From: a virus
Lineage: Duplodnaviria; Caudoviricetes
Length of the DNA stretch: 62,467 nucleotides
Direction: 5' to 3' (one strand)
IMG/VR virus record: IMGVR_UViG_3300030012_003842
Span: 1-62,467 of that record
Positions 1-62,467 of the stretch are shown here, one piece after another. Under the pieces are notes generated by a model. The model had not been told where the DNA came from and did not search any database. It saw nothing but the letters and a program-made list of their open reading frames with translations. How positions within the stretch are numbered: the stretch's first letter is position 1; every line of letters begins with the position of its first letter. A program made the translations under genes and the position numbers.

Positions 1-100
1 AGCAAACATGTTGAAGTTCCCTACATTCCAAGAAAAATTGACAGACTGCCTGCAGACTTAAATAAATTAAAAAAGTAAATGGGAAAATTATTAGTAAAGT
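1..100 (+). repeat. Terminal direct repeat, left copy (assembly overlap of a circular or permuted genome)
   Basis: 1-100 matches 62368-62467 with one mismatch (position 99 g vs 62466 a); the ORF at 62266-62445 reads into it. Confidence 0.95.
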
Positions 101-219
101 TTGGATACTGGATTCAGAAAAGTTGGTGTAAACTATTATGCAAATGGAACTGGTTAGTATCAAAATTAGTAGTTAATGTAAACGACTGCCCAGTGGCAGA
201 ATGTATTTGTAAAAAATAA
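79..219 (+). CDS. Small Cys/Trp-rich hypothetical protein (46 aa)
   Basis: Manually translated MGKLLVKFGYWIQKSWCKLLCKWNW...CPVAECICKK; ATG directly follows the upstream stop; absent from the ORF track. Confidence 0.65.
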   Translation: MGKLLVKFGYWIQKSWCKLLCKWNWLVSKLVVNVNDCPVAECICKK

Positions 220-223
220 AGAA

Positions 224-394
224 ATGAAATTAAATCAAAAGTCCCGAGGTTTGGGAGACACAATAGAAAAATTTACCACGGCTACTGGTATTAAAAATGT
301 AGTCACTAAGGTCACAAAAGCTGCAGGAGTAAACGATTGCGGTTGTGGTCAACGTAGGGACACTCTTAATAGAGTTTTTCCTTACAAAAAGTAA
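224..394 (+). CDS. Small phage protein with GLGDT...CGC motif (56 aa)
   Basis: Manually translated MKLNQKSRGLGDTIEKFTTATGIK...DCGCGQRRDTLNRVFPYKK; tightly packed with neighbours. Confidence 0.7.
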   Translation: MKLNQKSRGLGDTIEKFTTATGIKNVVTKVTKAAGVNDCGCGQRRDTLNRVFPYKK

Positions 395-424
395 AGAGAT
401 TTTTAACCCTCTAAAGTAAAAAAA

Positions 425-958
425 ATGGCATATCCTAAAATAACAGTAAACACCAGTAAAGTACTGGCTGTAGTCGCAAGCGACACAATACCAATTCCCT
501 CACCAAACGCAGTACCATTATCAGGAACAACTACCGCAACAACAACTAATAAGCTTGTTGATGTAGGTGCAGATTTTTCTAATGTTGTAGTTGGTGATAT
601 TGTATATAATACAACTGATAATACAGTAGCTACTGTGTCATCGGTTGAAACATCAACTATATTAGTATTAAGTGCTGATATATTTACATCACCTGAAGAC
701 TATATAGTATTTCAAGCAGGACCAATATTTGAACAAAGAATAGATTCATCATCTGGATGTCTATTGTATGTTGGTAGTAACGAAGGAACTATGGATGTTG
801 CAAAATCATACGTAGATGTAAAAGTAAAAACAGTTAATGGTGATGATATAGTATTTAGTAATTTTCCTGTAGGTGAATATCTTCCTGTACAAATAACTAA
901 TTTATTTAGTACTGGCACAGATGCAGCTGCAAGATTTAACTCGGTAGCTATTTGGTAA
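425..958 (+). CDS. Hypothetical, probable virion protein with an inserted beta-rich domain
   Basis: 177-aa ORF with A-rich leader; internal segment resembles a segment of the 22731-23693 protein. Confidence 0.7.
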   Translation: MAYPKITVNTSKVLAVVASDTIPIPSPNAVPLSGTTTATTTNKLVDVGADFSNVVVGDIVYNTTDNTVATVSSVETSTILVLSADIFTSPEDYIVFQAGPIFEQRIDSSSGCLLYVGSNEGTMDVAKSYVDVKVKTVNGDDIVFSNFPVGEYLPVQITNLFSTGTDAAARFNSVAIW

Positions 959-959
959 A

Positions 960-1475
960 ATGAAAAACAAACTAAAAGCAATTTCAGCTGAACTTAAAAA
1001 AGCATCAAAGACACATGCTGGTCAAGCGGCTAAGATTGATAAATTAATAAAACCTAAAATGAGCAAACTACATAAAAGCACAAGAAAAAGCATGAGACCA
1101 AAGATGGTTATGAAACCTATGCTCTCAATGAAAAAACCTAAAAAGGGTGATGGAAAATTTGGTAAAGTAGCTGGTAAAGTTGGAGGCATATTAGGTCTTG
1201 CTGGTCAAGCTTTAGGAATAGTAAACCAAGTAAAACAACTAAAACAAAAAACTCCAAAAGATAAAAAACCTGATACAGCTAAAGTAGCAGGAAGAGTTAC
1301 AAAGCCTTATCTGTCTTCAAAGAAAAAAGCTATCTCAAGAAAAAAGAAAATGATTGACAATGCTTTTAATGAAATAATGACTGGTCAAAGAACAGGAAAA
1401 AAAGCAGTTAGAGCTTTAAAAGATATAGCAAGAAAGAAAAGAGCAATCAAAAGAAAAAAATCTAAATTAAAATAA
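960..1475 (+). CDS. Highly basic Lys/Met-rich protein
   Basis: 171 aa, KPKM-like repeats, Gly-rich amphipathic segment. Confidence 0.7.
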   Translation: MKNKLKAISAELKKASKTHAGQAAKIDKLIKPKMSKLHKSTRKSMRPKMVMKPMLSMKKPKKGDGKFGKVAGKVGGILGLAGQALGIVNQVKQLKQKTPKDKKPDTAKVAGRVTKPYLSSKKKAISRKKKMIDNAFNEIMTGQRTGKKAVRALKDIARKKRAIKRKKSKLK

Positions 1476-1541
1476 AATGGAATATACTCAAACAAATACA
1501 GCGGGAAATAATATAACTTTTAATTATATATATGTAGAGAA

Positions 1542-1853
1542 ATGAGCCAAGACAAAAACTTATCGCCTGAAAGTAAATTTACTTTATCATTAAAAGAAAT
1601 GGTAGCTATGGCTATAGGTTTCGCTTCACTCGTAGGCATGTATTATACTTTACAAGCTCAAATAACTACAGCAATGGAACTGCCCAAACCAGAGGTCAGT
1701 AAAATTGAATTTCAATATAAGGACGAATTGGTGAGAAGCACCATAGATAATATTCAATCTGATGTGACAAACATCAAAGATGATGTAAATGAAATCAAAG
1801 AGTCTTTAGCTAAAATGGATGAAAGGCTCTACGAAATAAGTAGAAAAAAATGA
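1542..1853 (+). CDS. Membrane-anchored coiled-coil protein
   Basis: One N-terminal hydrophobic helix followed by a heptad pattern; upstream of the lysis genes. Confidence 0.7.
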   Translation: MSQDKNLSPESKFTLSLKEMVAMAIGFASLVGMYYTLQAQITTAMELPKPEVSKIEFQYKDELVRSTIDNIQSDVTNIKDDVNEIKESLAKMDERLYEISRKK

Positions 1854-2185
1854 GACTATGTATAGTATTAATGTTATTTCCTATGTTGATTTTTTCTCAA
1901 GACTTCAAAGAGGAAATATCAGTAGTACAATTTAGTGCTCCATTTACAAAGGATTCAGAGATTTCGCTGAAGCCGTTTAAACAACACAACACTTATACAT
2001 TTAATATAACGGAAAAACAAAAAGTATTTGATAATGAAAAAATCAAATACCTTCCTACTATAATACTTTATCACAATGGTGATGAAGTTATTAGAGTGGA
2101 GAGTGGTATCTCTTTAAAATTACCAGAAAATACAATCGAATTAATTGAAGAAAAAATTGATGAAATTATAGAAAGTAAATTTTGA
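1850..2185 (+). CDS. Secreted thioredoxin-like fold protein lacking CxxC
   Basis: Signal peptide ending ...IFS-Q; VVQFSAPF and IKYLPTIILYHNGDEV resemble thioredoxin elements. Confidence 0.55.
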   Translation: MRLCIVLMLFPMLIFSQDFKEEISVVQFSAPFTKDSEISLKPFKQHNTYTFNITEKQKVFDNEKIKYLPTIILYHNGDEVIRVESGISLKLPENTIELIEEKIDEIIESKF

Positions 2186-2186
2186 T

Positions 2187-3461
2187 ATGAATAGAAAAAA
2201 AACCACAGAAAGTTTTACAACAAAAGCATTATTATTTTTAGTAGTGTTTTTTATGATTATGTTATTTGGTTCAGCTTTGACAGCTCAAGTAATTGATACA
2301 GATAAAAAGATTGAAAACAAAATAGTAAAGAAGTATAAAGCAAAAAAGTTTTTTGATAATTTATACAAAGATATTTTTAAATATGCAACGGTATATGTTG
2401 CTGGCGACATAGGCAACGCCTATGAAACTCCATATCCTGACTACTTCATTAGGACAGACCCTGACAATTTATATGCTATACCAAGAGTAGAAGACCAAAC
2501 TATTTATCATCCTTTTGATTATAGACTTGGTTTTGGTGTGCGTAAACTGGCACGATTTGATTATGAAGTAAAAGGTAAAAACTATTATGATGGTACTGAG
2601 AATAATAAAGCTTTGTCTGCACCCACAGCTGCAGTTCAAGGTTTTGAATATTTATTTCATTGGGAAAAAGAAAGACAAAGGTCTGATGAATTTACAAATT
2701 CCAGATATTTTCTAAGACATACAGGAGATTATCATATAGTTAAGGTAGAGCAAAGAGAAGTTGGTAATATAGATTTTAAATATCAAAGTGCTGAAGTTAG
2801 AGCTCGACTACCTATCGGTAAAAAATTTAGCATTAGTGCGGGTGTAATAGCAAGAACTCATCAAAAAGCTTTTGGATATAACCCAATAGAATTATGGTTA
2901 AATGAAGTTGATGAAGATGGTAATGCAGCAAACCCATGGTACACTTTGGGATTCGAATATGGGTATGATGATTGGTATTATGCTTCAACTGATGAAAATG
3001 GAAATTCATTTTATGATTGGTACTGGACAAATCCACAAGGCGATATAGTTGCCTGGACTGACAGACAATTTAGAGACCTAATATTTGGTCAGCTTATGAA
3101 TGATTTTAATCAAGAAAGATGGGCAGAGCTTGACGCCTTTGCTGAGTACGCACCTATCGTTGGTTTTGATTTCTATCATTACAAGTCTAAGTTCTGGCTT
3201 CACACTTATGCAAATTGGATTTTACCTTACCATAAATACTTTAAGGGTAATGTCGACTTCAGCTACTTACATCGCGATAGTTGGGGGCTCGGGGGCCACA
3301 ACAATTTACTGAAAGGTAAACAGTGGAGCGATTATCAAGGTGGGTTGATAGTCGGTTGGAAAATTTCAAAAACACTTGGAATATTTGTAGAAGCTGAATA
3401 CACAAAGTTTTGGGATTCAGAAATATATAATAGTAGTGTAGGATTAAATGTTAGATTATGA
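2187..3461 (+). CDS. Putative outer-membrane beta-barrel protein
   Basis: Signal peptide (...ALTA-Q), aromatic-rich alternating strands, C-terminal beta-signal-like SSVGLNVRL. Confidence 0.55.
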   Translation: MNRKKTTESFTTKALLFLVVFFMIMLFGSALTAQVIDTDKKIENKIVKKYKAKKFFDNLYKDIFKYATVYVAGDIGNAYETPYPDYFIRTDPDNLYAIPRVEDQTIYHPFDYRLGFGVRKLARFDYEVKGKNYYDGTENNKALSAPTAAVQGFEYLFHWEKERQRSDEFTNSRYFLRHTGDYHIVKVEQREVGNIDFKYQSAEVRARLPIGKKFSISAGVIARTHQKAFGYNPIELWLNEVDEDGNAANPWYTLGFEYGYDDWYYASTDENGNSFYDWYWTNPQGDIVAWTDRQFRDLIFGQLMNDFNQERWAELDAFAEYAPIVGFDFYHYKSKFWLHTYANWILPYHKYFKGNVDFSYLHRDSWGLGGHNNLLKGKQWSDYQGGLIVGWKISKTLGIFVEAEYTKFWDSEIYNSSVGLNVRL

Positions 3462-3934
3462 GTAAAATCAGTGAAAACATTACATACAAAGAAGCTATAC
3501 ATTCTAATACAGCAAAAAGACTTGGTATAGATAACGAACCAAGTCATGAACAGATAGCTAATATGATGACAATAGCTGAAATGGTTTTTCAACCATTAAG
3601 AAGTTGGGTTGGTGGTCCAATAAAAATTACCTCTTTTTTTAGGTCACCTGCTTTGAATAAAGCTATAGGTGGTGCTACAAAAAATGGCAAACCTACCTCA
3701 CAGCATTGTTCTGGACAAGCGATGGATATTGATGATGTTTATGGATACAAGTCAAATGCAGAAATGTTTGGATATATAAAAGACAACTTAGATTTCGACC
3801 AATTAATTTGGGAGTTTGGAAATGATGAGAATCCATCCTGGATTCATGTTTCTTATGTAGATGCACAAGAAAACAGAAATAGATGTTTGCAAGCATATAA
3901 AGAAAATGGTAAAACAAAATATAAAGTAATATGA
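3458..3934 (+). CDS. Peptidase M15 family endolysin
   Basis: ITSFFRS, SQHCSGQAMDID and WIHVSY zinc-peptidase motifs. Confidence 0.88.
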   Translation: MSKISENITYKEAIHSNTAKRLGIDNEPSHEQIANMMTIAEMVFQPLRSWVGGPIKITSFFRSPALNKAIGGATKNGKPTSQHCSGQAMDIDDVYGYKSNAEMFGYIKDNLDFDQLIWEFGNDENPSWIHVSYVDAQENRNRCLQAYKENGKTKYKVI

Positions 3935-4332
3935 AAGATATATTAGCTAAAATATTTGGAGGTGCAGCTGGAGGTGTAGCAGAAAAACTAACCTCAGTGG
4001 TAGATAAATTTGTCAGAACAAAAGATGAAAAGGCAGCATTTGAAAAAGAAATGACACAGATATTTATAGATGCCGAAGCAGCTCAACAAAAAAACGTGAC
4101 AGAAAGATGGAAAGCCGACATGGCTTCAGATAATAAATTATCAAAATCAGTAAGACCTTTGAGTTTAATTTTTGTATTGGTCAGTACAGTTGTGCTTATC
4201 TTTATTGACTCAGGATTTATTAACTTTGCAGTTGATGATAAATGGAAGGATTTGCTTCAGCTTCTTCTAATTACGATTGTAGCAGCTTATTTCGGTGGAA
4301 GGTCCTACGAAAAAGGTAAATCAATAAAATAA
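3931..4332 (+). CDS. Holin (3TM holin-like)
   Basis: ERWKADM...VRP, transmembrane helices, YFGGRS end; adjacent to the endolysin. Confidence 0.8.
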   Translation: MKDILAKIFGGAAGGVAEKLTSVVDKFVRTKDEKAAFEKEMTQIFIDAEAAQQKNVTERWKADMASDNKLSKSVRPLSLIFVLVSTVVLIFIDSGFINFAVDDKWKDLLQLLLITIVAAYFGGRSYEKGKSIK

Positions 4333-4336
4333 ATAA

Positions 4337-5074
4337 ATGGCAAGAATATCCACATACGTAAAAGATACCAATGTAGTTGGTGCTGATAAATGGATTGGTT
4401 CTGATTCTCAGAATAACTTTCAAACTAAAAACTTTACAGCCCAAGACGTAGCTAATTTTATAAATAAAACTGCAGCTGAGTCACAGCTTTTTAGATATCA
4501 GTATGACATGATAAACCCTACAACTGTCCCAAGACCTGACATGTCAATTACATTTACAAACGGTGGAGCTTTCAATGTACCATTTAATGGCATTAGTACT
4601 TTTGTACTAAGTGCTTATGCAGAAAACCAAGGTGGGTTACTTATAGATGTATCAACATGGTATACCTCACCACTGACTGGTTCTGATGTTTTAATAACTC
4701 AATGTGATGATATAACTAACTGGGCTATATATAAATGGGACAGCTCAGCTCTAAAATCTGGAACCTTCTATGATATCAATTTGACATACATTGCAGGCAA
4801 TGGGGGCTTAACAGACAAAAAAGATTATTTTATATCTTTGCTACAATATGTAGGGAGTAGTGGAGACAAGAATGAAGTGAGTGCACTTTTAACAGGAAAC
4901 TCCAGTTATATAGTAACTCACAGTTTAAACAAGTTCCCTTCAGTGAGTGTTACTTTGGTAGATGGGTCAAATAACCCGACAGAAGAAGTAGAGTGTAAGG
5001 TAACTTATATAGATGTAGATAGAGTGCAATTAGACTTTACAAGTAATTTCACTGGCAAAGCAGTATTTAATTGA
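4337..5074 (+). CDS. Tail-associated structural protein
   Basis: MARISTY N-terminus, C-terminal VTHSLNKFPSV module, precedes the fibres. Confidence 0.6.
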   Translation: MARISTYVKDTNVVGADKWIGSDSQNNFQTKNFTAQDVANFINKTAAESQLFRYQYDMINPTTVPRPDMSITFTNGGAFNVPFNGISTFVLSAYAENQGGLLIDVSTWYTSPLTGSDVLITQCDDITNWAIYKWDSSALKSGTFYDINLTYIAGNGGLTDKKDYFISLLQYVGSSGDKNEVSALLTGNSSYIVTHSLNKFPSVSVTLVDGSNNPTEEVECKVTYIDVDRVQLDFTSNFTGKAVFN

Positions 5075-5091
5075 AAAAAAATTTATAAAAA

Positions 5092-7257
5092 ATGGCAATA
5101 AGATTTTTAAAAGAAGTATTTATAGACGGAACGCTACAGCTGACCGTAAATGCAGATGATGCAACATATACAGGTTTAGTAACCGTTGATGGCGGTGTTT
5201 TAAAGTATAGAACAAAAGCACAAGTAAGAAGTGATATAGGAGCTGGAACAATGAGCTCTTTTACTTTAGCTGGTTCATCAGGTAGTAGTTCAACTATTTC
5301 CGATGGAAGTACTGCAACAATTATTGCAGGTTCTGGTATAACTACGGTTGGTAATGGCTCAGGAGGAGTTACAATTACAGCAACTGCAAGTGGTTATTCG
5401 GGTTGGACTCTTGCTGGAGACTCAGGTTCGTCACAAGATATAGCTTCTGGTAACACAGCTACGATTGCTGGTGGAGATATAATTAGTACAGTAGCCAGTG
5501 CAACAGATACTTTAACTGTTAATCACGATGCCGTTTCAAGAACTGACACTACAAGTTCAGCTTCTCCTGGTTATGGAGGAACAGTTGATGTAGTAAATAC
5601 TGTAACAAGTACTTCTGAAGGACACATTACTGCAGTAGATATTCAAACAATTACTTTCCCAGCTGCAGAAAATTATTCTTGGACACTATCAGCAGACAGT
5701 GGTTCAAGTCAAACTATAGCAAGTGGTAATACGGTTGATATAGCAGGTGGTACTGCAATTTCAACAGTAGCAGGAGCTACAGATACGGTTACCATAAATC
5801 TTGATAACACATCAGTAACTGCAGGTTCATATACTTCAGCAGATATTACAGTTGATGCTCAAGGTAGAATTACCGCAGCATCTAACGGTGGTGCAGGAAC
5901 AATGAGTTCTTGGATTTTAAGTGGAGACAGTGGAAGTAATCAAACAATTACAAATGGTAATACAGTAGATATTGCTGGTGGCACAGGTATTTCAACCGCA
6001 GCTTCAGCAACAGACACGTTAACTGTAACAAACACATTACCATTTAATAGTATAACATTAGCCGCATCAAGTGGTAGTAATTCAACAATTTCAAATACTG
6101 GTACAATCACTATTGCAGCAGGAGCAAACATATCCACAACAAATAATGGTAGTGGAACAGTAACCGTAGCTTATACAGGCGGTACAGGTACGATGTCAAG
6201 CTGGACATTATCTGATGGTTCAAATACTCAATCTATTACAAACGGTAATACTGTTACAGTAAGTGGTGGTGTGGGTGTTGATTCAACAGTTTCAGCAACA
6301 GACGCTCTTGAAATATCTTTAGACTTCAATGCGATATCAACGATTACATCAGCAGCTGGTACAAACGAGCTGCTTATAAATGCTTCGGGTAACAAAAAGA
6401 TTGATATAGATGATATTCATCTACAACAATTTGGTGCTGCAGAAGGAGATGTAAACTTTGGAACAAATAAATTATTAAATGTAAAGACAGGTACAGCATC
6501 TTCTGATGGTGTAAACTTAGGACAAGTACAATCACTTGTTGCTGGAGTTGGTGTATTCCAAGGTGGATATAACGCAAGTACAAACTCTCCTGCATTAACT
6601 GGAGGAAGTAACGTAGCCCTAACACAAGGTGACTTCTTTGCAGTAACAGTTGCAGGTTCGTTCTTTACAGACAATGTAGAGCCTGGTGATTTAATATTTG
6701 CAAACTCAAATATATCAGCGAGTTCTTCACCGTCTCTATCAGACTATACAGTTGTAATAGCAGACGAAAACATTGCGGGAGCAGGAGCGACAGACGGAGC
6801 AACAGAAAAAGGTGTTGCTGGTTTTGATAGTGCAAACTTTGGAGTAACTGCTAACGGATTCGTAACATTAGATAATACAGGAGTTTCTGCAGGTTCTTAT
6901 GGTGGAGCAAGTAAATCACTTTCTGCTACGGTAACTGCAAAAGGTTTATTATCTTCGCTTAGTGAACAAGCTATTGCGATTACAGCTTCTCAGGTAACTG
7001 ATTTCTGTAATGCAGTAAGCACATGTATAGCAGCAAATGAGCAATACAGTGTAAGTATAGGAGATGGGAATGCAACTTCTTACGCAGTAACACATAACTT
7101 AGGAACAAGAGATGTAATGGTGCAGCTCTATGACAATAGTTCGTATGATACAGTGTATGCAGAAGTGGCGAGAAATTCAACATCTCAAGTAACAATTAGT
7201 TTTACAACCGCACCTTCAACGAATGATATAAGAGTATTGATTACGAAGGTGTCTTAA
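5092..7257 (+). CDS. Tail fibre protein 1
   Basis: G/S/T-rich, repeated WTLxGDSG...VDIAGG modules, GSYTSADITVDAQGRITAA fibre repeat, VTHNLGT C-terminal module. Confidence 0.8.
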   Translation: MAIRFLKEVFIDGTLQLTVNADDATYTGLVTVDGGVLKYRTKAQVRSDIGAGTMSSFTLAGSSGSSSTISDGSTATIIAGSGITTVGNGSGGVTITATASGYSGWTLAGDSGSSQDIASGNTATIAGGDIISTVASATDTLTVNHDAVSRTDTTSSASPGYGGTVDVVNTVTSTSEGHITAVDIQTITFPAAENYSWTLSADSGSSQTIASGNTVDIAGGTAISTVAGATDTVTINLDNTSVTAGSYTSADITVDAQGRITAASNGGAGTMSSWILSGDSGSNQTITNGNTVDIAGGTGISTAASATDTLTVTNTLPFNSITLAASSGSNSTISNTGTITIAAGANISTTNNGSGTVTVAYTGGTGTMSSWTLSDGSNTQSITNGNTVTVSGGVGVDSTVSATDALEISLDFNAISTITSAAGTNELLINASGNKKIDIDDIHLQQFGAAEGDVNFGTNKLLNVKTGTASSDGVNLGQVQSLVAGVGVFQGGYNASTNSPALTGGSNVALTQGDFFAVTVAGSFFTDNVEPGDLIFANSNISASSSPSLSDYTVVIADENIAGAGATDGATEKGVAGFDSANFGVTANGFVTLDNTGVSAGSYGGASKSLSATVTAKGLLSSLSEQAIAITASQVTDFCNAVSTCIAANEQYSVSIGDGNATSYAVTHNLGTRDVMVQLYDNSSYDTVYAEVARNSTSQVTISFTTAPSTNDIRVLITKVS

Positions 7258-7269
7258 ATATAATTTAAA

Positions 7270-10200
7270 ATGCCGATTCGATTTTTATCAGACCAGTCGA
7301 TTGACAATCAATTAACGATTCAAGGTGGAGCAGGTTCTGACCCTTTATTAAGACTTTTCAATACAAGTAATGGAAGTGGGGCTCAGATACAATTTTCTGA
7401 CCAAACTTCTCAATTACAGTTTGGTGAACTCACCTTTTTCCATAGTGATGGTATGTCTTATGGAAGTGGAGCTGCTTTTGTGTTATCTTCAGCTCAAGGA
7501 CTTTCTGTTCTTGCAGATGGTAAATTACTTTTTAAAGATGGGTTACTTCTAAAACCATCATCTGGAACTGGTGCGGGTACTCAATTAATTTCATCCGCTG
7601 GTGCATATAATATCCCTTCGATAGTAAATGCTGGCACTGATACTGACCAATTCTTGGTTAGAGATTCATCAGGTAATGTAGATTTTAGAACTGGTACACA
7701 AGTTAGAAGTGATATTGGTGCAGGAACAGGCACAATGTCTTCTTGGACTATAACTGCTGATAATGGTATTACTCATGGTGTTACGAACAGTGCAGTTGTA
7801 GATATTGCAGGAGGAACGAACATATCAACATCACAATCGAGTGGTACAGTAACAATTACTAACGGTATCACTAATAATAATCAACTTACAAACGGAGCAG
7901 GATATATAACATCCGCTTCATTACCAACAGTAAATAATGGCACGCTTACCATGAGCACAAGTACAGGGCTTGATGGAAGTGCATCATTTACAGCTAATCA
8001 ATCAGGTAACTCAACATTTGCGGTTTCATTAGATTTAACTGAAATAAGTTTAGGAGCTGGTTTAGATTCTACTGCAACTGGTTTAAGTTTAGATTTTTCT
8101 GAATTTACTGCTTCTTCAACTATGGTAGCCAGTGATGAGTTTATAATATTAGATGCAGCTCTTGAAAGAAAGATTGAAGCTTCGGATATTGGGCTTAGTA
8201 TATTTAATAATGATGCTGGTTTTATTACATCAGGTTCTTTACCAACAGTAAATAACAGTACGATTACAGTTAGCCCTGGAACAGGAATAAGTGGAGGAGG
8301 CTCATTTACTTTAAATCAAGGAAGTAATGCGACTATAACAATTACTAATAGTTCACCAGATACTGGAACACCTGCTATTTTATCAAACGGTTCAACACCA
8401 AGTTTAAACAGCGGCATAACTGCAGCTGAAGTAAGAAGTTTAATTGGTGCTGGTACGGGCTCAGGCTCTATGTCAAGTTGGATTTTAACAGCAGATAGTG
8501 GAGGAAGTGAAACAGTTACGAACGGAGAAACTGTAGACATAGCAGGAGGAACTAATATTACAACAGCACGTAGTGGTTCAACCGTTACTATAACTAATGG
8601 TATTACAAACAATAATCAGCTTACTAACGGTGCTGGATATATTACCTCAGCTTCATTACCAAGTGTAGGTAATGGAACGCTTACTGTCCAAGGAGGTACA
8701 GGTTTAGGCGGTTCAGGAACATTTACTGCAAATCAATCAGGTAATACAACAATTACACTTACAAATTCGGATAAAGGTTCGAGTCAAAATATATATAAAA
8801 ACTTTACTGCTGATAGTGGTGGTACTGCAACAGCTAATAGTAATAATGATACTATAGATATAGCAGGGGGAACTAATATTTCTACAGCACGTTCGGGAGA
8901 TACTATTACAATAACGAATGGTATAACAAATAATAACCAGTTAACAAATGGTGCAGGATACATAACATCTTCGTCTATACCGAGTGTTGGTAATGGAACG
9001 ATTACCTTGGTAGCTGGAACTGGATTAACAGGAGGTGGCACATTTACCACCAATCAAAGTGGTAATACTTCAATAACATTTAACGCTTCAGGTAGTGGAA
9101 CAATGAGTAACTGGAAGCTTACAGCTGATTCTGGAGGCACAGCTACAATAGATAATGGTGAAACAGTTGATATAATTGGAGGCACAAACATAACCACAGC
9201 TCGTTCTGGAAACAACGTAACTATAACTAATGGTCTTGTAAATAACAGTCAGCTTTCTAATACTGCAGGATATATTACAGGTTCAACTGTATTTTCAGCT
9301 GGCGGTGGAGATGTTACGGGTAGTGCACAGTTAAACCAATCAGTAGTTTTAACTTTAGGTACTTCTGGAGTAACGGCTGGCTCATACACAAATGCAAACA
9401 TAACAGTAGATGCAAAAGGTAGAGTGACAGCAGCTGCGAATGGTTCCTCTGGTTCAAGCGGTACTGTTACAAGTGTTGCTACAGGTAATGGATTAACTGG
9501 TGGAACAATTACTACTTCTGGAACCTTGAGCATGTCAGGTTCTTATACAGGAAACTTTACTTTAAGTTCAAGCACTCTTACTGTAACAAATAGTGGAGTT
9601 GCTGCAATAGAAGTTGGTGGTACAACAGGAGCATTGCTTGATTTAAAAAGACCGTCTTCTGATGATTATGATTTAAGAGTTTTTACTAACGGTACAGGAA
9701 CAAACGAAATAACAACAGCTTCAGGTAATTTACAGATAAACACAAGTAACTCTGCAGCATTATCAATAAATACTTCTCAGATAAATGTTTCTGGTGGTAA
9801 AGTTGCCCTTGAAGGAGTTTCAAGTTTAGATAATGATGGTGGTACACATTTAAAAATAGGTGATTTAGATGAGTCAGATGAATATCAAGAAATCTCATTA
9901 ATGACAATGGCAGCCACTAATATTAAATTAGAGGACCAAACCATAAGATTACAATCCAATGATGTTACATTTAATTCGACTTCAGTACAAGATATTAATT
10001 ACGGAAGAAACGTAAGAAATTTTTTACCTGGGGATATGTCGGGTTCAGGGTACCAAGGTGACGTCATAAATTTTCCTTCTCAGAGCACAACAGCAGGCTC
10101 ATTATATTATAAAACTACTACAGGCTGGGCTTTAGCTGATGCTGATTCTTCTACAACTACATATTTATTAGCTATAGCATCGGGAACTAATGCTACAAGC

Positions 10201-10401
10201 GGTATGTTATTAAGAGGATTCTTTTATAAAGCCTCTCATGGTTTTACGGTAGGTAGACCTTTATACGTTAGCACATCAGCTGGTAATTTATCGTCATCCG
10301 CACCCACTGGGACAAGTGATTATGCAAGAGTTGTTGGTTATGCAACAAGTAGTGATACAATATATTTTAATCCTGACAACACATGGGTGAGAGTTTCATA
10401 G
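7270..10401 (+). CDS. Tail fibre protein 2
   Basis: 1043 aa with about four DIAGGTNI...TNGITNNNQLTNGAGYIT repeats and a GSYTNANITVDAKGRVTAA repeat. Confidence 0.8.
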   Translation: MPIRFLSDQSIDNQLTIQGGAGSDPLLRLFNTSNGSGAQIQFSDQTSQLQFGELTFFHSDGMSYGSGAAFVLSSAQGLSVLADGKLLFKDGLLLKPSSGTGAGTQLISSAGAYNIPSIVNAGTDTDQFLVRDSSGNVDFRTGTQVRSDIGAGTGTMSSWTITADNGITHGVTNSAVVDIAGGTNISTSQSSGTVTITNGITNNNQLTNGAGYITSASLPTVNNGTLTMSTSTGLDGSASFTANQSGNSTFAVSLDLTEISLGAGLDSTATGLSLDFSEFTASSTMVASDEFIILDAALERKIEASDIGLSIFNNDAGFITSGSLPTVNNSTITVSPGTGISGGGSFTLNQGSNATITITNSSPDTGTPAILSNGSTPSLNSGITAAEVRSLIGAGTGSGSMSSWILTADSGGSETVTNGETVDIAGGTNITTARSGSTVTITNGITNNNQLTNGAGYITSASLPSVGNGTLTVQGGTGLGGSGTFTANQSGNTTITLTNSDKGSSQNIYKNFTADSGGTATANSNNDTIDIAGGTNISTARSGDTITITNGITNNNQLTNGAGYITSSSIPSVGNGTITLVAGTGLTGGGTFTTNQSGNTSITFNASGSGTMSNWKLTADSGGTATIDNGETVDIIGGTNITTARSGNNVTITNGLVNNSQLSNTAGYITGSTVFSAGGGDVTGSAQLNQSVVLTLGTSGVTAGSYTNANITVDAKGRVTAAANGSSGSSGTVTSVATGNGLTGGTITTSGTLSMSGSYTGNFTLSSSTLTVTNSGVAAIEVGGTTGALLDLKRPSSDDYDLRVFTNGTGTNEITTASGNLQINTSNSAALSINTSQINVSGGKVALEGVSSLDNDGGTHLKIGDLDESDEYQEISLMTMAATNIKLEDQTIRLQSNDVTFNSTSVQDINYGRNVRNFLPGDMSGSGYQGDVINFPSQSTTAGSLYYKTTTGWALADADSSTTTYLLAIASGTNATSGMLLRGFFYKASHGFTVGRPLYVSTSAGNLSSSAPTGTSDYARVVGYATSSDTIYFNPDNTWVRVS

Positions 10402-10952
10402 ATAAAGAATTAATATTTGAAGAAGATAAAATTTATTTTTTAGATTCATCAGGAAAGCAAAAGCATGTAATGATGTCTTGGGAAGATTCGTTAATGAAAA
10501 AGCATGCGGATTACATTTGTCAAAATGGTGGAGATATATTAGAGTTAGGTTTTGGCATGGGTATCGCAGCTGATTATATACAAGCAAATAATCCAGCAAG
10601 TCATACCATAGTTGAAAATCATCCACAGGTAATTGAAAAAGCAAAGGCTTGGGCAGTAGGAAAACCAAATGTAACTATTGTAGAGGGGGATTGGTTTAAT
10701 AAATTATCTGAACTATCTACATACGATGGTATTTTTGCAGATACTTACGGTGATGAACATGTAAATGATTTTGCAGAACATTTGCCAAGTTTAGTTAAGG
10801 AAAATGGCTTAGCAACATGGTGGAATAATTCTTATACAGAAAGTACAATTATAGATATAGAGGGTGTAGAGTTTGACACTATAGATGTTACACCTACAGA
10901 AAACTCTTACTTTAATAACGACAAATATTATTTACCTAAAAAACAATTTTAA
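10383..10952 (+). CDS. Class I SAM-dependent methyltransferase, GAMT/RMT2-like
   Basis: VMMSWE, ILELGFGMGI (motif I), HTIVENHP, YDGIFADTY. Confidence 0.8.
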   Translation: MGESFIDKELIFEEDKIYFLDSSGKQKHVMMSWEDSLMKKHADYICQNGGDILELGFGMGIAADYIQANNPASHTIVENHPQVIEKAKAWAVGKPNVTIVEGDWFNKLSELSTYDGIFADTYGDEHVNDFAEHLPSLVKENGLATWWNNSYTESTIIDIEGVEFDTIDVTPTENSYFNNDKYYLPKKQF

Positions 10953-11662
10953 TGGCAACTACTAATGTTACAGCTGGATTACAAGGAACTGTAGGTATTT
11001 TCGGATTCAATATAGCAAACTTTTCTGCAATTAGAAATGCTTCTTCAGGTTCTTTTGCTCAAACATTTAGTAGTCAATCTGACCAAGGTTCTGCTATTAC
11101 AGTTTCTTTTGAGTCTGCACGTTTTGGAAACTCTGGAGAGATAAGTAGAGCGTTTGTGTTTTTTGATTTAGATTCAATTTCAACCACTATTACGGCTTTA
11201 AGTTTGCAAGTTACAGGTGTAAGTAATAGTTCAAGTTCTGTAATACCTGTAAAAGCTTCAGCTTGGGGTGGAAATGGTAGTACAACTTCTTTAAACAATG
11301 CTTCTTTTAATGATTTATCTTTTTCGAATACATACGCGAGTTCTATTTCCAACTGGAACTCAAGTGGGCAAAACAGCTTTACTTTAAATAATAGTGCGAT
11401 AAGTGACGCCAACAATAATGGTTATTTAAATGTAGCATTAATTAATAGCACAGCTGACCAACCAGGAACAACTCCTTCGTTTCCTAACAACCCAGCTACC
11501 GCTGGTATAGTATTTAAGAAAACCTCAGCACCCATAAGACTGGTAGTAACTCATGCGGATGCGGGATATGGTAATGAAGTAAATGGTGTTGCAGGGAGTG
11601 ACATAAATACTGTAATTGGTGTATCTTCAGCAAACATAGCCAGAGTTATAGGTGTACCATAG
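10952..11662 (+). CDS. Probable virion/tail-associated protein
   Basis: Ser/Asn-rich beta-type protein in the tail cluster; SRAFVFFDL motif. Confidence 0.55.
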   Translation: MATTNVTAGLQGTVGIFGFNIANFSAIRNASSGSFAQTFSSQSDQGSAITVSFESARFGNSGEISRAFVFFDLDSISTTITALSLQVTGVSNSSSSVIPVKASAWGGNGSTTSLNNASFNDLSFSNTYASSISNWNSSGQNSFTLNNSAISDANNNGYLNVALINSTADQPGTTPSFPNNPATAGIVFKKTSAPIRLVVTHADAGYGNEVNGVAGSDINTVIGVSSANIARVIGVP

Positions 11663-11678
11663 ACAAAATTTTTTTACG

Positions 11679-11686
11679 TATATTTG
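11679..11686 (+). promoter_or_regulatory. Bacteroidota -7 promoter element
   Basis: TATATTTG (TAnnTTTG) in an intergenic gap, ~30 nt before the ATG. Confidence 0.6.
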
Positions 11687-11714
11687 CGTATGTATAATAA
11701 TTAAATAGAATATA

Positions 11715-11972
11715 ATGGCAAAAAATTTAACTGAAGAAGAATTAAAAAAAGTACAGGAATTAAATCAAAAGTTTTTACAAACTAAGATTGAAATAGCTGA
11801 TGCGTTTGTAGCGTTAGTAAAGAAAGTCCCAAATTTAGATGGTATACAAACACAATTTGGTGAGCTTGAAAAAGAATTAATTTCAGTTTATGGTGAAAAC
11901 GCAGTCATAGATTTAAGAACTGGAGAAGTAAAAGAACCAGAAAAAGAAACATCAGATGGCAAAGATAAGTAA
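11715..11972 (+). CDS. Hypothetical coiled-coil protein
   Basis: 85-aa ORF with upstream promoter and A-rich leader. Confidence 0.7.
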   Translation: MAKNLTEEELKKVQELNQKFLQTKIEIADAFVALVKKVPNLDGIQTQFGELEKELISVYGENAVIDLRTGEVKEPEKETSDGKDK

Positions 11973-12483
11973 CACAGCGGCATATCCCTCAATATCTAAT
12001 TTAGATTCAGCAGATTATTTAGTATTGACAGATGCAGAAAATGAATTAAAAACAAAAACTGCAACTATTGAACAAATACAAACTCTGTTTGGGATTGATA
12101 CGCTTGTTGCTAAAGTAACTGTAAATACTGGGTCTTTATTAACTTTAGGAAACACTCCGATTACATTGATAGCTGCTCCTGGAGCAAATAAGGTTATAGA
12201 TTTAATAAGTGTTTCTCAGTATTTAGATGCAGGTACGACACAATTTAATTTTGGTAATAATTTAGAAGTAAAGATTGGAGCTACAACTTTTGGAACCTTG
12301 TTTGCACAATCCGCTAATTTTGCTACAGACTTAGTTAGTAAAATAGGAGTAGGCGGTTCGACATACGTTATAGAACAAAATACTGCTGTTACTTTAGAGA
12401 CAGCTGCAAACCCATCACAAGGAAATGGTACAATGTTTTTTAACATATTTTACCGTGTCTTAAATGTGGGTACATCATTTTAA
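11956..12483 (+). CDS. Probable structural protein
   Basis: N-terminus (MAKIS...DYLVLTDAENELKTKT) resembles that of 4337-5074. Confidence 0.55.
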   Translation: MAKISNTAAYPSISNLDSADYLVLTDAENELKTKTATIEQIQTLFGIDTLVAKVTVNTGSLLTLGNTPITLIAAPGANKVIDLISVSQYLDAGTTQFNFGNNLEVKIGATTFGTLFAQSANFATDLVSKIGVGGSTYVIEQNTAVTLETAANPSQGNGTMFFNIFYRVLNVGTSF

Positions 12484-12487
12484 TTAA

Positions 12488-12712
12488 ATGGACATACGAA
12501 AGATTTCAATAGGTGCAGACTATAAGTCTGGAGCAATGCACTACATAGTGGGGCAAGATGTTTTGGGCGGCAACTATCAGATTCATTTAATACAGCACGA
12601 CCACGAATTAGATTCCTATAAAATTTGGATTATTCAAAAAAAAGAAATATTACTTTGGAAAGAGTTTAAAAACACACTTCCTATTTCTTTAGAATATAAT
12701 ATTAACTTTTAA
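12488..12712 (+). CDS. Hypothetical phage protein
   Basis: 74 aa MDIRKISIGADYK..., coupled to the next gene. Confidence 0.7.
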   Translation: MDIRKISIGADYKSGAMHYIVGQDVLGGNYQIHLIQHDHELDSYKIWIIQKKEILLWKEFKNTLPISLEYNINF

Positions 12713-13290
12713 TGCAATCACCTTTTTGTTTTATTGTAAAACCCTACAACGATAGGCGTTATGATAATATAAAATATTATGGTGATAATAAATTTTTTAT
12801 CAGCACTTCAGAAGAAGACCACACTGTATCTACTCGCTTTGCTACTGTAGTAAATACTCCTATAAATTATAAAGGCAATATTAAAAAAGGTGATACACTG
12901 GTTGTTCACCATAATGTTTTTAAATATTATAACGATATTTATGGTAGACAAAAAAGTGGTAGAAGTTGGATTATTGATGATTTATTTTTAGTTGATGACT
13001 ATCAGTTTTACATGTATAAACAAGATGGAGAGTGGTATAGTCATGATAAATATTGTTTTATAAAACCAATACCTATAGAAAAAAAATACATAGATGTGGC
13101 TGAAAGTGAAGAACCATTATGGGGTATAGTAAAATATGGTAATAAACAATTAGAGCGTTTAAACATTCTGCCTGGTGATAAAGTTTCATTTCAACCTAAC
13201 AGTGAATATGAGTTTAAAATAGATGAAGAAAAATTGTATAGAATGTATACTAATAATATAACTTTAAAAGATGGACACGAAAGCAATTAA
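12712..13290 (+). CDS. GroES-like (probably tandem-domain) protein
   Basis: Two segments with a GroES-like pattern (FIVKP...ATVV...IKKGDTLV; FIKPI...GIVKY...LPGDKVSF). Confidence 0.5.
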   Translation: MQSPFCFIVKPYNDRRYDNIKYYGDNKFFISTSEEDHTVSTRFATVVNTPINYKGNIKKGDTLVVHHNVFKYYNDIYGRQKSGRSWIIDDLFLVDDYQFYMYKQDGEWYSHDKYCFIKPIPIEKKYIDVAESEEPLWGIVKYGNKQLERLNILPGDKVSFQPNSEYEFKIDEEKLYRMYTNNITLKDGHESN

Positions 13291-13546
13291 ATTAGAAATC
13301 ATACACGCAGGAGAAAAAGCTGTTAAAGAATTAATTGATGTAGCGAAAGAAAAAATAATAAAACCAGACCCTGATGATGAGCTTGCAGCTGATAGACTTA
13401 AAAATGCAGCAGCCACAAAAAAACTCGCCATCTTTGATGCTTTCGAAATACTTAAAAGAATAGACGAAGAAAGAGATAAATTGGAAGGAAAAGAAATTAA
13501 AACTAATAATTTACCAAAAGGCTTTGCAGAACGTAAATCAAAATAA
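13271..13546 (+). CDS. Hypothetical protein, possible terminase small subunit
   Basis: Helical 91-aa protein overlapping the large terminase start; positional inference. Confidence 0.45.
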   Translation: MDTKAIKLEIIHAGEKAVKELIDVAKEKIIKPDPDDELAADRLKNAAATKKLAIFDAFEILKRIDEERDKLEGKEIKTNNLPKGFAERKSK

Positions 13547-15773
13547 TATCGCAAATGTATGTAAAGGCTTAGTTCCTTCTAACATATTATCTCGTAAAAA
13601 TAAAGCGAGAACATGGAGATATGGTTACGATGAAAAATATGATATAGTTATTATATCTAAAGACGGAACTATTGGTGAAATTTTACATGTGTCTGGATTA
13701 CGAATTGCTTTACCAGCTATTCCTAAGAAAGTGTTTAAACGGTCTGACAAAAAAACTGAACAGTATTGGGAAGTAACAGAAATACCTCCTGTTTTAAAAA
13801 GAATATCATCTATATTTCAGTGGCATGAAGCTCCTTCTACATTTAAAAATCAATGGGTTGATTACATTGAAGAAGAATTTAATAGAAGAGAAGAAGGTTT
13901 TTGGTTTATGAATAATGGTAAGCCTACATATATAACTGGCACACACTATATGTATTTACAGTGGACTAAAATAGATGTTGGTCATCCAGATTATAGAGAG
14001 GCTAATAGAATATTTTATTTATTCTGGGAAGCTTGTAAGGCTGATAAGAGAAGTTTTGGAATGTGTTACTTGAAAATAAGACGTTCTGGTTTTTCGTTTA
14101 TGAGCTCTTGTGAAGGCGTTAATACAGGTACAATAACAAAGAATGCACGTATAGGAATATTATCTAAAACAGGAGCAGACGCAAAAAAAATGTTTACAGA
14201 TAAAATAGTTCCTATATCTAACAACTATCCTTTCTTTTTCAAACCTATACAGGATGGTATGGATAAACCAAAAACAGAATTAGCATATCGAGTACCTGCT
14301 TCAAAGATTACAAAAAAGAATATGTTTAATGTTGAAGAAGAAGTGTTAGAAGGTTTGGATACAACTATAGACTGGAAGAATACATCTGACAATAGTTATG
14401 ATGGTGAAAAATTACAGCTGTTAATACATGATGAAAGTGGTAAGTGGGAAAAACCTGAAAACATTTTAAATAACTGGAGAGTTACAAAGACCTGTTTACG
14501 ATTAGGTAGTAAAATAATAGGCAAATGTATGATGGGTTCTACTTCAAACGCCTTAGATAAGGGAGGTAGAAACTTTAAAAGTTTATACAACGATTCGGAT
14601 TGCAACAAAAGAAATGCAAACGGACAAACCAAAAGTGGTTTATATTCTTTGTTTGTTCCTATGGAATGGAACATGGAAGGTTTTATAGATAGGTATGGTA
14701 TGCCTGTATTAGATAATCCAAAACAAGAAGTGGTAGGAATAGATGATGAATACATATATCAAGGTGCTGTTAATTATTGGGAAAACGAAGTTGTGTCTTT
14801 GAAAAACGACCCTGATGCACTTAATGAATATTACAGACAATTTCCTCGTTCAGAATCACATGCTTTTAGAGATGAAAGTAAACAGTCAATATTTAATTTA
14901 ACAAAAATATATCAACAGATTGATTATAATGATAGTATAATAAAAGAACATTTTATTACACAAGGTTCTTTCAGTTGGGAAAATGGAATTAAGGACAGTA
15001 AGGTTGTATGGACTCCAAACAAAAGAGGAAGATTTTTTGTAACTTACATACCTAAACGCTCTCTTCAAAATAATATTATAAGAAAGAATAATAGATTCTT
15101 TCCAGGTAATGAACATTTGGGTTCATTTGGTTGCGACTCTTATGATATATCAGGTGTTGTAGTTGGTAAAGGTTCTAATGGTTCTTTACATGGTTTAACC
15201 AAGTTTAGTATGGAAGAAATTCCAAGTAATCATTTCTTTTTGGAATATATTGCCAGACCACAAACAGCTGAAATATTTTTTGAGGAAGTATTGATGGCAT
15301 GTGTGTTTTATGGCATGCCAATATTATGTGAAAATAATAAACCTCGTTTGCTATATCATTTTAAAAATAGAGGATATCGAGGGTTTTGTTTAAACAGACC
15401 TGACAAAACATTTAATAAACTTTCCAAAAGCGAAAGAGAATTAGGTGGTATACCAAATACGTCAGAGGATGTAAAACAATCACACGCATCTGCTATTGAG
15501 TCCTATATAGAAAAATATATAGGAGTTGATATGGATGGCGTGCATAGGATAGAGGGTGATATGGGTGACATGTATTTTCAAAGAACTCTTGAGGATTGGG
15601 CTAAGTTTGATATAAGTAATAGAACTAAGTTTGATGCTTCTATAAGCTCTGGATTAGCCATTATGGCAAACCAAAAACACTTATATACACCGACTAAAGA
15701 AAAGACAAAAATTAGCATTAACTTTGCAAGATATAATAACAGCGAAAAAGTTAGTCGAATTATTAATAAATGA
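13524..15773 (+). CDS. terL: Terminase large subunit
   Basis: LKIRRSGFS (Walker A-like), LLIHDESGKW (Walker B), MMGSTSN, C-terminal nuclease (GCDSYD, CENNK, FDASISSG). Confidence 0.9.
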   Translation: MQNVNQNNIANVCKGLVPSNILSRKNKARTWRYGYDEKYDIVIISKDGTIGEILHVSGLRIALPAIPKKVFKRSDKKTEQYWEVTEIPPVLKRISSIFQWHEAPSTFKNQWVDYIEEEFNRREEGFWFMNNGKPTYITGTHYMYLQWTKIDVGHPDYREANRIFYLFWEACKADKRSFGMCYLKIRRSGFSFMSSCEGVNTGTITKNARIGILSKTGADAKKMFTDKIVPISNNYPFFFKPIQDGMDKPKTELAYRVPASKITKKNMFNVEEEVLEGLDTTIDWKNTSDNSYDGEKLQLLIHDESGKWEKPENILNNWRVTKTCLRLGSKIIGKCMMGSTSNALDKGGRNFKSLYNDSDCNKRNANGQTKSGLYSLFVPMEWNMEGFIDRYGMPVLDNPKQEVVGIDDEYIYQGAVNYWENEVVSLKNDPDALNEYYRQFPRSESHAFRDESKQSIFNLTKIYQQIDYNDSIIKEHFITQGSFSWENGIKDSKVVWTPNKRGRFFVTYIPKRSLQNNIIRKNNRFFPGNEHLGSFGCDSYDISGVVVGKGSNGSLHGLTKFSMEEIPSNHFFLEYIARPQTAEIFFEEVLMACVFYGMPILCENNKPRLLYHFKNRGYRGFCLNRPDKTFNKLSKSERELGGIPNTSEDVKQSHASAIESYIEKYIGVDMDGVHRIEGDMGDMYFQRTLEDWAKFDISNRTKFDASISSGLAIMANQKHLYTPTKEKTKISINFARYNNSEKVSRIINK

Positions 15774-18205
15774 AACAAGTAGAAATTAACTTAAAAGCAG
15801 CTGCATTTCCAGATGAATTTGCCTCCGATGCACAAAAAGATACAGCGGAGTACGGCCTGCAAGTTGGACAGGCTATTCAATATGAATGGTTTAGAAAAGA
15901 TAACGGCTCGTGTAGGTATTTAAATCAATGGGGTGAGTTCAATAGGTTGCGTCTATACGCACGTGGTGAGCAGTCTGTACAAAAGTATAAAAATGAAATT
16001 GCTATTGATGGCGATTTATCCTACCTTAATTTAGATTGGACACCAGTTCCAATAATTCCAAAGTTTGTAGACATTGTAGTAAATGGTTTAAATGATAGAC
16101 TGTTTAAAGTAAATGCTTTTGCAGAAGATGCAATGTCAGCAGAAAAAAGAGATGAGTTTCAAAAGAAGATAGAAGGAGAAATGATTGCTCGTCCTTTATT
16201 TCAACAAATAGAAGAAGACTTTGAGCTTAACGTATTTCAAACTGCAGAAGATGAATTACCAGAAAACGATGAAGAGCTGGAATTATTTATGCAAATGAAA
16301 TACAAACCAGCTGTAGAGATTGCAGCTGAAGAAGCTATAGATACTGTATTAAATCAAAATCATTATCAAGATATTAGAAAAAGAGTTGACTATGACATCA
16401 TGACTATTGGTGTTGGTATGACTAAACATCAGTTTTTACCAGGTCAAGGTATTGAAATTAATTATGTAGACCCAGCGAATGTAGTATATAGTTATACTGA
16501 AGACCCTTATTTCAAAGATTGTTTTTATTGGGGTGAATTAAAAACTATACCAATGGCTGAGCTTGTAAAAATAAATCCTGACATAACTAATGAGGAAATG
16601 GAAGAGATAGCAAAGTATAGTCAGTCATGGTATAATTATTATAATAATGCACAATACTATGAAAACTCTTTGTTCTACAGAGATACATGTACATTACTAT
16701 ATTTTAATTATAAAACTACTCACACATTTGTATATAAGAAAAAAGAAATGCCAGATGGTACTTTCAAAGTTGTACAAAAAGATGAGAACTTCAATCCGCC
16801 AGAAGAAATGATGGCTGAAGGAAAGTTTGAAAGAGTTGAAAAAAAGATAGAAGTATGGTATGATGGTATTATGGTTATGGGAACAAACATTCTTTTGAAA
16901 TGGGAGCTTGCAGAAAATATGGTTAGACCTAAAGCTGCAAGTCAAAACGCTTTACCTAATTATGTTGCTTGTGCTCCAAGATTATATAAAGGAATGTATG
17001 AATCTTTAGTTAGAAGGATGATTCCTTTTGCTGATTTAATTCAGGTAACACATTTAAAGTTACAGCAAGTAATATCAAGAATGGTCCCAGATGGTGTTTT
17101 TATAGACGCTGATGGACTTAATGAGGTTGACTTAGGCACAGGTAATGCTTACAATCCTGAAGACGCTCTACGACTTTATTTTCAAACTGGTAGTGTAGTA
17201 GGTAGAAGTTTTACACAAGATGGTGAGTTTAATAACGCTAAGGTTCCAATAACACAACTAACATCAAATAGTGGTGGAGCTAAAATGCAAATGTTAATTG
17301 CTAATTACAATCATTATCTTGATATGATTAGAACTGTAACTGGTTTAAACGAAGCTCGTGATGGTTCTACTCCAAATCCTGACGCATTGGTAGGTGTACA
17401 AAAATTAGCAGCACTTAATTCTAACACTGCTACAAGACATATATTAAATGCAAGTCTGTACATTACAAGAAGATTAGCTGAAGGTATAGTTTTAAGAACA
17501 GCTGATGTTTTAGAATATTCAGAGTTTAAAGACCAGTTTGCTATGCAAATAGGTAAATATAATTTAAACTTACTCGAGGATATTAGAAACCTATATCTAT
17601 ATAGTTTCGGTATATTCTTAGAATTAGCACCAGATGAAGAAGAAAGAGCAATGCTTGAAGCTAATATACAAATGGCTTTATCTAAAAATGACATTAATTT
17701 AGAAGATGCGTTAGATATTAGAGAGATACATAATTTGAAAATGGCTAACCAACTTCTTAAAACAAAAAGAAAAAAGAAAGCACAAATGGAACAGCAGCAA
17801 GCTCAGATGCAACAGGCTGCTCAAGCAGAAATGCAACAACAAGCAGCTATGATGGCGGCACAACAAGAGCAGCAAAGAATCGCAGCAGAGACTCAATCCA
17901 AAATGCAAATCAAACAAGCTGAGATAGCTATGGAAATAGAGAAGATGAAGAATGAAGCTATGTTAAAATCACAATTAATGGAAACTGAGTTTGCTTATAA
18001 CATGCAGTTAAAAGGTATAGAACAGTCTCAAATTGATGCAAGAGAGAAGGCAAGAGAAAAAGGTAAGTCAGATAGAATTAGTCAAGCTAATACACAACAG
18101 TCTAAACTTATTGAACAAAGAAAAAGAAATTTACCAGCAGTAAAGTTTGAATCAAATGAGGATACTTTGGATGGTTTTGATTTAGCAGAGTTTGGACCTA
18201 AATAA
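15770..18205 (+). CDS. Portal protein
   Basis: 811 aa directly after the terminase; PVPIIPKFVDIVVNG; Gln-rich C-terminal coiled coil typical of podovirus portals. Confidence 0.85.
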   Translation: MKQVEINLKAAAFPDEFASDAQKDTAEYGLQVGQAIQYEWFRKDNGSCRYLNQWGEFNRLRLYARGEQSVQKYKNEIAIDGDLSYLNLDWTPVPIIPKFVDIVVNGLNDRLFKVNAFAEDAMSAEKRDEFQKKIEGEMIARPLFQQIEEDFELNVFQTAEDELPENDEELELFMQMKYKPAVEIAAEEAIDTVLNQNHYQDIRKRVDYDIMTIGVGMTKHQFLPGQGIEINYVDPANVVYSYTEDPYFKDCFYWGELKTIPMAELVKINPDITNEEMEEIAKYSQSWYNYYNNAQYYENSLFYRDTCTLLYFNYKTTHTFVYKKKEMPDGTFKVVQKDENFNPPEEMMAEGKFERVEKKIEVWYDGIMVMGTNILLKWELAENMVRPKAASQNALPNYVACAPRLYKGMYESLVRRMIPFADLIQVTHLKLQQVISRMVPDGVFIDADGLNEVDLGTGNAYNPEDALRLYFQTGSVVGRSFTQDGEFNNAKVPITQLTSNSGGAKMQMLIANYNHYLDMIRTVTGLNEARDGSTPNPDALVGVQKLAALNSNTATRHILNASLYITRRLAEGIVLRTADVLEYSEFKDQFAMQIGKYNLNLLEDIRNLYLYSFGIFLELAPDEEERAMLEANIQMALSKNDINLEDALDIREIHNLKMANQLLKTKRKKKAQMEQQQAQMQQAAQAEMQQQAAMMAAQQEQQRIAAETQSKMQIKQAEIAMEIEKMKNEAMLKSQLMETEFAYNMQLKGIEQSQIDAREKAREKGKSDRISQANTQQSKLIEQRKRNLPAVKFESNEDTLDGFDLAEFGPK

Positions 18206-18211
18206 TCTTTT

Positions 18212-18766
18212 ATGGGCAGTCTTCCTCCTATGTTTAGTGATTTCAATATCAAGAAATATAAGTTAATTAAATATCCTTCCGATATAAGTTTACAAACTCT
18301 TAACGAAATTAAATCTTTGCAAACTCAACGTATGGATGTGGTTTACGCAGACAAGTATGATGATATCAATGAGTCGTTTAAACGGCTTTTCAATAACCGA
18401 ACAAGAGAGTATCCTGAAGAATTAGTAAATGATTTAATTGAGAATGCTTCAAAGGTTATTTTAAAAATAAAAAATTATCACGATAGACCAAGACCTGATA
18501 AGCTTGCAAAAAAATTTGGCATAAGTTTATTATATCATAAAATGAAAAGCGCACAGACACCTGCTTTTCCTTCAGGACATTCAGCTCAAGGTAGAATGAT
18601 AGCATTAATTTTAGGAGATATGTTTCCTGAAATGAAAAAAGAATTTATGGATGTCTCAAACCACATATCTAAAAGCAGAATAGTTGCACGAGTGCACTAC
18701 AAATCTGACAAAGAGGTAGGTGAAAAATTAGGTGAAGACATGTATAACTATTTGAAAAACGCCTAA
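18212..18766 (+). CDS. PAP2/haloperoxidase-superfamily phosphatase
   Basis: KxxxxRPRP, PAFPSGH and SRxxxxxHYxSD catalytic motifs. Confidence 0.85.
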   Translation: MGSLPPMFSDFNIKKYKLIKYPSDISLQTLNEIKSLQTQRMDVVYADKYDDINESFKRLFNNRTREYPEELVNDLIENASKVILKIKNYHDRPRPDKLAKKFGISLLYHKMKSAQTPAFPSGHSAQGRMIALILGDMFPEMKKEFMDVSNHISKSRIVARVHYKSDKEVGEKLGEDMYNYLKNA

Positions 18767-18787
18767 AAATGGTAAATAATTATTGTT

Positions 18788-18795
18788 TAATTTTG
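18788..18795 (+). promoter_or_regulatory. Bacteroidota -7 promoter element for scaffold/capsid genes
   Basis: TAATTTTG upstream of ATG 18812. Confidence 0.5.
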
Positions 18796-18811
18796 TTAAA
18801 AATTTAATCTA

Positions 18812-19951
18812 ATGGAAATAAAAGTAAAAGCAGTGGATGGCAACACTCAAAAATCAAAAGCCGAAATTGAAGAGCAGTTGTTAAAAAAGCATGAAGCTCA
18901 ACAACAGGAAAATCAAGCTGAGGAAAAGCCTGAAAAGGTTGAACCTCAAGCAGAAGTAAAGGAAAACCCAGCTGAGGAAACTCCAGCTGTAGAAGAAAAA
19001 ACTCCCTCGTCAGAGTTAAATGACGAACATGTTCTTAATTTTATTAAAGAGAGATACAACAAAGACATTAATTCAGTTGAGGAATTATTTGAAACAAAAG
19101 AATCAAATGTTGAATTACCTGAAGATGTTAAATTGTATTTTGATTATAAGAAAGAAACAGGCCGTGGAATCGAAGACTTTTATAAATTACAAAAGAACTA
19201 CGATGACATGGATGAGGATTCAGTTTTAGCTGACTATCTTAGTGTTCAAGAGGAAGGTCTTGATGCTATAGATATTCAAGATATAATGGACGACAGATTT
19301 GGATACGACAGTGAAGAAGATGACGAAAAGGATATTAAGAAGAAAAAGTTAGCTAAAAAGAGAGAGCTTGCAAAAGCAAGAAAGTTTTTTAAAGAACAGA
19401 AAGATAAGTATAAAGTCCCTCTTGAGTCAAGTGGGGGTGGATTATCTGATGAACAAGAAAACAATCTTAATGCTTACAAGACAATGATAGAGGAATCTAA
19501 TTCTCAGAAGGAGGCCGTTCAGCTTATGAGAAGAAATTTTGAGGAACGTACAAACAAAGTGTTTGGCGATGAGTTCAAAGGTTTTGAGTTCAGCGTTAGT
19601 GACGATAAATCAATTCTCTATAAACCTGGGACTGCTGAGGAATTAAAGAACAAGCAAATGGATTTCAATAATTTTGTTTCAAAATTTAATGATGAAAACG
19701 GATTAATGAAAGACGCAGCAGGATACCATAGAGCTATGTCAATAGCTATGAATCCTGAAAAATTTGCAAAGTTTTTTTATGAGCAGGGTGTTGCTGCAAC
19801 AGTAGATGATGTAGCAAGAAAATCTAAGAATATCAATATGGATGTTCGTAGAGCCCCGCAACTTAGCACGAAAAATAGTTTGAAAATAAAAGCTGTAGGT
19901 GATACTTCGAGTGGTAGAGGACTCAAAATTAGAAGTATTAAAAAAGTTTAA
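18812..19951 (+). CDS. Putative capsid scaffolding protein
   Basis: Acidic helical protein between portal and capsid genes. Confidence 0.65.
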   Translation: MEIKVKAVDGNTQKSKAEIEEQLLKKHEAQQQENQAEEKPEKVEPQAEVKENPAEETPAVEEKTPSSELNDEHVLNFIKERYNKDINSVEELFETKESNVELPEDVKLYFDYKKETGRGIEDFYKLQKNYDDMDEDSVLADYLSVQEEGLDAIDIQDIMDDRFGYDSEEDDEKDIKKKKLAKKRELAKARKFFKEQKDKYKVPLESSGGGLSDEQENNLNAYKTMIEESNSQKEAVQLMRRNFEERTNKVFGDEFKGFEFSVSDDKSILYKPGTAEELKNKQMDFNNFVSKFNDENGLMKDAAGYHRAMSIAMNPEKFAKFFYEQGVAATVDDVARKSKNINMDVRRAPQLSTKNSLKIKAVGDTSSGRGLKIRSIKKV

Positions 19952-19971
19952 CAAATTAAAATTTTAAAGTT

Positions 19972-21444
19972 ATGGCAGTAAATATTAGCCCTGGCTTCGA
20001 TTTACAACCTTCGGCTCAACAGGTTCCTGTTGAAACGAATTATATCAAAGATTTTGATTTCTTGAATCAGTATCTACCAGATACTTACGAGAAAGAATTT
20101 GAAAGATATGGTAATAGAAGCATTAGTTCATTCCTACGTATGGTAGGAGCAGAAATGCCTTCTAACTCTGACCTTATTAAATGGGCAGAGCAAGGAAGAT
20201 TGCATATTAAATACAAAGGATGTACTTCAGCAGCAGCTGCAGGTACAGACTCTGGAGCAGTTTGGACAATTCCAAATAACCTTACTAACTTCAATCCTGC
20301 GTTAGCTAACCCTAACACAGCGAGAGATGCGAAGAACGTATTGAGAGTAGGTCAAACTGTAATGATTTCAGACAACACTCCAGGTTCATCGCTAACAAAC
20401 AAAGCGATTATTACAGCTGGACCAACTAACGCAAACCCTAATACATTTACAGTAGCTTATTATGAAGCAGCTGGACAATCTGTAGCAGCGGGTGTAGCAT
20501 GTGATGTCTTCATTTACGGTTCTGAATTTGCAAAAGGAACTGAAGGAATGGTCGGTTCGTTAGAAGCTGATGATTTCATTTTTGACAATAAGCCAATTAT
20601 CTTAAAAGATAAATACTCTGTATCAGGTTCTGATATGGCACAAATTGGCTGGGTTGAAGTAAGTGGAGAAGACGGAGTAAGTGGATACTTATGGTATCTA
20701 AAGTCTGAGCACGATACAAGACTAAGATTTGAAGACTACATGGAAACAGCTTTAGTAGAAGCAGTACCAGCTGAAGCAGCTTCAGGTGCTGGTGACTATT
20801 TACAAGGTACAGGTGCAGCTGCGTCTGTTGCTGGATTAAGTGGTTCTAAAGGTGTATTCTTTGAAGTAGGTGCAAGAGGTAACGTTTATGGTGGTGGTAA
20901 CCCAACAACATTAGCAGACTTCGACAGCATTATTCAAAGATTAGATAAGCAAGGTGCAATCGAAGAAAATGTAATCTTCGTAAACAGAAACTTCTCATTT
21001 GATATTGACGATATGTTATCAACACAAAACTCTTACGGAGGTGGTGGTACATCTTATGGTCTATTTGACAATGATGAAGAAATGGCACTTAACCTTGGTT
21101 TCTCTGGATTTAGAAGAGGTTATGACTTTTATAAGTCTGACTGGAAATACCTAAATGACCCAACTATGAGAGGTGGATTAGTAGCAGGTGGTATCAATGG
21201 ACTATTAGTTCCAGCTGGTTCTACTTCAGTTTATGACCAAATACTTGGTAAAAACGCTAAGAGACCATTCTTACATGTAAGATATAGAGCTTCTGAAGCA
21301 GAAGATAGAAGATATAAAACTTGGATTACTGGCTCAGCTGGTGGAGCAAGAACATCTTCTTTAGATGCGATGGAAGTTAACTTCTTATCTGAAAGAGCAG
21401 TTTGTGTTTTAGGTGCAAACAACTTCTTCTTATTCCAAAACTAA
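19972..21444 (+). CDS. Major capsid protein
   Basis: 490 aa after the scaffold, followed by a strong terminator; KWAEQGRLH and NKPIILKDKYSVSGSD resemble Bacteroidota podophage capsids. Confidence 0.85.
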   Translation: MAVNISPGFDLQPSAQQVPVETNYIKDFDFLNQYLPDTYEKEFERYGNRSISSFLRMVGAEMPSNSDLIKWAEQGRLHIKYKGCTSAAAAGTDSGAVWTIPNNLTNFNPALANPNTARDAKNVLRVGQTVMISDNTPGSSLTNKAIITAGPTNANPNTFTVAYYEAAGQSVAAGVACDVFIYGSEFAKGTEGMVGSLEADDFIFDNKPIILKDKYSVSGSDMAQIGWVEVSGEDGVSGYLWYLKSEHDTRLRFEDYMETALVEAVPAEAASGAGDYLQGTGAAASVAGLSGSKGVFFEVGARGNVYGGGNPTTLADFDSIIQRLDKQGAIEENVIFVNRNFSFDIDDMLSTQNSYGGGGTSYGLFDNDEEMALNLGFSGFRRGYDFYKSDWKYLNDPTMRGGLVAGGINGLLVPAGSTSVYDQILGKNAKRPFLHVRYRASEAEDRRYKTWITGSAGGARTSSLDAMEVNFLSERAVCVLGANNFFLFQN

Positions 21445-21459
21445 TAAGAAGTAAACACT

Positions 21460-21498
21460 AATATTAGGGGAGGTATACTCCTCCCCTGATATTTTTTA
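21460..21498 (+). terminator. Intrinsic terminator after the capsid gene
   Basis: AATATTAGGGGAG/CTCCCCTGATATT stem followed by a T tract. Confidence 0.8.
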
Positions 21499-21522
21499 TT
21501 AATCAAATTAAATTTAAATAAA

Positions 21523-22281
21523 ATGAAAAAAGTAAATAAAGATAAATACGCAGATAAAGCCTATAGATTACTACTTAGGCAAATACCGCTAACTTACATG
21601 TTAGCTTCAAGACACACCAACAGGTCCCCACTATTATGGTTCGATGAAGAAAAAGGAGTCAATAGACCTCTTAGATATGCACGAAATCAAAAGTCTCCAT
21701 TCGAGGATGAGCAAGATGGAAATGCAGTATTAGAACCTGTAATGTTTGAGGATGGTATGTTGTCAGTTCCAAGAACTAATCAATCACTACAAGAGTTTTT
21801 ATACTATCATCCAGCTAATGGAAAAGTGTTTGAAGAAATCAACAATGAAAAAGATGCAGCTGCAGAATTAGCTTTTGTCGAAATGGGATTAGAAGCCCAA
21901 ATTATGGCAAAGAATTTAAAAGGTGATGAGCTTGTTACAGTATGTAGAGTTCTAATGGGAGGTGCAGCTGATAGGCTTACAACCTCTGAATTAAAAAGAG
22001 ATGTATTGTTATATGCGAAAAATAATCCACAAGATTTTATAGAAACAGTTAATGACCCTATGTTAAATCTATATGGAGACGTTGTTCAGTTTTTTAATAA
22101 CACGTGGTTGATTTTGAAAAACAATGGTAAAGATGTATTTTTTAATCTTCCAAAAAACAAAAACAAATTATTATCAGTACCGTTTGGTGAAGACCATTAC
22201 TATATAGTAGCATCTTATTTTCAAGGTGATGACGGAGTTGAAACATATAAGTTACTAAAAAAGAAGCTTAAAAAAGATTAA
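21523..22281 (+). CDS. Hypothetical protein downstream of the capsid gene
   Basis: 252-aa ORF with A-rich leader. Confidence 0.75.
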   Translation: MKKVNKDKYADKAYRLLLRQIPLTYMLASRHTNRSPLLWFDEEKGVNRPLRYARNQKSPFEDEQDGNAVLEPVMFEDGMLSVPRTNQSLQEFLYYHPANGKVFEEINNEKDAAAELAFVEMGLEAQIMAKNLKGDELVTVCRVLMGGAADRLTTSELKRDVLLYAKNNPQDFIETVNDPMLNLYGDVVQFFNNTWLILKNNGKDVFFNLPKNKNKLLSVPFGEDHYYIVASYFQGDDGVETYKLLKKKLKKD

Positions 22282-22291
22282 TAAGGAATCG

Positions 22292-22299
22292 TATCTTTG
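22292..22299 (+). promoter_or_regulatory. Bacteroidota -7 promoter element
   Basis: Intergenic TATCTTTG. Confidence 0.5.
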
Positions 22300-22339
22300 T
22301 ATCGAGAATATTCTCACATAACCCTTAAATTTTTTTACT

Positions 22340-22645
22340 ATGCAAAAGTATTTAAGCATTCCAGTCAAGAACGAGGCTAATCAATTAGTCCTTGTTAACG
22401 ATGTAGCTATTGTTGAACAAGCATCTACATCTGAAGTGGATATTATTTACACTTCGGGTAAAAAATGTACTGTTGCACACGATGTAATGGCTGCAAACAA
22501 CGAAGATGTAAGAAATAAATTCCAAGACTCTATCTTACAAGTATTGACACAAGCTTGGACAAAGCCGTCATTACAAGTAAGTTTAGGTGGGATTGAAGAT
22601 GCAGGTGGAGGAGTTCCTGAAATAACAGGAATTACTTTCTCATAA
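22340..22645 (+). CDS. Hypothetical protein, possibly virion
   Basis: 101-aa ORF with its own promoter element and terminator. Confidence 0.7.
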   Translation: MQKYLSIPVKNEANQLVLVNDVAIVEQASTSEVDIIYTSGKKCTVAHDVMAANNEDVRNKFQDSILQVLTQAWTKPSLQVSLGGIEDAGGGVPEITGITFS

Positions 22646-22668
22646 TAGCATTTATTCCTAAGAAAGAC

Positions 22669-22704
22669 AAGAGGCTGCTAAAAAAAAGTAGCCTCTTTTT
22701 TTTT
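22669..22704 (+). terminator. Intrinsic terminator
   Basis: AAGAGGCTGCT/AGTAGCCTCTT stem followed by a long T run. Confidence 0.8.
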
Positions 22705-22707
22705 GCT

Positions 22708-22715
22708 TATATTTG
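22708..22715 (+). promoter_or_regulatory. Bacteroidota -7 promoter element for the tail operon
   Basis: TATATTTG 15 nt before ATG 22731. Confidence 0.55.
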
Positions 22716-22730
22716 TAAAAAGAATCTCGC

Positions 22731-23693
22731 ATGATAAATTCAGTAAGAAATACAGTATTGGCAATCGCCAATAAAAATAATTATGGGTACATATCCCCAC
22801 AAGATTTTAATTTGTACTGTTTACAAGCTCAAATGGATTTGTTTGAGGATTATTTTTATCAATATAATAATTGGATAAATAGAGAAAATGCAAGAACATC
22901 AGGTACAGGATACGCTGATGTAATCAAAAACTTAGAAGAGGTAATAGATACGTTTTCAGCTACAGCTTATTTAGCACAACCAGTAGCTAACGTAAACAAT
23001 CAATATAATTTACCTGCAGACTATTATTTGATAAATAAAATATTTTATTATCCAACAATAAAAGTTAGCGGAACAACAACAGGAGTAAATGGTTATGAGT
23101 TAATTGATGCGAATCAAACCTTTACAACTTCAGTAGCGGTAGGTGACATAATAACAAATACCACTGACAATACTTCTGCATACATTACAGCCATAACAAA
23201 TAACACTACTTTAGTTATTAGCGAAAACATTATGGCTAACGCAGAAGCGTATAATATATATGACCAGTATAATATTACAGAAGTAGAAAGAGTAAATCAA
23301 AACAAATTGTTTTATTTAACAAGCTCTAATCTTACTTATCCTACCACGCAATATCCTGCTTATGTTTTGGGTGGTGCAAGTTCTAATGTTACACCAGGTG
23401 TATTAGGTAATACCATTTCCGTATATCCTACTACTATAACACAAGGTGGAGCGATACAAGCACAATACATTAGATATCCATTAGCACCTAACTGGACTTT
23501 TTTAACTACGTCTGGTCAAGACCCTATATTTAATCCAGGTGCAGCTGACTATCAAAACTTTGAACTACCAGCTTCTGATGAGCCTAATTTAGTTGCAAAG
23601 ATTTGTCAATACATAGGTATTGAAATTAGAGAAGAACAAGTATATAAATTTGGAGTAGCAGAAGAATTAACAGATACACAAGAAACAAGCTAA
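22731..23693 (+). CDS. Tail ring/adaptor structural protein
   Basis: NKNNYGYISPQDFN N-terminus, YIRYPLAPNW; position in the tail block. Confidence 0.6.
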   Translation: MINSVRNTVLAIANKNNYGYISPQDFNLYCLQAQMDLFEDYFYQYNNWINRENARTSGTGYADVIKNLEEVIDTFSATAYLAQPVANVNNQYNLPADYYLINKIFYYPTIKVSGTTTGVNGYELIDANQTFTTSVAVGDIITNTTDNTSAYITAITNNTTLVISENIMANAEAYNIYDQYNITEVERVNQNKLFYLTSSNLTYPTTQYPAYVLGGASSNVTPGVLGNTISVYPTTITQGGAIQAQYIRYPLAPNWTFLTTSGQDPIFNPGAADYQNFELPASDEPNLVAKICQYIGIEIREEQVYKFGVAEELTDTQETS

Positions 23694-23694
23694 G

Positions 23695-24609
23695 ATGACA
23701 TATATAAATCAATATCAATATTATACAAACAACGGTAACGCTCCTGAAGATGCAAACTGGGGCTCATATCAATACGTGTCTTTACAAGACATTGTAAATA
23801 ATTTTATGTTGATGTATCAAGGTAATCATGAGTTAGTAAATAACATAAACAGGTTTCAAATATTATTTCATGCAAAGCGTGGTATTCAAGAATTGAATTA
23901 CGATGCTATGAAAGAGATAAAGGTTTTACAATTAGATGTAGGTAATAATTCAAGATTTATTCTACCAGCTGACTATGTTAATTGGGTTAGAATATCACAA
24001 TTTAGAAACGGAGTTTTATATCCAATGAGTGAAAACATACAAACTAATTGGAGTTCCGCTTACTTACAAGACAATAATGACAGAATATTATTTGACCAAG
24101 ACGGTAACGCTTTAAGCCCACAGGATTCACAAGTAGATTTGAGCAGAGGAAGAGTAGGAATATATCTTAACAGCAATAGTATGTTTCATAATTGTGAAGG
24201 AACATGTGTTGATGGTTGTTGGTATTTTGATTATTCTGTAGGTGCAAGATTTGGTTTAAACACAGAGACAGCAAATGTAAATCCTACATTTACTATTGAT
24301 AAAAAAGCAGGAGTAATTAATTTTAGTTCTTTAGGAGGAAGTGCTTCTGTGGTATTAGAATATGTTTCAGATGGAATGGAGGGTGGTGACGATTCTAAAA
24401 TTAGTGTAAATAAATTATTTGAAGAATATATATACGCATATATTAAATATTCTATTTTGAATAGCAGATTAGGAGTGCAAGAATATATAGTAAGAAGAGC
24501 ACAAAAAGATAAATCTTCTTTACTACGTAATGCAAAAATAAGATTAAGTAATATACATCCTGGTCGACTCTTAATGAATTTAAGAGGTCAGGATAAATGG
24601 ATAAAGTAG
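23695..24609 (+). CDS. Tail tubular/ring structural protein
   Basis: FILPADYVNWVRIS and VVLEYVSDG motifs; position before the large tail protein. Confidence 0.6.
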   Translation: MTYINQYQYYTNNGNAPEDANWGSYQYVSLQDIVNNFMLMYQGNHELVNNINRFQILFHAKRGIQELNYDAMKEIKVLQLDVGNNSRFILPADYVNWVRISQFRNGVLYPMSENIQTNWSSAYLQDNNDRILFDQDGNALSPQDSQVDLSRGRVGIYLNSNSMFHNCEGTCVDGCWYFDYSVGARFGLNTETANVNPTFTIDKKAGVINFSSLGGSASVVLEYVSDGMEGGDDSKISVNKLFEEYIYAYIKYSILNSRLGVQEYIVRRAQKDKSSLLRNAKIRLSNIHPGRLLMNLRGQDKWIK

Positions 24610-24610
24610 T

Positions 24611-27600
24611 ATGCCAATAGTAACCACAAATTTTATCAGAGGACGTATGAATAAGTCTGTGGATGAAAGACTTCTTCCACCAGGCGAATACGTAGACGCT
24701 ATGAATCTACGATTGGGTTCTACTGAAACAACAGAGGTTGGAGCAGTAGAAAATAGTAGGGGTAATACGCAGTTAACAACTTTAGCTTTTGATGGTCAAA
24801 ATTTATCTTCATCAGCTACCTGTATCGGAGCATATCAAGACAGTGCTAATGAAACATTATATTGGTTTGTACATGACCCTGCTTTTCCTTGTGGTGGTAA
24901 AGTAAACAAACTTGATTTAATTTTATCATACAATACCAATGCAAATACTTTAAGATACCATGTAGTATCTTTTACTGTTTTAAATTTTAATCCTTTACAT
25001 TTAATGACAGCTGTCGAAAAGATAGAAAATTTACTTTTCTTTTCTGACAATTTTAATCCACCAAGAAAAATTAACATTACACAGAGTTATGATTTTCCTG
25101 TAGCATGTATTGACCAAATAGTAGATGAGGATTTAAATGTTATTGTAAAACCACCAGGATACGAGTTTGAACCTGGGGTTACACCTACAGCTGATATACC
25201 ATTACCAGCTCCAACCTTTGTTGGTTTACAATTACCTGGTTCTGAAAATTATATAGAGGATAGGTTTTTATCTTTTGCTTACAGGTATAGATATGAAAAC
25301 AACGAATACAGTGCAACATCATTATTTTCTAATCCTGCTTTTGCTACAAATCCTTTTAAGTTTAGTGTAAAAAATTACAATAACGAAGGAATGCAAAACA
25401 GATTTAATGCTGTTGATATTTCTTTTAACACAGGAAGTGAAAGAGTTTTAGAAGTAGATTTATTATTTAAAGACTCAAGTAATAATAATATATATGTAAT
25501 AGAAAGGTTTAATAAATTAGAACAAGGCTGGGCAGATAATTCTGTACACACTTTTCAGTTTAACAACAGTAAAATATATTCTGTTTTAGGAAGTGATGAG
25601 TTGTTAAGGCTGTATGATAATGTACCTAAAAAAGCTCAAGCATTAACTATTATGGGTAACCGTTTAATTTACGGTAACTATGTGGATGGATACAATATTA
25701 CAAATGAAAATGACCAGGAGATTGCAATAGATTATAGCACTGAGCTGGTATCTAAAAATGTAGGTTTCGAACAGTTGCCTGAACCTTCAATAGCAAATGG
25801 TGACAACTATACAATCGACCCTAACAATACAGTGACTGCAACCAATGCTAAAGCTCAAATAGATTTAACAGACGTGGCTACTAAGTTAAAGAAAAACTCT
25901 GTACTTAGTATTAGTTTATTATTAGAGTCTTCTGAAATAGGAGGAACAACAGGCGAGCCTTGTTTTCAAGACAATATAAATTTTGGTCAGGGCACAATTA
26001 ATTTTGATATAAGTATAACCTTACAACAAGATTATGCAAGTGTTTATGATTTTTCTCAAAGCTCTGATTTTAGAAACGCAATAGGTACGCAACAAGGAGT
26101 TAACTTTCAACCAATGGCAACAGCAAGTCAAGGTGGTTCTCTTACTGATAAGTTCAATAATGATTTAGCTTTACCTTCTATTACTTGTACGTTTACAAAA
26201 GTAATTAGTAGTATTGATAGCTCAACAGCTCAGCAAGGATTTAGAATTACAGCTTCACCAGGTAGTAATATTATTGGATTGCAAACATTAGCAATGAAAT
26301 TCAATAGTGCAGCTGGTGCACCAAACACACCTGCAACAGATTTGTATGAATATTTTAGAGTGGTTTCTGCTGATGTAGTTTTTAGCACAGCTTCATTTAC
26401 AGGTTCATTACATAGTAATAGAGACTTTGCAACTGGTATTGTTTACTTAGATGAATACGGAAGAGCATCGACAGTGTTGACTTCAAACTTTAATACCATA
26501 AGTATACCTACAGCAAACAGTATAACCCTTAACAGTATAAAAGCAACAGTAGAAAACTATGCACCATCATGGGCACAGAGGTATAAGTTTGTAGTTAAAC
26601 CAAGTAAAGGTAATTACGAAACAATATTTTCTAATTTTTATTATTCTGTACAAACATCACAAGTAACTTATTTTAAGTTAGAAGGTGATAATCAAAATAA
26701 AGTAAAAACGGGAGATACATTAATTGTAAAAACAGACGTAGGTGGTCCTATATCAGAAGTTGTTAAAGCAAAAGTTTTAAATGTAGAAGGACAAGCAAGA
26801 GACTTTTTAAATGATGACCAAGGTATGGGTAATAATACAAATCAATTACCTGGGTTATACATGGAAATAAAACCTTCAGGTTTTAATGTCAACATACCTG
26901 ATGATGCAGTGGTTGACAATGGTGAAAAGAAAACAACAGGTACTGGTAATGATGGTACTTGTAAACATGGTGTGGTTTATCCTTTATTTACAACTGATGC
27001 TGGAGTAACAACAAATTATGATATACCAGCTGGTTCAGCTATTGATATCAACATTAGAGTAAGTAGACCAGGAAGAGGAAGTAAGTGTGAAGAATATAAT
27101 TGGAAATGGAACCAAACTTTATTTTCATCAGCTGATTATCCAGACTTTAGAAGATGGTGGATTGGAGACCAAGTAAATGCTTCGAATGCTTCACCTGGTG
27201 AAGTGGCAGCACAAGGAAGTATAGATGTTGTTTTTAAAACAGCTGTAGGTAGTTTCTCAGCAGGCGTGCCTGGTGTTACTTGTACAGATAACAGTGGTGC
27301 AACTATGGGTAATAATACTATCTTTTTTCAATTTGTTCAAGACACTCCTAACGACCCAACATCACCACTTGGTTTAGTTGTGAAAACTAAAAAGCAAGGA
27401 TGTTCAGGTTTCCAACCATTTTCCAGAAGAAGAAATGTTTCAGTTAGATGTGAGATTGTTGTTACAAGAGCTAACACTATGATAGTGTTTGAAACAGAAC
27501 CTGTAGATGCAAGTGCAGGTATATTCTTTGACGCATCAGATTCTTATCCTGTTATAAGAGACGCAACAACTGGTAATTATTTTCATCAAGCTCCAACAGC

Positions 27601-29419
27601 TGATGGAGACCAAAACCAGACTGCTACTCAACCAGCGATTGTAACACTACCATTTATAGATTGTTTTACTTTTGGTAATGGTGTAGAAAGTTTTAAGATT
27701 AAAGATGATTTAGCGGGCAGAGCTTTAAAGATGGGGCAAAGAAGTTTAGCGGTATCAGAGCAAGACTTTAAAGAAGCACATCGTTTCGCTGATTTGACAT
27801 ACAGTGGTGTGTTTAGCACCAATGCAGGAGTAAATAATCTTAATGAATTTAATTTAGGATTAGCAAACTTTAAAGAATTAGAAACAAGTTTTGGTCCAAT
27901 ACAAAAACTTTATGCAAGAGAAACTGATATACTCACATTACAAGAAGATAAAATAAGTTATGTATTGGCTTCGAAAAATTTAATTAGCGATGCCACAGGT
28001 GGCGGTGCTATTGTTTCTTCACCAACAATTTTAGGAACTCAAATTGCAAGAACAGAAGAATATGGAATTAGTTTTAATCCAGAAAGTTTTGCAGTATATG
28101 GAGATAGTTATTATTTCACTGACACAAAAAGAGTAGGAGTAATTAGATTAGTTGGTAATTCTCAGAACGACCAGCTTGAAGTTATATCAGATAAAGGAAT
28201 GCGTTCGTGGTTTAGAGATAATTTTCAATTAGCTTTAGGTACACAAAAATTAGGTGGCTATGACCCTTACATGGATGAATATGTTTTATCTACTAATGAT
28301 AAATTAGTTCCTATACCACCAGTCATATATGAATGTGGTTCAGAGTTTCAAGCTTCATCAACCTCACCTCAAACTTATACTATTGAGTTTGGAACTATAA
28401 TAGGCGACATAGTTGTTGACTTTACAGTAACTGGTTCAGCGACTTTCCAAATAACTTGGAGTGGTAATACAGTTAGTTCAGGTGTTCAAACAAACACAAC
28501 CAGTAGTATTACAATAAGTAAAACTACTAACACACCAACCACAGCTGTGGTTACTGTAACTCCAAGCAGTGGTAGTGCAAGCTGGACAGTGCAACCAAAA
28601 TGTGTACCACCTTTAAATATAACTGTATTTAAATGTGTTATAAATTCTAACATAGATAGTGGTGAGTTGATTCATGTAGAGTATGGCTGGAGCGACAGTC
28701 AAACTATAAGCCCAATAGATACAGACCAAATAACTATGGGCTCTAATCCACAAGTGTTTAGTTATTTCCAAAGTCAAACAGGTGTGCGTTCTGTGGGGGT
28801 TTATCCATACAACGGAGCCAGTTTAAACATGAGGATTAACAAGATGGCTACTGATACTTATGACTATAAGTTTCCAAATGATAATTTTAAATTTTTATCA
28901 ACGAACACTTTGTATGCAAATACAGTTTCAGATGTAAGTACACTGTTAGGTTTAGCTTCTACAATACCAAATGGTTTTGTTACAAATCCAAGTGGTACAA
29001 ATATTAGAGAAGCTACGGTAACACCTGCAACAAACCCTGCATTTACATTACCTACCAATCAACAGTACTTATATTTAATTTATGATTTTAGATTTACAGC
29101 TGCACAAAATTTATGTTACTCTGACACATCAGCTTCTGAAGCATGTTGTGATTGTACAATACCTTGTAATTCATTTCAAGCAAGTACTGTACAAGTAACA
29201 CAAACCGTAGCTTGTAATCAACCATTAAGTCAAACTTATTATTATGCAGGCTCAGGTGGATTAGCGTTGTATGATTTAGTGTATTCAGACGCAGCCTGCG
29301 CTGGTAATGCACCAGGACAAGGTATAAACAATCTACCAGCTGGTTATTATAAGATAACAGGAAATGAGTATATTAGGGTAAATAATTTAGGAATGGTAAT
29401 AGAAAAAGCAAGTTGTTAA
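24611..29419 (+). CDS. Tail stabilization/nozzle-type protein with C-terminal beta-rich and Cys-rich extension
   Basis: MNKSVDERLLPPGEYVDAMN start, FAYRYRYENNEYS, YGISFNPESFA, GGYDPY motifs. Confidence 0.7.
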   Translation: MPIVTTNFIRGRMNKSVDERLLPPGEYVDAMNLRLGSTETTEVGAVENSRGNTQLTTLAFDGQNLSSSATCIGAYQDSANETLYWFVHDPAFPCGGKVNKLDLILSYNTNANTLRYHVVSFTVLNFNPLHLMTAVEKIENLLFFSDNFNPPRKINITQSYDFPVACIDQIVDEDLNVIVKPPGYEFEPGVTPTADIPLPAPTFVGLQLPGSENYIEDRFLSFAYRYRYENNEYSATSLFSNPAFATNPFKFSVKNYNNEGMQNRFNAVDISFNTGSERVLEVDLLFKDSSNNNIYVIERFNKLEQGWADNSVHTFQFNNSKIYSVLGSDELLRLYDNVPKKAQALTIMGNRLIYGNYVDGYNITNENDQEIAIDYSTELVSKNVGFEQLPEPSIANGDNYTIDPNNTVTATNAKAQIDLTDVATKLKKNSVLSISLLLESSEIGGTTGEPCFQDNINFGQGTINFDISITLQQDYASVYDFSQSSDFRNAIGTQQGVNFQPMATASQGGSLTDKFNNDLALPSITCTFTKVISSIDSSTAQQGFRITASPGSNIIGLQTLAMKFNSAAGAPNTPATDLYEYFRVVSADVVFSTASFTGSLHSNRDFATGIVYLDEYGRASTVLTSNFNTISIPTANSITLNSIKATVENYAPSWAQRYKFVVKPSKGNYETIFSNFYYSVQTSQVTYFKLEGDNQNKVKTGDTLIVKTDVGGPISEVVKAKVLNVEGQARDFLNDDQGMGNNTNQLPGLYMEIKPSGFNVNIPDDAVVDNGEKKTTGTGNDGTCKHGVVYPLFTTDAGVTTNYDIPAGSAIDINIRVSRPGRGSKCEEYNWKWNQTLFSSADYPDFRRWWIGDQVNASNASPGEVAAQGSIDVVFKTAVGSFSAGVPGVTCTDNSGATMGNNTIFFQFVQDTPNDPTSPLGLVVKTKKQGCSGFQPFSRRRNVSVRCEIVVTRANTMIVFETEPVDASAGIFFDASDSYPVIRDATTGNYFHQAPTADGDQNQTATQPAIVTLPFIDCFTFGNGVESFKIKDDLAGRALKMGQRSLAVSEQDFKEAHRFADLTYSGVFSTNAGVNNLNEFNLGLANFKELETSFGPIQKLYARETDILTLQEDKISYVLASKNLISDATGGGAIVSSPTILGTQIARTEEYGISFNPESFAVYGDSYYFTDTKRVGVIRLVGNSQNDQLEVISDKGMRSWFRDNFQLALGTQKLGGYDPYMDEYVLSTNDKLVPIPPVIYECGSEFQASSTSPQTYTIEFGTIIGDIVVDFTVTGSATFQITWSGNTVSSGVQTNTTSSITISKTTNTPTTAVVTVTPSSGSASWTVQPKCVPPLNITVFKCVINSNIDSGELIHVEYGWSDSQTISPIDTDQITMGSNPQVFSYFQSQTGVRSVGVYPYNGASLNMRINKMATDTYDYKFPNDNFKFLSTNTLYANTVSDVSTLLGLASTIPNGFVTNPSGTNIREATVTPATNPAFTLPTNQQYLYLIYDFRFTAAQNLCYSDTSASEACCDCTIPCNSFQASTVQVTQTVACNQPLSQTYYYAGSGGLALYDLVYSDAACAGNAPGQGINNLPAGYYKITGNEYIRVNNLGMVIEKASC

Positions 29420-29420
29420 T

Positions 29421-30992
29421 ATGGCAGTAAATTACGGTATATTTTATTTTGATGGTTTGAATTTTTCAAGCGCAATCTCTGTGTACTCAGACGCAGCCCT
29501 AACTTCATTAGCGGCAGACGGTTACTATGCACAAAACGGAATTGTAAGACAACAGCTCAATGGTATATTGCTTAATGCTCAACCATGTACATCCTGTGGT
29601 GTAGATTGTGGTTCTGGTATTAGTGCTTCGTTTGGAGGTAGTGGTTATTTCAACGCTGATATTAATGTAGCAAACAGTGTGGGAGCGGTAGTAATATATG
29701 GCTATCTAACATCTTCAATACCAGATGGTATGCAAGCAACCTTTAACAATGTTACATATAACAAGCTTACATGTTTTAATAATCATAATGGTGTTACGTT
29801 AATTGATTGTAATAGAAATACAAACCTTGATTATTCTGGTGTAAACAATCAACCCGCAACTGGTACAAACTTTACTTTAGTTGGTAATGATGGAGGTTCG
29901 TCAGTGTGTGGAACATACAATAATGTTACTGAATATAATTTAGTTGGAACAAGTTACGTTGCGACTGGAGGTACAAGAAGTATGACTATAGTAAACAATA
30001 TGGTTGGTTGTGCAACAGATAACTCAACACCATTCTCACCTGTATTTACATTAGTAGTTCCTAAAACAGATGTTAGTTTAACAAATGTAAACGTAGAAAT
30101 CTTTGCTCCGTTAAGCAATACAGTATTTTCTTGGGAAATATTATGTCCTACTGCTTTACCAAGCTTTACAGGTTCAGCTTTACAAGACAATACTAATTGT
30201 ACTTCACCAACTACAACTTATTACTTTGCACGAAATGCACAAGGTACAAGCGCGCCATTTACAAAAGATACAAACACCACACCTAACATTGGTAATTTTG
30301 TTTATACTGATGATAGTGGAGCAACTGCTTTGAATAATACTTCAGCCTTGAGATATGTAATAATAAACAGTACCACAGCTCTTGGTATAAGAAACGGAGT
30401 GGTGGTTAGTTCAGCTGCGTGTGCTAATACTGGAGGATTTACAGCATTCCAATCATCATCAAGTACATCTGTAGGTGCAGTTTGTGACGGAGGAACAACA
30501 CCACCAGTAACTCAAACATTCTACCATGATGGTACAGGAGTTGGACCTGGAGGAGTTTATCCTACCAATGGTGATACAGTTTACAGTGACTCAGCTGGTG
30601 CAAGCACTTTATCATCAGGCACATACTTCCTATATTCTTCTGGTGGTAATTCAAACTATATGACAATAGGAGTGGGTGGTTCATGTACGGCAGTAAATTG
30701 TACACCACCGAGCACTGTATTCTTTATGAGTGTAGATGCTAATTCTTGTAATGCCTTCTGTAATTCTAATTATCAAATTAATATTCAAAGGGGTACTACA
30801 AATAATGATGCTTATGCAGATGTTGAAGTGGGAGATACAATAGCAGGTTCATCATTGACACCTGGCTGGTATGCTTACGCAGCTTCAAATACAAACACAA
30901 ACACGGGAACGTTTAAACTAATGCAAGTAGATAGTAATAATCAAATAACAACAATAGCAGTTTGCCAGTCAGGCGCATGTGCTATACCATAA
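29421..30992 (+). CDS. Cys-rich probable tail/adhesion protein
   Basis: Repeated T-Y-Y/F...G-D/N-x-V-Y-S/T-D modules with paired Cys, similar to the end of the upstream protein. Confidence 0.6.
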   Translation: MAVNYGIFYFDGLNFSSAISVYSDAALTSLAADGYYAQNGIVRQQLNGILLNAQPCTSCGVDCGSGISASFGGSGYFNADINVANSVGAVVIYGYLTSSIPDGMQATFNNVTYNKLTCFNNHNGVTLIDCNRNTNLDYSGVNNQPATGTNFTLVGNDGGSSVCGTYNNVTEYNLVGTSYVATGGTRSMTIVNNMVGCATDNSTPFSPVFTLVVPKTDVSLTNVNVEIFAPLSNTVFSWEILCPTALPSFTGSALQDNTNCTSPTTTYYFARNAQGTSAPFTKDTNTTPNIGNFVYTDDSGATALNNTSALRYVIINSTTALGIRNGVVVSSAACANTGGFTAFQSSSSTSVGAVCDGGTTPPVTQTFYHDGTGVGPGGVYPTNGDTVYSDSAGASTLSSGTYFLYSSGGNSNYMTIGVGGSCTAVNCTPPSTVFFMSVDANSCNAFCNSNYQINIQRGTTNNDAYADVEVGDTIAGSSLTPGWYAYAASNTNTNTGTFKLMQVDSNNQITTIAVCQSGACAIP

Positions 30993-30994
30993 TT

Positions 30995-31786
30995 ATGAGT
31001 TTACAAAATTATACATTAACATATAAACCAGAGAATGACGGATGGCCTTCGTTTTATTCATTCATACCCGAATATATAATAGGTATGAATGCCTACTTAT
31101 ATACTTTTAAAAACGGCAATCTATATAGGCACAACACAAATGTAAACCGTAATGAATATTACAATGTATCAGGTACGTTAGCTCCATCCACTTTGACAAG
31201 TGTATTTAATCCAGAGCCAACCTTATCTATAAAATTATTTAAAACATTATCTTTTGAGAGTAATGCTGCTTGGGATTGCACCAATCTATTAACTGATTTG
31301 AGTCAAGGTGATGTCGATGAAATACATTTTGAACAGAAAGAAGGAGAATGGTATGCTTATGTAAGACACCTTGAAGGTGTAACTGATTTCACTTTGCGTT
31401 ATGCAAATGGTTTAGGTACAGTAAGTATCGCTCCAACTGGACCAGCAACAGCAAGAGTTGTAACTTTAGGTCAACCTATTGGTAACATAGTAAGCATAGG
31501 AGCTGTGATATATACGTTAGTTCAAGGACAAACACCAGCTGTAGCAGGAACAATAATAGGTATAGATAGAAATGCAAACACTATTACAGTAAATGAAACA
31601 ATACCTACAGGACCTCCAGCTCCAGTGGGACCAGTCAATGGAGATTTTATTTTATTTACAAACAACACGGTAGCTGAATCATACGGAATGAGAGGTTATT
31701 TTATGGAATTTACTTTGTCCAACAACGACACTACACCTGTAGAGCTATTCTCAGTGGGTAGTAGTGTGATGAAAAGTTTTCCATAG
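30995..31786 (+). CDS. Tail protein resembling the C-terminal part of stabilization proteins
   Basis: YTLTY...GWPSFYSFIPE...YTFKNG, FEQKEGEW, VELFSVGS; start moved to ATG 30995. Confidence 0.6.
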   Translation: MSLQNYTLTYKPENDGWPSFYSFIPEYIIGMNAYLYTFKNGNLYRHNTNVNRNEYYNVSGTLAPSTLTSVFNPEPTLSIKLFKTLSFESNAAWDCTNLLTDLSQGDVDEIHFEQKEGEWYAYVRHLEGVTDFTLRYANGLGTVSIAPTGPATARVVTLGQPIGNIVSIGAVIYTLVQGQTPAVAGTIIGIDRNANTITVNETIPTGPPAPVGPVNGDFILFTNNTVAESYGMRGYFMEFTLSNNDTTPVELFSVGSSVMKSFP

Positions 31787-31794
31787 AAATTTAT

Positions 31795-31802
31795 TATCTT
31801 TG
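31795..31802 (+). promoter_or_regulatory. Bacteroidota -7 promoter element
   Basis: AAATTTAT-TATCTTTG, the same context as 56480-56495. Confidence 0.55.
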
Positions 31803-31820
31803 TCTGAAATAGTATACAAC

Positions 31821-32354
31821 ATGCAAGAATCTTTGGTAACTAAGGAATATAAACCAGAAGATATATTACATGCTGTCCACTATAACAAAGGTATTTTATG
31901 GGATAAGATAACTGCATTTCGTAAACAAATATCTGTTTTAGAAGGAGCAGCTACTCATGAGGTAGGAAAACCACAGGAAGAATTAATGCAGAAACATTAT
32001 CCGTTGAAGCATCACATGAAAGGTGGTTTATATACCAGAGAAATATTTATGCCGAAGGGACATTTGATTGTTTCGTTTATACATAAACAACATCATCCGT
32101 CTTTTTTACTTCAGGGTAAGGTTTCTTTTTTGAATGATGAAGGTAAAGTAATTACTATTGAGGCACCACGTACGGTGTTTACACAGGTGGGAACACAAAG
32201 AATATTTTACGTTCATGAAGACACAAAATGGGTGTGTGTATATAAGACAGATGCAAAAACAGTAGAGGAAGCAGAAAAAGAAATATATGCGGTAAGCTAT
32301 AAAGAGCTACCGAAAAAAGTAATTAATAAATTTTTAAAACTATGTCAGGAGTAA
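31821..32354 (+). CDS. Cupin-like protein
   Basis: HHMKGGLYTREIFMPKG...IHKQHH...APRTVFT...HEDTKW; probable start at ATG 31821. Confidence 0.6.
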   Translation: MQESLVTKEYKPEDILHAVHYNKGILWDKITAFRKQISVLEGAATHEVGKPQEELMQKHYPLKHHMKGGLYTREIFMPKGHLIVSFIHKQHHPSFLLQGKVSFLNDEGKVITIEAPRTVFTQVGTQRIFYVHEDTKWVCVYKTDAKTVEEAEKEIYAVSYKELPKKVINKFLKLCQE

Positions 32355-33187
32355 TAGCAGCAATAGGACTTGGTTTATCTGCAGTAGGTTCAGGAGTTAG
32401 TTTCGCTCAAGCTGCTAAGGCAAGGCGTGAACAAAGAAAAGCTCAGAACGAACAAAAAAAATTAATGCAGAAAGCTAAGCAGCGAGCTGAGAAAAACTTT
32501 TACGATACATTAAACGTGCCTATAGATGCGTTTGAGAATCAGTTTAAACAGAACCAACAAGTAGCAGCACAAGCATTATCAGCCTTACAAGAAGGTGATG
32601 CAAGAAACTTAGCGGCTGGTGTTGGTGGTTTACAAGCTGCCGCATCACAAGCGAATGAAGCTGTTCGTACAGGTATGCAAGACGCCTTATATCAAAATCA
32701 AAAGATGAAGGTTGAAGCTAAGGATAGAATCAACCAACAACTTATTGATATGGAGGTAGGCGCAGCTGCCGACCAAGCTCAATTAGCAAGAGACTATGGA
32801 AGAGATGAAGCTGCTGGTATACAAGGTGGTATCACAGCTGCAGCACAAGCTGCTCAATCAGCATCACAGTTAGTTCCTTTATTTAGTGCAAGTAAAGCTG
32901 ACAGAGCTGCGTCATCATTAGATGAAGCATTTGGTACAGGAGATGAATTAGGTAAAACTACTGGTGAGGGTGGAACTGGAATGACAAGTCAACAAAGATT
33001 AAATAAATTATCTGGTTATAATTTTACACCGAGAGAAATTAGACAATTAACTCGAGGTGGTAGGCTTGATGTAGACGCATTCAAAACTTTTGTTACTGGA
33101 ACAGACGATAGGTTTAAAGACCTACAACAGGGTATTGGTGCTGTTACTGATTTAGCTTCACTACAAAAATTACTTTACGGATATTAA
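32342..33187 (+). CDS. Probable internal virion/ejection protein
   Basis: Gly/Ala hydrophobic N-terminus and Gln/Ala-rich coiled coils; position after tail genes. Confidence 0.55.
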   Translation: MSGVIAAIGLGLSAVGSGVSFAQAAKARREQRKAQNEQKKLMQKAKQRAEKNFYDTLNVPIDAFENQFKQNQQVAAQALSALQEGDARNLAAGVGGLQAAASQANEAVRTGMQDALYQNQKMKVEAKDRINQQLIDMEVGAAADQAQLARDYGRDEAAGIQGGITAAAQAAQSASQLVPLFSASKADRAASSLDEAFGTGDELGKTTGEGGTGMTSQQRLNKLSGYNFTPREIRQLTRGGRLDVDAFKTFVTGTDDRFKDLQQGIGAVTDLASLQKLLYGY

Positions 33188-33196
33188 AATTAGGCT

Positions 33197-35281
33197 ATGG
33201 CTGAGAACGTAACAAACAAGAATAAACCTACTGCCTCTAATAAATATTCTCTTTACGCTGGTAGAGAGGAAGCTGTAAATTGGGGACAAGTTGCTGTAAA
33301 CCTTACTAAAGGTTTAGAAACAATTAGAGACCAACGAGCTGCAGCTAAACAAAAAATTATAGATGACACTAACGCAGCAATGAATGAGCTTAGTGAAATC
33401 GCTGACGTTCAGTCAGGCTCAATGAACACTCTGCTTATAGATGGTTCAGACTTTTCAAAAAATACTTTACAAGCAAACATGGATTTAGTTAGACGTGGTC
33501 TTTTAGACCCGAAGGATTACATGTTAATTATGCAACAGCAAAAAGATGGTTACAAAACTTTAAGTAACTATGCAAAAAATTATGATGCCAAATATCAAGA
33601 GGGCATGGCAAGGATACAGGACGGTTCTGCTTCAAACTTAGAAGAATATTTTAGAAGCACAGGCTTTAGTTTTGGTAATGTAAAAAATAAAAAGCTTTGG
33701 ACAGACCCTGCAACAGGTGAATTGTTTTTAGTTGAAATGCAGGATGATGGTAATGGAAACTTTACTTTACCTGATAGAGCTACAAATCCTGGTGCTTTTC
33801 AATCTCCATCTTCTATGGTGAACATGATTGCCTTCCAAGAAAACTCAAGAAATTTAAGTGAGGATGTAAAAAATATGGTAACCGCTAATTTAGCAGAGGT
33901 GGTTACTTCTACTATAAGTTCGTATACTGTTTTATCAGGAGGTAAAGATGTTAAAAGTATTGAAGACTTTAGACAGTTGTTTGATGATGTTGAAGGTGAA
34001 GGCTTTACTGATGCCCAGGGAAATAAAATGACATTCGATGATTGGATGGGTCAACAAGCTAAAGCAGTTGTAGGAAATGCAAATGGTGCTGCAGAATATT
34101 TGATGAACGCAAATATGGGTTATTATTTTACTGATGATGAAAACGTAGCAAAAAAAGATAAGCTTGCAATTTTAACTAAAACTGATGGTGGACCACCACA
34201 AGTTACTATATCTGATGAGCAAATGAATGTAGCAGAAAATTTAGCTAAGAATGCAATAAACTCTCAGTTAGATATGGTCGTTAAAAATAACGCTGGTCTT
34301 GGTGGTCAACAAGAGTCAGGAACTGGTGCAGGTGAAAGAAAAGAAAATGAAACCACTGCTGGATATATTTCAGACTTGAATACTGTATTAACAGGTGATG
34401 TAGCTACAGCTAAACAAACCTTACAAGGTTTAATTGAAACCAGAAACGTACAGAATAAAGCTAATAACCAACCTACGATTGATGGATTTGATATGACGGA
34501 AGATTTCATTATATTCTACATGAGTGACGGCAATAACATTAGAAGAGAAAGAGGAACGTTTGATGACCCAGATACTACAGATGATGAAACAAGTAAGACT
34601 TCAATATCGCAAGACATTGCAGGTATCTATGATGTATTAGTACCTGGTGGACAAGGAGTTAAAACTGGATTGTCCGACCAACAAATATTTGATTTCATCA
34701 AAGAGCAGAAAATAAATATTGGTACAGAAGCTGGCGAAGGATTTGGTATTGGTGAGTCAATAACTGAGGTAGATAATATTGGAACTACAACTCAAAAGAA
34801 ATTTGCTGATAATACTACTGGTACTATATTAAGTATAGTTGATGATGATATAGGTGACACAGTTAATAGAGTTAGTGATACTGACGAGCAGGTTAAGAAC
34901 GTATTACAAAAATCATTTACTAATTTCCAAACTAAATCATCAAGACTAAACCAACAAAGAGCTGGTATAACTGACCTTAAATTCAACAATCTTGAGGATG
35001 ATGAAGTTTCAATTACATTCATGATGAATGGTAAGGAGCAAACTATAAAAGTAGGAGATAAAATTTCTGCAAATGGAACTACAAAAGAAACAATAGCACA
35101 GGCTATTGCAGATGCTATAAATAAATTTAACAAGATAGCATACGATGAAGCAACTAAAAAAGGTGGTTCAAGAGGTGCAAGAAAGACGTTTAAAGATTGG
35201 CAAGTAGATAATCCAAAAGAAGAAGGTGAGTCGTTCCAAGATTATGTTAAGAGATATTATAATAGCTATACCTTAAATTAA
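33197..35281 (+). CDS. Probable internal virion/ejection protein
   Basis: 694 aa; position between the small and giant ejection-like genes. Confidence 0.5.
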   Translation: MAENVTNKNKPTASNKYSLYAGREEAVNWGQVAVNLTKGLETIRDQRAAAKQKIIDDTNAAMNELSEIADVQSGSMNTLLIDGSDFSKNTLQANMDLVRRGLLDPKDYMLIMQQQKDGYKTLSNYAKNYDAKYQEGMARIQDGSASNLEEYFRSTGFSFGNVKNKKLWTDPATGELFLVEMQDDGNGNFTLPDRATNPGAFQSPSSMVNMIAFQENSRNLSEDVKNMVTANLAEVVTSTISSYTVLSGGKDVKSIEDFRQLFDDVEGEGFTDAQGNKMTFDDWMGQQAKAVVGNANGAAEYLMNANMGYYFTDDENVAKKDKLAILTKTDGGPPQVTISDEQMNVAENLAKNAINSQLDMVVKNNAGLGGQQESGTGAGERKENETTAGYISDLNTVLTGDVATAKQTLQGLIETRNVQNKANNQPTIDGFDMTEDFIIFYMSDGNNIRRERGTFDDPDTTDDETSKTSISQDIAGIYDVLVPGGQGVKTGLSDQQIFDFIKEQKINIGTEAGEGFGIGESITEVDNIGTTTQKKFADNTTGTILSIVDDDIGDTVNRVSDTDEQVKNVLQKSFTNFQTKSSRLNQQRAGITDLKFNNLEDDEVSITFMMNGKEQTIKVGDKISANGTTKETIAQAIADAINKFNKIAYDEATKKGGSRGARKTFKDWQVDNPKEEGESFQDYVKRYYNSYTLN

Positions 35282-38200
35282 TGGAGAAAGAAGAATTATA
35301 CGAATCATTATTTACCTTGATACCTGAAGGTATGTTTGCCGATGCTGATGAGCTCGGTGAGCTTATTGAAGATGAAGGGTTAGAAGCAATATACCCACTG
35401 ATACCAGAGGGTATGTTTGAAGATGAAGAAGAATTTCTTGCAACCTTTGGAGGTGAAAAAAAAAAAGACTCTCCTTCAGCTGGTCCTACCCCTTCTACGG
35501 AATCTCCTATCGAACAACCTACCGAAACTGGCGAAGAAAACATATTCGCTGTGGACTATGGTGTAGATACCCAGGTCGATAATCAAGTTGACTTTGGTGC
35601 ACCTGCACAACAACCTCCCCCAATCACAGACCCTGTGGGTACAAAGTTTGGAGCTAACGTAGATGCTGCAGAGAAAAACACCTGGCTTGAAGAGATGCTT
35701 GGTAAGAACGAAGTCACAGATTTTTTTGGAGATATATATAGAGCAGCGGCTCAAGGTATAGGCCAAGGTGCTACGATTGATGATGCACGAAGACTATTTA
35801 TGTCAGGTAGCGATACCTCCGAAGAGGATGTACAAAAATATATAGCTGCTGTACAGAGGATGGATAACTACGCTATGTCTGATGAAATGAAATCTTTCAA
35901 TAGAATTTATGAAGCGAATGGTGGAGGATTGATGGGATTTATTTTAGGTGTGGGTGAAAACCCTACAGTGCTTGGACAGTTATTTGTTTCCTCGGTTCTA
36001 TCAATGGTAAATCCTGATGTAATCGCAGGAGCAGGTGTAATAGGACTTGCGGGAGCAGGAGTTGGTAGCTTAGCTGCAGGAGGAGCCGCAAGTATTGGTG
36101 GTCCTATAGGCACAGCATTAGGTGCCGTAGGTGGAGCTGCAGGTGGTGGTATATCTGGAGCTATATTAGGAGCCAGTGCTACACTTGAAACTGGTTTAGC
36201 TTTCACTGAATTTATGAAAGAAGAAGTAGAGAAAGCTGGATTAAAGTTTGATGCAGAAGGAGTAAAAACTATTTTAAATAATCCTGATGCCTTACAACGT
36301 ATTAGAAATAAAGCTATGGCAAGAGGTATTGTTATAGGTGGTATAGATGCGTTTACAAGAGGAGCTGCAAGTAAATTAGCAGGAGCTCCAATAAAAGCAG
36401 CTAAAGCTGCAGATAAAACTATATCAAAAGGAATGAAAGCAAGAGCTGCTTTGACAGCGGCTGGAATAGAAGCTGTAGGAGGTTCAACGGGTGAAGCTAC
36501 CGCAAGAGCTGTTACTGGACAAGAACAAGATACAGCTGAGATTTTATTTGAAGGTGTGACTGGACAAGCTTCTTCAGTGTTGTCAGTTCCTCAAGCTGTC
36601 AGTGGTATGAGCTTAACAGATATAGGAAGGAACATGGTAGGTAAAGGTAAAAACTTTTTTAAACCACCAAGCTATGGATATCTAACAAAGAAGGGCACTA
36701 AAATGTTAATGAGTAAGCAAGACGTTGAAGCTGCTATAGATACCATGACTGACCAAGAAATAATAGACTCACAGTTTGTTATTGAAAATGATACAGCTCT
36801 CGAACAAAAATATGAGAACAGAAGACAGGAGGCTAACCTGAATCAGCAGACTCCTGATAATTTAAAAGGAGAAAGAAGAAAAAGATATATAGAATTACTT
36901 CAGGAAAAATCTAACATGGAAAACCCAGACACTCCTGAAAATAAAGAAAGATTAAAAGCTATAGATGAAGAGCTTGATGCTATTGTCAAAGAAGCAGAGA
37001 CTGATATAGGTGAGACTATAGACTTAGATGGTATAGAAAGATACTTCTCAGTAACACAATTAGAAGCAATACAAGCTTTAAAAGAAGAGGGTATTGATAA
37101 CCCTACTGATACGCAGGTTAAAAACAAACAAAAAGAATTGCTTAAATTAGCAATAGAAGCTGCCAAAAGAGCAGCTAAAGAAACAGTTGGTTTTAAAAAC
37201 ACGAAAGAGTTAGAGGATGAAGCAAAAGACCAATTAATATCAGAAGGTATATTAGAACCTACTGACCAACAAATAAAAGAAAGAGCTAATGCCATTCAAG
37301 AGTCAAGCGCAACGCAGGTGGATGTACAAGAATCTACCCCAGATAGCCCAGAAGTGGGAGAAGGAGACGCCCCAGGGGTCGTTACCCCAGAGAGTCAGAC
37401 CCAAGAGCAGGTTGCTGACCAGCCTATTGAGACGCAAACGCAAGAGGAAATAAGTGTAAACATTGCACCGTTCTATGAGACCAGTATAGAATCTACAAAT
37501 GAAGCAGCTGGTCTAAGAAAATCTCCACAATACGAACAGTATAAACAAGGTATTCAAGATACAGCTAACGAGCTGGGTATTGAAATAGAAATTGATGAAG
37601 GAGTTGGTGGTTATGTAAATGATGCAGGAAAAAAGATTAGAGAGATTAGTAATGTAGTTAGATTAAAGAAAGCTACACTACAACAAGCTGCGGAGTTTGC
37701 TTCTATGTTAGCAGCATTATCACCTGAAGTACAAGAGTCAAGTATAGCGGCTGAGTATGTTGCAGACGATTCACCAGGCGTTACTGGACAGGAATATACA
37801 TTAGAAGTATCAGATGCAGAAGGCACTTTTCAAGCATTGAAAGAAGTAGGTATTGATGAATATACTTTGAATGAATCAAATAATTTATTAACTTTGTTCA
37901 AGTTTAATGACGCTACAGAGGTAGATGTCTTAAATAAACTTAAGCAATTAAAAGAAAATTTAGATGGCAGAAACATCCAATATACCGCAAAAGCAAGGGA
38001 ATCAATCAAAAGTGAATATATCACAGTTGAGGAAAGAAAATCCTTTCTTACAACTCTTCGAAGGAATCTCATCAACCAAGGCAAAGAGGGGACAAACCTT
38101 TATAAGAAGGTCATCTCAGCGATAAACAGAGACGCAGAGAATCAAGGCATATCCCCTAACGAATACATCGGTTCACCAACAGCACCTGAAGTTACAGCTG

Positions 38201-41200
38201 ACCCAAACAGGGTACAATCAATTATAAATGATATAATTAAAAAGACTAAGAGTAGAAAGGTAGGTGAAAGTACAAGCCCAAAAAAAATACTTGATAATAC
38301 TTTAAAGTATTTACAGAACTCAAAACTTTATCAACAACTTAATGATACAGAAAGAAACCAGTTAGTCAGAGAACTAAATGAAAAGCTTGGTATAAAAATT
38401 AAGAAAGCTCCAAGTGTTAAAAAGATACTTGGTAAACCTAAAGATAAAAAGGTTGTAGTAAATGAAAGAGTAGCACTTAAAGACCAGATAAGAAAAGAAG
38501 CTAAAGCTGCAAGAGAATCAGCAGCTGCTTATAAAAAATCTTTAAAGAATATAGCTGCACAGATAACAGGTTTTGGTAAGAAGCTCGGTAAAATATCTAC
38601 AAGTAAAGTAAATGCAATTACAAAAAGGTTTGCAAACGTTAACCTTAATAGTAAAAAATCAGTAGATAACTTCCTTACGTTTGTTGACAATGTATTTACT
38701 AAAGCAGATTACTTAACTAAACTAAAGACAGCAAGAACATTTGCACGTAAAGCAAAGAAACAAGTAGGAGGAGCGAAGACTGGTGCGCTACCAGTTGATT
38801 TAAAAACAGCATTAGAAACTTTATTCAGTGTTGATATAAGCTTAGTGCCTGAAGCTCAGTTAGATTCTTATATTGAATTAGCAAGAGAGTATGGTTCAGG
38901 TAAAAAAGTTTTAGACTTAAGACCAGCTGAAGAAACAATGCCAATCATATTAGATGTATTGAATGCGGTAGAAGAAAACATGAATGGTCTAAATCAAGAA
39001 GTAATTGAATCAACGCCAGCTGAAATAGATGTGGATGCTGAGGTAAGTGAGATTGTTGGATTACAAAAAGAAATATCTAATAGTGAGGTAAACAACATAG
39101 CAAACCCAAGAGCAAGGGAAGATGCAAGAACTCTAAGAGGATTAACACCAAAACAAATTTTTTCTTTAGCAAGAAAAAAGAAAGATGGCACTATTGATTA
39201 TAGTAATATTAGATTACTTAACCAGGTATTAAAAAATATTAAGAATGGATTTGCTGGTAAATCAGTGACTGATTTAGTAACCCGTTTAAACGCAGTGGAG
39301 GCAGCTGAGGCTATCAATCCAAAAATAAAAAAATTAAGTTTTAAAAAAATACAGACTGGTCTTACTGATATCTATAGTAAAACAAAATCATTGTTAACTA
39401 AGAGAGGTTCTGTAACAGAAAGAATTAGAAACCTATCTACGTTTTTTGTTGATGATGTGTTAGGAAACTTTAATAGCAAACTTATATATAATAATACATT
39501 TGGTAAACTGGCTCGTGCATACGAAACTTATAAATCCAAAGTTGCTAAAATAGAAGCAATGATTGATGCAGCTGACCAGATATTATTCTCTGACTCTGGA
39601 AGAAAATTAATTAGCTTGTCAAGAAATGCTGTAGTTAAAAAGAAATACAAGCTAAGAATATTACAACTACAAAGAGAACACCAATCAAACATGGTAGACG
39701 GAAAACCAAATCCGAAAGCTCCTTCAGCTATTGACTTTATAAACTCAACCATTGAAGCTATAGTTGACGGTAAGATATTAAGTCAAATGGATGCTGATAT
39801 TTTAAATGAATTGAAAACAGAGTTTGAAGTAGATGGTCAAATAAGTTTAGAAAAATTAGAGAACTCATTGACTGCAAAAGAAAAGAAAGCCCTGGCATTA
39901 TATGATGAAGCTAATGGTTCATTAGCAGCTGAGGCTGAATTTATATCAGCCAATCTACATGGTAATAAAATTAATTTATTAAATAATTACACACACCATG
40001 CAGTGTTACAAAGTAAAGATGGAAGTTCAGAAACAGTTTTACAAAAACTGAAACGTTTTCAAAATGTATTAGACACTAAATCAGGAACAGTGGTTGAAAG
40101 AACTAACGGTGCAAAACCTATTAGTTTTGACCCTGGATATTCTGCAATCAGAGGGGCACAAGAAACGTTTTTAGATTTTGAAATGACACAGGCTATGAGA
40201 GAGGTTGACATGACCATAAATGAATTAGAAGCAGCAATGAAAGAGGAAGGAACTAAAGACGCATTAACAGGTGTAAGAGCTCTTAAGAAAGCTAAAGATG
40301 AAATAGTTCAAACAATATTTAAAGGTTCGTTTAGTGATATGACTGGAGGTGGCATATTAAATCTCAAGGTACAAAGGTTAGGTTATCAAGCAGCATTAGC
40401 CTCTATACCAAGGGCAGTTGCTGAAGTCATGGCAAACTTATTTGTTATGGCTACAAGTCCTAAAATAGCATTAAGAGGGTTTGGTAGGTTTGGTAAATTT
40501 GTAGCGAATCCAAAGAAAGTAAACGAGGCTGTTGATGCTATGACCGCATTGAACTCTTCACAAACAAGTAAGATGTTTGATACTGATGCTTTATCATCTA
40601 AGCATTCACAGATGGTAGACTACGGAGGAAGGTCTTCCAGGGACGGTGCAGCTGTTAGTAGAATGGAAAACTTATTCGGTGAGCTTTTAAAATATACAGG
40701 TGTAAAATCAGTAGCAAAACTTACAGACAAAGTTGCATCAAAAATTATTACATTCCCTGACCAAATGATGGCAAGACCATTATGGTTTGGTTCCTGGGCC
40801 ACAGCTTTCGAAGCACAGGTAAAAAAAGAAACAGGTAAAACTATTAAAATAACCTCACAAGACTTTAGTAAAATCGCTGATGGCACATCAGAATATTTAA
40901 GTCCTGAGTATAAGAAAGCAAGAGATATAGCTACCGCAAGAGCTGATGCAAAAACAATTACGTTAGCCACATCTAATAATCCATTTGATAGTATTATTAA
41001 GAACATGAGAAGAGTTGATGACTCTACTCGTATGTCTTTATATAGAATGGCTAACTCTTATATGGCTCGATTTAGTTTATATGAATATGGTACAGCACGA
41101 AATGCTATACTTGCTATGTTTAAAAAAGGTGACATGGATAAAACACAAGCAGCAGCTTTACTTGCTGGTGTCACAATGAGAATGAGTGCGTACATGGTTG

Positions 41201-41856
41201 TATACAGCACACTTACAAGCTTGTTAGATGATGAGTTGTTTGATGCTGAAGACTATAGAGATGATGATTTGGAAGATGTAATGGCAAGACAAATGATTGG
41301 GTCAGTGTTAACTTTAATAACCAGAGGTTCGTTAGGTAACTTACCTAACATACCATTATCTTTTGCTTTAGAGTATGGTATAAACGAACCTGCGCTTGGA
41401 GATTTAAGAGATAACAAAGAGTATGACCCATACTTCCATTCAATAGTATTTAGTTTAATTAACAAAGAAGACTTGTCTGGCCCACCAGAAGAAGTGTTTA
41501 TGGAAATAATGGCGGGTCCTTATGGTCCACTAATGAGAACACTATCAAGAATAGTAACTTTATCTTCAAGAGCTGTAACAAGTTCGAAAAGGGAAACAAG
41601 AAAGAGAGCAGAAGATGAGTTGTTAGAACGAATGACTATAGAGGTTATGGGTAATTTAGGTCTGCTTCCTTTTTATAAAGACATAAGAAGAATAATGTTG
41701 AAAGATAGGTTTGCAAAGAATCCAAACATACTTACACCAGCCCAAGAAAAATTATTAAGAGAGCAAGGTTTGTTGTATGGTGAAGATGATGATGTGTTAA
41801 GTGATGATGTTTTAGAAGGTGATACTATAGAATCTGATGATATACTTGAAGACTAA
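35281..41856 (+). CDS. Giant probable ejection/internal virion protein
   Basis: 2191 aa, Gly/Ala membrane-like segment, largely helical; last large gene of the late arm. Confidence 0.55.
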   Translation: MEKEELYESLFTLIPEGMFADADELGELIEDEGLEAIYPLIPEGMFEDEEEFLATFGGEKKKDSPSAGPTPSTESPIEQPTETGEENIFAVDYGVDTQVDNQVDFGAPAQQPPPITDPVGTKFGANVDAAEKNTWLEEMLGKNEVTDFFGDIYRAAAQGIGQGATIDDARRLFMSGSDTSEEDVQKYIAAVQRMDNYAMSDEMKSFNRIYEANGGGLMGFILGVGENPTVLGQLFVSSVLSMVNPDVIAGAGVIGLAGAGVGSLAAGGAASIGGPIGTALGAVGGAAGGGISGAILGASATLETGLAFTEFMKEEVEKAGLKFDAEGVKTILNNPDALQRIRNKAMARGIVIGGIDAFTRGAASKLAGAPIKAAKAADKTISKGMKARAALTAAGIEAVGGSTGEATARAVTGQEQDTAEILFEGVTGQASSVLSVPQAVSGMSLTDIGRNMVGKGKNFFKPPSYGYLTKKGTKMLMSKQDVEAAIDTMTDQEIIDSQFVIENDTALEQKYENRRQEANLNQQTPDNLKGERRKRYIELLQEKSNMENPDTPENKERLKAIDEELDAIVKEAETDIGETIDLDGIERYFSVTQLEAIQALKEEGIDNPTDTQVKNKQKELLKLAIEAAKRAAKETVGFKNTKELEDEAKDQLISEGILEPTDQQIKERANAIQESSATQVDVQESTPDSPEVGEGDAPGVVTPESQTQEQVADQPIETQTQEEISVNIAPFYETSIESTNEAAGLRKSPQYEQYKQGIQDTANELGIEIEIDEGVGGYVNDAGKKIREISNVVRLKKATLQQAAEFASMLAALSPEVQESSIAAEYVADDSPGVTGQEYTLEVSDAEGTFQALKEVGIDEYTLNESNNLLTLFKFNDATEVDVLNKLKQLKENLDGRNIQYTAKARESIKSEYITVEERKSFLTTLRRNLINQGKEGTNLYKKVISAINRDAENQGISPNEYIGSPTAPEVTADPNRVQSIINDIIKKTKSRKVGESTSPKKILDNTLKYLQNSKLYQQLNDTERNQLVRELNEKLGIKIKKAPSVKKILGKPKDKKVVVNERVALKDQIRKEAKAARESAAAYKKSLKNIAAQITGFGKKLGKISTSKVNAITKRFANVNLNSKKSVDNFLTFVDNVFTKADYLTKLKTARTFARKAKKQVGGAKTGALPVDLKTALETLFSVDISLVPEAQLDSYIELAREYGSGKKVLDLRPAEETMPIILDVLNAVEENMNGLNQEVIESTPAEIDVDAEVSEIVGLQKEISNSEVNNIANPRAREDARTLRGLTPKQIFSLARKKKDGTIDYSNIRLLNQVLKNIKNGFAGKSVTDLVTRLNAVEAAEAINPKIKKLSFKKIQTGLTDIYSKTKSLLTKRGSVTERIRNLSTFFVDDVLGNFNSKLIYNNTFGKLARAYETYKSKVAKIEAMIDAADQILFSDSGRKLISLSRNAVVKKKYKLRILQLQREHQSNMVDGKPNPKAPSAIDFINSTIEAIVDGKILSQMDADILNELKTEFEVDGQISLEKLENSLTAKEKKALALYDEANGSLAAEAEFISANLHGNKINLLNNYTHHAVLQSKDGSSETVLQKLKRFQNVLDTKSGTVVERTNGAKPISFDPGYSAIRGAQETFLDFEMTQAMREVDMTINELEAAMKEEGTKDALTGVRALKKAKDEIVQTIFKGSFSDMTGGGILNLKVQRLGYQAALASIPRAVAEVMANLFVMATSPKIALRGFGRFGKFVANPKKVNEAVDAMTALNSSQTSKMFDTDALSSKHSQMVDYGGRSSRDGAAVSRMENLFGELLKYTGVKSVAKLTDKVASKIITFPDQMMARPLWFGSWATAFEAQVKKETGKTIKITSQDFSKIADGTSEYLSPEYKKARDIATARADAKTITLATSNNPFDSIIKNMRRVDDSTRMSLYRMANSYMARFSLYEYGTARNAILAMFKKGDMDKTQAAALLAGVTMRMSAYMVVYSTLTSLLDDELFDAEDYRDDDLEDVMARQMIGSVLTLITRGSLGNLPNIPLSFALEYGINEPALGDLRDNKEYDPYFHSIVFSLINKEDLSGPPEEVFMEIMAGPYGPLMRTLSRIVTLSSRAVTSSKRETRKRAEDELLERMTIEVMGNLGLLPFYKDIRRIMLKDRFAKNPNILTPAQEKLLREQGLLYGEDDDVLSDDVLEGDTIESDDILED

Positions 41857-42191
41857 TGAAATACTTTGATGAACATACTTGTATGATGAACAGTTATAAA
41901 TTACTAACTGGCAAAGCTTCTTATGAAGATTTATTAGAAGATGATAGCAATCCTCCAGCATTTATATTTAATCCTACTAAGCCTGTGGTATCTATGGAAG
42001 ATGATGTGTATGATGTATTAATGGAATACTTTGTAGAGCTGGAAGACTATGAAAAGTGTGCTGAATTAAAAGAACACAAGCTTCTTAATTCTTACTATAA
42101 TTTATCCTCTCCGCTTGTAACTTATAAAAATGGAATGCCTGCATTCCGCTCACGTGGGAATCGGTTGGGAAAAAATACTTCCAACCCTTAG
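41856..42191 (+). CDS. Hypothetical protein with UVR-like EDYEKCAELK motif
   Basis: Coupled to the upstream stop; motif visible. Confidence 0.6.
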   Translation: MKYFDEHTCMMNSYKLLTGKASYEDLLEDDSNPPAFIFNPTKPVVSMEDDVYDVLMEYFVELEDYEKCAELKEHKLLNSYYNLSSPLVTYKNGMPAFRSRGNRLGKNTSNP

Positions 42192-42417
42192 ACCTTCCTC
42201 TATTTATATAGTAACAAAAGGCCACGGCAAGCTTACCGCTTTGTTTTAAGTTAGATGTTTTTTTAAAATTTATTACAGCTGAATCATCTGAAAGTGGTAT
42301 GATATCGTGAACTGAAAATGTTTCTTTGTTTTGATTTCCGTCTCTGTTAAAATTTGAAAATCTATCAGCGATAGTTTGTGCAAATTTCTTGAGCTCAAGG
42401 GCTCTATCTCTATTCAT
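42085..42417 (-). CDS. Hypothetical protein
   Basis: Last gene of the minus-strand operon, coupled to the upstream ORF. Confidence 0.65.
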   Translation of the reverse strand: MNRDRALELKKFAQTIADRFSNFNRDGNQNKETFSVHDIIPLSDDSAVINFKKTSNLKQSGKLAVAFCYYINRGRSKGWKYFFPTDSHVSGMQAFHFYKLQAERINYSKN

Positions 42418-42608
42418 ATTTCATCGGTTAGTGATTGTATTAAATCGGCCATGACTTTGCAGATTTGTTGGGCAGTTTGCTTGGCCTTCTCATTGTCTCG
42501 GTCCATCAAGTCTTCGTAAAGTTTGTTAACGAGGTCATGACTTTCGTTAGTCACATGGTTTATGTGAGCAATAGATGAATGGTCATTCTTCGAAACAGGT
42601 GGTGTCAT
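42414..42608 (-). CDS. Hypothetical protein
   Basis: 64-aa helical ORF. Confidence 0.55.
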   Translation of the reverse strand: MTPPVSKNDHSSIAHINHVTNESHDLVNKLYEDLMDRDNEKAKQTAQQICKVMADLIQSLTDEI

Positions 42609-42639
42609 TTATTGTACAGTTGCTTCCCTATTGAACTGT

Positions 42640-43047
42640 CTATTCCTGAAGAGTGTCTAATTGTTTTTGTAATAGTTTCGACTCCAAATTAAGCAAAAAT
42701 ATTCTATCCTGCAAATCTTTTATCTGTTCAGAACGCTTAGTATACCTCTTTACATGGTACTTATCACCCCAGTTTTTCAACAATTCTACTTTTTTATCGG
42801 CTAAAGATTTGTTGTATTTAATCATGTAGGGTAGTTCATTGTAAGCATGTATAACAGTAGCATGGTTTTTGTTAAAAACTTTTGCTATCTGTTGATAGGT
42901 CATGTTTAAACAGTCTCTAAGTATACTGTAACAAACAGCCCTGGCAAGTATATATTCTTCTTTACGAGAGTTAAGATGTATGTCTAATTGAAAAGTTTTA
43001 CTTGCTTCTACTAACAAGTTTTGGATAGCTAAATCTTTTGTCGACAT
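42640..43047 (-). CDS. DnaA C-terminal-like helix-turn-helix protein
   Basis: SRKEEYILAR...TYQQIAKVFNKNHATVIHA matches the DnaA domain IV pattern. Confidence 0.8.
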   Translation of the reverse strand: MSTKDLAIQNLLVEASKTFQLDIHLNSRKEEYILARAVCYSILRDCLNMTYQQIAKVFNKNHATVIHAYNELPYMIKYNKSLADKKVELLKNWGDKYHVKRYTKRSEQIKDLQDRIFLLNLESKLLQKQLDTLQE

Positions 43048-43351
43048 CTAAATTTAATTTAAGATTTATAAAGTCTAAGTACTCGTCCATTTCAATAAAC
43101 TGTAAGTCGCTTAATACAATAAAGTTTTCCTCTGACTTGGTGATTTCAATAATAAAAGTTACAGGTTTACCAAAATGATAGACCAGGCCTGCTCGTACAT
43201 GTGAGCATAACCTGTCTACTTTTAGTTCAGGCAAGTGCTCTTCAATGTATAAAGCAATAGTTAAAGATAATGTAGAAGGAACGTTTTCTAATGCAGAAAT
43301 AAAATAATCATCTAATTCAAAGTCCTTTACGTACGATAACTTTACATCCAT
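42998..43351 (-). CDS. Hypothetical protein
   Basis: ORF track; probable start at MDVKLSY (43351). Confidence 0.55.
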   Translation of the reverse strand: MDVKLSYVKDFELDDYFISALENVPSTLSLTIALYIEEHLPELKVDRLCSHVRAGLVYHFGKPVTFIIEITKSEENFIVLSDLQFIEMDEYLDFINLKLNLDVDKRFSYPKLVSRSK

Positions 43352-43562
43352 GTTCTTGTAGTTCTTCAATTCTATATTCTTGTAGCTTTGAAACTTTCCC
43401 ATTTGTTTTTTTGACTTCAATAAATTCGACATCAGAGTTTGGAGGTATAGCTATTAGGTCAGGGATTCCATTTTTATTTGTCATCTTTAACTTAATAACG
43501 TAGTACCCTTTAGCTTCCATCTCTTTAATTACTTTAGCTTGTATCTTCTGCTCCGTCATCAC
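43317..43562 (-). CDS. VRR-NUC / PD-(D/E)XK nuclease
   Basis: EQKIQ...GIPDL...FIEVK...SKLQ motifs. Confidence 0.85.
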   Translation of the reverse strand: MMTEQKIQAKVIKEMEAKGYYVIKLKMTNKNGIPDLIAIPPNSDVEFIEVKKTNGKVSKLQEYRIEELQEHGCKVIVRKGL

Positions 43563-44796
43563 CTAAAGTTACTAAATCTTTCTTGAAATGATTGAGCGTA
43601 TAATCTTTCTTTTTAACAACAGCTTTGTAGATTTGTTTTTCAATACCAGTTTTGGAAAAGACCCAATAGATTTTATTATACAACCTATCTTTAGTTGTCA
43701 TTCTATCTCTTGATTGCCAATAACTTGTGGCACTGAAATCAATATTATAATATACTAAAGCTTCTGCTTTACGTAAACTAATTCCTTCACGACCGCTCAC
43801 AATTTGTAAAGCAATAGAACGTGGTGTCGTGTTAAACACATCAAGAGTTTCGCAAAGTAAATTACCATATTCTTCTTTCAATGCGTTTAATTCTTCTTTA
43901 AATTTATAGAAGATTGCAATCTTTTTACCAGCAAACTTGTTTCTTATGTAGCTGGCTTTGTTAGTACAAAGCACCATAGAGTTTCCGCTTTCAAACTTTA
44001 TAGTTCCTGAACTCATTTGGTGAGTCTTTATCATGAGCTTGACTGGAGTGTCAGCAAGTATAACTTCTTCTTCACCCTTTAAAACTCTATCCTTTGATAG
44101 TTTCTTCATCATGTCTGTAACATCAGGACAAATGTCTACGTATAAAATCTCTTCGTCTGTCTGAACTTTGAAGCCAGCTTCTTTTTGAGAGTATGATATC
44201 ATATACTTCTTCATAGTCTTTAGTATATTATCTGTGCCTTTAGAGTAATCATTGATAGGAAATCCATTTATAATTTTCTTTGTAACAGTAACATAGTTGT
44301 TTGCAAACTGATAAAAGTTTTTACAGTAGGCAAAAGGATTAGATGGAATGCCAGATACTTGATGATACATTTGACTATATGATTCTGGTGTTGGTGTTCC
44401 TGATAACAGAATAACTCTTGGGTGATGAATATCAATCAGTCTTTTAATTTGTTTACTTCTTTTGTTTTGTTTTGGATATGCTCCAATGGTATGAGCTTCA
44501 TCAATAATTATAAAATCATATATCATATCATGAGATACTTTGTGCAGTGATTCGTAATTAATTACATCCAGTTTAAACGGTGCCTCTAACAAACTCATAT
44601 CATGAAGTATACTTGATATCGCTTTCTTCTTGGTAACAAACAAAACGTTCGTTGCGTTTAAACGTTGGCATATACTTAAGCTTGTTAATGTTTTACCTGT
44701 CCTTACTTCCATTGCCAGATAGACAAACCCGTACCGTGTTACAAGCTCAGCACCCTGTGTTACAATTTGTTTTTGATATGGTCTAAGTTTTATCAT
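43534..44796 (-). CDS. Superfamily 2 (SNF2-like) helicase
   Basis: LRPYQ, RTGKT, IIDEAH, LSGTP, GREGISL, QSRDR. Confidence 0.88.
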   Translation of the reverse strand: MIKLRPYQKQIVTQGAELVTRYGFVYLAMEVRTGKTLTSLSICQRLNATNVLFVTKKKAISSILHDMSLLEAPFKLDVINYESLHKVSHDMIYDFIIIDEAHTIGAYPKQNKRSKQIKRLIDIHHPRVILLSGTPTPESYSQMYHQVSGIPSNPFAYCKNFYQFANNYVTVTKKIINGFPINDYSKGTDNILKTMKKYMISYSQKEAGFKVQTDEEILYVDICPDVTDMMKKLSKDRVLKGEEEVILADTPVKLMIKTHQMSSGTIKFESGNSMVLCTNKASYIRNKFAGKKIAIFYKFKEELNALKEEYGNLLCETLDVFNTTPRSIALQIVSGREGISLRKAEALVYYNIDFSATSYWQSRDRMTTKDRLYNKIYWVFSKTGIEKQIYKAVVKKKDYTLNHFKKDLVTLGDDGAEDTS

Positions 44797-47201
44797 CAGA
44801 ATGGAAAGTCTTGTTGTTCATCGAGCTCAGATTTATGTCTGAATCTAATCCACCTGGCGTGCATATCTCTACCTTCTTCAGGTGCACAACCATAATGATA
44901 TAAAGAGAATGCAACCAGCCACTTAGAAAATCTAACCCTGGATACACTCATCTTAGACTTCGGTGCAAAGTCTGGATTGTCTTCTACAAAGTCAGTATAC
45001 AATTCATTCTTAGGAATCTTACCTCCAACCTTAAGCTTATCATGTATTGGATTGTCACCAATAACACCACACCACTCAATAAACTCATGGCAAGTTTCAG
45101 CTGAAAGTTTTCTAATTTTAAGGTTGACAAATTCACTCTTCATCAATCCTTTCTCTAAATATAATTGTAAACATTGAATCATATAGTTATCAAACTGACA
45201 CCACTCCTCATCATTCCAATCCCCAAACATAAGTTTACCAAACTCTTCAAGCGGAGTGTAATCTTTATTATAGTGGTGAGCTAACTCCAGCTCCCACTTA
45301 CGTCTTTCAAATGATGTACCTTTACCTTTAATAGCATAGTTAGTTGTAATAGTTATCTTCGGTGACTTAGCAAATGGTATCTTGATTGCGTCTTTGTTTT
45401 TCTTTTCTAATGTTAAACCCTCTGTTACTACTGAAAACAATCTTTCAAAATCAAAATGTTTTTTAACATCATCAAAGCAAAGCACCTGAGTATCAGCACT
45501 TACCAGCTGGTATGCAAACGAACGTTCAAAGTTAAATGACTTACCGTCAATGACTACAACTTTTTTCATGTGGCTAAGTCCGTTTACCCACAGACCCTTA
45601 CCGCTACCACCTTCAGGATTATCTGAAATCATTTCATCATTTAATATAACAGCAGGACAATATGCCAGGTTCTTCCAACCATGAAGCATGTAGCCAATCG
45701 TAGAGCGCATACTGTTTACACGCTGTGCGTTATTACCACAAATGTTTTGGATAAACTTTTGATAATCACAATCAATGCTTTCACATAAAGCAAAGTCTCT
45801 ATCAATAACATGGTCTTTCCAAACATAACCACCAAGGTCTAAGTAATCTATCTGTTTGATGTTGTTATATGTAATCTCAACAGCTCCGTTTCTATAATAT
45901 AAATAAGACGTTTCTTTTTTATCTTCAATAAAGTATACATCAATAGATGAAAGCAATGTCAAGAACTCTTCACGAAAGTATCTTGTATGTTCAGCAAAGT
46001 AATTGTATACTGAGATATCATCTATCTCTAAAAGATAATTAAGTATGTAATCTTTTATTTCTTTTTCTGATGTATGGTCTATCAAGTTGTTAGTTACTTT
46101 TACGAAGACGTAGTTCTTGGAACCTTCAGGGCAAAACTTATAAAACCCATTCTCTTCTAAAAAGTTTTTAAAAGATATGTGTACAATTTTTATAACCCCT
46201 TTCTCATTCTTGGTCCAGAACTGATGGTTGCTTTGCTCTTCTTCTAATCTATTAATAACATTCTCAACAAGGTTAGGGTCGAGCTCTGTTAACTGAGTTC
46301 TTAATTCTTTTTTTGACACACCTCTTTTAAGCTTATGCTTAATCATGTTTACTTTCTCATCATCTTCATAATACTTTGTTCCAAAGTTTTGAATCTGTGC
46401 ATAAGCAGAGTCAACAGTTCTTTTTATTTCAGAGCGTTTAAACGTTGTGGTTTCAAATCCACCGAGAACATACTCAGCCAGAGTTTTTGTAACACCATAA
46501 TCATTAAATGCTGCTGCTAAAACATAAGCGTTATTGTTTCTTTGTCCCTCGCTCATTGGGTATTTCTTTTGCCACCACTTTACAAGTATCTCTACTATTT
46601 TATTTTCGTCAGTAATTGGTATAGTCTGCAGGTCAACATTCTTTATGACCTCAGTATATTCTTTTTCTTCTTGTTTGTCCCACACACTTGCGTTCTCATT
46701 GATATGTATAAGCGGGTCGTAGCTTTCATAACAAACACGTGATACATTCTTACAAGTTTTATCGAACTGTGGTGAGTTAAAATGTTTTTCTAAACTATTA
46801 AAGTAACTTACATGATTGTCAGGCAGGGGTGGTATCTTTACTATCGCTTTCAATCCTTTACCAGACGGTGATATAAATACTGAATAAACATATTTGTTTT
46901 TAGAAAGTCTTTCTTTTTCTTGCAACAAATCTCTTTGTGAATCGTAACCGTCAAAGTCTAAACAAATCAAACCACTATGTTGGCTAAGTGATTTATCATT
47001 ACGCTTTGTAAACTTACCGCTGAAACAAATAGCGGGCAGCTTTTGTTTTAATGTGTTTACTTTTTCCTTATCCTTTTCTTCTCTAATTCTTTTAACTAAA
47101 TCTTTAGAAGCTCCTTCTTTTATTCTATTTAAAATAACTAAAGCACCCCTATAAAAAGGTTGAGATGTAACTTTTATGTCTTTAAATATTGTTATTTCCA
47201 T
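44796..47201 (-). CDS. Primase-helicase (VirE/BT4734-like N-terminus, P-loop C-terminus)
   Basis: KQKLP...HSGLICLDFD, FISPSGKGLK, GQRNN, GGSGKG Walker A, FDD, ITTN. Confidence 0.85.
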   Translation of the reverse strand: MEITIFKDIKVTSQPFYRGALVILNRIKEGASKDLVKRIREEKDKEKVNTLKQKLPAICFSGKFTKRNDKSLSQHSGLICLDFDGYDSQRDLLQEKERLSKNKYVYSVFISPSGKGLKAIVKIPPLPDNHVSYFNSLEKHFNSPQFDKTCKNVSRVCYESYDPLIHINENASVWDKQEEKEYTEVIKNVDLQTIPITDENKIVEILVKWWQKKYPMSEGQRNNNAYVLAAAFNDYGVTKTLAEYVLGGFETTTFKRSEIKRTVDSAYAQIQNFGTKYYEDDEKVNMIKHKLKRGVSKKELRTQLTELDPNLVENVINRLEEEQSNHQFWTKNEKGVIKIVHISFKNFLEENGFYKFCPEGSKNYVFVKVTNNLIDHTSEKEIKDYILNYLLEIDDISVYNYFAEHTRYFREEFLTLLSSIDVYFIEDKKETSYLYYRNGAVEITYNNIKQIDYLDLGGYVWKDHVIDRDFALCESIDCDYQKFIQNICGNNAQRVNSMRSTIGYMLHGWKNLAYCPAVILNDEMISDNPEGGSGKGLWVNGLSHMKKVVVIDGKSFNFERSFAYQLVSADTQVLCFDDVKKHFDFERLFSVVTEGLTLEKKNKDAIKIPFAKSPKITITTNYAIKGKGTSFERRKWELELAHHYNKDYTPLEEFGKLMFGDWNDEEWCQFDNYMIQCLQLYLEKGLMKSEFVNLKIRKLSAETCHEFIEWCGVIGDNPIHDKLKVGGKIPKNELYTDFVEDNPDFAPKSKMSVSRVRFSKWLVAFSLYHYGCAPEEGRDMHARWIRFRHKSELDEQQDFPF

Positions 47202-47220
47202 TCAATTATATTCTATTTTT

Positions 47221-47329
47221 TATGACGAGAATGACAAAGTAAAGTAATAAAATAGATATAGATAAATATAAAATCAAAATTATTCTGTCAATCGTTTTGT
47301 TTAATTTGAGTTTGTCATAATCAACATAA
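47221..47329. promoter_or_regulatory. AT-rich intergenic region with (T)ATGAC/GTCAT(A) repeats
   Basis: TATGACGAGAATGACAAA and TTGTCATAA flank an AT-rich core upstream of the primase. Confidence 0.35.
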
Positions 47330-47366
47330 AGAAGGGGGGATAAACCAAACTCACAAAAGCCCCCCT
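47328..47366 (-). terminator. Possible intrinsic terminator after the SSB-like gene
   Basis: Minus strand AGGGGGG...CCCCCCT followed by TCTTT; the loop is long. Confidence 0.4.
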
Positions 47367-47399
47367 AAATTATGCTGCGCCTTTCGGCTTCCAAAATTT

Positions 47400-47654
47400 T
47401 TAGAATCCCAAGTCGTCACTGTCGTTCTGAGGTTCAGGCTTCCAAGTGTTCACTTCAACAGAGTGAGTCTTACCGTATTCGTCAGTCTCTTTTTTCTTGT
47501 TGACTTTGAGTTTAGTGTACCACTTACCTTCGTACTCGAACCTATGTTCTTGTGGAATCTTTGATAAGCAAACAGTAATCTCTACAAGATTGCCATCAAA
47601 CTTTTCAACACCACTTCCACAATATAACTTTTCGTTCTTAACTTCTGTACTCAT
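47400..47654 (-). CDS. Putative single-stranded DNA-binding protein
   Basis: DEYGKTHSV motif and acidic tail ending DDLGF; start at MSTEVK. Confidence 0.6.
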   Translation of the reverse strand: MSTEVKNEKLYCGSGVEKFDGNLVEITVCLSKIPQEHRFEYEGKWYTKLKVNKKKETDEYGKTHSVEVNTWKPEPQNDSDDLGF

Positions 47655-47655
47655 A

Positions 47656-47823
47656 TTATTTAATTTTAATATTACGCTCCAAAATATTAACAGCATTTAG
47701 AATGGTTGTTTCCCTTTCCTCTTTGCTCATGTAGATAGTTGGAACTTCTATCCACAATTTTTTATCATCAGTTTTATACCTCCGTTTAAACGACCTATAG
47801 AACTTCTGTATATATGTAATCAT
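47656..47823 (-). CDS. Hypothetical protein
   Basis: Probable start at MITYIQ. Confidence 0.45.
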   Translation of the reverse strand: MITYIQKFYRSFKRRYKTDDKKLWIEVPTIYMSKEERETTILNAVNILERNIKIK

Positions 47824-48595
47824 TGATGTCGCAAGGCGCATCACTACTAAAAAATTTCTCATAAACTTTAATTGCTTTTTTAACATTGTCTTCCCCTTTG
47901 TCTATAAACTCTTGACTCGTAGGAAAAACTTTTAATAATCCATCGTTCTTACCTATAGCTACAAAGACAAACGGTTTACCAAACAACTGTTGGTATATGT
48001 AGGCTTGTGAATTGTAGCAATAAGCAGAACAAGAATGTCTAAACTTGAATATATCAGAGCTGGTTTTCAAATCCACGACAGCTCCGTCTGGATAATCCAT
48101 AATAAAAGTCTGACCATCGTGCTCAATCTCCAGCTCAAATGGTTCATGAACCAATACATCACACTTACCTTTGAACATGTGACCATGTATTTCTTTTATG
48201 TTAGGTACTTCATACTCAGTCTTATCACCATACACCAAATCAAACACGGTCCAGTTGCTTAACATCTTATCTACCAAGTTATCTAAAGCGTCCTTTTCTT
48301 TTGTTAAAAGCACATCGTATTGGTCAAGCTGTTGCTCAATCTTATACTGTTTAAACGCATTGGTAGTTCTTGATGAGGCATTGAATACTGGTATCGTGTC
48401 TATCTTTTCTGGCTCCAGAATTTTTGTATGAAAGTATCTTCCTTGTAATAAAGGTAAAGTCTTTTCTGATTTATTAAAGTCAGTAGGCTTGTAAAGTAAT
48501 TGTCTGATATTAGAAGCAGATAAAAACTGCTTACCAAACTTACCATAATACTCTGAATCCTTTTGTAGTTTCTTAAGTATCTTACTTCTTTCCAT
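47795..48595 (-). CDS. PD-(D/E)XK exonuclease (exonuclease VIII/DUF3799-like)
   Basis: LSASNI, GRYFH, KGKCD, VDLKTS, YNSQAYIY. Confidence 0.82.
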   Translation of the reverse strand: MERSKILKKLQKDSEYYGKFGKQFLSASNIRQLLYKPTDFNKSEKTLPLLQGRYFHTKILEPEKIDTIPVFNASSRTTNAFKQYKIEQQLDQYDVLLTKEKDALDNLVDKMLSNWTVFDLVYGDKTEYEVPNIKEIHGHMFKGKCDVLVHEPFELEIEHDGQTFIMDYPDGAVVDLKTSSDIFKFRHSCSAYCYNSQAYIYQQLFGKPFVFVAIGKNDGLLKVFPTSQEFIDKGEDNVKKAIKVYEKFFSSDAPCDINDYIYTEVL

Positions 48596-49166
48596 TAATA
48601 GCTTTCTTGAGTTTAGTTTTAATGGCAGGAGTTACCTTATACTTTGTTGACAGCTGTGCCACAATGTAATCCAAACCTTTATCTTTATTCTTAGCTACGT
48701 ACATCAAGACCTTGTCCCACTTGTCTGTAGTTAATTCAAAGGTTTGCTCCTTTTGAACAGGTTTATCTTTCGCCTCGTTTAAACGACCTGTGTCTTCCCC
48801 TATCCACAACGATAAACCAAGTCCGTGCATTGCAATAGCTTTAGCAGTAGCTCTTTGTATTGCATTGTTTACATCAAATGAAGTTATCTTTGTTAAAGGT
48901 ATAGAACGATTAGCGTTATCTAACACTGGCAGATAATCAATGTGTTCAATATCATTAATAACTATTCCAACTTTTACATTAGCAAACTTACCGTCTGTGA
49001 AATAAGGCATGCCCATTTCATTTTCATAAACGATTCTGTTTGCAGTTGGATACTCTTGCTTAACGTAATGCCAAGCCCAAGCCCAAGACAAGTAGTCATA
49101 CCTGCCTTTCTTTTCAACCTTATCGGCTACTGAGATTGCACTCAGATTTTTATAAACATTTTCCAT
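48582..49166 (-). CDS. Sak-like (DUF1071) single-strand annealing protein
   Basis: YLSWAWAW, LPVLD, AIAMHGLGLSLWIGED. Confidence 0.85.
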   Translation of the reverse strand: MENVYKNLSAISVADKVEKKGRYDYLSWAWAWHYVKQEYPTANRIVYENEMGMPYFTDGKFANVKVGIVINDIEHIDYLPVLDNANRSIPLTKITSFDVNNAIQRATAKAIAMHGLGLSLWIGEDTGRLNEAKDKPVQKEQTFELTTDKWDKVLMYVAKNKDKGLDYIVAQLSTKYKVTPAIKTKLKKAINGKK

Positions 49167-49167
49167 A

Positions 49168-49560
49168 TTATAATTTATTAAGTTCTGTTTTTAAATTTGT
49201 ATACTTATTAAGTAACGTTTCCCTGCGGTTCTTTAAGTTCTGAATATGCTTATCGTTCTTACGAGTATTCAATTCAGTCTTAATTCTTGACTCAATTATA
49301 GACAGCTTATGCAAGCAGTTGCTCATGCTAACTTGCGTACAACCCTTACGCCAGCCGTCTCTATAAAAGAAATCATACTCTTCATCGGAACACTCTTTAA
49401 AATAGTCACCGCCTTTTCCCATGTTGAGTATTTGTATACCGTCATCAAACTGTTGTATCTTCACACCCCTACCAATAACGCTTACACCTTTCGGTAAAAC
49501 ATTCTTAATACTTTTCGGGTCTTCCAAAGCTTGAATCATGATATCTTTGCGTTTAAACAT
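49168..49560 (-). CDS. Hypothetical protein
   Basis: 130-aa ORF within the operon. Confidence 0.65.
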   Translation of the reverse strand: MFKRKDIMIQALEDPKSIKNVLPKGVSVIGRGVKIQQFDDGIQILNMGKGGDYFKECSDEEYDFFYRDGWRKGCTQVSMSNCLHKLSIIESRIKTELNTRKNDKHIQNLKNRRETLLNKYTNLKTELNKL

Positions 49561-49561
49561 G

Positions 49562-49867
49562 CTATACTTTTAAATTCTGCAGCTCGATTAACTCAACGAT
49601 AGCCTTGTAGTCTTCATCTTCTTCAACCATTTTCTTAGCTTTCTTATAGCCATGAATGATAGTGGAATGAAAAACATCGCAGCCATGCTCTGCCATATAC
49701 CTTTGTATATAAGAAACTCTAATAGGTCTTTCCATACATAAGTAATAAAGCATTTGTCTGGCGTCAACCAAGTCTCTTCGTTTATCTTTATTAAACATCT
49801 CATCTAATTCAAGATGAAATTGTTTAGCTACTGCGTTTGCATACGCTTCAAATATATTACCTTTCAT
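49562..49867 (-). CDS. Second DnaA C-terminal-like helix-turn-helix protein
   Basis: KRRDLVDARQMLYYLC...HSTIIHGYKK. Confidence 0.75.
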   Translation of the reverse strand: MKGNIFEAYANAVAKQFHLELDEMFNKDKRRDLVDARQMLYYLCMERPIRVSYIQRYMAEHGCDVFHSTIIHGYKKAKKMVEEDEDYKAIVELIELQNLKV

Positions 49868-50190
49868 TATTTAAATTCTTTTAATTTTTGATTCTTTCCT
49901 TCAATCAAGATATCCTTGATTTTATTTTCTTCTTTCTTTACTTGCACCTTATATAATATAAGATAACCAATTAAGTCTTGAACCGTATCTTCAGTGAGGT
50001 CGTTTAAACCCTTCTGCTTTATCCTGCTAAGCTTGTCATCAATACGTGCAAGCAATCCTTCTTTTGGAGATAGCTTACTAAAAATTTGTGGTGGATTATT
50101 AGCCGTGTCACCATAGGCTTTGTTCTTTTCAAGTAGCAGAAGGACAACCTCCTTACCAACCTGTTTAATTAAGTCTTCAGTTTTAACCAT
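49867..50190 (-). CDS. Nucleotide modification associated domain 1-like (DUF1599-like) protein
   Basis: KNKAYGD, RIDDKLSRI, EDTVQDLIGYLIL. Confidence 0.75.
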   Translation of the reverse strand: MVKTEDLIKQVGKEVVLLLLEKNKAYGDTANNPPQIFSKLSPKEGLLARIDDKLSRIKQKGLNDLTEDTVQDLIGYLILYKVQVKKEENKIKDILIEGKNQKLKEFK

Positions 50191-50332
50191 AAATAATTTT
50201 TAATATTTCATATAATAAAAAAGCGAAGAAGCAAACAGCACAAAGACCAATAAGAAATTCCATGAATCTATATTGTCCTTCACGCTGTTTAAACGACCTA
50301 CCTTGTCTATATCTTTTATCTTCTTCTGTCAT
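50183..50332 (-). CDS. Small membrane protein (49 aa)
   Basis: Manually translated MTEEDKRYRQGRSFKQ... plus a hydrophobic helix; coupled at both ends. Confidence 0.6.
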   Translation of the reverse strand: MTEEDKRYRQGRSFKQREGQYRFMEFLIGLCAVCFFAFLLYEILKIIYG

Positions 50333-50502
50333 ATAAACAAGGGTGGTTCTTCATCGTTCTTACCCCAAGGAATAGGAGGAAGCTCTGGCTTAGGCTTAGG
50401 CTTCTCTTCTTTATCTTCTTCCTTGTCGATAGGAAACAAACTGTTAAGAAATTTATCAAACACTTTGTCCTGATATTTAAATTCGTTATTTAATTTCGCC
50501 AT
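50329..50502 (-). CDS. Small Pro-rich hypothetical protein (57 aa)
   Basis: Manually translated MAKLNNEFKYQDKVFDKFLN...; directly downstream of a promoter. Confidence 0.6.
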   Translation of the reverse strand: MAKLNNEFKYQDKVFDKFLNSLFPIDKEEDKEEKPKPKPELPPIPWGKNDEEPPLFI

Positions 50503-50523
50503 TTAATTTAATTTTAATTGTTG

Positions 50524-50555
50524 CAAATTTATACAATCTATTTATATTTTCCAAA
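50524..50555 (-). promoter_or_regulatory. Bacteroidota sigma-A promoter for the replication operon
   Basis: TTTG-N20-TAAATTTG on the minus strand. Confidence 0.7.
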
Positions 50556-50570
50556 CAATTTGCAAACAAA

Positions 50571-50804
50571 TTAATACCAAGGTTTATTCTCAATCGCATA
50601 CTCTCTAACGTCCGTGTGTACAGAATCATCTACATAATCCCAATAGAAATCCGTGATATCCTGACCGTTAAGCCATACTCCTTTTATAGTTAAGTCGTCT
50701 TCAGGGGGTTGATAGTAGTCACCATTATCCCAGTAATAAGAAAAGTCTATATGTAATGTATAGGTTTCTTCTTCTTTCACGTAGGTTCCTTGATACTTAC
50801 TCAT
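50571..50804 (-). CDS. Hypothetical early protein
   Basis: 77-aa acidic, aromatic ORF. Confidence 0.65.
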   Translation of the reverse strand: MSKYQGTYVKEEETYTLHIDFSYYWDNGDYYQPPEDDLTIKGVWLNGQDITDFYWDYVDDSVHTDVREYAIENKPWY

Positions 50805-51271
50805 AGTTGTAGTGGCTGTACGTTTAAACGATGTATAATCTCATGCTCTATCTCATCGTATTGTTTGTTAAAAAATTCTTGAGCGTCCTCAGTGTATTCC
50901 AAAGTGTCTGAATCATTATCTGCATAAGTCATGTGACCAAACTTCGCTTCGGTAACTCTGTTTGCAAGGTGACATATTACAGAAATAAAATCTGAATTGT
51001 CTACCACCCGCTCGTTTAAACGGACTTCAATATCATAGTCATCACGGAGCCCTGCAATAAGGTGAACCGTATACATGTTTTCGTGGACGTGGTCTAAGAG
51101 TTCTTGTATCTGACTTAAGTCATCAGAAGCTACCCAGCCTTTGCCCCACAGCATGTTAGCCACATTAGATAGTTCATTGTATCCAACAAAATGATACGTG
51201 CTCATGTATCGTTGGTCTAAGTCTATACTAATATAGTGTTCGCTTTTGTTTTTCATTTTTGCTTTTGCCAT
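50801..51271 (-). CDS. Hypothetical early protein
   Basis: 156-aa ORF with A-rich leader. Confidence 0.65.
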   Translation of the reverse strand: MAKAKMKNKSEHYISIDLDQRYMSTYHFVGYNELSNVANMLWGKGWVASDDLSQIQELLDHVHENMYTVHLIAGLRDDYDIEVRLNERVVDNSDFISVICHLANRVTEAKFGHMTYADNDSDTLEYTEDAQEFFNKQYDEIEHEIIHRLNVQPLQL

Positions 51272-51282
51272 ATAATAAAGTT

Positions 51283-51588
51283 TTAAAGGTTATAAAAATA
51301 TTCTGTTTCGTCACGGTGTTTAAACGCAATCTCTTGTGCTTCAAGTCGTTGGTCTGGGTGGACGCAAATGAATTTGATTTTCATAAAACAATTTGATGAA
51401 TCACCCCACACACAACGGTACTTAATCTTTGCTTGTCTTAGTTTCTTGCAGAAGCTATCGACTTCACTCGTTGCAGTCTCATGCCATTGGTCTGTAAAGT
51501 TACAACCACCAACAGCATTGACTGGCTCCAACCATGAACGCCACCCGTCCAGTCTGAAGACTTTTGTTTTTGTAGTATTAATATGCAC
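51283..51588 (-). CDS. Hypothetical early protein
   Basis: ORF track extends to 51654; probable start is the in-frame GTG overlapping the upstream gene end. Confidence 0.5.
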   Translation of the reverse strand: MHINTTKTKVFRLDGWRSWLEPVNAVGGCNFTDQWHETATSEVDSFCKKLRQAKIKYRCVWGDSSNCFMKIKFICVHPDQRLEAQEIAFKHRDETEYFYNL

Positions 51589-51904
51589 TGGCTTGTCTTT
51601 TTTGATTATCCTCATAGCTACATGAAGACCAGAAACAGTCATCATGAAAGCCATTGGTTAAATTATGATAGTATCTCTTCAGCTTTTCATTCAGCTTGTT
51701 TAAACGGTCTATGCTTTTCCAGTCTGGAACATTGCAATCACCGTCAACTCTTCCCAGCAAACCACCACCAAGATAGTTTTGATATGCCGTCATCTTTCCA
51801 TTTGGGTAGCCCCACTTTTTTAAGTCTATCTCAATGCCGCCACCACGTGGGCTTACCTCTTTGCGGATTATAGACTGTTCTATTCTCTTTACTCTCATAG
51901 CCAT
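51578..51904 (-). CDS. Hypothetical early protein
   Basis: 108-aa ORF containing AYQNYLGGG. Confidence 0.65.
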   Translation of the reverse strand: MAMRVKRIEQSIIRKEVSPRGGGIEIDLKKWGYPNGKMTAYQNYLGGGLLGRVDGDCNVPDWKSIDRLNKLNEKLKRYYHNLTNGFHDDCFWSSCSYEDNQKRQASAY

Positions 51905-52206
51905 ACGTGTGCTGATTTGATTTTATTTGGGTGTACCTCCCTTTCAATTATCTCTGTGCTTACGCCTTGAACTGATGAGTCTTTAAGCTTATAGCATTTA
52001 GTTAGCTGAATAAACTCTACGATTTTGCCCTGACGTTTAGTCGAGCTTAGGTGTTCAATAGCTTCTTTTAAAGTATCAAAAGACTTAGTCTTTTTGTTTG
52101 GGTTCTGCCATGTGTTGGCATGGGTCAATGCTTTACCTTTCCCATTATGTATTTCATAATGGTCAACGTCTTCAATGATTGTCCCGTAAATAATATTCTG
52201 TTCCAT
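51895..52206 (-). CDS. Hypothetical early protein
   Basis: 103-aa ORF. Confidence 0.6.
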   Translation of the reverse strand: MEQNIIYGTIIEDVDHYEIHNGKGKALTHANTWQNPNKKTKSFDTLKEAIEHLSSTKRQGKIVEFIQLTKCYKLKDSSVQGVSTEIIEREVHPNKIKSAHVWL

Positions 52207-52262
52207 ACGAATTTGATTTAATTATGCGTGGCGTTTAAACGGGTGCCACACTTTACCCTTTT

Positions 52263-52372
52263 AGTAATGGGTGGGGGACTCGAACCCCCACTGAAGCCTA
52301 CTCACTATCGTTCGAGCAACTAATATTTCTATTAGAACCGCTGTACTAATCTCGTGAGGTCTTCAACCCACC
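52263..52372 (-). ncRNA. tRNA-like structured RNA (acceptor stem and T arm, no canonical D/anticodon arms)
   Basis: GGUGGGU/ACCCAUU acceptor-like stem, GGGGG-UUCGAGU-CCCCC T arm, inner stems UGAAG/CUUCA, CUCAC/GUGAG and CUAAUA-GAAA-UAUUAG. Confidence 0.65.
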
Positions 52373-52422
52373 AACGGACTGCACAAAATTCATACACAAA
52401 ACAACAGTCCGTTTAAACGTCT

Positions 52423-52710
52423 TTACAATCTATCCATGAAGTCTTGTGCTAACTCCATTGGATTTGTAACATCTTCAAGTGCCCAGAACTCGATGAACTT
52501 TTCAGCGTCTTCATACACGCCTTCAAATATTTGTTCATCGGTTCGCCAACGTTTACGCTGGCCTTCACTCATGGTTTTGACTTTACCATTTTCTAAAAAA
52601 TTAAATCGACTAAAGCTTGTCGCTCCGTAATTAAAGAACACGTCTGATATACTGAACGTTGGGCTCGTCTGTAATAATTTTGTTTTAGTTTCACTTAATT
52701 TTCCAAACAT
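52423..52710 (-). CDS. Hypothetical early protein
   Basis: Probable start MFGKL (52710) after an A-rich leader. Confidence 0.6.
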   Translation of the reverse strand: MFGKLSETKTKLLQTSPTFSISDVFFNYGATSFSRFNFLENGKVKTMSEGQRKRWRTDEQIFEGVYEDAEKFIEFWALEDVTNPMELAQDFMDRL

Positions 52711-52753
52711 AATTTTTAATTTTAAGATTCGTGTGCAATATACAAAATGTTTT

Positions 52754-52906
52754 TTAATTGTGCAAGTTTTGTACATTAAAATTTATTTTTATTTGCTCAC
52801 CTTGTTTAAACGCACGCGACTTTTTTTCTGCAATGAGCCTGTTTAAACGCCTTTGCTCTCTTGCCTTATAAACCGCGTGCATTATTTGTCTTTCAATTCT
52901 GTGCAT
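52754..52906 (-). CDS. Small basic hypothetical protein (50 aa)
   Basis: Manually translated MHRIERQIMHAVYKAREQRRLNRL...; TAATG coupling to the upstream gene. Confidence 0.5.
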   Translation of the reverse strand: MHRIERQIMHAVYKAREQRRLNRLIAEKKSRAFKQGEQIKINFNVQNLHN

Positions 52907-53151
52907 TAGTTACGTCTTACAGTGTAGTCTTCATTGATGAGATGAAATACATCATTCCATACTTCAGACGGAACGTCAGCTTCCTTCATACAATCGTCTA
53001 TCCCTGCAAACAATCCGTCAACTGCTTTATCGTCAATCCCTCTTTGTTCGACTTGTTCGTACCAGTGAAATGCTTGCTCCTCTGTACTCCATTCTTCGAA
53101 AGGAACGCCTGCTTCTTCTTCGGCTTGTAAAATGTGATTTGGTTTTTCCAT
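52906..53151 (-). CDS. Acidic hypothetical early protein
   Basis: 81 aa; starts 24 nt after the predicted cut of ribozyme A. Confidence 0.65.
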   Translation of the reverse strand: MEKPNHILQAEEEAGVPFEEWSTEEQAFHWYEQVEQRGIDDKAVDGLFAGIDDCMKEADVPSEVWNDVFHLINEDYTVRRN

Positions 53152-53170
53152 AATATAAATTTTAAATTAA

Positions 53171-53242
53171 TAACTCCTGCACCGCGTTTAAACGGTGCAA
53201 CGCTTTGAGCTTAGTGTTCTGTTTATAGTCGCTCAATCGACT
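53171..53242 (-). ncRNA. Pistol ribozyme A (variant)
   Basis: P1 AGUCG/CGACU, pseudoknot UUGAG/CUCAA, AAA linker, UAAG and GCG core, P3 UUGCACCG/CGGUGCAG, G-A at the scissile position, 3-bp P2 AAC/GUU. Confidence 0.72.
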
Positions 53243-53742
53243 TACTCATCGTCCCATTCATACTGGTTGTACTCACTGTATTCAACATCTTCCCAATCGC
53301 CCAGAGTTGTCTCTTTCTTTCTGCAGTTGTTTAAATCATTAAGTAAATCAATAAAATGACCGATAGCCATGGTGTAATTTACAATGCGTTTAAACGACCC
53401 CTCTTTCAGCATGTTCTCTGCCTCTTGCCACATATCATATTCACATTGATACAGTTCTGAAGGGTCGCCCCATTCTGAATCCGCGCTGTGTAGCCAATAG
53501 ATATCATTACCTTGAGCGTCTGACTCTCTATCAATTACAAGAGTGTCTGAATCAGTGTGATAACCGCTTGAACCAGCGTAATAATTATTGTAGAGACAAT
53601 AGTCATTCTCTCTATCGCCTAATATCTCCCATTGCCACGGGCCATCGTCTGTATCAGTTAATACTGCAACGTTTAAACTGCTACTGTCTTCACAGTTCCA
53701 ACCGTTTTTTGTTCCGTAAATTTTTAATTCTTTTATTCTCAT
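53242..53742 (-). CDS. Acidic hypothetical early protein
   Basis: 166 aa, Asp/Glu/Trp/Tyr-rich; stop codon abuts ribozyme A. Confidence 0.7.
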   Translation of the reverse strand: MRIKELKIYGTKNGWNCEDSSSLNVAVLTDTDDGPWQWEILGDRENDYCLYNNYYAGSSGYHTDSDTLVIDRESDAQGNDIYWLHSADSEWGDPSELYQCEYDMWQEAENMLKEGSFKRIVNYTMAIGHFIDLLNDLNNCRKKETTLGDWEDVEYSEYNQYEWDDE

Positions 53743-54305
53743 GAGTTTTGAATTTTAGTTAATCTCTCTAATTTGTCTGAGTCGTTTAAACGGTCCCAGT
53801 CTGAGGGTGGTTCCCAATTTGGAATCTTGCTCCTCATTGTAGCAAATACAATCCTTTCTTTATACTTGACCGCTTGAGCTGTATCCTCCTTTTTATCATT
53901 CATTAAATCCCCCATTAATAGGAAAGCTTTCATTGAATTTAATATAGGGTCTGGCTCACCTTCACCGCTTTTAATAGCAAGTTTTAAATCAATAAGGTCT
54001 TGACCAAAGAAACCGCCAAGCTCACAAGTTTTAAAGTAGTTGTGAAGCGTTAATTTTCTCGCATCGTTTAAACGCTTCCAGTCACTGAATACATGTTTTC
54101 TGACAAGCTTCTTGTGGTGCTCAATCTCTTCATCAACAACCCTCAGCATTGAGGTTTTGTATCTGTAATCCTCCCAAGTTCTGTTGTTCCAATGTACAGA
54201 CGCTTTGCCTATCTCAACGCCATTAAAAAGAAGAGTTGAATCATGGCTGAAGCCGTTACGCCTGTTACGGCTTTCGTTTTTAATTTCAAAGTTTTTAAAT
54301 TTCAT
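53739..54305 (-). CDS. Hypothetical early protein
   Basis: 188 aa with GFSH and WNNRTWE motifs; starts 24 nt after the ribozyme B cut. Confidence 0.7.
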   Translation of the reverse strand: MKFKNFEIKNESRNRRNGFSHDSTLLFNGVEIGKASVHWNNRTWEDYRYKTSMLRVVDEEIEHHKKLVRKHVFSDWKRLNDARKLTLHNYFKTCELGGFFGQDLIDLKLAIKSGEGEPDPILNSMKAFLLMGDLMNDKKEDTAQAVKYKERIVFATMRSKIPNWEPPSDWDRLNDSDKLERLTKIQNS

Positions 54306-54324
54306 ATAGTATAAATTTTAGTTA

Positions 54325-54393
54325 AACAACGGACAACGTTTAAACGCTGTCCCGCTTTGGGCCTAATGCTCTTTTTATTGTCGCCCAAACGAC
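54325..54393 (-). ncRNA. Pistol ribozyme B
   Basis: P1 GUCG/CGAC, pseudoknot UUUGGG/CCCAAA, P2 AGCA/UGUU, UAGG and GCG core, P3 GGACAGCG/CGUUGUCC, GU cleavage dinucleotide at 54330/54329. Confidence 0.88.
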
Positions 54394-54599
54394 TCTTTAA
54401 ATTCTTGCAACCATAACCAGCCTAACATGTACAATAGAAAGCCTTGAAAGGCTAACAGTAGACCGAACACAAGCAACGCAATAAGCCCGTCAATTTGTGT
54501 GGCTACATGGAACATCATTCGCAGTGCTGAAATCCCAACGAATAACGCACAAAGGCCAAGGATAATTGTTTGAATCTGTTTTGATATTTTATTTTCCAT
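54375..54599 (-). CDS. Small two-TM membrane protein
   Basis: Two hydrophobic helices; last codons overlap P1 of ribozyme B. Confidence 0.65.
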   Translation of the reverse strand: MENKISKQIQTIILGLCALFVGISALRMMFHVATQIDGLIALLVFGLLLAFQGFLLYMLGWLWLQEFKESFGRQ

Positions 54600-54625
54600 A
54601 TTATTAGTATTAAATTAAACTCCGT

Positions 54626-55135
54626 TTAAACGTCCTCCCTCCCAAACTCAGGGTTTGGCTTGTCACCGTCCAGCCCCGCGGTTAAAACTCCGTAAATCAC
54701 TTTGTCAAATAACTCGTTATAAATTGGCGTGTATTTGTCAAACTTTTCGTAATCCCCATAATGCAGGTAATCCGTCAAGAAATTTTCCAGCCTTTGGACT
54801 TCTCTGCCCGCGTCTGCATGCGCGTAAATGAAATTAATCATTCTTTTGTAGTAAGGCTTTATAAAAATTTCTGTGTCGCTTGTAGGGTTGCCGTAATCGT
54901 CACAATCCCATGAATCGTAATCCTGAACGTTACAATTTCCGTTATTATAAAAATCATAACTTAGACGGCCAATCGCTCTTATTAATTCACCGTGTACAGT
55001 TGGCGCGTCACCGCTTGAAGGTACCAGCTTTTTATTTAGCTTTTTGTACTCTTCAGAATAGGCACCAGTACCAGCCCAATAGCTACAGCCTTTAGGCGTG
55101 GTTTTCATTTGTGGTTTTTCAATAGTATTTTTCAT
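54626..55135 (-). CDS. Hypothetical early protein
   Basis: LVPSSG...GELIRAIGRLSYDFYNNGN; start moved to ATG 55135, 24 nt after the ribozyme C cut. Confidence 0.7.
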   Translation of the reverse strand: MKNTIEKPQMKTTPKGCSYWAGTGAYSEEYKKLNKKLVPSSGDAPTVHGELIRAIGRLSYDFYNNGNCNVQDYDSWDCDDYGNPTSDTEIFIKPYYKRMINFIYAHADAGREVQRLENFLTDYLHYGDYEKFDKYTPIYNELFDKVIYGVLTAGLDGDKPNPEFGREDV

Positions 55136-55154
55136 ATAGTATAAATTTTGATTA

Positions 55155-55224
55155 AACAACCTGAGCCGTTTAAACGGCTCAACGCTTAGGGCTTAATGTA
55201 CTATTTCAAGTCGCCCTAACGACC
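55155..55224 (-). ncRNA. Pistol ribozyme C
   Basis: GGUCG-UUAGGG-CGACU-UGAAAUAG-UACA-UUAAG-CCCUAA-GCG-UUGAGCCG(UUUAAA)CGGCUCAG-GU-UGUU; core nearly identical to the env25 pistol as I recall it. Confidence 0.92.
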
Positions 55225-55321
55225 CCAAACCTTTGACGAATTGTCGCCATTCTTTGCGCGTTAGTTTAGCGCGCTTGCGTGCTTTCGTTTGTCTGTTTGG
55301 CTTTGAGATTTTTAATATCAT
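55193..55321 (-). CDS. Small basic protein (42 aa) ending inside ribozyme C
   Basis: Manually translated MILKISKPNRQTKARKRAKLTRKEWRQFVKGLGSLGRLEIVH; shares the AAAATTTATAC leader. Confidence 0.55.
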   Translation of the reverse strand: MILKISKPNRQTKARKRAKLTRKEWRQFVKGLGSLGRLEIVH

Positions 55322-55342
55322 AGTGTATAAATTTTAATTAAT

Positions 55343-55366
55343 AAAAGGGGCGCGTTTAAACGCCCC
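55343..55366 (-). terminator. Terminator-like hairpin containing GTTTAAAC
   Basis: GGGGCG-TTTAAACG-CGCCCC-TTTT after the first early gene. Confidence 0.55.
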
Positions 55367-55373
55367 GTGATTT

Positions 55374-56003
55374 TTACTCATCGCGTTCATTGTCCATGTG
55401 ACCACCGCAACCCGTAGGGCATTCAATGTGGTCCTCAAGCTTGTTGATATTCATTCTTGACGTCCTGAAACTGAACCCGCAACAATTACAGCTGACCTTC
55501 AAATTTCTGACCCCGTCTTTACGTCCGCCCGTCATAACCTTAGCATGAGGGAACAAGCCTAACGGCTTTATAACGTTAGCTTTTAGATAATCTTCAAGCC
55601 ATTCTGTTTCAGTTGTCGCGGTCATTTTACCCGTCAACCCTACAGCTGTGGCGCAACGTTTAAACGGTGCCCCGTGACCGCTTGCGCAATCATCAACGGC
55701 ATGTACTAACTCATGAACAAGAACGCCTAAAATTCGAAGCGTACCCTTCAATGTTGAGCCGTCTAAATATGGGGTGATATTTACTTGATTAATTCCGCTA
55801 TCGCAAAGACCTGTTGGAAAGCATTGCCCCAATACCTTGACGCCTTGCCCGTATTTGGTTCTGTTTCCTCTGGTTGCCCACGATACAGATAATTGAACTT
55901 TTGGGACTTTGTATCCCTTCTGTTTAAACAGCCCCTTTCTTAGTATATCCGTAGCGTTTTCTAAGTAGGTCTCTCTGTTAGATTTTGACTTTTTATGTCT
56001 CAT
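55374..56003 (-). CDS. SprT-like zinc metalloprotease with C-terminal Zn-ribbon
   Basis: VLVHELVH, GHGAPFK, CNCCG...CPTGCG. Confidence 0.75.
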   Translation of the reverse strand: MRHKKSKSNRETYLENATDILRKGLFKQKGYKVPKVQLSVSWATRGNRTKYGQGVKVLGQCFPTGLCDSGINQVNITPYLDGSTLKGTLRILGVLVHELVHAVDDCASGHGAPFKRCATAVGLTGKMTATTETEWLEDYLKANVIKPLGLFPHAKVMTGGRKDGVRNLKVSCNCCGFSFRTSRMNINKLEDHIECPTGCGGHMDNERDE

Positions 56004-56032
56004 AATTGTATAAATTTTGTGTTAAACTTGTA

Positions 56033-56062
56033 CAAATATAGTAAATATTTCGTTTATACAAA
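56033..56062 (-). promoter_or_regulatory. Early Bacteroidota sigma-A promoter
   Basis: TTTG-N18-TATATTTG on the minus strand, ~30 nt before ATG 56003. Confidence 0.7.
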
Positions 56063-56069
56063 CTATTTA

Positions 56070-56480
56070 TTTAAAAAGATTTGTAAAAATATTATCATGC
56101 ACCTGCTGATTTGGTTGTAACTTGCTGACTTTCAGTGACTTAACCTGTTGATAACTTTATCTTTTTTTTTATGATTTGTTTTGTCTTTTGATTTATCGGG
56201 CGGGCATAACGGGGGAAATCCTTTTATCTCTTCAATCAAAAAACGTCAAACCTTCCCCCGCCCCTCAGCCCGTTTAAACGCTTAGGCCCTAACAACGTTT
56301 AAACAATGCGCGCGCTTTTGCGGTCAACCTCGAGCCCGTTTAAACGCACAGCAAAAAGCTAAAAAAATCGAGAAAAAATTTTTAAAATTTGTTTTGACCG
56401 ACAAAATATTTTGACTTTTTGTTAGGGGGGTGGCAAACGTATAACGGGGTATTACCCTGAACTCCCAGATATCTAATAAA
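56070..56480. other. Long non-coding divergence region, candidate genome end/packaging or origin region
   Basis: Strand switch, A/T tracts interleaved with GC blocks, edge of the GTTTAAAC gradient. Confidence 0.45.
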
Positions 56481-56487
56481 AATTTAT

Positions 56488-56495
56488 TATCTTTG
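56488..56495 (+). promoter_or_regulatory. Bacteroidota -7 promoter element
   Basis: TATCTTTG 16 nt before ATG 56512. Confidence 0.55.
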
Positions 56496-56511
56496 ATAAA
56501 AATTAAAAGCT

Positions 56512-56709
56512 ATGAGCATAAACAATTACGTAGACGGATTATACATTAAGGATGGTAGGTTAATAAACGACAGGCCTTCATCTGAATCAGGAATAGCAAG
56601 AGCAGCTTCTATTAAGAGGTCTGTAAAAAACGATAGAAAGATTAATCAAATTGCTGAAGGTATTCAACTTGCAGAAGATAAGAAGAACTTCAGACAGTTA
56701 GAATTTTAA
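56512..56709 (+). CDS. Hypothetical protein
   Basis: 65 aa with its own promoter element and terminator. Confidence 0.65.
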   Translation: MSINNYVDGLYIKDGRLINDRPSSESGIARAASIKRSVKNDRKINQIAEGIQLAEDKKNFRQLEF

Positions 56710-56748
56710 AAAACAAATTTCCCTATTTGTTCTGTTTTGATTTGAGTG

Positions 56749-56782
56749 AAAGAGAGTTTCTTAATTGAAACTCTTTTTTTTT
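56749..56782 (+). terminator. Intrinsic terminator
   Basis: AAGAGAGTTTC/GAAACTCTTTT stem followed by a T run. Confidence 0.7.
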
Positions 56783-56945
56783 GTCATACCTATGACAATA
56801 ATATGACAATATAGTTTTATGTAACTTCTTGATTTTCAATTACTTATTTATTTTATGACGACTATGACGACTTAAATATAAAATTAATATATATAAAATA
56901 TAATATAAAAAGAAAAATATATATATGTAAATTTGCAGAAAATAA

Positions 56946-56976
56946 TTTGTCATGTTCGTCACAATTTGTATATTTG
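56946..56976 (+). promoter_or_regulatory. Consensus Bacteroidota promoter for groEL
   Basis: TTTG-N19-TATATTTG. Confidence 0.75.
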
Positions 56977-57001
56977 AAAAGTTCTAATTAAATTAAATAA
57001 A

Positions 57002-58603
57002 ATGAATAAGCAAGGTTACATTCCAAAGAATCTGCATTTCGATTCTGAAGGCAGACAGAAACTAATATCAGGAATTGAAAAAATTTCCAACGCAGTTAAA
57101 TCTACATTAGGCCCACGCGGACAAACAGTTATAATAGAAAGCACCGAGCATCTTAGCGGAATGACCATTACTAAAGATGGAGTGACCGTGGCTCGTAGTA
57201 TTTATTTAGACGACCCTGTAGAAAATATAGCAATACAAATTATGAAAGACGCTTCCAATCGTACAGCTAACTCAGCTGGTGATGGAACAACTACAGCAAT
57301 CGTATTGGCAGAAGCCTTTGTCAAGGCAGGTCTTAAGTATATGATACCAAATAATAATACCACACAAGTGGTCAGACATATTAATAACATTGTCAAAGAC
57401 ATTGTAAAGTATTTAGAAAAAAATTCAAAGAAGATAACTAATAGTAGTCTATTAGATGTCGCTAAGATATCAGCCAATAATGATGCAGAGATAGGTAAGT
57501 TAATATTCGATGCTTATCAAAAAGTTGGAAAGGACGGAATCGTTACTGTTGAGCGTTCTCAAAACCATGAGACTTTCGCTGAAGTAACTAACGGTATCAA
57601 AGTAGACAGAGGATATTCATCTAACCTGTTCATCAATAATCAAAAGAAGGACGAGTGTATATTAGAAAATGTAAGGGTCCTTGTGTGTGACCAAGACATT
57701 AATAACATACTTCAAATAGAAAGTGTGTTGAAACCTATCATTCAAAAAAGCGAGACCTTGCTTATCATCGCTGATTGCGGAACGAATGTGGTAAATACAC
57801 TTGCAGCAAATGTCGTAAGAAACGGTTTGAAGCTGTGTAATATACCGACTCCTTCCTTTGGTTATAAAAAACATGAGCTGATGCAAGACATAGCTTTGAC
57901 ATTAGGAGCTAAGTATCTGTCAGAAAAAACTGGTGACGATTTATCTACATTATCAGAAGCTGACTTAGGAAGAGCTGATAAAATTATTGTAGGTAAATCA
58001 AACTCTGTTCTCATTACTAACAATGAACCAAGTGAAGAATTGAAAATGAGAATAGCTGAACTACGTGTTCAAAAAGAAAATACTGAGACACCACAAGAAA
58101 GAAAGTTTATAGATGAAAGAATAGCCAGCTTAGCTGGAGCTATCGGGTGTATCTACGTTGGTGGTAACTCAGATGTAGAACAAAAAGAAAAATTTGACCG
58201 AGTCGATGACTCGGTATGTGCAGTGCGTTCCGCACTGGAAGAAGGGATTGTTGCTGGAGCTGGACTTGCATTATACAATGCTTCAAAAACTATTGTAAGT
58301 CATGATAAAGATGCTGACTATAATACAGCATGTAATATTGTTAGAGAAGCTATAGTTCAACCACTAATACAAATATTAGAAAACGCAGGCATCAATCCTG
58401 AAAATATATTATCAGAAATAAATGATAAGAAAAAAAATTACGGCTTTGACGTAAAGAATGAAAAGTTTGGAGATTTATTTAAGCTGGGTGTTATTGACCC
58501 GTTGAAAGTTACAAAGAACGCTTTAATAAATTCAAGTAGTGTGGCAGCAACAATATTATCAACCAATGCAATCGTAACCCATGCCAGAGTCAAAGAATCA
58601 TAA
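57002..58603 (+). CDS. groEL: Chaperonin GroEL
   Basis: STLGPRG, ITKDGVTVA, AGDGTTTA, GIVAGAG, GVIDPLKVT; lacks the GGM tail. Confidence 0.96.
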   Translation: MNKQGYIPKNLHFDSEGRQKLISGIEKISNAVKSTLGPRGQTVIIESTEHLSGMTITKDGVTVARSIYLDDPVENIAIQIMKDASNRTANSAGDGTTTAIVLAEAFVKAGLKYMIPNNNTTQVVRHINNIVKDIVKYLEKNSKKITNSSLLDVAKISANNDAEIGKLIFDAYQKVGKDGIVTVERSQNHETFAEVTNGIKVDRGYSSNLFINNQKKDECILENVRVLVCDQDINNILQIESVLKPIIQKSETLLIIADCGTNVVNTLAANVVRNGLKLCNIPTPSFGYKKHELMQDIALTLGAKYLSEKTGDDLSTLSEADLGRADKIIVGKSNSVLITNNEPSEELKMRIAELRVQKENTETPQERKFIDERIASLAGAIGCIYVGGNSDVEQKEKFDRVDDSVCAVRSALEEGIVAGAGLALYNASKTIVSHDKDADYNTACNIVREAIVQPLIQILENAGINPENILSEINDKKKNYGFDVKNEKFGDLFKLGVIDPLKVTKNALINSSSVAATILSTNAIVTHARVKES

Positions 58604-58841
58604 TAGAAAACATTTTGGAGTGAAACCAAGAAAAAGTCTTGAGGGTTATCCATTAAAACAAATTTCAAAAAATTCATCCATTAGGTTTATAGCTGAATAC
58701 AAACAAAAAGTATTCTTAGAAAAACTATTTAAAAAAAATACAATCGACTTCAATAATTATTTTAAAGATAGTCGAAGAATAGAGAAGGGAAAAAGATTTA
58801 AATTAATAGAAACTGAAAATCATTATTATGGCAATATATAA
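58581..58841 (+). CDS. Hypothetical basic protein
   Basis: ORF between groEL and groES. Confidence 0.4.
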   Translation: MPESKNHNRKHFGVKPRKSLEGYPLKQISKNSSIRFIAEYKQKVFLEKLFKKNTIDFNNYFKDSRRIEKGKRFKLIETENHYYGNI

Positions 58842-58980
58842 TTATCTATTTGAAATTGCGAGAGAAGAAAGAAAGAAAGAAGAAGAAGCTATAAAGTTTT
58901 TGCAAAGCAAAGGCTATGTAATTTCAAACAAGAAACAAACTTACGCAAGTAAGAAAAAAAAATATGCAAGCAGTAAATAA
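58828..58980 (+). CDS. Small hypothetical protein (50 aa)
   Basis: Manually translated MAIYNYLFEIAREERKKEEEAIKFLQSKGYVI... Confidence 0.5.
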   Translation: MAIYNYLFEIAREERKKEEEAIKFLQSKGYVISNKKQTYASKKKKYASSK

Positions 58981-59221
58981 GTATATAGTTATAAAAAAAA
59001 TAAACGAAGAGTACAAAACAAAATCTGGACTCTTACTATCTAACGAGGACATGTCTTCGCTTAGGTATCACAAAGCTTTAGTTGTAAATCCTGGAACTAA
59101 TGTTGAAACAGTAAAAAAGAATGATGTAATATTATTTGATAAAGCTGCGGGACATTCTATGGTTATAGACGACAATACATATACAGTGATAGAAGAAAGA
59201 GATGTAGTAGTAGTACTATAG
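58964..59221 (+). CDS. groES: Co-chaperonin GroES
   Basis: KTKSGLLL mobile loop, VKKNDVILF, VIEERDVVVVL. Confidence 0.88.
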   Translation: MQAVNKYIVIKKINEEYKTKSGLLLSNEDMSSLRYHKALVVNPGTNVETVKKNDVILFDKAAGHSMVIDDNTYTVIEERDVVVVL

Positions 59222-59665
59222 TCTATTTTCTTGGTTTATTTTTTTCATATAATTTCTGTATACCTTATCTCTATACTTGACGTCATGTTTAAACACTGGG
59301 TTGTTTACTGAGTTCTCAGGAATATCTTCACCATTCAACTTAGCATAAACATTACTTATCATTCGTTTGGCCTGAAACGTAAGCTCGTATAAAGCAGCTT
59401 CGTTTCCCTTTTTAGGTCTCCACTTATGTATCCAACCCCTTTTAATTAAATCATAAAACCTATTGGTGTTCCAAGACATCAACTCATTGTATTCTTCAAA
59501 CTTGGTTTTGGTAAATAGATGTTCGCTATATAAAAACAACATGAGCTCTAAGTCACCCGTTGTTATATCATATTTACGTTTAGCCCAGTATTTAATTACT
59601 TTCCAGTATTTTAAATAATCATGTTCAGGCTGCTTACGTGTAGTGTTTCGTACGATGATAGGCAT
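59216..59665 (-). CDS. Putative winged-helix transcription regulator
   Basis: ITTGDLELMLFLY...LIKRGWI...LYELT pattern; lone inverted gene. Confidence 0.55.
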   Translation of the reverse strand: MPIIVRNTTRKQPEHDYLKYWKVIKYWAKRKYDITTGDLELMLFLYSEHLFTKTKFEEYNELMSWNTNRFYDLIKRGWIHKWRPKKGNEAALYELTFQAKRMISNVYAKLNGEDIPENSVNNPVFKHDVKYRDKVYRNYMKKINQENRL

Positions 59666-59688
59666 AAATTATATTAGATTAAATTATT

Positions 59689-59707
59689 TATCTTTGTTAC
59701 AAAGATA
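59689..59707. promoter_or_regulatory. Palindromic face-to-face pair of -7 promoter elements
   Basis: TATCTTTGT-T-ACAAAGATA gives TATCTTTG on both strands. Confidence 0.6.
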
Positions 59708-59719
59708 TAATAAAATCAA

Positions 59720-59857
59720 ATGGCTCGTAAAAATGTAAGTACCTATGTATTTCGTTCTCGTAAAAAAAGACCAGGAGTGCATTCAAAGAACAGACATACG
59801 AACCAGAAGAACGGAAAGTATTATACAGGAACTAAATATAAAGGCCAAGGAAGATGA
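59720..59857 (+). CDS. Small basic protein ending YKGQGR (45 aa)
   Basis: Manual translation; first gene after the promoter. Confidence 0.65.
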   Translation: MARKNVSTYVFRSRKKRPGVHSKNRHTNQKNGKYYTGTKYKGQGR

Positions 59858-60024
59858 GTAAATTGTCAATAAAAAAACCAAAGAAGGGAAGTAAAATTTG
59901 TCCAGCAGGAATAGCTTGGGCTAAAAGAACTTTTGATAAATACCCGTCTGCGTATGCAAACATGGCGGCAAGTAAATATTGTAAAGACCCAAATTACGCT
60001 AAGGGTAAAAAGAAAAAGAAATAG
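59854..60024 (+). CDS. Small basic protein with YPSAYAN motif (56 aa)
   Basis: Manual translation; ATGA coupling. Confidence 0.65.
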   Translation: MSKLSIKKPKKGSKICPAGIAWAKRTFDKYPSAYANMAASKYCKDPNYAKGKKKKK

Positions 60025-60026
60025 TT

Positions 60027-60245
60027 ATGGCAGACGATTTAAAATGTAAATTAAAAATATTGGGTCCAGACCCAAATAACCCAAAAAGACCTGCAAGGTT
60101 TTCTGGTGACCCATCAAAAAGGAAAGCACAGAAAATGAAATTAGCTGCTTGCAGAAGCGGTAAAAGACAAGACTTCAAGAATAAAATTCTTGATAAAGGA
60201 AAAGATTTAGTAAACAAAGTTGAAAGTAAAATTAAAAAATCATGA
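60027..60245 (+). CDS. Small basic protein
   Basis: 72-aa ORF in a packed cluster. Confidence 0.55.
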   Translation: MADDLKCKLKILGPDPNNPKRPARFSGDPSKRKAQKMKLAACRSGKRQDFKNKILDKGKDLVNKVESKIKKS

Positions 60246-60949
60246 TGAAAAAACCTATGCTTAATGCCATACAGAAAGTTAAAATGTCCATGGCAATGAA
60301 ATCGAAAAATCCCAAGATGAATCCTGGGTTTGACTCTTTACCAAAAGAAGTTCAAAATAAAATTATGAAAAAGAAAGCAAAGCTTTCTATGAAAAAGAAA
60401 CCTAAGATGGCTATGAAGAAACCTAAAATGGGTGGAATGAAAAAAACTATGATGGCTATGAAAACCAAGGAGCCAAAGATGGCTATGAAAAAGCCAGCCA
60501 TGATGGGTATGAAAAAGCCAGCTTCTACAAAAAGAGGTAATAAAATTAAAACCTATAATATAAGTGGCTTTGTATCTAAACATACAGGATTAAAGCCTGG
60601 TAGCTATGAAAAAGCTGTAATTATGAATGGCGTGAGAAATGCAGCACCGTCTCGTAGAAAAAAGATTATGGAACTTTTAAAAAGCAATGCTGGTACAGCT
60701 GATATGTTTAAAACAACCAAGCCTAAGATGTCAATGAAGAAGCCAATGCTGTCTAAGTCTAAAAAGAAATCTATGTCTAAAGAGCTGAAAAAAGGTAGTA
60801 AGGAAAGTAAAAAGGTATTACAAGGTTATTTTGGTCCTGGAAAAAAACCTAAGATGGCAATGAAGAAGAAGCCTAAAATGGCAATGAAGAAAGCTAAAGC
60901 AAGTCAAACAGCTGGAGCTATAATGAAAAGAGAAAGAATGATGAACTAA
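60242..60949 (+). CDS. Lys/Met-rich repeat protein
   Basis: Many K-P/A-K-M-A/S-M-K-K units. Confidence 0.7.
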   Translation: MMKKPMLNAIQKVKMSMAMKSKNPKMNPGFDSLPKEVQNKIMKKKAKLSMKKKPKMAMKKPKMGGMKKTMMAMKTKEPKMAMKKPAMMGMKKPASTKRGNKIKTYNISGFVSKHTGLKPGSYEKAVIMNGVRNAAPSRRKKIMELLKSNAGTADMFKTTKPKMSMKKPMLSKSKKKSMSKELKKGSKESKKVLQGYFGPGKKPKMAMKKKPKMAMKKAKASQTAGAIMKRERMMN

Positions 60950-61293
60950 TGGCTTTTAAGTTAAAAACATTAGGTCAGGTATTAGATTTTAGTGACAAGT
61001 ATTCGACAGGCGATTATATCGTAAAAGAAAAGAAACTTGGCAAATACACTTTGGGTGAAATAAATCCAAACGGTGTAATTGACATTGAAAAAGATATGTC
61101 ACCTGCTTTAAAAAGAAAAGCTGTAAAACACGAGGTAGACCATTTGTATCAAATGAGAAGAGGAGAAATGAGGTTTGACCATAATAATTATTATTACAAA
61201 CCCACACCTTATTCACCAATACAAGTTATACCTTCAAGTAAAATAGACCCTCACGATAGAAGTCTACCGTGGGAGCAAGATGCACATAAATAA
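60949..61293 (+). CDS. Putative zincin metallopeptidase
   Basis: HEVDH (HExxH) and downstream LPWEQDA. Confidence 0.6.
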   Translation: MAFKLKTLGQVLDFSDKYSTGDYIVKEKKLGKYTLGEINPNGVIDIEKDMSPALKRKAVKHEVDHLYQMRRGEMRFDHNNYYYKPTPYSPIQVIPSSKIDPHDRSLPWEQDAHK

Positions 61294-61535
61294 TGGGAGA
61301 ACTAAAAAAATGGAGAGAGCAAAACTGGGTACGCATAGGTCGTGATGGAAAAATCAAAGGACCCTGTGGCACTTCCAAGAATAAAAAAAATCCTGACAGA
61401 TGTTTGCCACTTGCAAAAGCAAGGTCTTTATCTAAAAGACAATTAGCTAAAACAGCTCGAAAGAAAAAAGCTGCAGGTAGAAAAGGAAAACAATTTGTTT
61501 CTAACACCCCAGCTGCAAAAGTAAGAAACTCGTAA
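61293..61535 (+). CDS. Small basic phage protein
   Basis: LKKWREQNWV...PCG...RCLP...GKQFVSN. Confidence 0.65.
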   Translation: MGELKKWREQNWVRIGRDGKIKGPCGTSKNKKNPDRCLPLAKARSLSKRQLAKTARKKKAAGRKGKQFVSNTPAAKVRNS

Positions 61536-61816
61536 TGGCAAAGAATATAGCAAGAACTACAGGCAAGGGAGGTAACTTCCGAAAAGCTTCAGCTGGTGCA
61601 GGCATGACTGAGAAAGGTGTGGCTGCATATCGTAGAGCCAACCCTGGTTCTAAATTAAAAACTGCCGTTACAGAAAAAAAGCCCAGCAAGATGAGGGCTA
61701 AAAGAAGAAAGTCTTATTGTTCAAGGTCTCTTGGACAAATGAAAATGCACAACATTAATTGTTCTAAAACTCCCGAGAAAAGAATATGTGCAGCCAGAAG
61801 ACGCTGGAGATGTTAA
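61535..61816 (+). CDS. Small basic phage protein
   Basis: GMTEKG...NPGSKLK...RRKSYCSR...ARRRWRC. Confidence 0.7.
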   Translation: MAKNIARTTGKGGNFRKASAGAGMTEKGVAAYRRANPGSKLKTAVTEKKPSKMRAKRRKSYCSRSLGQMKMHNINCSKTPEKRICAARRRWRC

Positions 61817-61829
61817 AAAAATATATTAG

Positions 61830-61837
61830 TATATTTG
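61830..61837 (+). promoter_or_regulatory. Bacteroidota -7 promoter element
   Basis: Intergenic TATATTTG. Confidence 0.5.
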
Positions 61838-61864
61838 TATTTATATTAATTTAAAAAAAAAGTT

Positions 61865-62074
61865 ATGGCACAAGGTTATAATGCAAGACTCGATGAGTCG
61901 TTAGGTGCAAAGCACGGAAAAAAATCTCAGTCTTTTAAAGACAGAAGAGATGAATCAAAAGCTATGTCTAAGAAAATTTATGGACATGCTTATGGTGGAG
62001 ACCATTCTATGAAATACGAAAAACACTACCCTTCAAGTGTGAAAGGTAAGTTAGGTGGATTGATTAGAAAATAA
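61865..62074 (+). CDS. Small basic protein
   Basis: MAQGYNARLDESLG...RRDESKAM. Confidence 0.65.
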   Translation: MAQGYNARLDESLGAKHGKKSQSFKDRRDESKAMSKKIYGHAYGGDHSMKYEKHYPSSVKGKLGGLIRK

Positions 62075-62075
62075 T

Positions 62076-62255
62076 ATGGCTTTTCCACAAATTAAAAAAC
62101 AAAACCGTGGAAAGTTCACTAAGTGGGCAAAAGCTAACGGTTTCAAAGATGCGTGTAGTGCAGCATCAGCAGTAATGAAGAGTACAAAAAAGTATTCAAA
62201 AGAAGTTGTTGAGATGGCAAACTATGCTAATAACTTTGGATGTAAAAGAAAATAA
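62076..62255 (+). CDS. Small basic protein (59 aa)
   Basis: Manually translated MAFPQIKKQNRGKFTKWAK...MANYANNF. Confidence 0.65.
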   Translation: MAFPQIKKQNRGKFTKWAKANGFKDACSAASAVMKSTKKYSKEVVEMANYANNFGCKRK

Positions 62256-62265
62256 AATTAAATCT

Positions 62266-62445
62266 ATGGCTAAAGCAAAAAAGAAAGCTGCTCCAAAAAA
62301 AGAAGTGGCTAAAAAAAAAGTAGTAAAAACTAAAGTTGAAGGTAAGCCCGAGGAAGTAGTGGCAACAAGCAAACATGTTGAAGTTCCCTACATTCCAAGA
62401 AAAATTGACAGACTGCCTGCAGACTTAAATAAATTAAAAAAGTAA
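62266..62445 (+). CDS. Small Lys-rich protein
   Basis: Probable start at MAKAKKKAAP. Confidence 0.6.
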   Translation: MAKAKKKAAPKKEVAKKKVVKTKVEGKPEEVVATSKHVEVPYIPRKIDRLPADLNKLKK

Positions 62446-62467
62446 ATGGGAAAATTATTAGTAAAAT
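62368..62467 (+). repeat. Terminal direct repeat, right copy
   Basis: Matches 1-100 at 99 of 100 positions. Confidence 0.95.

Follow-up and report, generated by a model that had tools for sequence, protein, structure and literature searches.

Predicted pistol ribozyme cuts lie a near-constant 24 nt before start codons in the early operon of a probable Bacteroidota phage

The window analysed here, by which we mean the whole stretch of 62,467 bases, belongs to a marine phage whose host is probably a member of the Bacteroidota. A tblastn search with its primase returned thirty-four hits; seven of these are unnamed, and the twenty-seven whose names include a host are without exception Bacteroidota phages. 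A first-pass annotation of the window had presumed that translation starts without Shine-Dalgarno (SD) pairing on A-rich leaders, and both parts of that description fit the genome: an SD-like 4-mer precedes 1 of 62 phage ORFs (compared with 7.4% of random windows), and A accounts for 56–66% of the bases at positions -14 to -10. Here, we describe the early operon of this phage, in which three pistol ribozymes lie in the gaps between genes. All of the operon's features given below are on the minus strand.

The operon is headed by a Bacteroidota-type promoter match (56033–56062), which a pattern scan located upstream of the gene that starts at 56003 and which consists of the -33 element TTTG (56062–56059) and the -7 box TATATTTG (56040–56033). 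This arrangement, TTTG-N18-TATATTTG, fits the Bacteroidota sigma-A criterion, the consensus being TTTG near -33 and TAnnTTTG (PMC9723704; PMC7366714), with the box at -12 to -5 in Flavobacterium psychrophilum (PMC9723704). A divergent sigma-A-type match was also found by pattern scan for a chaperonin-like gene. A scan for sigma-70-type promoters gave 29 AT-rich matches against 14.7 expected and is given no weight for a Bacteroidota-type host. If the first transcribed base is placed from the position of the box, at 56028, the predicted leader of the first gene (56004–56028) is 25 nt long and ends in AAAATTTATACAATT; the first-pass annotation had placed it at 56027, which gives 24 nt, and its remark that this leader resembles in length those behind the ribozymes holds with either value. 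The folding energy of the first-gene leader with 35 nt of coding sequence is -1.6 kcal/mol (z +0.69). Across seven distinct junctions, the window's included, the -7 box lies 28–29 nt before the first early ATG, so that a primary leader of 24–25 nt is predicted, and in seven distinct relatives the first-gene leader carries the 3' motif of the leaders that follow pistols.

The 209-aa product of the first early gene (55374–56003) contains an HExxH motif, ends in a tail rich in Cys, and matches PHROG 6361 (unknown function; E 8.8e-27) and, weakly and below the cut-off, an SprT-like Pfam family; searches of eight early proteins against Pfam and PHROGs returned only these two matches. The gene is followed by a terminator-like GC hairpin (55347–55366; seven pairs, six of them GC) that has a GTTTAAAC loop, is succeeded by TTTTATTAAT, and contains no ribozyme, with no Rfam match at E<=1. 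An AU-rich spacer of 25 nt (55322–55346), which carries the shared AAAATTTATAC motif, leads from this hairpin to the ATG of a small ORF of 42 aa (55193–55321), whose stop codon UAA coincides with positions 30–32 of the first pistol. Relatives have homologous ORFs of 41–48 aa after the same hairpin, with hairpin-to-ATG distances of 23, 23, 24, 25, 25 and 26 nt (23–26 nt over seven distinct junctions with the window's); a ribozyme cut is thus no prerequisite for spacing of this kind. A terminator scan flagged 14 sites (3.6 expected from shuffles), including the hairpin at 55366–55347, which runs into TTTTATTAAT, and in pistols 1 and 2 the P3 hairpins, whose tails, GTTGTTTAAT and GTTGTTTAAC, are interrupted U-runs. 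Judged by its sequence, the hairpin after the first gene could limit the amount of transcript that reaches the ribozymes. No internal promoter of the form TTTG...TAnnTTTG was matched between 56033 and 52900, so the downstream genes would depend on read-through.

Three matches to the Pistol family (RF02679, Rfam; gathering score 34.5 bits) were obtained with cmscan, each covering model positions 1–68 of 68 and scoring 59.9–61.7 bits. Pistol 1 (55224–55155; 60.9 bits), with its predicted cut between 55160 (G) and 55159 (U), precedes a gene of 169 aa (54626–55135; no family assigned), the stop codon of which lies inside a GTTTAAAC. The next ORF, of 74 aa (54375–54599), starts 26 nt past that stop with no ribozyme before it, and its own stop codon UAA forms positions 18–20 of pistol 2 (54394–54325; 61.7 bits), which is predicted to be cut between 54330 (G) and 54329 (U). 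Pistol 2 is followed by a gene of 188 aa (53739–54305; no family assigned) and by a gene of 166 aa (53242–53742) that overlaps the preceding stop (ATGA) and whose own stop codon shares its last base with the first base of pistol 3 (53242–53171; 59.9 bits; predicted cut between 53176 (G) and 53175 (A)). A gene of 81 aa (52906–53151; no family assigned) follows pistol 3, and the later cistrons overlap or abut and have no leader motif; cistrons joined in this manner need no 5' end of their own for translation. In metatranscriptome run X1 one assembled contig of 271 nt corresponds to 54444–54713 and a 37-nt piece lies near 56054–56090, and a second run, X2, of unknown kind, contains parts of the stretch as assembled contigs; neither lists a transcript start, end or joint, and both are neutral on cleavage. 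No other Rfam family scored above its own cut-off in the 62,467 bases, ARAGORN found no tRNA or tmRNA, and lowering the threshold to E<=1 over 42000–57200 disclosed no further ribozyme class, the sole extra match being a 17-nt piece resembling a tmRNA 3' end.

The scissile bond of pistol ribozymes lies inside a 2-nt junction that connects P3 to the 3' strand of P2 and is strictly conserved in length but variable in identity (Harris 2015, PMC4604425), the cleaved step being G53-U54 (PMC6154101). In the cmscan alignments, the junction has 2 nt in all three elements: GU, as is usual in the family, in pistols 1 and 2, and GA in pistol 3. The latter also has two extra bases in its P3 loop, and G|A junctions are present in unrelated phage pistols too. 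All three elements have GTTTAAAC in the P3 loop and match the upper-case consensus of the conserved unpaired nucleotides (J1/2 AAA..A, UA, GC...AGCG). Their pseudoknot partners are UUAGGG/CCCUAA, UUUGGG/CCCAAA and AUUGAG/CUCAA, the third pseudoknot having five pairs and an outermost A-A mismatch. The loci of relatives contain 29 further Pistol matches (15 loci), and in 36 distinct clade pistols pairing extends to 96% of pair cells, with both sides altered in 17 of the 23 pairs (P1 2/4, P2 3/4, P3 8/8), a level that none of 500 shuffles attained, values that for P1–P3 are favoured by the fit of the alignment to the search model. The pseudoknot between the P1 loop and the P2–P3 junction, whose six pairs are absent from that model and were added by hand, is 95.2% paired in the same 36 sequences, with compensatory changes in four of the six pairs. 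As judged from Rfam scores and covariation, the ribozyme fold is maintained by selection in the clade. That the three elements of the window are working pistol ribozymes, cleaving in the Mg2+-dependent manner of the family in the gaps of the early operon to leave a 2',3'-cyclic phosphate and a 5'-OH, is a prediction that forms part of the reading proposed below.

The predicted 3' products begin at 55159, 54329 and 53175, and the first ATGs at 55135, 54305 and 53151 leave leaders of 24, 24 and 24 nt (leader 1, 55136–55159; leader 2, 54306–54329; leader 3, 53152–53175). The claim that prompted this analysis, three ribozyme cuts each 24 nt before an ATG, is thus confirmed by cmscan and alignment-placed cuts, and the three leader sequences listed in the first-pass annotation are those found between the predicted cuts and the ATGs. 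Alternative in-frame starts between the upstream stop and the ATG are lacking for pistols 2 and 3; for pistol 1 there is a single candidate, a TTG with which the cut product begins. Leader 1 opens with the U of the junction, and the P2 3' strand supplies its following four bases. With two mismatches over 24 bases, leaders 1 and 2 are paralogous copies and count as one observation, whereas leader 3 is built differently, with 12 rather than 10 nt from the cut to AAAATTTATA and 2 rather than 4 nt from this motif to the ATG. None of the predicted products folds better than shuffled sequence: the minimum free energies are 0 kcal/mol for leader 1 with 36 nt of coding sequence (z +1.35), -2.4 kcal/mol for leader 2 (z +0.03) and -1.1 kcal/mol for leader 3 (z +1.14). 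The leaders are unstructured because they are AU-rich, and they pair weakly in the uncut RNA as well. The earlier description of them as structure-free consequently stands, but not the suggestion that might go with it, that cleavage unmasks the ATG through secondary structure, which we reject.

We next consider the clade, for which we assembled 40 distinct pistol-leader-gene junctions, 37 of them from outside the window. The model was misled by a P3 insertion of about 55 nt in three of these (L127:1692, L131 and L152), in which the cut was re-set by eye. The distance from cut to ATG is 24 nt in 24 junctions, 25 nt in ten, 23 nt in four, and 22 and 16 nt in one each. The spacing is therefore kept in homologous phages at 23–25 nt (38 of 40 junctions), although 'exactly 24', as first formulated, fails over a full range of 16–25 nt. 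Because the peak is clade-wide, three identical values within one genome are unremarkable; it is the peak that constitutes the real signal. The genes that follow clade pistols belong to about 13 different families, and among 26 unique leader sequences 24 are 23–25 nt long. The position of the shared motif within the leaders varies, with distances from the cut and from the ATG of (11,4), (13,2), (14,2), (10,4) and (17,-1), and the total is still 23–25 nt. As an internal control, the stop codon of the upstream ORF has no set place, its start lying between -29 and +36 as counted from the first base of the ribozyme: only the 3' side of the ribozyme is held at a fixed distance, and the 5' flank wanders. 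The junctions are not independent, since leaders are homologous and identical leaders occur before unrelated genes, and some of the constancy in length is inherited. In many relatives pistols precede homologues of the 188-aa protein, the leaders there measuring 23 or 24 nt. A homologue of the 169-aa protein (72% identity) is encoded in L125/L126 behind a pistol and a 24-nt leader; L125 has its pistol-gene cassettes in another order than the window. A search for related loci added no relative for the 188-aa protein and one locus, on a contig already found, for the 169-aa protein, and blastn of 52800–56300 against the phage collection gave no match.

Outside the clade the picture is looser. Distances are 1–80 nt in pistols labelled Bacteroidota, and 84 of 150 distinct unrelated pistols have no ATG-initiated ORF of at least 30 aa within 60 nt, which counts against a cut-specific role. 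Unrelated pistol leaders that have no SD-like motif have a median of 26.5 nt (n = 30; 12 of them at 19–28 nt), compared with 40 nt for those with such a motif (n = 31; Mann-Whitney p = 0.009), and leader length thus appears to follow the initiation mode of the host. In MW202828.1, which is less closely related (68% primase identity), the 19,114 bases examined (41737–60850 of the record) contain no pistol but have a plain 16-nt palindrome 15–39 nt before early ATGs, the hairpin-to-ATG distances being 8, 15, 16, 16, 16, 19, 19, 23 and 39 nt.

We propose that the ribozymes split the early transcript into messages that each carry a standard SD-less leader, a reading to which we assign a probability of about 0.5. 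It builds on what the sequences show: the identity and covariation of the ribozymes, the geometry of the leaders and its conservation in relatives, unstructured products, a lack of SD motifs, and a match to the host-type promoter. Host RNA polymerase would transcribe the operon leftward from the Bacteroidota-type promoter near 56040, and each ribozyme would cut the long transcript once. The folded ribozyme, bearing a 2',3'-cyclic phosphate, would form the 3' end of the upstream piece. On the downstream piece, a 5'-OH would head a 24-nt leader (23–25 nt in relatives), whose first five bases come from the junction (one base) and the 3' strand of P2 (four) and whose remainder is the clade's standard AU-rich early-gene start region, which is SD-less and has an A-run at about -14 to -11 and then UUUAUAC. 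Since P2 has just four pairs, the product should leave the ribozyme quickly. An internal cistron would so become a stand-alone message whose 5' end lies as far from the AUG as in the operon's predicted primary leader (24–25 nt) and close to the Bacteroidota norm of 23–24 nt—the 5'UTR median in F. psychrophilum is 24 nt (PMC9723704), and 23 nt is the commonest length in B. thetaiotaomicron (PMC7366714)—and its translation and decay would be uncoupled from those of the upstream gene. We infer cleavage in infected cells, the polycistronic transcript, and a benefit of a 5' end at -24 for translation or stability. The first-pass annotation had offered much the same interpretation, and the sequence evidence supports it in part: mimicry of a primary transcript end agrees with the predicted primary leader and the phylum's 5'UTR norm, but the ribozyme-free hairpin is spaced alike, and a boost to translation or stability from cleavage would be a further step.

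That hairpin suggests a reading in which some 24–25 single-stranded bases give the ribosome room beside a folded element, and no 5' end is involved. Any upstream structure would then be packed against the start region because the genome is compact, and cleavage would serve otherwise (e.g. by providing a protected 3' end for the upstream message) or do nothing for translation. The ribozyme-free hairpin stands 25 nt from its ATG, and in each of the three pistols the base of P3 is equally far from the ATG that follows; in the clade, the seven hairpins without a ribozyme, at 23–26 nt, compare with 17–26 nt for 31 pistol P3 junctions (24–26 nt in 30 of 31). Moreover, upstream ORFs run into the ribozyme, so that no base is spare, and the predicted accessibility of the ATG is unchanged by cleavage. 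We nevertheless consider this explanation unlikely. The predicted primary leader of the first gene is equally long with no structure upstream, the shorter and variable distances in MW202828.1 indicate that 25 nt is no hard minimum beside a hairpin, and the compensatory upkeep of a catalytic fold would be left unexplained.

The spacing might instead record descent, ribozyme and leader having been copied or swapped between cassettes by recombination, so that 24 nt is the length of a founder, unselected and drifting by one base either way. The near-identity of leaders 1 and 2, the identical leaders before unrelated genes, a gene family that follows both G|U and G|A pistols, and the cassette order that differs between the window and L125 are all in keeping with this, and leaders only moderately diverged would be expected to have few insertions or deletions anyway. 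It fits poorly with the 26 different leaders, some of them about half identical, of which 24 hold the length; with a motif that shifts by 2–7 nt while the total is constant; with module 5' flanks that vary over 65 nt; and with the clustering of unrelated SD-less pistol leaders at 19–28 nt (12 of 30). We judge it decidedly unlikely as the explanation of the spacing. Finally, the GTTTAAAC palindrome could be the element that matters, either as an intrinsic terminator of low strength (P3 with GUUGUUUAA behind it) or as a DNA site for a phage protein, kept at a set distance from early start codons, with the pistol secondary. The terminator scan flags pistols 1 and 2, GTTTAAAC occurs 46 times in the window (25 times within 50–56.4 kb; 15 for the next 8-mer palindrome), and the pistol-free relative has a different palindrome in a like position. 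Yet covariation extends to P1, the pseudoknot and P2, for which a terminator or a DNA site would have no use, the U-tract is interrupted, most copies of GTTTAAAC lie inside genes and far from starts, and no phage RNA polymerase family was recognised in six large ORFs, including one of 2191 aa (PHROG for all six, Pfam for four), all of which renders this proposal highly improbable. The 2191-aa ORF has no DxDxD motif. Hairpin promoters for a virion RNA polymerase were likewise rejected, no polymerase family having been found in the large ORFs scanned, with T7-like enzymes excluded only by Pfam.

Returning to leader production by self-cleavage, its extension beyond this operon, namely that the pistols of Bacteroidota phages are self-contained generators of mRNA 5' ends through which internal cistrons mimic primary transcripts with about 24 nt to the AUG, is tentative and rather doubtful. 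If it is true, ribosome loading in SD-less hosts senses the 5' end or the length of the leader, and ribozyme, leader and gene travel together between phages as a portable expression cassette. The function of most genome-encoded ribozymes was still called an open question in a 2019 review (PMC6765202). The present clade makes that question testable, in that a fixed distance from cut to AUG is the same as the length of the predicted primary leader and as the modal 5'UTR length published for the host phylum; additionally, it offers three ribozymes in one operon and natural controls in the same genomes, namely the ribozyme-free hairpin and a promoter with the same leader. Should cleavage matter for expression, these cassettes would represent nature's own version of the synthetic ribozyme insulators, offer a new approach to SD-independent translation initiation in Bacteroidota, and be a source of ready-made expression parts for Flavobacteriia and Bacteroides, in which standard tools do poorly.

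Synthetic insulators of this type, exemplified by RiboJ, were reportedly introduced by Lou et al. in 2012. As here, a self-cleaving ribozyme before a gene yields a uniform short 5'-OH leader whatever lies upstream; RiboJ, however, is an engineered hammerhead-type ribozyme with an added hairpin for SD-dependent hosts, whereas the present elements are natural pistols in an SD-less setting. The glmS ribozyme of bacterial 5'UTRs depends on a metabolite, and its 5'-OH product is marked for decay. It shares with the proposed cassettes a 5'-OH product of altered fate, but the effect proposed here is positive and no ligand is implied.

Pistol ribozymes themselves have been on record since 2015, and both the chemistry and the structure of the class have been studied in depth. 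The elements described here agree with the family in having P1, a 6-bp pseudoknot, P2, P3, a 2-nt scissile junction and an association with phages (PMC4604425), and one of the tested pistols came from a member of the Bacteroidota, Alistipes putredinis (Harris 2015, PMC4604425). The family has no assigned biological role; what distinguishes this operon is that it holds three pistols, each abutting a start region at 24 +/- 1 nt, that upstream ORFs end on conserved UAA triplets of the ribozyme, that one junction is G|A, and that the P3 loops are GTTTAAAC. While the ribozyme family is already known, we did not find the fixed-spacing cassette, or any pistol-to-start-codon spacing, in print, and Weinberg 2015 and Lihanova & Weinberg 2021 could contain gene-context analysis. 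The idea of mRNA processing by self-cleavage between cistrons, which gives pieces that differ in stability or translation, has been put forward for hammerhead and twister ribozymes (PMC6765202), that is, for other ribozyme classes, as a suggestion that 'needs additional work' and with no fixed start-codon geometry reported. Hammerheads in the UTRs of fungal and plant RNA viruses similarly fill a short intergenic UTR and cut shortly before an ORF, in one case 7 nt before it, and their cleaving activity is reported as essential for initiation (10.1101/2024.05.16.594327); they differ from the pistols of this operon in ribozyme class, in their eukaryotic hosts and cap-independent translation, and in residing in RNA genomes.

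The window (62,467 bases, a whole IMG/VR record; 34.8% G+C; estimated to be 99% complete) carries structural and packaging genes (terminase, portal, and virion protein) on the plus strand and replication and early genes on the minus strand, from approximately 56.0 kb down to 42.6 kb, the latter block including a primase with a BT4734-like N-terminal domain, an SNF2-type helicase, and a PDDEXK-like protein. A chaperonin-like gene (57002–58603, plus strand; Cpn60_TCP1, E 4.7e-60) and the early operon are divergent and have one common intergenic region. A pattern scan finds a TTTG...TAnnTTTG promoter match before each of the two divergent genes, that of the chaperonin-like gene (TTTG...TATATTTG) lying 25 nt before its ATG. 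The chaperonin-like gene is kept in relatives. In MW202828.1, a freshwater phage of 60.9 kb whose primase is 68% identical and whose chaperonin gene and early operon diverge in the same layout, it is annotated as groEL.

Four features indicate that the host probably belongs to the Bacteroidota. All 27 host-named tblastn matches of the primase (34 matches in total, 7 without a name) are phages of Flavobacterium, Polaribacter, Cellulophaga, Maribacter, or Bacteroides; a Shine-Dalgarno (SD)-like 4-mer at −20 to −4 is scarce (1 of 62 window ORFs vs 7.4% of random windows); base A makes up 56–66% at −14 to −10 of window ORFs, the published A enrichment in Bacteroidota being at −11 to −15 (PMC7366714); and the divergent promoters are of the TTTG...TAnnTTTG type.

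Pistol was the only family above its gathering score in a cmscan search of the window, with three matches, all on the minus strand: pistol 1 (55224–55155; 60.9 bits), pistol 2 (54394–54325; 61.7 bits), and pistol 3 (53242–53171; 59.9 bits), against a cut-off of 34.5 bits. The scissile bond of pistols is described as lying inside the two-nucleotide junction that leads from P3 to the 3′ strand of P2 (PMC4604425, PMC6154101), and these junctions read G/U, G/U, and G/A, respectively, in the cmscan alignments (the slash marking the cut). Predicted 3′ products thus begin at 55159, 54329, and 53175, and the ATGs that follow them lie at 55135, 54305, and 53151; the statement of the first-pass annotation that each of the three cuts leaves a 24-nt leader is confirmed from the cmscan junctions and ATGs, in both distances and leader sequences. 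The G/A junction of pistol 3 is, judged by sequence comparison, not a defect, because Harris et al. report that junction identity varies and junction length is strictly conserved (PMC4604425) and because G/A is also found in unrelated phage pistols of our own sample, among the matches listed.

A covariance model of our own, built from the window copies and rebuilt from 48 phage pistols, gave matches that coincide with those of Rfam wherever both were checked (10 of 10; 29 Rfam matches, 15 relative loci). Across 36 distinct sequences of the clade (the window and related phages), pairing is intact in 96% of pair cells and both partners have changed in 17 of 23 pairs, values reached by none of 500 shuffles; the pseudoknot, which is absent from the model, is 95.2% paired, with compensatory changes in four of its six pairs. 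Compensatory changes in the pseudoknot and P3 are visible already among the window's three copies. By every feature checked, the three elements fit the pistol family as ordinary members, and catalysis is predicted for them.

Relatives were sought with a pattern that included the P3-loop palindrome and nothing downstream of it, which picked out 4 viral-contig and 27 metagenome-contig stretches. In these loci and the window, our model found 56 pistols, 54 of them with a 3′ end, which reduce to 40 distinct junctions (ribozyme, leader, and first 12 residues taken together). Counted from the cut, the first ATG with an ORF of 30 aa or more comes after 24 nt in 24 distinct junctions, after 25 in 10, 23 in 4, 22 in 1, and 16 in 1; the window's three set aside, the counts are 21, 10, 4, 1, and 1. 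The 24-nt spacing is therefore conserved in relatives as a narrow peak at 24 ± 1, whereas ‘exactly 24’ fails (16–25 nt). The clade has 26 unique leader sequences, 24 of which measure 23–25 nt, and the gene families that follow number approximately 13 and are unrelated. Three pistols (L127:1692–1860, L131:4120–4295, and L152:1100–1279, in other pistol-carrying loci) have approximately 55 nt inserted into the P3 loop, immediately behind the palindrome GTTTAAAC; the model stopped early there, and the cut was placed by visual inspection at the junction that follows the true 3′ strand of P3. These pistols still close P3 and keep a 24-nt leader.

The upstream side of the ribozyme served as an internal control: the start of the upstream ORF's stop codon varies between 29 nt upstream of the ribozyme and 36 nt into it, and the stop is often the ribozyme's conserved UAA (position 18 in 10 junctions, position 30 in 8). 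In the window, these stop codons lie on the minus strand at 55195–55193 (pistol 1, position 30), 54377–54375 (pistol 2, position 18), and 53244–53242 (overlapping base 1 of pistol 3). A terminating ribosome would cover part of the pistol fold, so that translation and folding may compete.

Before gene 56003, the first early gene (minus strand), the promoter match of the pattern scan consists of TTTG at 56062–56059, 18 nt, and TATATTTG at 56040–56033. With this box placed at −12 to −5, the position given for the sigma-A box (PMC9723704), the predicted +1 is 56028 and the leader 25 nt long; the earlier figure of about 24 nt stands to within a base, the start at 56027 assumed in the first-pass annotation giving 24. 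The same box lies 28–29 nt before the homologous ATG in seven distinct junctions, the window's included, and all their primary leaders share the ending AAATTTATACA(A)TT; for other promoters predicted in the clade, leaders measure 16–28 nt.

Folded with 36 nt of coding sequence, the leaders of 3′ products 1–3 have minimum free energies of 0, −2.4, and −1.1 kcal/mol (z-scores +1.35, +0.03, and +1.14), and the primary leader, folded with 35 nt of coding sequence, −1.6 kcal/mol (+0.69). They are unstructured, as had been proposed, but no more so than shuffles of equal AU-rich composition. Folding of the uncut RNAs showed no strong pairing of the start region either. We rejected the idea that cleavage acts by melting a structure over the AUG, because the start region is weakly paired even in uncut RNA.

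Unrelated pistols were sampled among the matches listed (80 viral and 80 genomic loci; 158 with a 3′ end, 150 distinct), with ORFs called by a simple rule rather than a gene finder. Among these listed matches, 84 of the 150 distinct pistols lack an ATG-ORF of 30 aa or longer within 60 nt, and in 5 of 150 an ATG-ORF lies within 8 nt; standing close to a start codon is not something that pistols share in general. The median leader length is 40 nt where an SD-like motif is present (n = 31) and 26.5 nt where it is absent (n = 30), 12 of the latter 30 measuring 19–28 nt (Mann–Whitney p = 0.009, among the matches listed); leader length thus appears to track the kind of start region that the host uses. 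Bacteroidota-labelled contigs among the matches listed have leaders of 16, 19, 19, 20, 23, 25, 35, 35, 50, 74, 80, and 1 nt, the 16-nt leader being 25 nt from a second in-frame ATG, and one further pistol is without an ORF.

Two other arrangements were seen in this sample. In gut Clostridia (Oscillospiraceae, Lachnospiraceae), a conserved element of approximately 60 nt takes the place of an ORF after the pistol cut and consists of a hairpin, then GAAGCC, then GGTTTGATACACCTGT-like bases (among the matches listed, L154, L163, L164, L165, L168, L216, and some 25 more genomic loci); scans of four such loci gave no Rfam family for it. Elsewhere, in other unrelated phages, several pistols on one contig each stand just before an ORF, with leaders near-equal within the contig: 24 and 25 nt in L062 (3222–3294 and 4909–4977), 35 and 35 nt in L190 (four pistols), and 31–39 nt in L061 (four pistols). 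Such arrays of ribozyme-leader cassettes may be more widespread.

Our main reading, to which we assign a probability of roughly one-half, is of an early operon of junction modules with a common SD-less start region of approximately 24–25 nt, in which the RNA 5′ end lies at the host-norm distance for two of the boundaries. The start region would have 5′ boundaries of three kinds (promoter start site, ribozyme cut, and plain hairpin), and for the promoter and ribozyme boundaries the RNA 5′ end would fall at −24/−25, as the first-pass annotation had proposed, a distance that matches the host norm. By processing, the upstream message would gain a compact 3′ end with a cyclic phosphate, the importance of which may equal that of the downstream message's 5′ end.

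The plain hairpin leads to a rival that we consider rather unlikely, namely that the distance is clearance from any folded element. At 55366–55347 (minus), a terminator-like hairpin with the same GTTTAAAC loop and no ribozyme precedes a small ORF at 55321, with a 25-nt spacer, homologous to the pistol leaders, between them; from the base of P3 to the ATG there are likewise 25 nt in all three window pistols, and seven distinct ribozyme-less hairpin junctions in the clade measure 23, 23, 24, 25, 25, 25, and 26 nt. Nine other non-pistol rows of the hairpin scan, antisense of a pistol P3 or inside genes, give 12, 14, 14, 14, 27, 27, 27, 36, and 59 nt. Less probable still is a distance simply inherited with a mobile boundary module. 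Unrelated genes are preceded by identical leaders, one gene family follows both G/U and G/A pistols, and cassette order differs between the window and L125 (another pistol-carrying locus); the ribozyme-leader unit is therefore duplicated and exchanged, and the junctions cannot count as independent. The common leader motif AAATTTATA stands at shifting offsets from the cut and from the ATG (11 and 4, 13 and 2, 14 and 2, 10 and 4, 17 and −1), despite which the leader total stays at 23–25 nt.

We consider it improbable that the functional unit is really the palindrome or hairpin, acting as a terminator or DNA site. GTTTAAAC occurs 46 times in the window; the next commonest 8-mer palindrome has 15 copies, and by our own estimate base composition would yield roughly 2 copies of GTTTAAAC. 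It is densest at 50–56.4 kb (25 copies, most inside genes, often as CGTTTAAACG) and equally dense in relatives (10 in 2.6 kb of L123). Each pistol's P3 loop holds one copy, another contains the stop codon of gene 55135–54626, and an RNA hairpin or a protein-binding DNA site may be its role. 

In the distant MW202828.1, the 19,114 bases examined (41737–60850) gave no pistol at E ≤ 1; this piece (L274) has a 16-nt perfect palindrome, GTGTCGTTAACGACAC, in 14 copies in 19 kb (e.g. at L274 positions 2807, 3074, 3410, 3862, and 4152), 9 of them 8–39 nt (mostly 15–23) before early ATGs and others inside genes. GTGTCGTTAACGACAC seems to correspond to the window's GTTTAAAC hairpins and, because palindromes precede early ATGs where the examined part has no pistol, hairpin-plus-short-leader junctions seem older than the ribozymes in this phage group. 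Ribozyme-less hairpin spacing, swapped modules, unrelated pistols, and the pistol-free part of MW202828.1 examined all count against a role specific to the cut. The reading as junction modules with a common start region and its rivals are not fully exclusive.

Two further minus-strand stretches lie between GTTTAAAC copies. At 56296–56263, upstream of the early promoter, a stretch resembles a pistol with its middle deleted, P1-loop bases being fused to the pseudoknot partner and AGCG and followed by a P3-like hairpin; unscored by Rfam and by our own pistol models, it may be a decayed ribozyme. At 52207–52422, a 216-nt ORF-free gap in the early operon, between two GTTTAAAC hairpins, contains GGGGGTTCGAGTCCCCCACC (T-arm-like, 52289–52273), a weak match to the 3′ end of the tmRNA model (14.1 bits, E 0.034); ARAGORN called no tRNA or tmRNA there, and the element could be tRNA-like or an attachment-site core.

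One RNA run holds part of the stretch, as one 271-nt and one 37-nt piece of assembled contigs, the ends of which are uninformative. Neither a conserved pistol cut-to-start distance nor the presence of pistols in Bacteroidota phages turned up in a search of literature other than the discovery paper and its supplements. What these pistols are proposed to do is achieved by engineering in synthetic insulators such as RiboJ. For bacterial hammerhead and twister ribozymes, processing of polycistronic mRNA has been suggested and left open (PMC6765202). In fungal RNA viruses, ribozymes cut just before an ORF and are described as needed for the translation of that ORF (bioRxiv 10.1101/2024.05.16.594327).

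What the first reader, a model, noticed from the sequence alone, without database searches (positions are those of the whole stretch)
53171..55224. Three pistol self-cleaving ribozymes punctuate the early polycistronic transcript
Seen: three minus-strand elements (55155-55224, 54325-54393, 53171-53242) at gene junctions share one fold: P1, a loop pseudoknot, an AAA linker, P2, UA(A/G)G, GCG, a P3 hairpin and G-N. The pseudoknot covaries between copies (UUAGGG/CCCUAA, UUUGGG/CCCAAA, UUGAG/CUCAA), and the P3 stems differ in sequence while staying paired. Known: this is the pistol ribozyme architecture, and copy C reproduces the env25 core (UUAGGG, AAAUAG, UUAAGCCCUAAGCGUUGA, CAGGU) as I recall it. 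Inference: the phage cuts its early mRNA into one- or few-gene units without protein, analogous to RNase III processing of T7 early mRNA. The natural roles of pistol ribozymes are poorly understood, so this context suggests a testable one.
Basis: partly seen in the sequence, partly recalled or inferred. Interest (0 to 1): 0.95.

Follow-up and report, generated by a model that had tools for sequence, protein, structure and literature searches.

The report
Pistol ribozymes between phage early genes
Three genuine pistol self-cleaving ribozymes sit at gene junctions in the early operon of an uncultured Flavobacteriia-type phage, each placed to cut the messenger RNA 24 bases before the next start codon; this is a known ribozyme class in a known kind of setting.

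Summary
Rfam's Pistol model (RF02679) hits exactly three minus-strand sites, 55155-55224, 54325-54394 and 53171-53242, at 60-62 bits against a cut-off of 34.5.

P1, P2, P3 and the pseudoknot are kept by compensatory changes across 11 copies from this phage and its close relatives. Each ribozyme starts at or overlaps the stop codon of the upstream ORF. Each predicted cut leaves a 24-nt, unstructured, A/U-rich leader before the next ATG.

One Bacteroidota-type promoter lies upstream, and no such promoter lies between the ribozymes. The best reading is therefore protein-free processing of a polycistronic early mRNA. Cleavage itself is untested.

Neither the class nor the idea is new. Pistols are already known to be phage-associated, and the same role was proposed in 2011 for clustered hammerheads in prophages.

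Three things are added here:
- Only 5 of 100 related phage records carry pistols.
- At least 27 other relatives carry type-I hammerhead-shaped elements, or a conserved hairpin, at equivalent junctions 18-42 nt before start codons, sometimes before orthologous genes.
- Synteny with the nearest relative breaks exactly at the ribozyme-plus-leader modules.

Verdict: a new member of a known kind, of moderate interest.

The parts
55155..55224 (-). Pistol ribozyme A. Predicted cut is between 55160 and 55159 (G|U).
   Evidence: Rfam RF02679, 60.9 bits, model 1-68. Helices and pseudoknot parsed.
54325..54394 (-). Pistol ribozyme B. Predicted cut is between 54330 and 54329 (G|U).
   Evidence: Rfam RF02679, 61.7 bits.
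53171..53242 (-). Pistol ribozyme C. Predicted cut is between 53176 and 53175 (G|A).
   Evidence: Rfam RF02679, 59.9 bits. G|A also occurs in 5 of 58 other viral pistols.
55136..55159 (-). 24-nt leader of the predicted 3' product of ribozyme A, ending at ATG 55135.
   Evidence: Sequence. Contains AAAATTTATACTAT. The first 39 nt of the product fold at 0 kcal/mol.
54306..54329 (-). 24-nt leader of the predicted 3' product of ribozyme B, ending at ATG 54305.
   Evidence: -1.4 kcal/mol.
53152..53175 (-). 24-nt leader of the predicted 3' product of ribozyme C, ending at ATG 53151.
   Evidence: -1.1 kcal/mol.
55193..55321 (-). 42-aa ORF whose last 32 nt, stop included, lie inside ribozyme A.
   Evidence: ORF list. 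Conserved at 93% and 76% amino-acid identity in relatives G080 and G081. Preceded by the leader motif.
54375..54599 (-). 74-aa ORF whose last 20 nt, stop included, lie inside ribozyme B.
53242..53742 (-). 166-aa ORF. The last base of its stop codon is the first base of ribozyme C.
54626..55135 (-). Gene X (169 aa, no known family), first cistron after ribozyme A.
   Evidence: Its homologue in G080 follows that phage's second ribozyme.
53739..54305 (-). Gene Y (188 aa, no known family), first cistron after ribozyme B.
   Evidence: Its homologues in G080 and G081 follow the first ribozyme.
52906..53151 (-). 81-aa ORF, first cistron after ribozyme C.
56033..56062 (-). Promoter-like site TTTG-N18-TATATTTG of the Bacteroidota -33/-7 type (consensus recalled), 29 nt before ATG 56003 of the first gene of the block.
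   Evidence: The total count of such sites in the window is not above chance (8 against 5.6). The argument is from position only.
55374..56003 (-). First gene of the block (209 aa, phrog_6361, unknown function).
55347..55366 (-). Terminator-like hairpin GGGGCG-UUUAAA-CGCGCCCC followed by UUUU, 25 nt before ATG 55321.

Best explanation
The three elements are functional pistol self-cleaving ribozymes transcribed as part of one long early mRNA. That mRNA starts at a host-type promoter near 56040 on the minus strand.

Each ribozyme folds as soon as it is made and cuts between the G and the next base of its two-nucleotide P3-P2 junction. The upstream mRNA piece then ends in the compact ribozyme fold with a 2',3'-cyclic phosphate. 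The downstream piece begins with a 5'-hydroxyl and a 24-nt unstructured A/U-rich leader directly before the next start codon.

The operon is thus cut into one- or two-gene messages with near-identical leaders. Expression of each cassette becomes independent of what lies upstream.

Shown: identity, fold, position, leader length, and comparative interchangeability with other junction elements.
Inferred: cleavage in vivo, a single transcript, and the benefit for translation or stability.
For: Rfam Pistol hits reach 60-62 bits against a cut-off of 34.5.

Across 11 copies from this phage and four relatives, canonical pairs are P3 88 of 88, pseudoknot 64 of 66, P1 52 of 55 and P2 37 of 44. Most positions show two to four pair types.

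Invariant positions among the 11 copies include the AAA linker, A-G, UA-G and GCG.

All three predicted 3' products have a leader of exactly 24 nt. Their first 39 nt are unstructured, at 0 to -1.4 kcal/mol.

The same leader motif precedes the promoter-proximal gene and the 42-aa ORF.

There is no TAnnTTTG site on the minus strand between 56033 and 52711.

In 135 loci of relatives, 45 type-I hammerhead-shaped elements were found, against 0 in each of 5 shuffled sets. All 44 that lie in loci oriented by GroEL are on the early strand. All 45 are followed by an ATG-ORF 18-42 nt after the predicted cut. RNAalifold gives them the three-stem fold, with compensatory changes in 15 of 17 pairs.

Orthologous downstream genes are preceded by different element types in five clusters. 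Relative G082 has a pistol and a hammerhead-shaped element about 590 nt apart on one strand.

Published rate for one pistol is above 10 per min at physiological Mg2+ (PMC4604425, passages read).
Against: No cleavage or RNA-end data exist for this phage.

A terminator-like hairpin with a U-run (55366-55347) lies between the promoter-like site and ribozyme A. It could stop much of the transcription.

Two upstream ORFs run 20 and 32 nt into the ribozymes, so translating ribosomes could unfold P1 and the pseudoknot.

The outermost P2 pair is non-canonical in 7 of 11 copies.

The promoter pattern is not enriched in the window overall, at 8 against 5.6 expected.

In 58 pistols from other viral contigs, the tight association is with the upstream stop codon: 40 of 58 within -10 to +35 nt, against 254 of 1160 at random positions. 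Association with a downstream start is weaker: 23 of 58 at 10-50 nt, against 310 of 1160. A fixed leader is therefore not a general pistol property.

Ninety-five of 100 related records lack pistols.
Confidence: 0.7

Rival explanations
1. The main selected role is at the 3' end of the upstream message. The cut replaces a terminator and leaves a folded, cyclic-phosphate-capped 3' end that protects the upstream mRNA. The downstream leader is only a by-product of tight packing.
For: In 58 other viral pistols, a same-strand ORF stop lies within -10 to +35 nt of the ribozyme 5' end in 40 cases, against 254 of 1160 at random positions. Downstream starts are far less constrained. Nearly the whole ribozyme stays on the 5' product. 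In the window all three upstream stops lie at or inside the ribozyme.
Against: In this phage family the distance to the downstream ATG is narrow. It is 24 nt three times in the window, 23-25 nt in five of the six copies in G080, G081 and G082, and 24 and 34 nt in G088 (my counts from the sequences). It is 18-42 nt for 45 hammerhead-shaped elements. Type-I hammerheads leave most of the ribozyme on the 5' product too, so this does not separate the two roles. The two readings are not exclusive.
Confidence: 0.15
2. The ribozyme-plus-leader units are chiefly recombination joints, or selfish repeats. They persist because they shuffle early gene cassettes between co-infecting phages. RNA cleavage is incidental.
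For: Collinear homology between the window and relative G080 runs from 57000 to 55132 at 87.5% and ends at the leader of ribozyme A. Genes X and Y then occupy swapped slots at 73-76% identity. The ribozyme modules stay in position at 87-95% identity. G081 lacks X and one ribozyme. The phage encodes a Sak-like annealing protein and an exonuclease. Copy number among close relatives is 3, 2, 1, 1 and 2.
Against: Compensatory changes keep every helix and the pseudoknot. This is selection on the RNA fold, not on DNA homology. Unrelated ribozyme classes occupy equivalent places. Only two close relatives were available for the synteny comparison.
Confidence: 0.1
3. Cleavage is conditional. Ribosomes finishing the short upstream ORFs (42 and 74 aa), which end inside the ribozymes, unfold P1 and the pseudoknot. 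The cut, and so downstream expression, would then depend on upstream translation.
For: ORF 55321-55193 ends 32 nt inside ribozyme A and ORF 54599-54375 ends 20 nt inside ribozyme B. The 42-aa ORF and its overlap are conserved in G080 and G081.
Against: Ribozyme C and several copies in relatives merely abut the stop codon. Most pistols elsewhere lie 0-8 nt after the stop. One tested pistol is fast (PMC4604425). The overlap may reflect only compact packing.
Confidence: 0.04
4. The elements are inactive relics, or chance matches to the model.
For: No activity data exist. The outermost P2 pair is weak. Copy C has G|A at the cleavage site.
Against: Scores are 25 bits above the curated cut-off. Helices are kept by compensatory changes. 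G|A occurs in 5 of 58 other pistols, and the junction identity is described as variable in PMC4604425 (section 5).
Confidence: 0.02

Closest known systems
Pistol ribozyme class (Rfam RF02679; Weinberg et al. 2015, not held; Harris et al. 2015, PMC4604425, sections and passages read)
   Same: Same fold: P1, P2, P3 and a pseudoknot between the P1 loop and the P2-P3 junction. Same conserved nucleotides, same two-nucleotide junction holding the cleavage site, and the same phage association.
   Different: There are three copies within 2.1 kb of one operon. Among 66 other pistol-bearing viral records, 59 had one copy, 6 had two and 1 had five. The host lineage is probably Flavobacteriia, whereas the paper stresses Firmicutes; one construct tested in the paper is from A. 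putredinis. All P3 loops carry GUUUAAAC.
Clustered hammerhead ribozymes flanking genes in prophages (Perreault et al. 2011, PMC3088659, passages read)
   Same: Several self-cleaving ribozymes flank single genes or short gene blocks whose identity varies. The authors proposed that long phage transcripts are processed into operon- or gene-length mRNAs, and they showed cleavage of about 2-kb transcripts in vitro.
   Different: The ribozyme class differs. Here there is also a fixed 24-nt leader, overlap with upstream stop codons, and relatives that carry hammerhead-shaped elements at equivalent junctions.
RNase III processing of phage T7 early mRNA
   Same: A polycistronic early transcript is cut between genes, leaving a folded 3' end on the upstream piece.
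   Different: T7 relies on a host protein enzyme acting on hairpins. Here the RNA would cut itself, giving 5'-OH and cyclic-phosphate ends.
PeSL promoter/stem-loop cassettes of T4-type phages (PMC2839356 and PMC4122927; search listing and start of abstracts only)
   Same: Repeated regulatory motifs at gene boundaries in variable early regions coincide with insertion, deletion and replacement of small genes.
   Different: PeSLs are promoter-terminator motifs, not ribozymes.
Self-cleaving ribozymes in 5' UTRs of RNA viruses that enable translation initiation (PMC13725137, abstract read); synthetic ribozyme insulators such as RiboJ (recalled)
   Same: Self-cleavage just upstream of an ORF sets the 5' end of the message and affects its translation.
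   Different: Those cases are eukaryotic RNA viruses or engineered constructs. No such test exists for a phage operon.

Membership tests
Pistol ribozyme (RF02679) | Covariance-model score at or above the curated gathering score over the full model | tested here: met
   61.7, 60.9 and 59.9 bits against 34.5, model positions 1-68.
Pistol ribozyme (RF02679) | Three helices P1, P2 and P3 | tested here: met
   In 11 clade copies, P1 has 52 of 55, P3 has 88 of 88 and P2 has 37 of 44 canonical pairs. The outermost P2 pair is canonical in only 4 of 11.
Pistol ribozyme (RF02679) | Pseudoknot between the P1 loop and the junction linking P2 and P3 | tested here: met
   A six-pair pseudoknot, with 64 of 66 pairs canonical and two pair types at five of six positions.
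Pistol ribozyme (RF02679) | Highly conserved core nucleotides (ten according to PMC4604425; their exact list was not available to me) | tested here: inconclusive
   All three copies match the capital-letter consensus positions UCG, GCGA, AAA, UA-GC, AGCG and the junction G in the cmscan alignments. Invariant columns are listed. The published list of ten is in a figure that I could not read.
Pistol ribozyme (RF02679) | Two-nucleotide junction between P3 and P2 that holds the scissile bond (length strictly conserved, identity variable) | tested here: met
   GU, GU and GA. The rule is taken from PMC4604425, section 5.
Pistol ribozyme (RF02679) | Site-specific self-cleavage giving 2',3'-cyclic phosphate and 5'-OH ends | not testable with these tools
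   No RNA run was available. This needs in vitro transcription.
Hammerhead ribozyme, type I (elements in relatives, not in the window) | Core CUGAnGA ... GAAA ... UH, with stems I, II and III around it | tested here: met
   My own descriptor found 45 hits in 1.75 Mb of loci and 0 in each of five shuffled sets. RNAalifold on 29 of the 35 unique sequences (those of 63 nt or less) gives the three stems, with 15 of 17 pairs showing compensatory changes.
Hammerhead ribozyme, type I (elements in relatives, not in the window) | Rfam model score at or above the gathering score | tested here: not met
   RF00163 gave 31.2, 25.9 and 20.2 bits against 34. RF03152 gave 33, 26.5 and 18 bits against 56.3. 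Nothing was found at E<=1 in 61 kb. I therefore call them hammerhead-shaped, not Rfam members.

The most novel reading that the evidence does not exclude
In this family of roughly 60-kb GroEL-encoding phages of Flavobacteriia, early operons are built from gene cassettes separated by interchangeable 'punctuation modules'. These modules are pistol ribozymes, type-I hammerheads, or a conserved hairpin (CCUC...GGGG, then WUUU, 3-4 variable bases, then GGUA). All are placed about 20-40 nt before a start codon. The modules would both set a standard leader for each cassette and serve as the homology at which cassettes are swapped. The hairpin, which matches no Rfam family, would be either a new self-cleaving motif or a host-RNase site doing the same job.
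Probability: 0.3. Interest if true: 0.8.

Novelty: new member of a known kind. Interest (0 to 1): 0.55.

Why it matters
The natural role of pistol ribozymes, and of most phage-borne ribozymes, is still open (review PMC6765202, passage read). This phage and its relatives offer a comparative system for that question:
- The position of the cut relative to the next start codon is fixed.
- Two ribozyme classes and a hairpin substitute for one another before orthologous genes.
- Gene cassettes swap at the modules.

This turns 'what are they for' into concrete tests: leader identity, translation of downstream cistrons, stability of upstream pieces, and recombination at the modules. The limit is that no cultured member carrying them was found among the three cultured or named relatives I checked.

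Tried and rejected
**Expression data.** One search was made and no RNA holder was listed. One run of unknown kind held 0.24 of the words. I did not lay reads on it.

**Named phages.**
- blastn of 52000-57000 against GenBank phages gave no match.
- The nearest named relative, MW202828.1, has no pistol.
- My descriptors found no pistol, hammerhead-shaped or hairpin element in NC_055854.1 14000-46000, NC_062744.1 40000-72979 or MW202828.1 1-50000. These are partial records and only three were checked.

**Other known ribozyme classes.**
- None was found in the window at E<=5.
- None other than pistol passed the gathering threshold in nine relatives' loci.
- None was found at E<=1 in L195, L200 and L204.

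**The hairpin element of relatives.** It has no Rfam match at E<=10 in L204 6780-8300.

**Functions of the flanking genes.** PHROGs and Pfam gave nothing useful for 9 of the 10 neighbouring proteins. The protein atlas gave no usable hit for gene X and only sub-0.9 hits to unnamed viral clusters for gene Y.

**RNA-repair enzymes.** No RNA ligase or kinase was seen among the 30 window proteins scanned. The remaining ORFs were not scanned.

**tRNA at 52.2-52.4 kb.** ARAGORN finds none at default settings, and only degenerate models at 80% threshold.

**P3 plus GUUGUUU as an intrinsic terminator.** The consensus scan flags it, but the U-run is interrupted and the stem is part of the ribozyme. I rejected this as the main reading.

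**Unavailable sources.** The original pistol paper (Weinberg 2015) is not held, and supplements are closed. Gene-context tables there may already list multi-copy pistol loci.
Full report
**1. The observation**

A scan of the whole window against Rfam at curated thresholds gives exactly three matches. All are to the Pistol ribozyme model RF02679 and all lie on the minus strand:

| Copy | Coordinates | Bits |
|---|---|---|
| A | 55155-55224 | 60.9 |
| B | 54325-54394 | 61.7 |
| C | 53171-53242 | 59.9 |

The cut-off is 34.5 bits and each match covers the full model. A permissive scan at E<=5 adds no other ribozyme family.

**2. The genome**

The window is a complete or nearly complete virus record: 62,467 bases, 99% estimated completeness, 34.8% G+C.
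- Structural and packaging genes lie on the plus strand at 0.2-42 kb. They include the large terminase, the portal and a virion protein.
- A minus-strand block runs from 56003 down to about 42.4 kb. It starts with small ORFs of unknown function. It continues with a Sak-like annealing protein, an exonuclease, a primase/helicase-like protein and a helicase.
- A GroEL gene starts at 57002 on the plus strand.
- The terminase finds 87 GenBank phage records. They infect Flavobacterium (68), Cellulophaga (15), Tenacibaculum (2) and Maribacter (1), plus one uncultured phage at 75% identity.

The host is therefore probably a member of the Flavobacteriia. This is an inference.

**3. Anatomy of the three sites**

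Each ribozyme begins at or inside the end of the upstream ORF:
- The 42-aa ORF ends 32 nt into ribozyme A.
- The 74-aa ORF ends 20 nt into ribozyme B.
- The stop codon of the 166-aa ORF shares its last base with ribozyme C.

Each predicted 3' product starts 24 nt before the next ATG (55135, 54305, 53151). Each carries the motif AAAATTTATAYTAT. The first 39 nt of each product are predicted to be unstructured, at 0, -1.4 and -1.1 kcal/mol.

A close variant of the same leader precedes the 42-aa ORF and the first gene of the block.

A site of the Bacteroidota -33/-7 promoter type (consensus recalled) lies at 56062-56033, 29 nt before that first gene's ATG. A mirror-image site at 56946-56976 precedes GroEL. 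On the minus strand no TAnnTTTG occurs between 56033 and 52711. This fits one transcript through all three ribozymes.

There are two cautions. The pattern is not enriched in the window overall, at 8 against 5.6 expected. A terminator-like hairpin with a U-run also lies at 55366-55347, ahead of ribozyme A.

**4. Is the fold under selection?**

Pistols were found in 5 of 100 related viral records. The relatives were retrieved through GroEL and through the 209-aa protein.

| Record | Pistol copies | GroEL identity to window |
|---|---|---|
| G080 | 3 | 97% |
| G081 | 2 | 92% |
| G082 | 1 | 91% |
| G086 | 1 (weak, 39 bits) | 75% |
| G088 | 2 | 72% |

I compared 11 copies: the window's three plus eight from G080, G081, G082 and G088. 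The weak G086 copy was left out. Results:
- P3 is canonical in 88 of 88 pairs, with two to four pair types per position.
- The pseudoknot is canonical in 64 of 66 pairs.
- P1 is canonical in 52 of 55 pairs.
- P2 is canonical in 37 of 44 pairs, with a weak outermost pair.

The fold is maintained by compensatory change.

**5. How unusual is the arrangement?**

A degenerate pistol pattern was scanned over IMG/VR. Of these, 79 records were then scanned whole with the Rfam model. Sixty-six have a hit over the cut-off: 59 with one copy, 6 with two and 1 (G065) with five within 2.4 kb.

In G065 every copy follows a stop codon directly and is followed by a conserved Shine-Dalgarno leader and an ATG.

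I then looked at context for 58 pistols. Fourteen of 72 were left out, 6 as short hits and 8 as too near a locus end. Also left out were G049, which duplicates G007; G059, which is below the cut-off; and two short hits in G009 and G053. Results:

| Feature | Pistols | Random positions |
|---|---|---|
| Same-strand ORF stop within -10 to +35 nt of the ribozyme start | 40 of 58 | 254 of 1160 |
| ORF start 10-50 nt after the cut | 23 of 58 | 310 of 1160 |

Sitting right behind a stop codon is thus general for viral pistols. A fixed short leader is not.

**6. Relatives without pistols**

A motif descriptor of my own searched for CUGAnGA, stem II, GAAA, stem III, UH and a stem I of at least four pairs.
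- It finds 45 type-I hammerhead-shaped elements in 28 of 135 loci of relatives (1.75 Mb). It finds none in any of five block-shuffled copies.
- All but one have six stem-I pairs.
- All 44 in loci oriented by GroEL lie on the early strand.
- All 45 are followed by an ATG-ORF 18-42 nt after the predicted cut.
- Single loci hold up to five (L198) or four (L199) such elements.

RNAalifold, run on 29 of the 35 unique sequences (those of 63 nt or less), predicts the three-stem fold by itself. Fifteen of 17 pairs show compensatory changes, and the core is invariant.

Rfam does not certify them. Hammerhead_1 reaches 31.2, 25.9 and 20.2 bits against 34. RAGATH-1-hammerhead reaches 33, 26.5 and 18 bits against 56.3. 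The matches lie at places my descriptor also found, and nothing appears at E<=1 in 61 kb. I therefore call them hammerhead-shaped.

A third recurrent junction element is a hairpin. It has an invariant base CCUC/GGGG and a covarying upper stem, followed by WUUU, 3-4 variable bases and GGUA. I found 27 unique instances. An alignment of 21 shows 9 pairs, 5 of them with compensatory changes. It has no Rfam match.

Orthologous downstream genes are preceded by different element types in five clusters: four mix hammerhead-shaped and hairpin elements, and one mixes pistol and hairpin. Several loci in these clusters are near-identical contigs, so independent events are fewer than rows.

G082 carries a pistol and, about 590 nt downstream on the same strand, a hammerhead-shaped element.

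This interchangeability is the strongest indirect evidence that RNA processing at the junction is what is selected.

**7. Cassette exchange**

The window was compared with G080, oriented along transcription.
- Collinear homology runs from window 57000 to 55132 at 87.5% and stops at the leader of ribozyme A.
- Gene X follows ribozyme A in the window, but the second ribozyme in G080 (73% identity).
- Gene Y follows ribozyme B in the window, but the first ribozyme in G080 (76% identity).
- The second ORF of each cassette is unrelated between the two phages.
- The ribozyme-plus-leader modules stay in place at 87.5%, 94.7% and 87.2% identity.
- G081 lacks X and one ribozyme.

The modules thus coincide with synteny breakpoints. 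Only two close relatives were available.

**8. What is known**

[quoted passage not shown] The cleavage-site dinucleotide varies while the junction length is fixed. One representative cleaves at above 10 per min under physiological conditions (PMC4604425, section 5 and passages).
- Multiple hammerheads flank single genes or short blocks in prophages. They were proposed to process long phage transcripts and were shown to cut about 2-kb transcripts in vitro (PMC3088659, passages).
- A 2019 review repeats the idea and says the purpose is undefined (PMC6765202, passage).
- Self-cleavage upstream of an ORF is needed for translation in some eukaryotic RNA viruses (PMC13725137, abstract).

My literature searches were 'pistol ribozyme' with 'phage'; 'self-cleaving ribozyme', 'polycistronic', 'bacteriophage'; and 'pistol', 'ribozyme', 'intergenic', 'mRNA processing'. 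Their listings showed no title or abstract start on pistol arrays in phage operons, or on pistol/hammerhead replacement at equivalent junctions. I opened only PMC4604425, PMC6765202, PMC3088659 and PMC13725137. The original 2015 paper and all supplements were out of reach.

**9. Verdict**

The elements are real pistol ribozymes. They most likely cut a polycistronic early mRNA at three gene junctions, giving each downstream cassette the same short leader. The class and the proposed role are already in print, so this is a new member of a known kind. The family-wide pattern of interchangeable junction elements and cassette swapping is the part worth following up.

Noticed in passing
window, whole; densest at 47784-56345: The palindrome GTTTAAAC occurs 46 times against about 3 expected (0 of 100 shuffles reach this). 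Twenty-eight copies lie in the early block. It forms the P3 loop of all three pistols here and of all five in G080 and G081. Among 81 relatives' loci, only those two share the enrichment.
   Followed up: partly
window, whole; 63 of 74 sites in 1-42.3 kb: A second palindrome, CAGCTG, occurs 74 times against 10 expected and is concentrated in the late structural block. Early and late regions thus carry different over-represented palindromes.
   Followed up: no
window 52225-52420, minus strand: A 217-nt gap between two early ORFs holds a tRNA-like piece: a T-arm GGGGGUUCGAGUCCCCC at 52289-52273 with an acceptor-like pairing around it. ARAGORN calls no tRNA at default settings. It could be another RNA-processing signal, or a decayed tRNA.
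   Followed up: partly
window 55347-55366, minus strand: A G+C-rich hairpin with a GUUUAAAC loop and a U-run lies directly after the 209-aa gene, 25 nt before the ATG of the 42-aa ORF. It is either a terminator inside the operon or a fourth junction element.
   Followed up: no
window 56230-56360, minus strand: A G+C-rich patch with three GTTTAAAC copies (56272, 56297, 56338) lies in the 1-kb divergent intergenic region between the early block and GroEL. It might be an origin, a regulator binding region or a small RNA.
   Followed up: no
loci L198 3307-6173, L199 2715-4529, L200 7644-8516 and 25 further loci of relatives: There are arrays of type-I hammerhead-shaped elements at early gene junctions, up to five per locus. 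They are below Rfam thresholds but have an invariant core and covarying stems.
   Followed up: yes
e.g. L204 6875-6920, 7607-7652, 8168-8213; L200 6013-6057, 6988-7036: A conserved junction hairpin (CCUC...GGGG, WUUU, NNN, GGUA) with no Rfam match stands before orthologues of genes that follow hammerhead-shaped or pistol elements elsewhere.
   Followed up: partly
L194 413-475, L195 7413-7475, L198 6102-6173, L218 571-668, L229 5879-5941, L252 6797-6859: One hammerhead-shaped subtype has a sequence-conserved stem II, GUAAAGGUUUAAACACCUAC. It carries the same GUUUAAAC as the window's pistol P3 loops. Its 3' product begins AUUGUUUAA in L195, L229 and L252, like the pistol product UUGUUUAA; in L194, L198 and L218 it begins differently.
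   Followed up: no
L122 (G065 13516-15910): An unrelated 55% G+C viral contig has five pistols in 2.4 kb. Each follows a stop codon and precedes a conserved leader ending AAGGGAGAGAACATG.
   Followed up: partly
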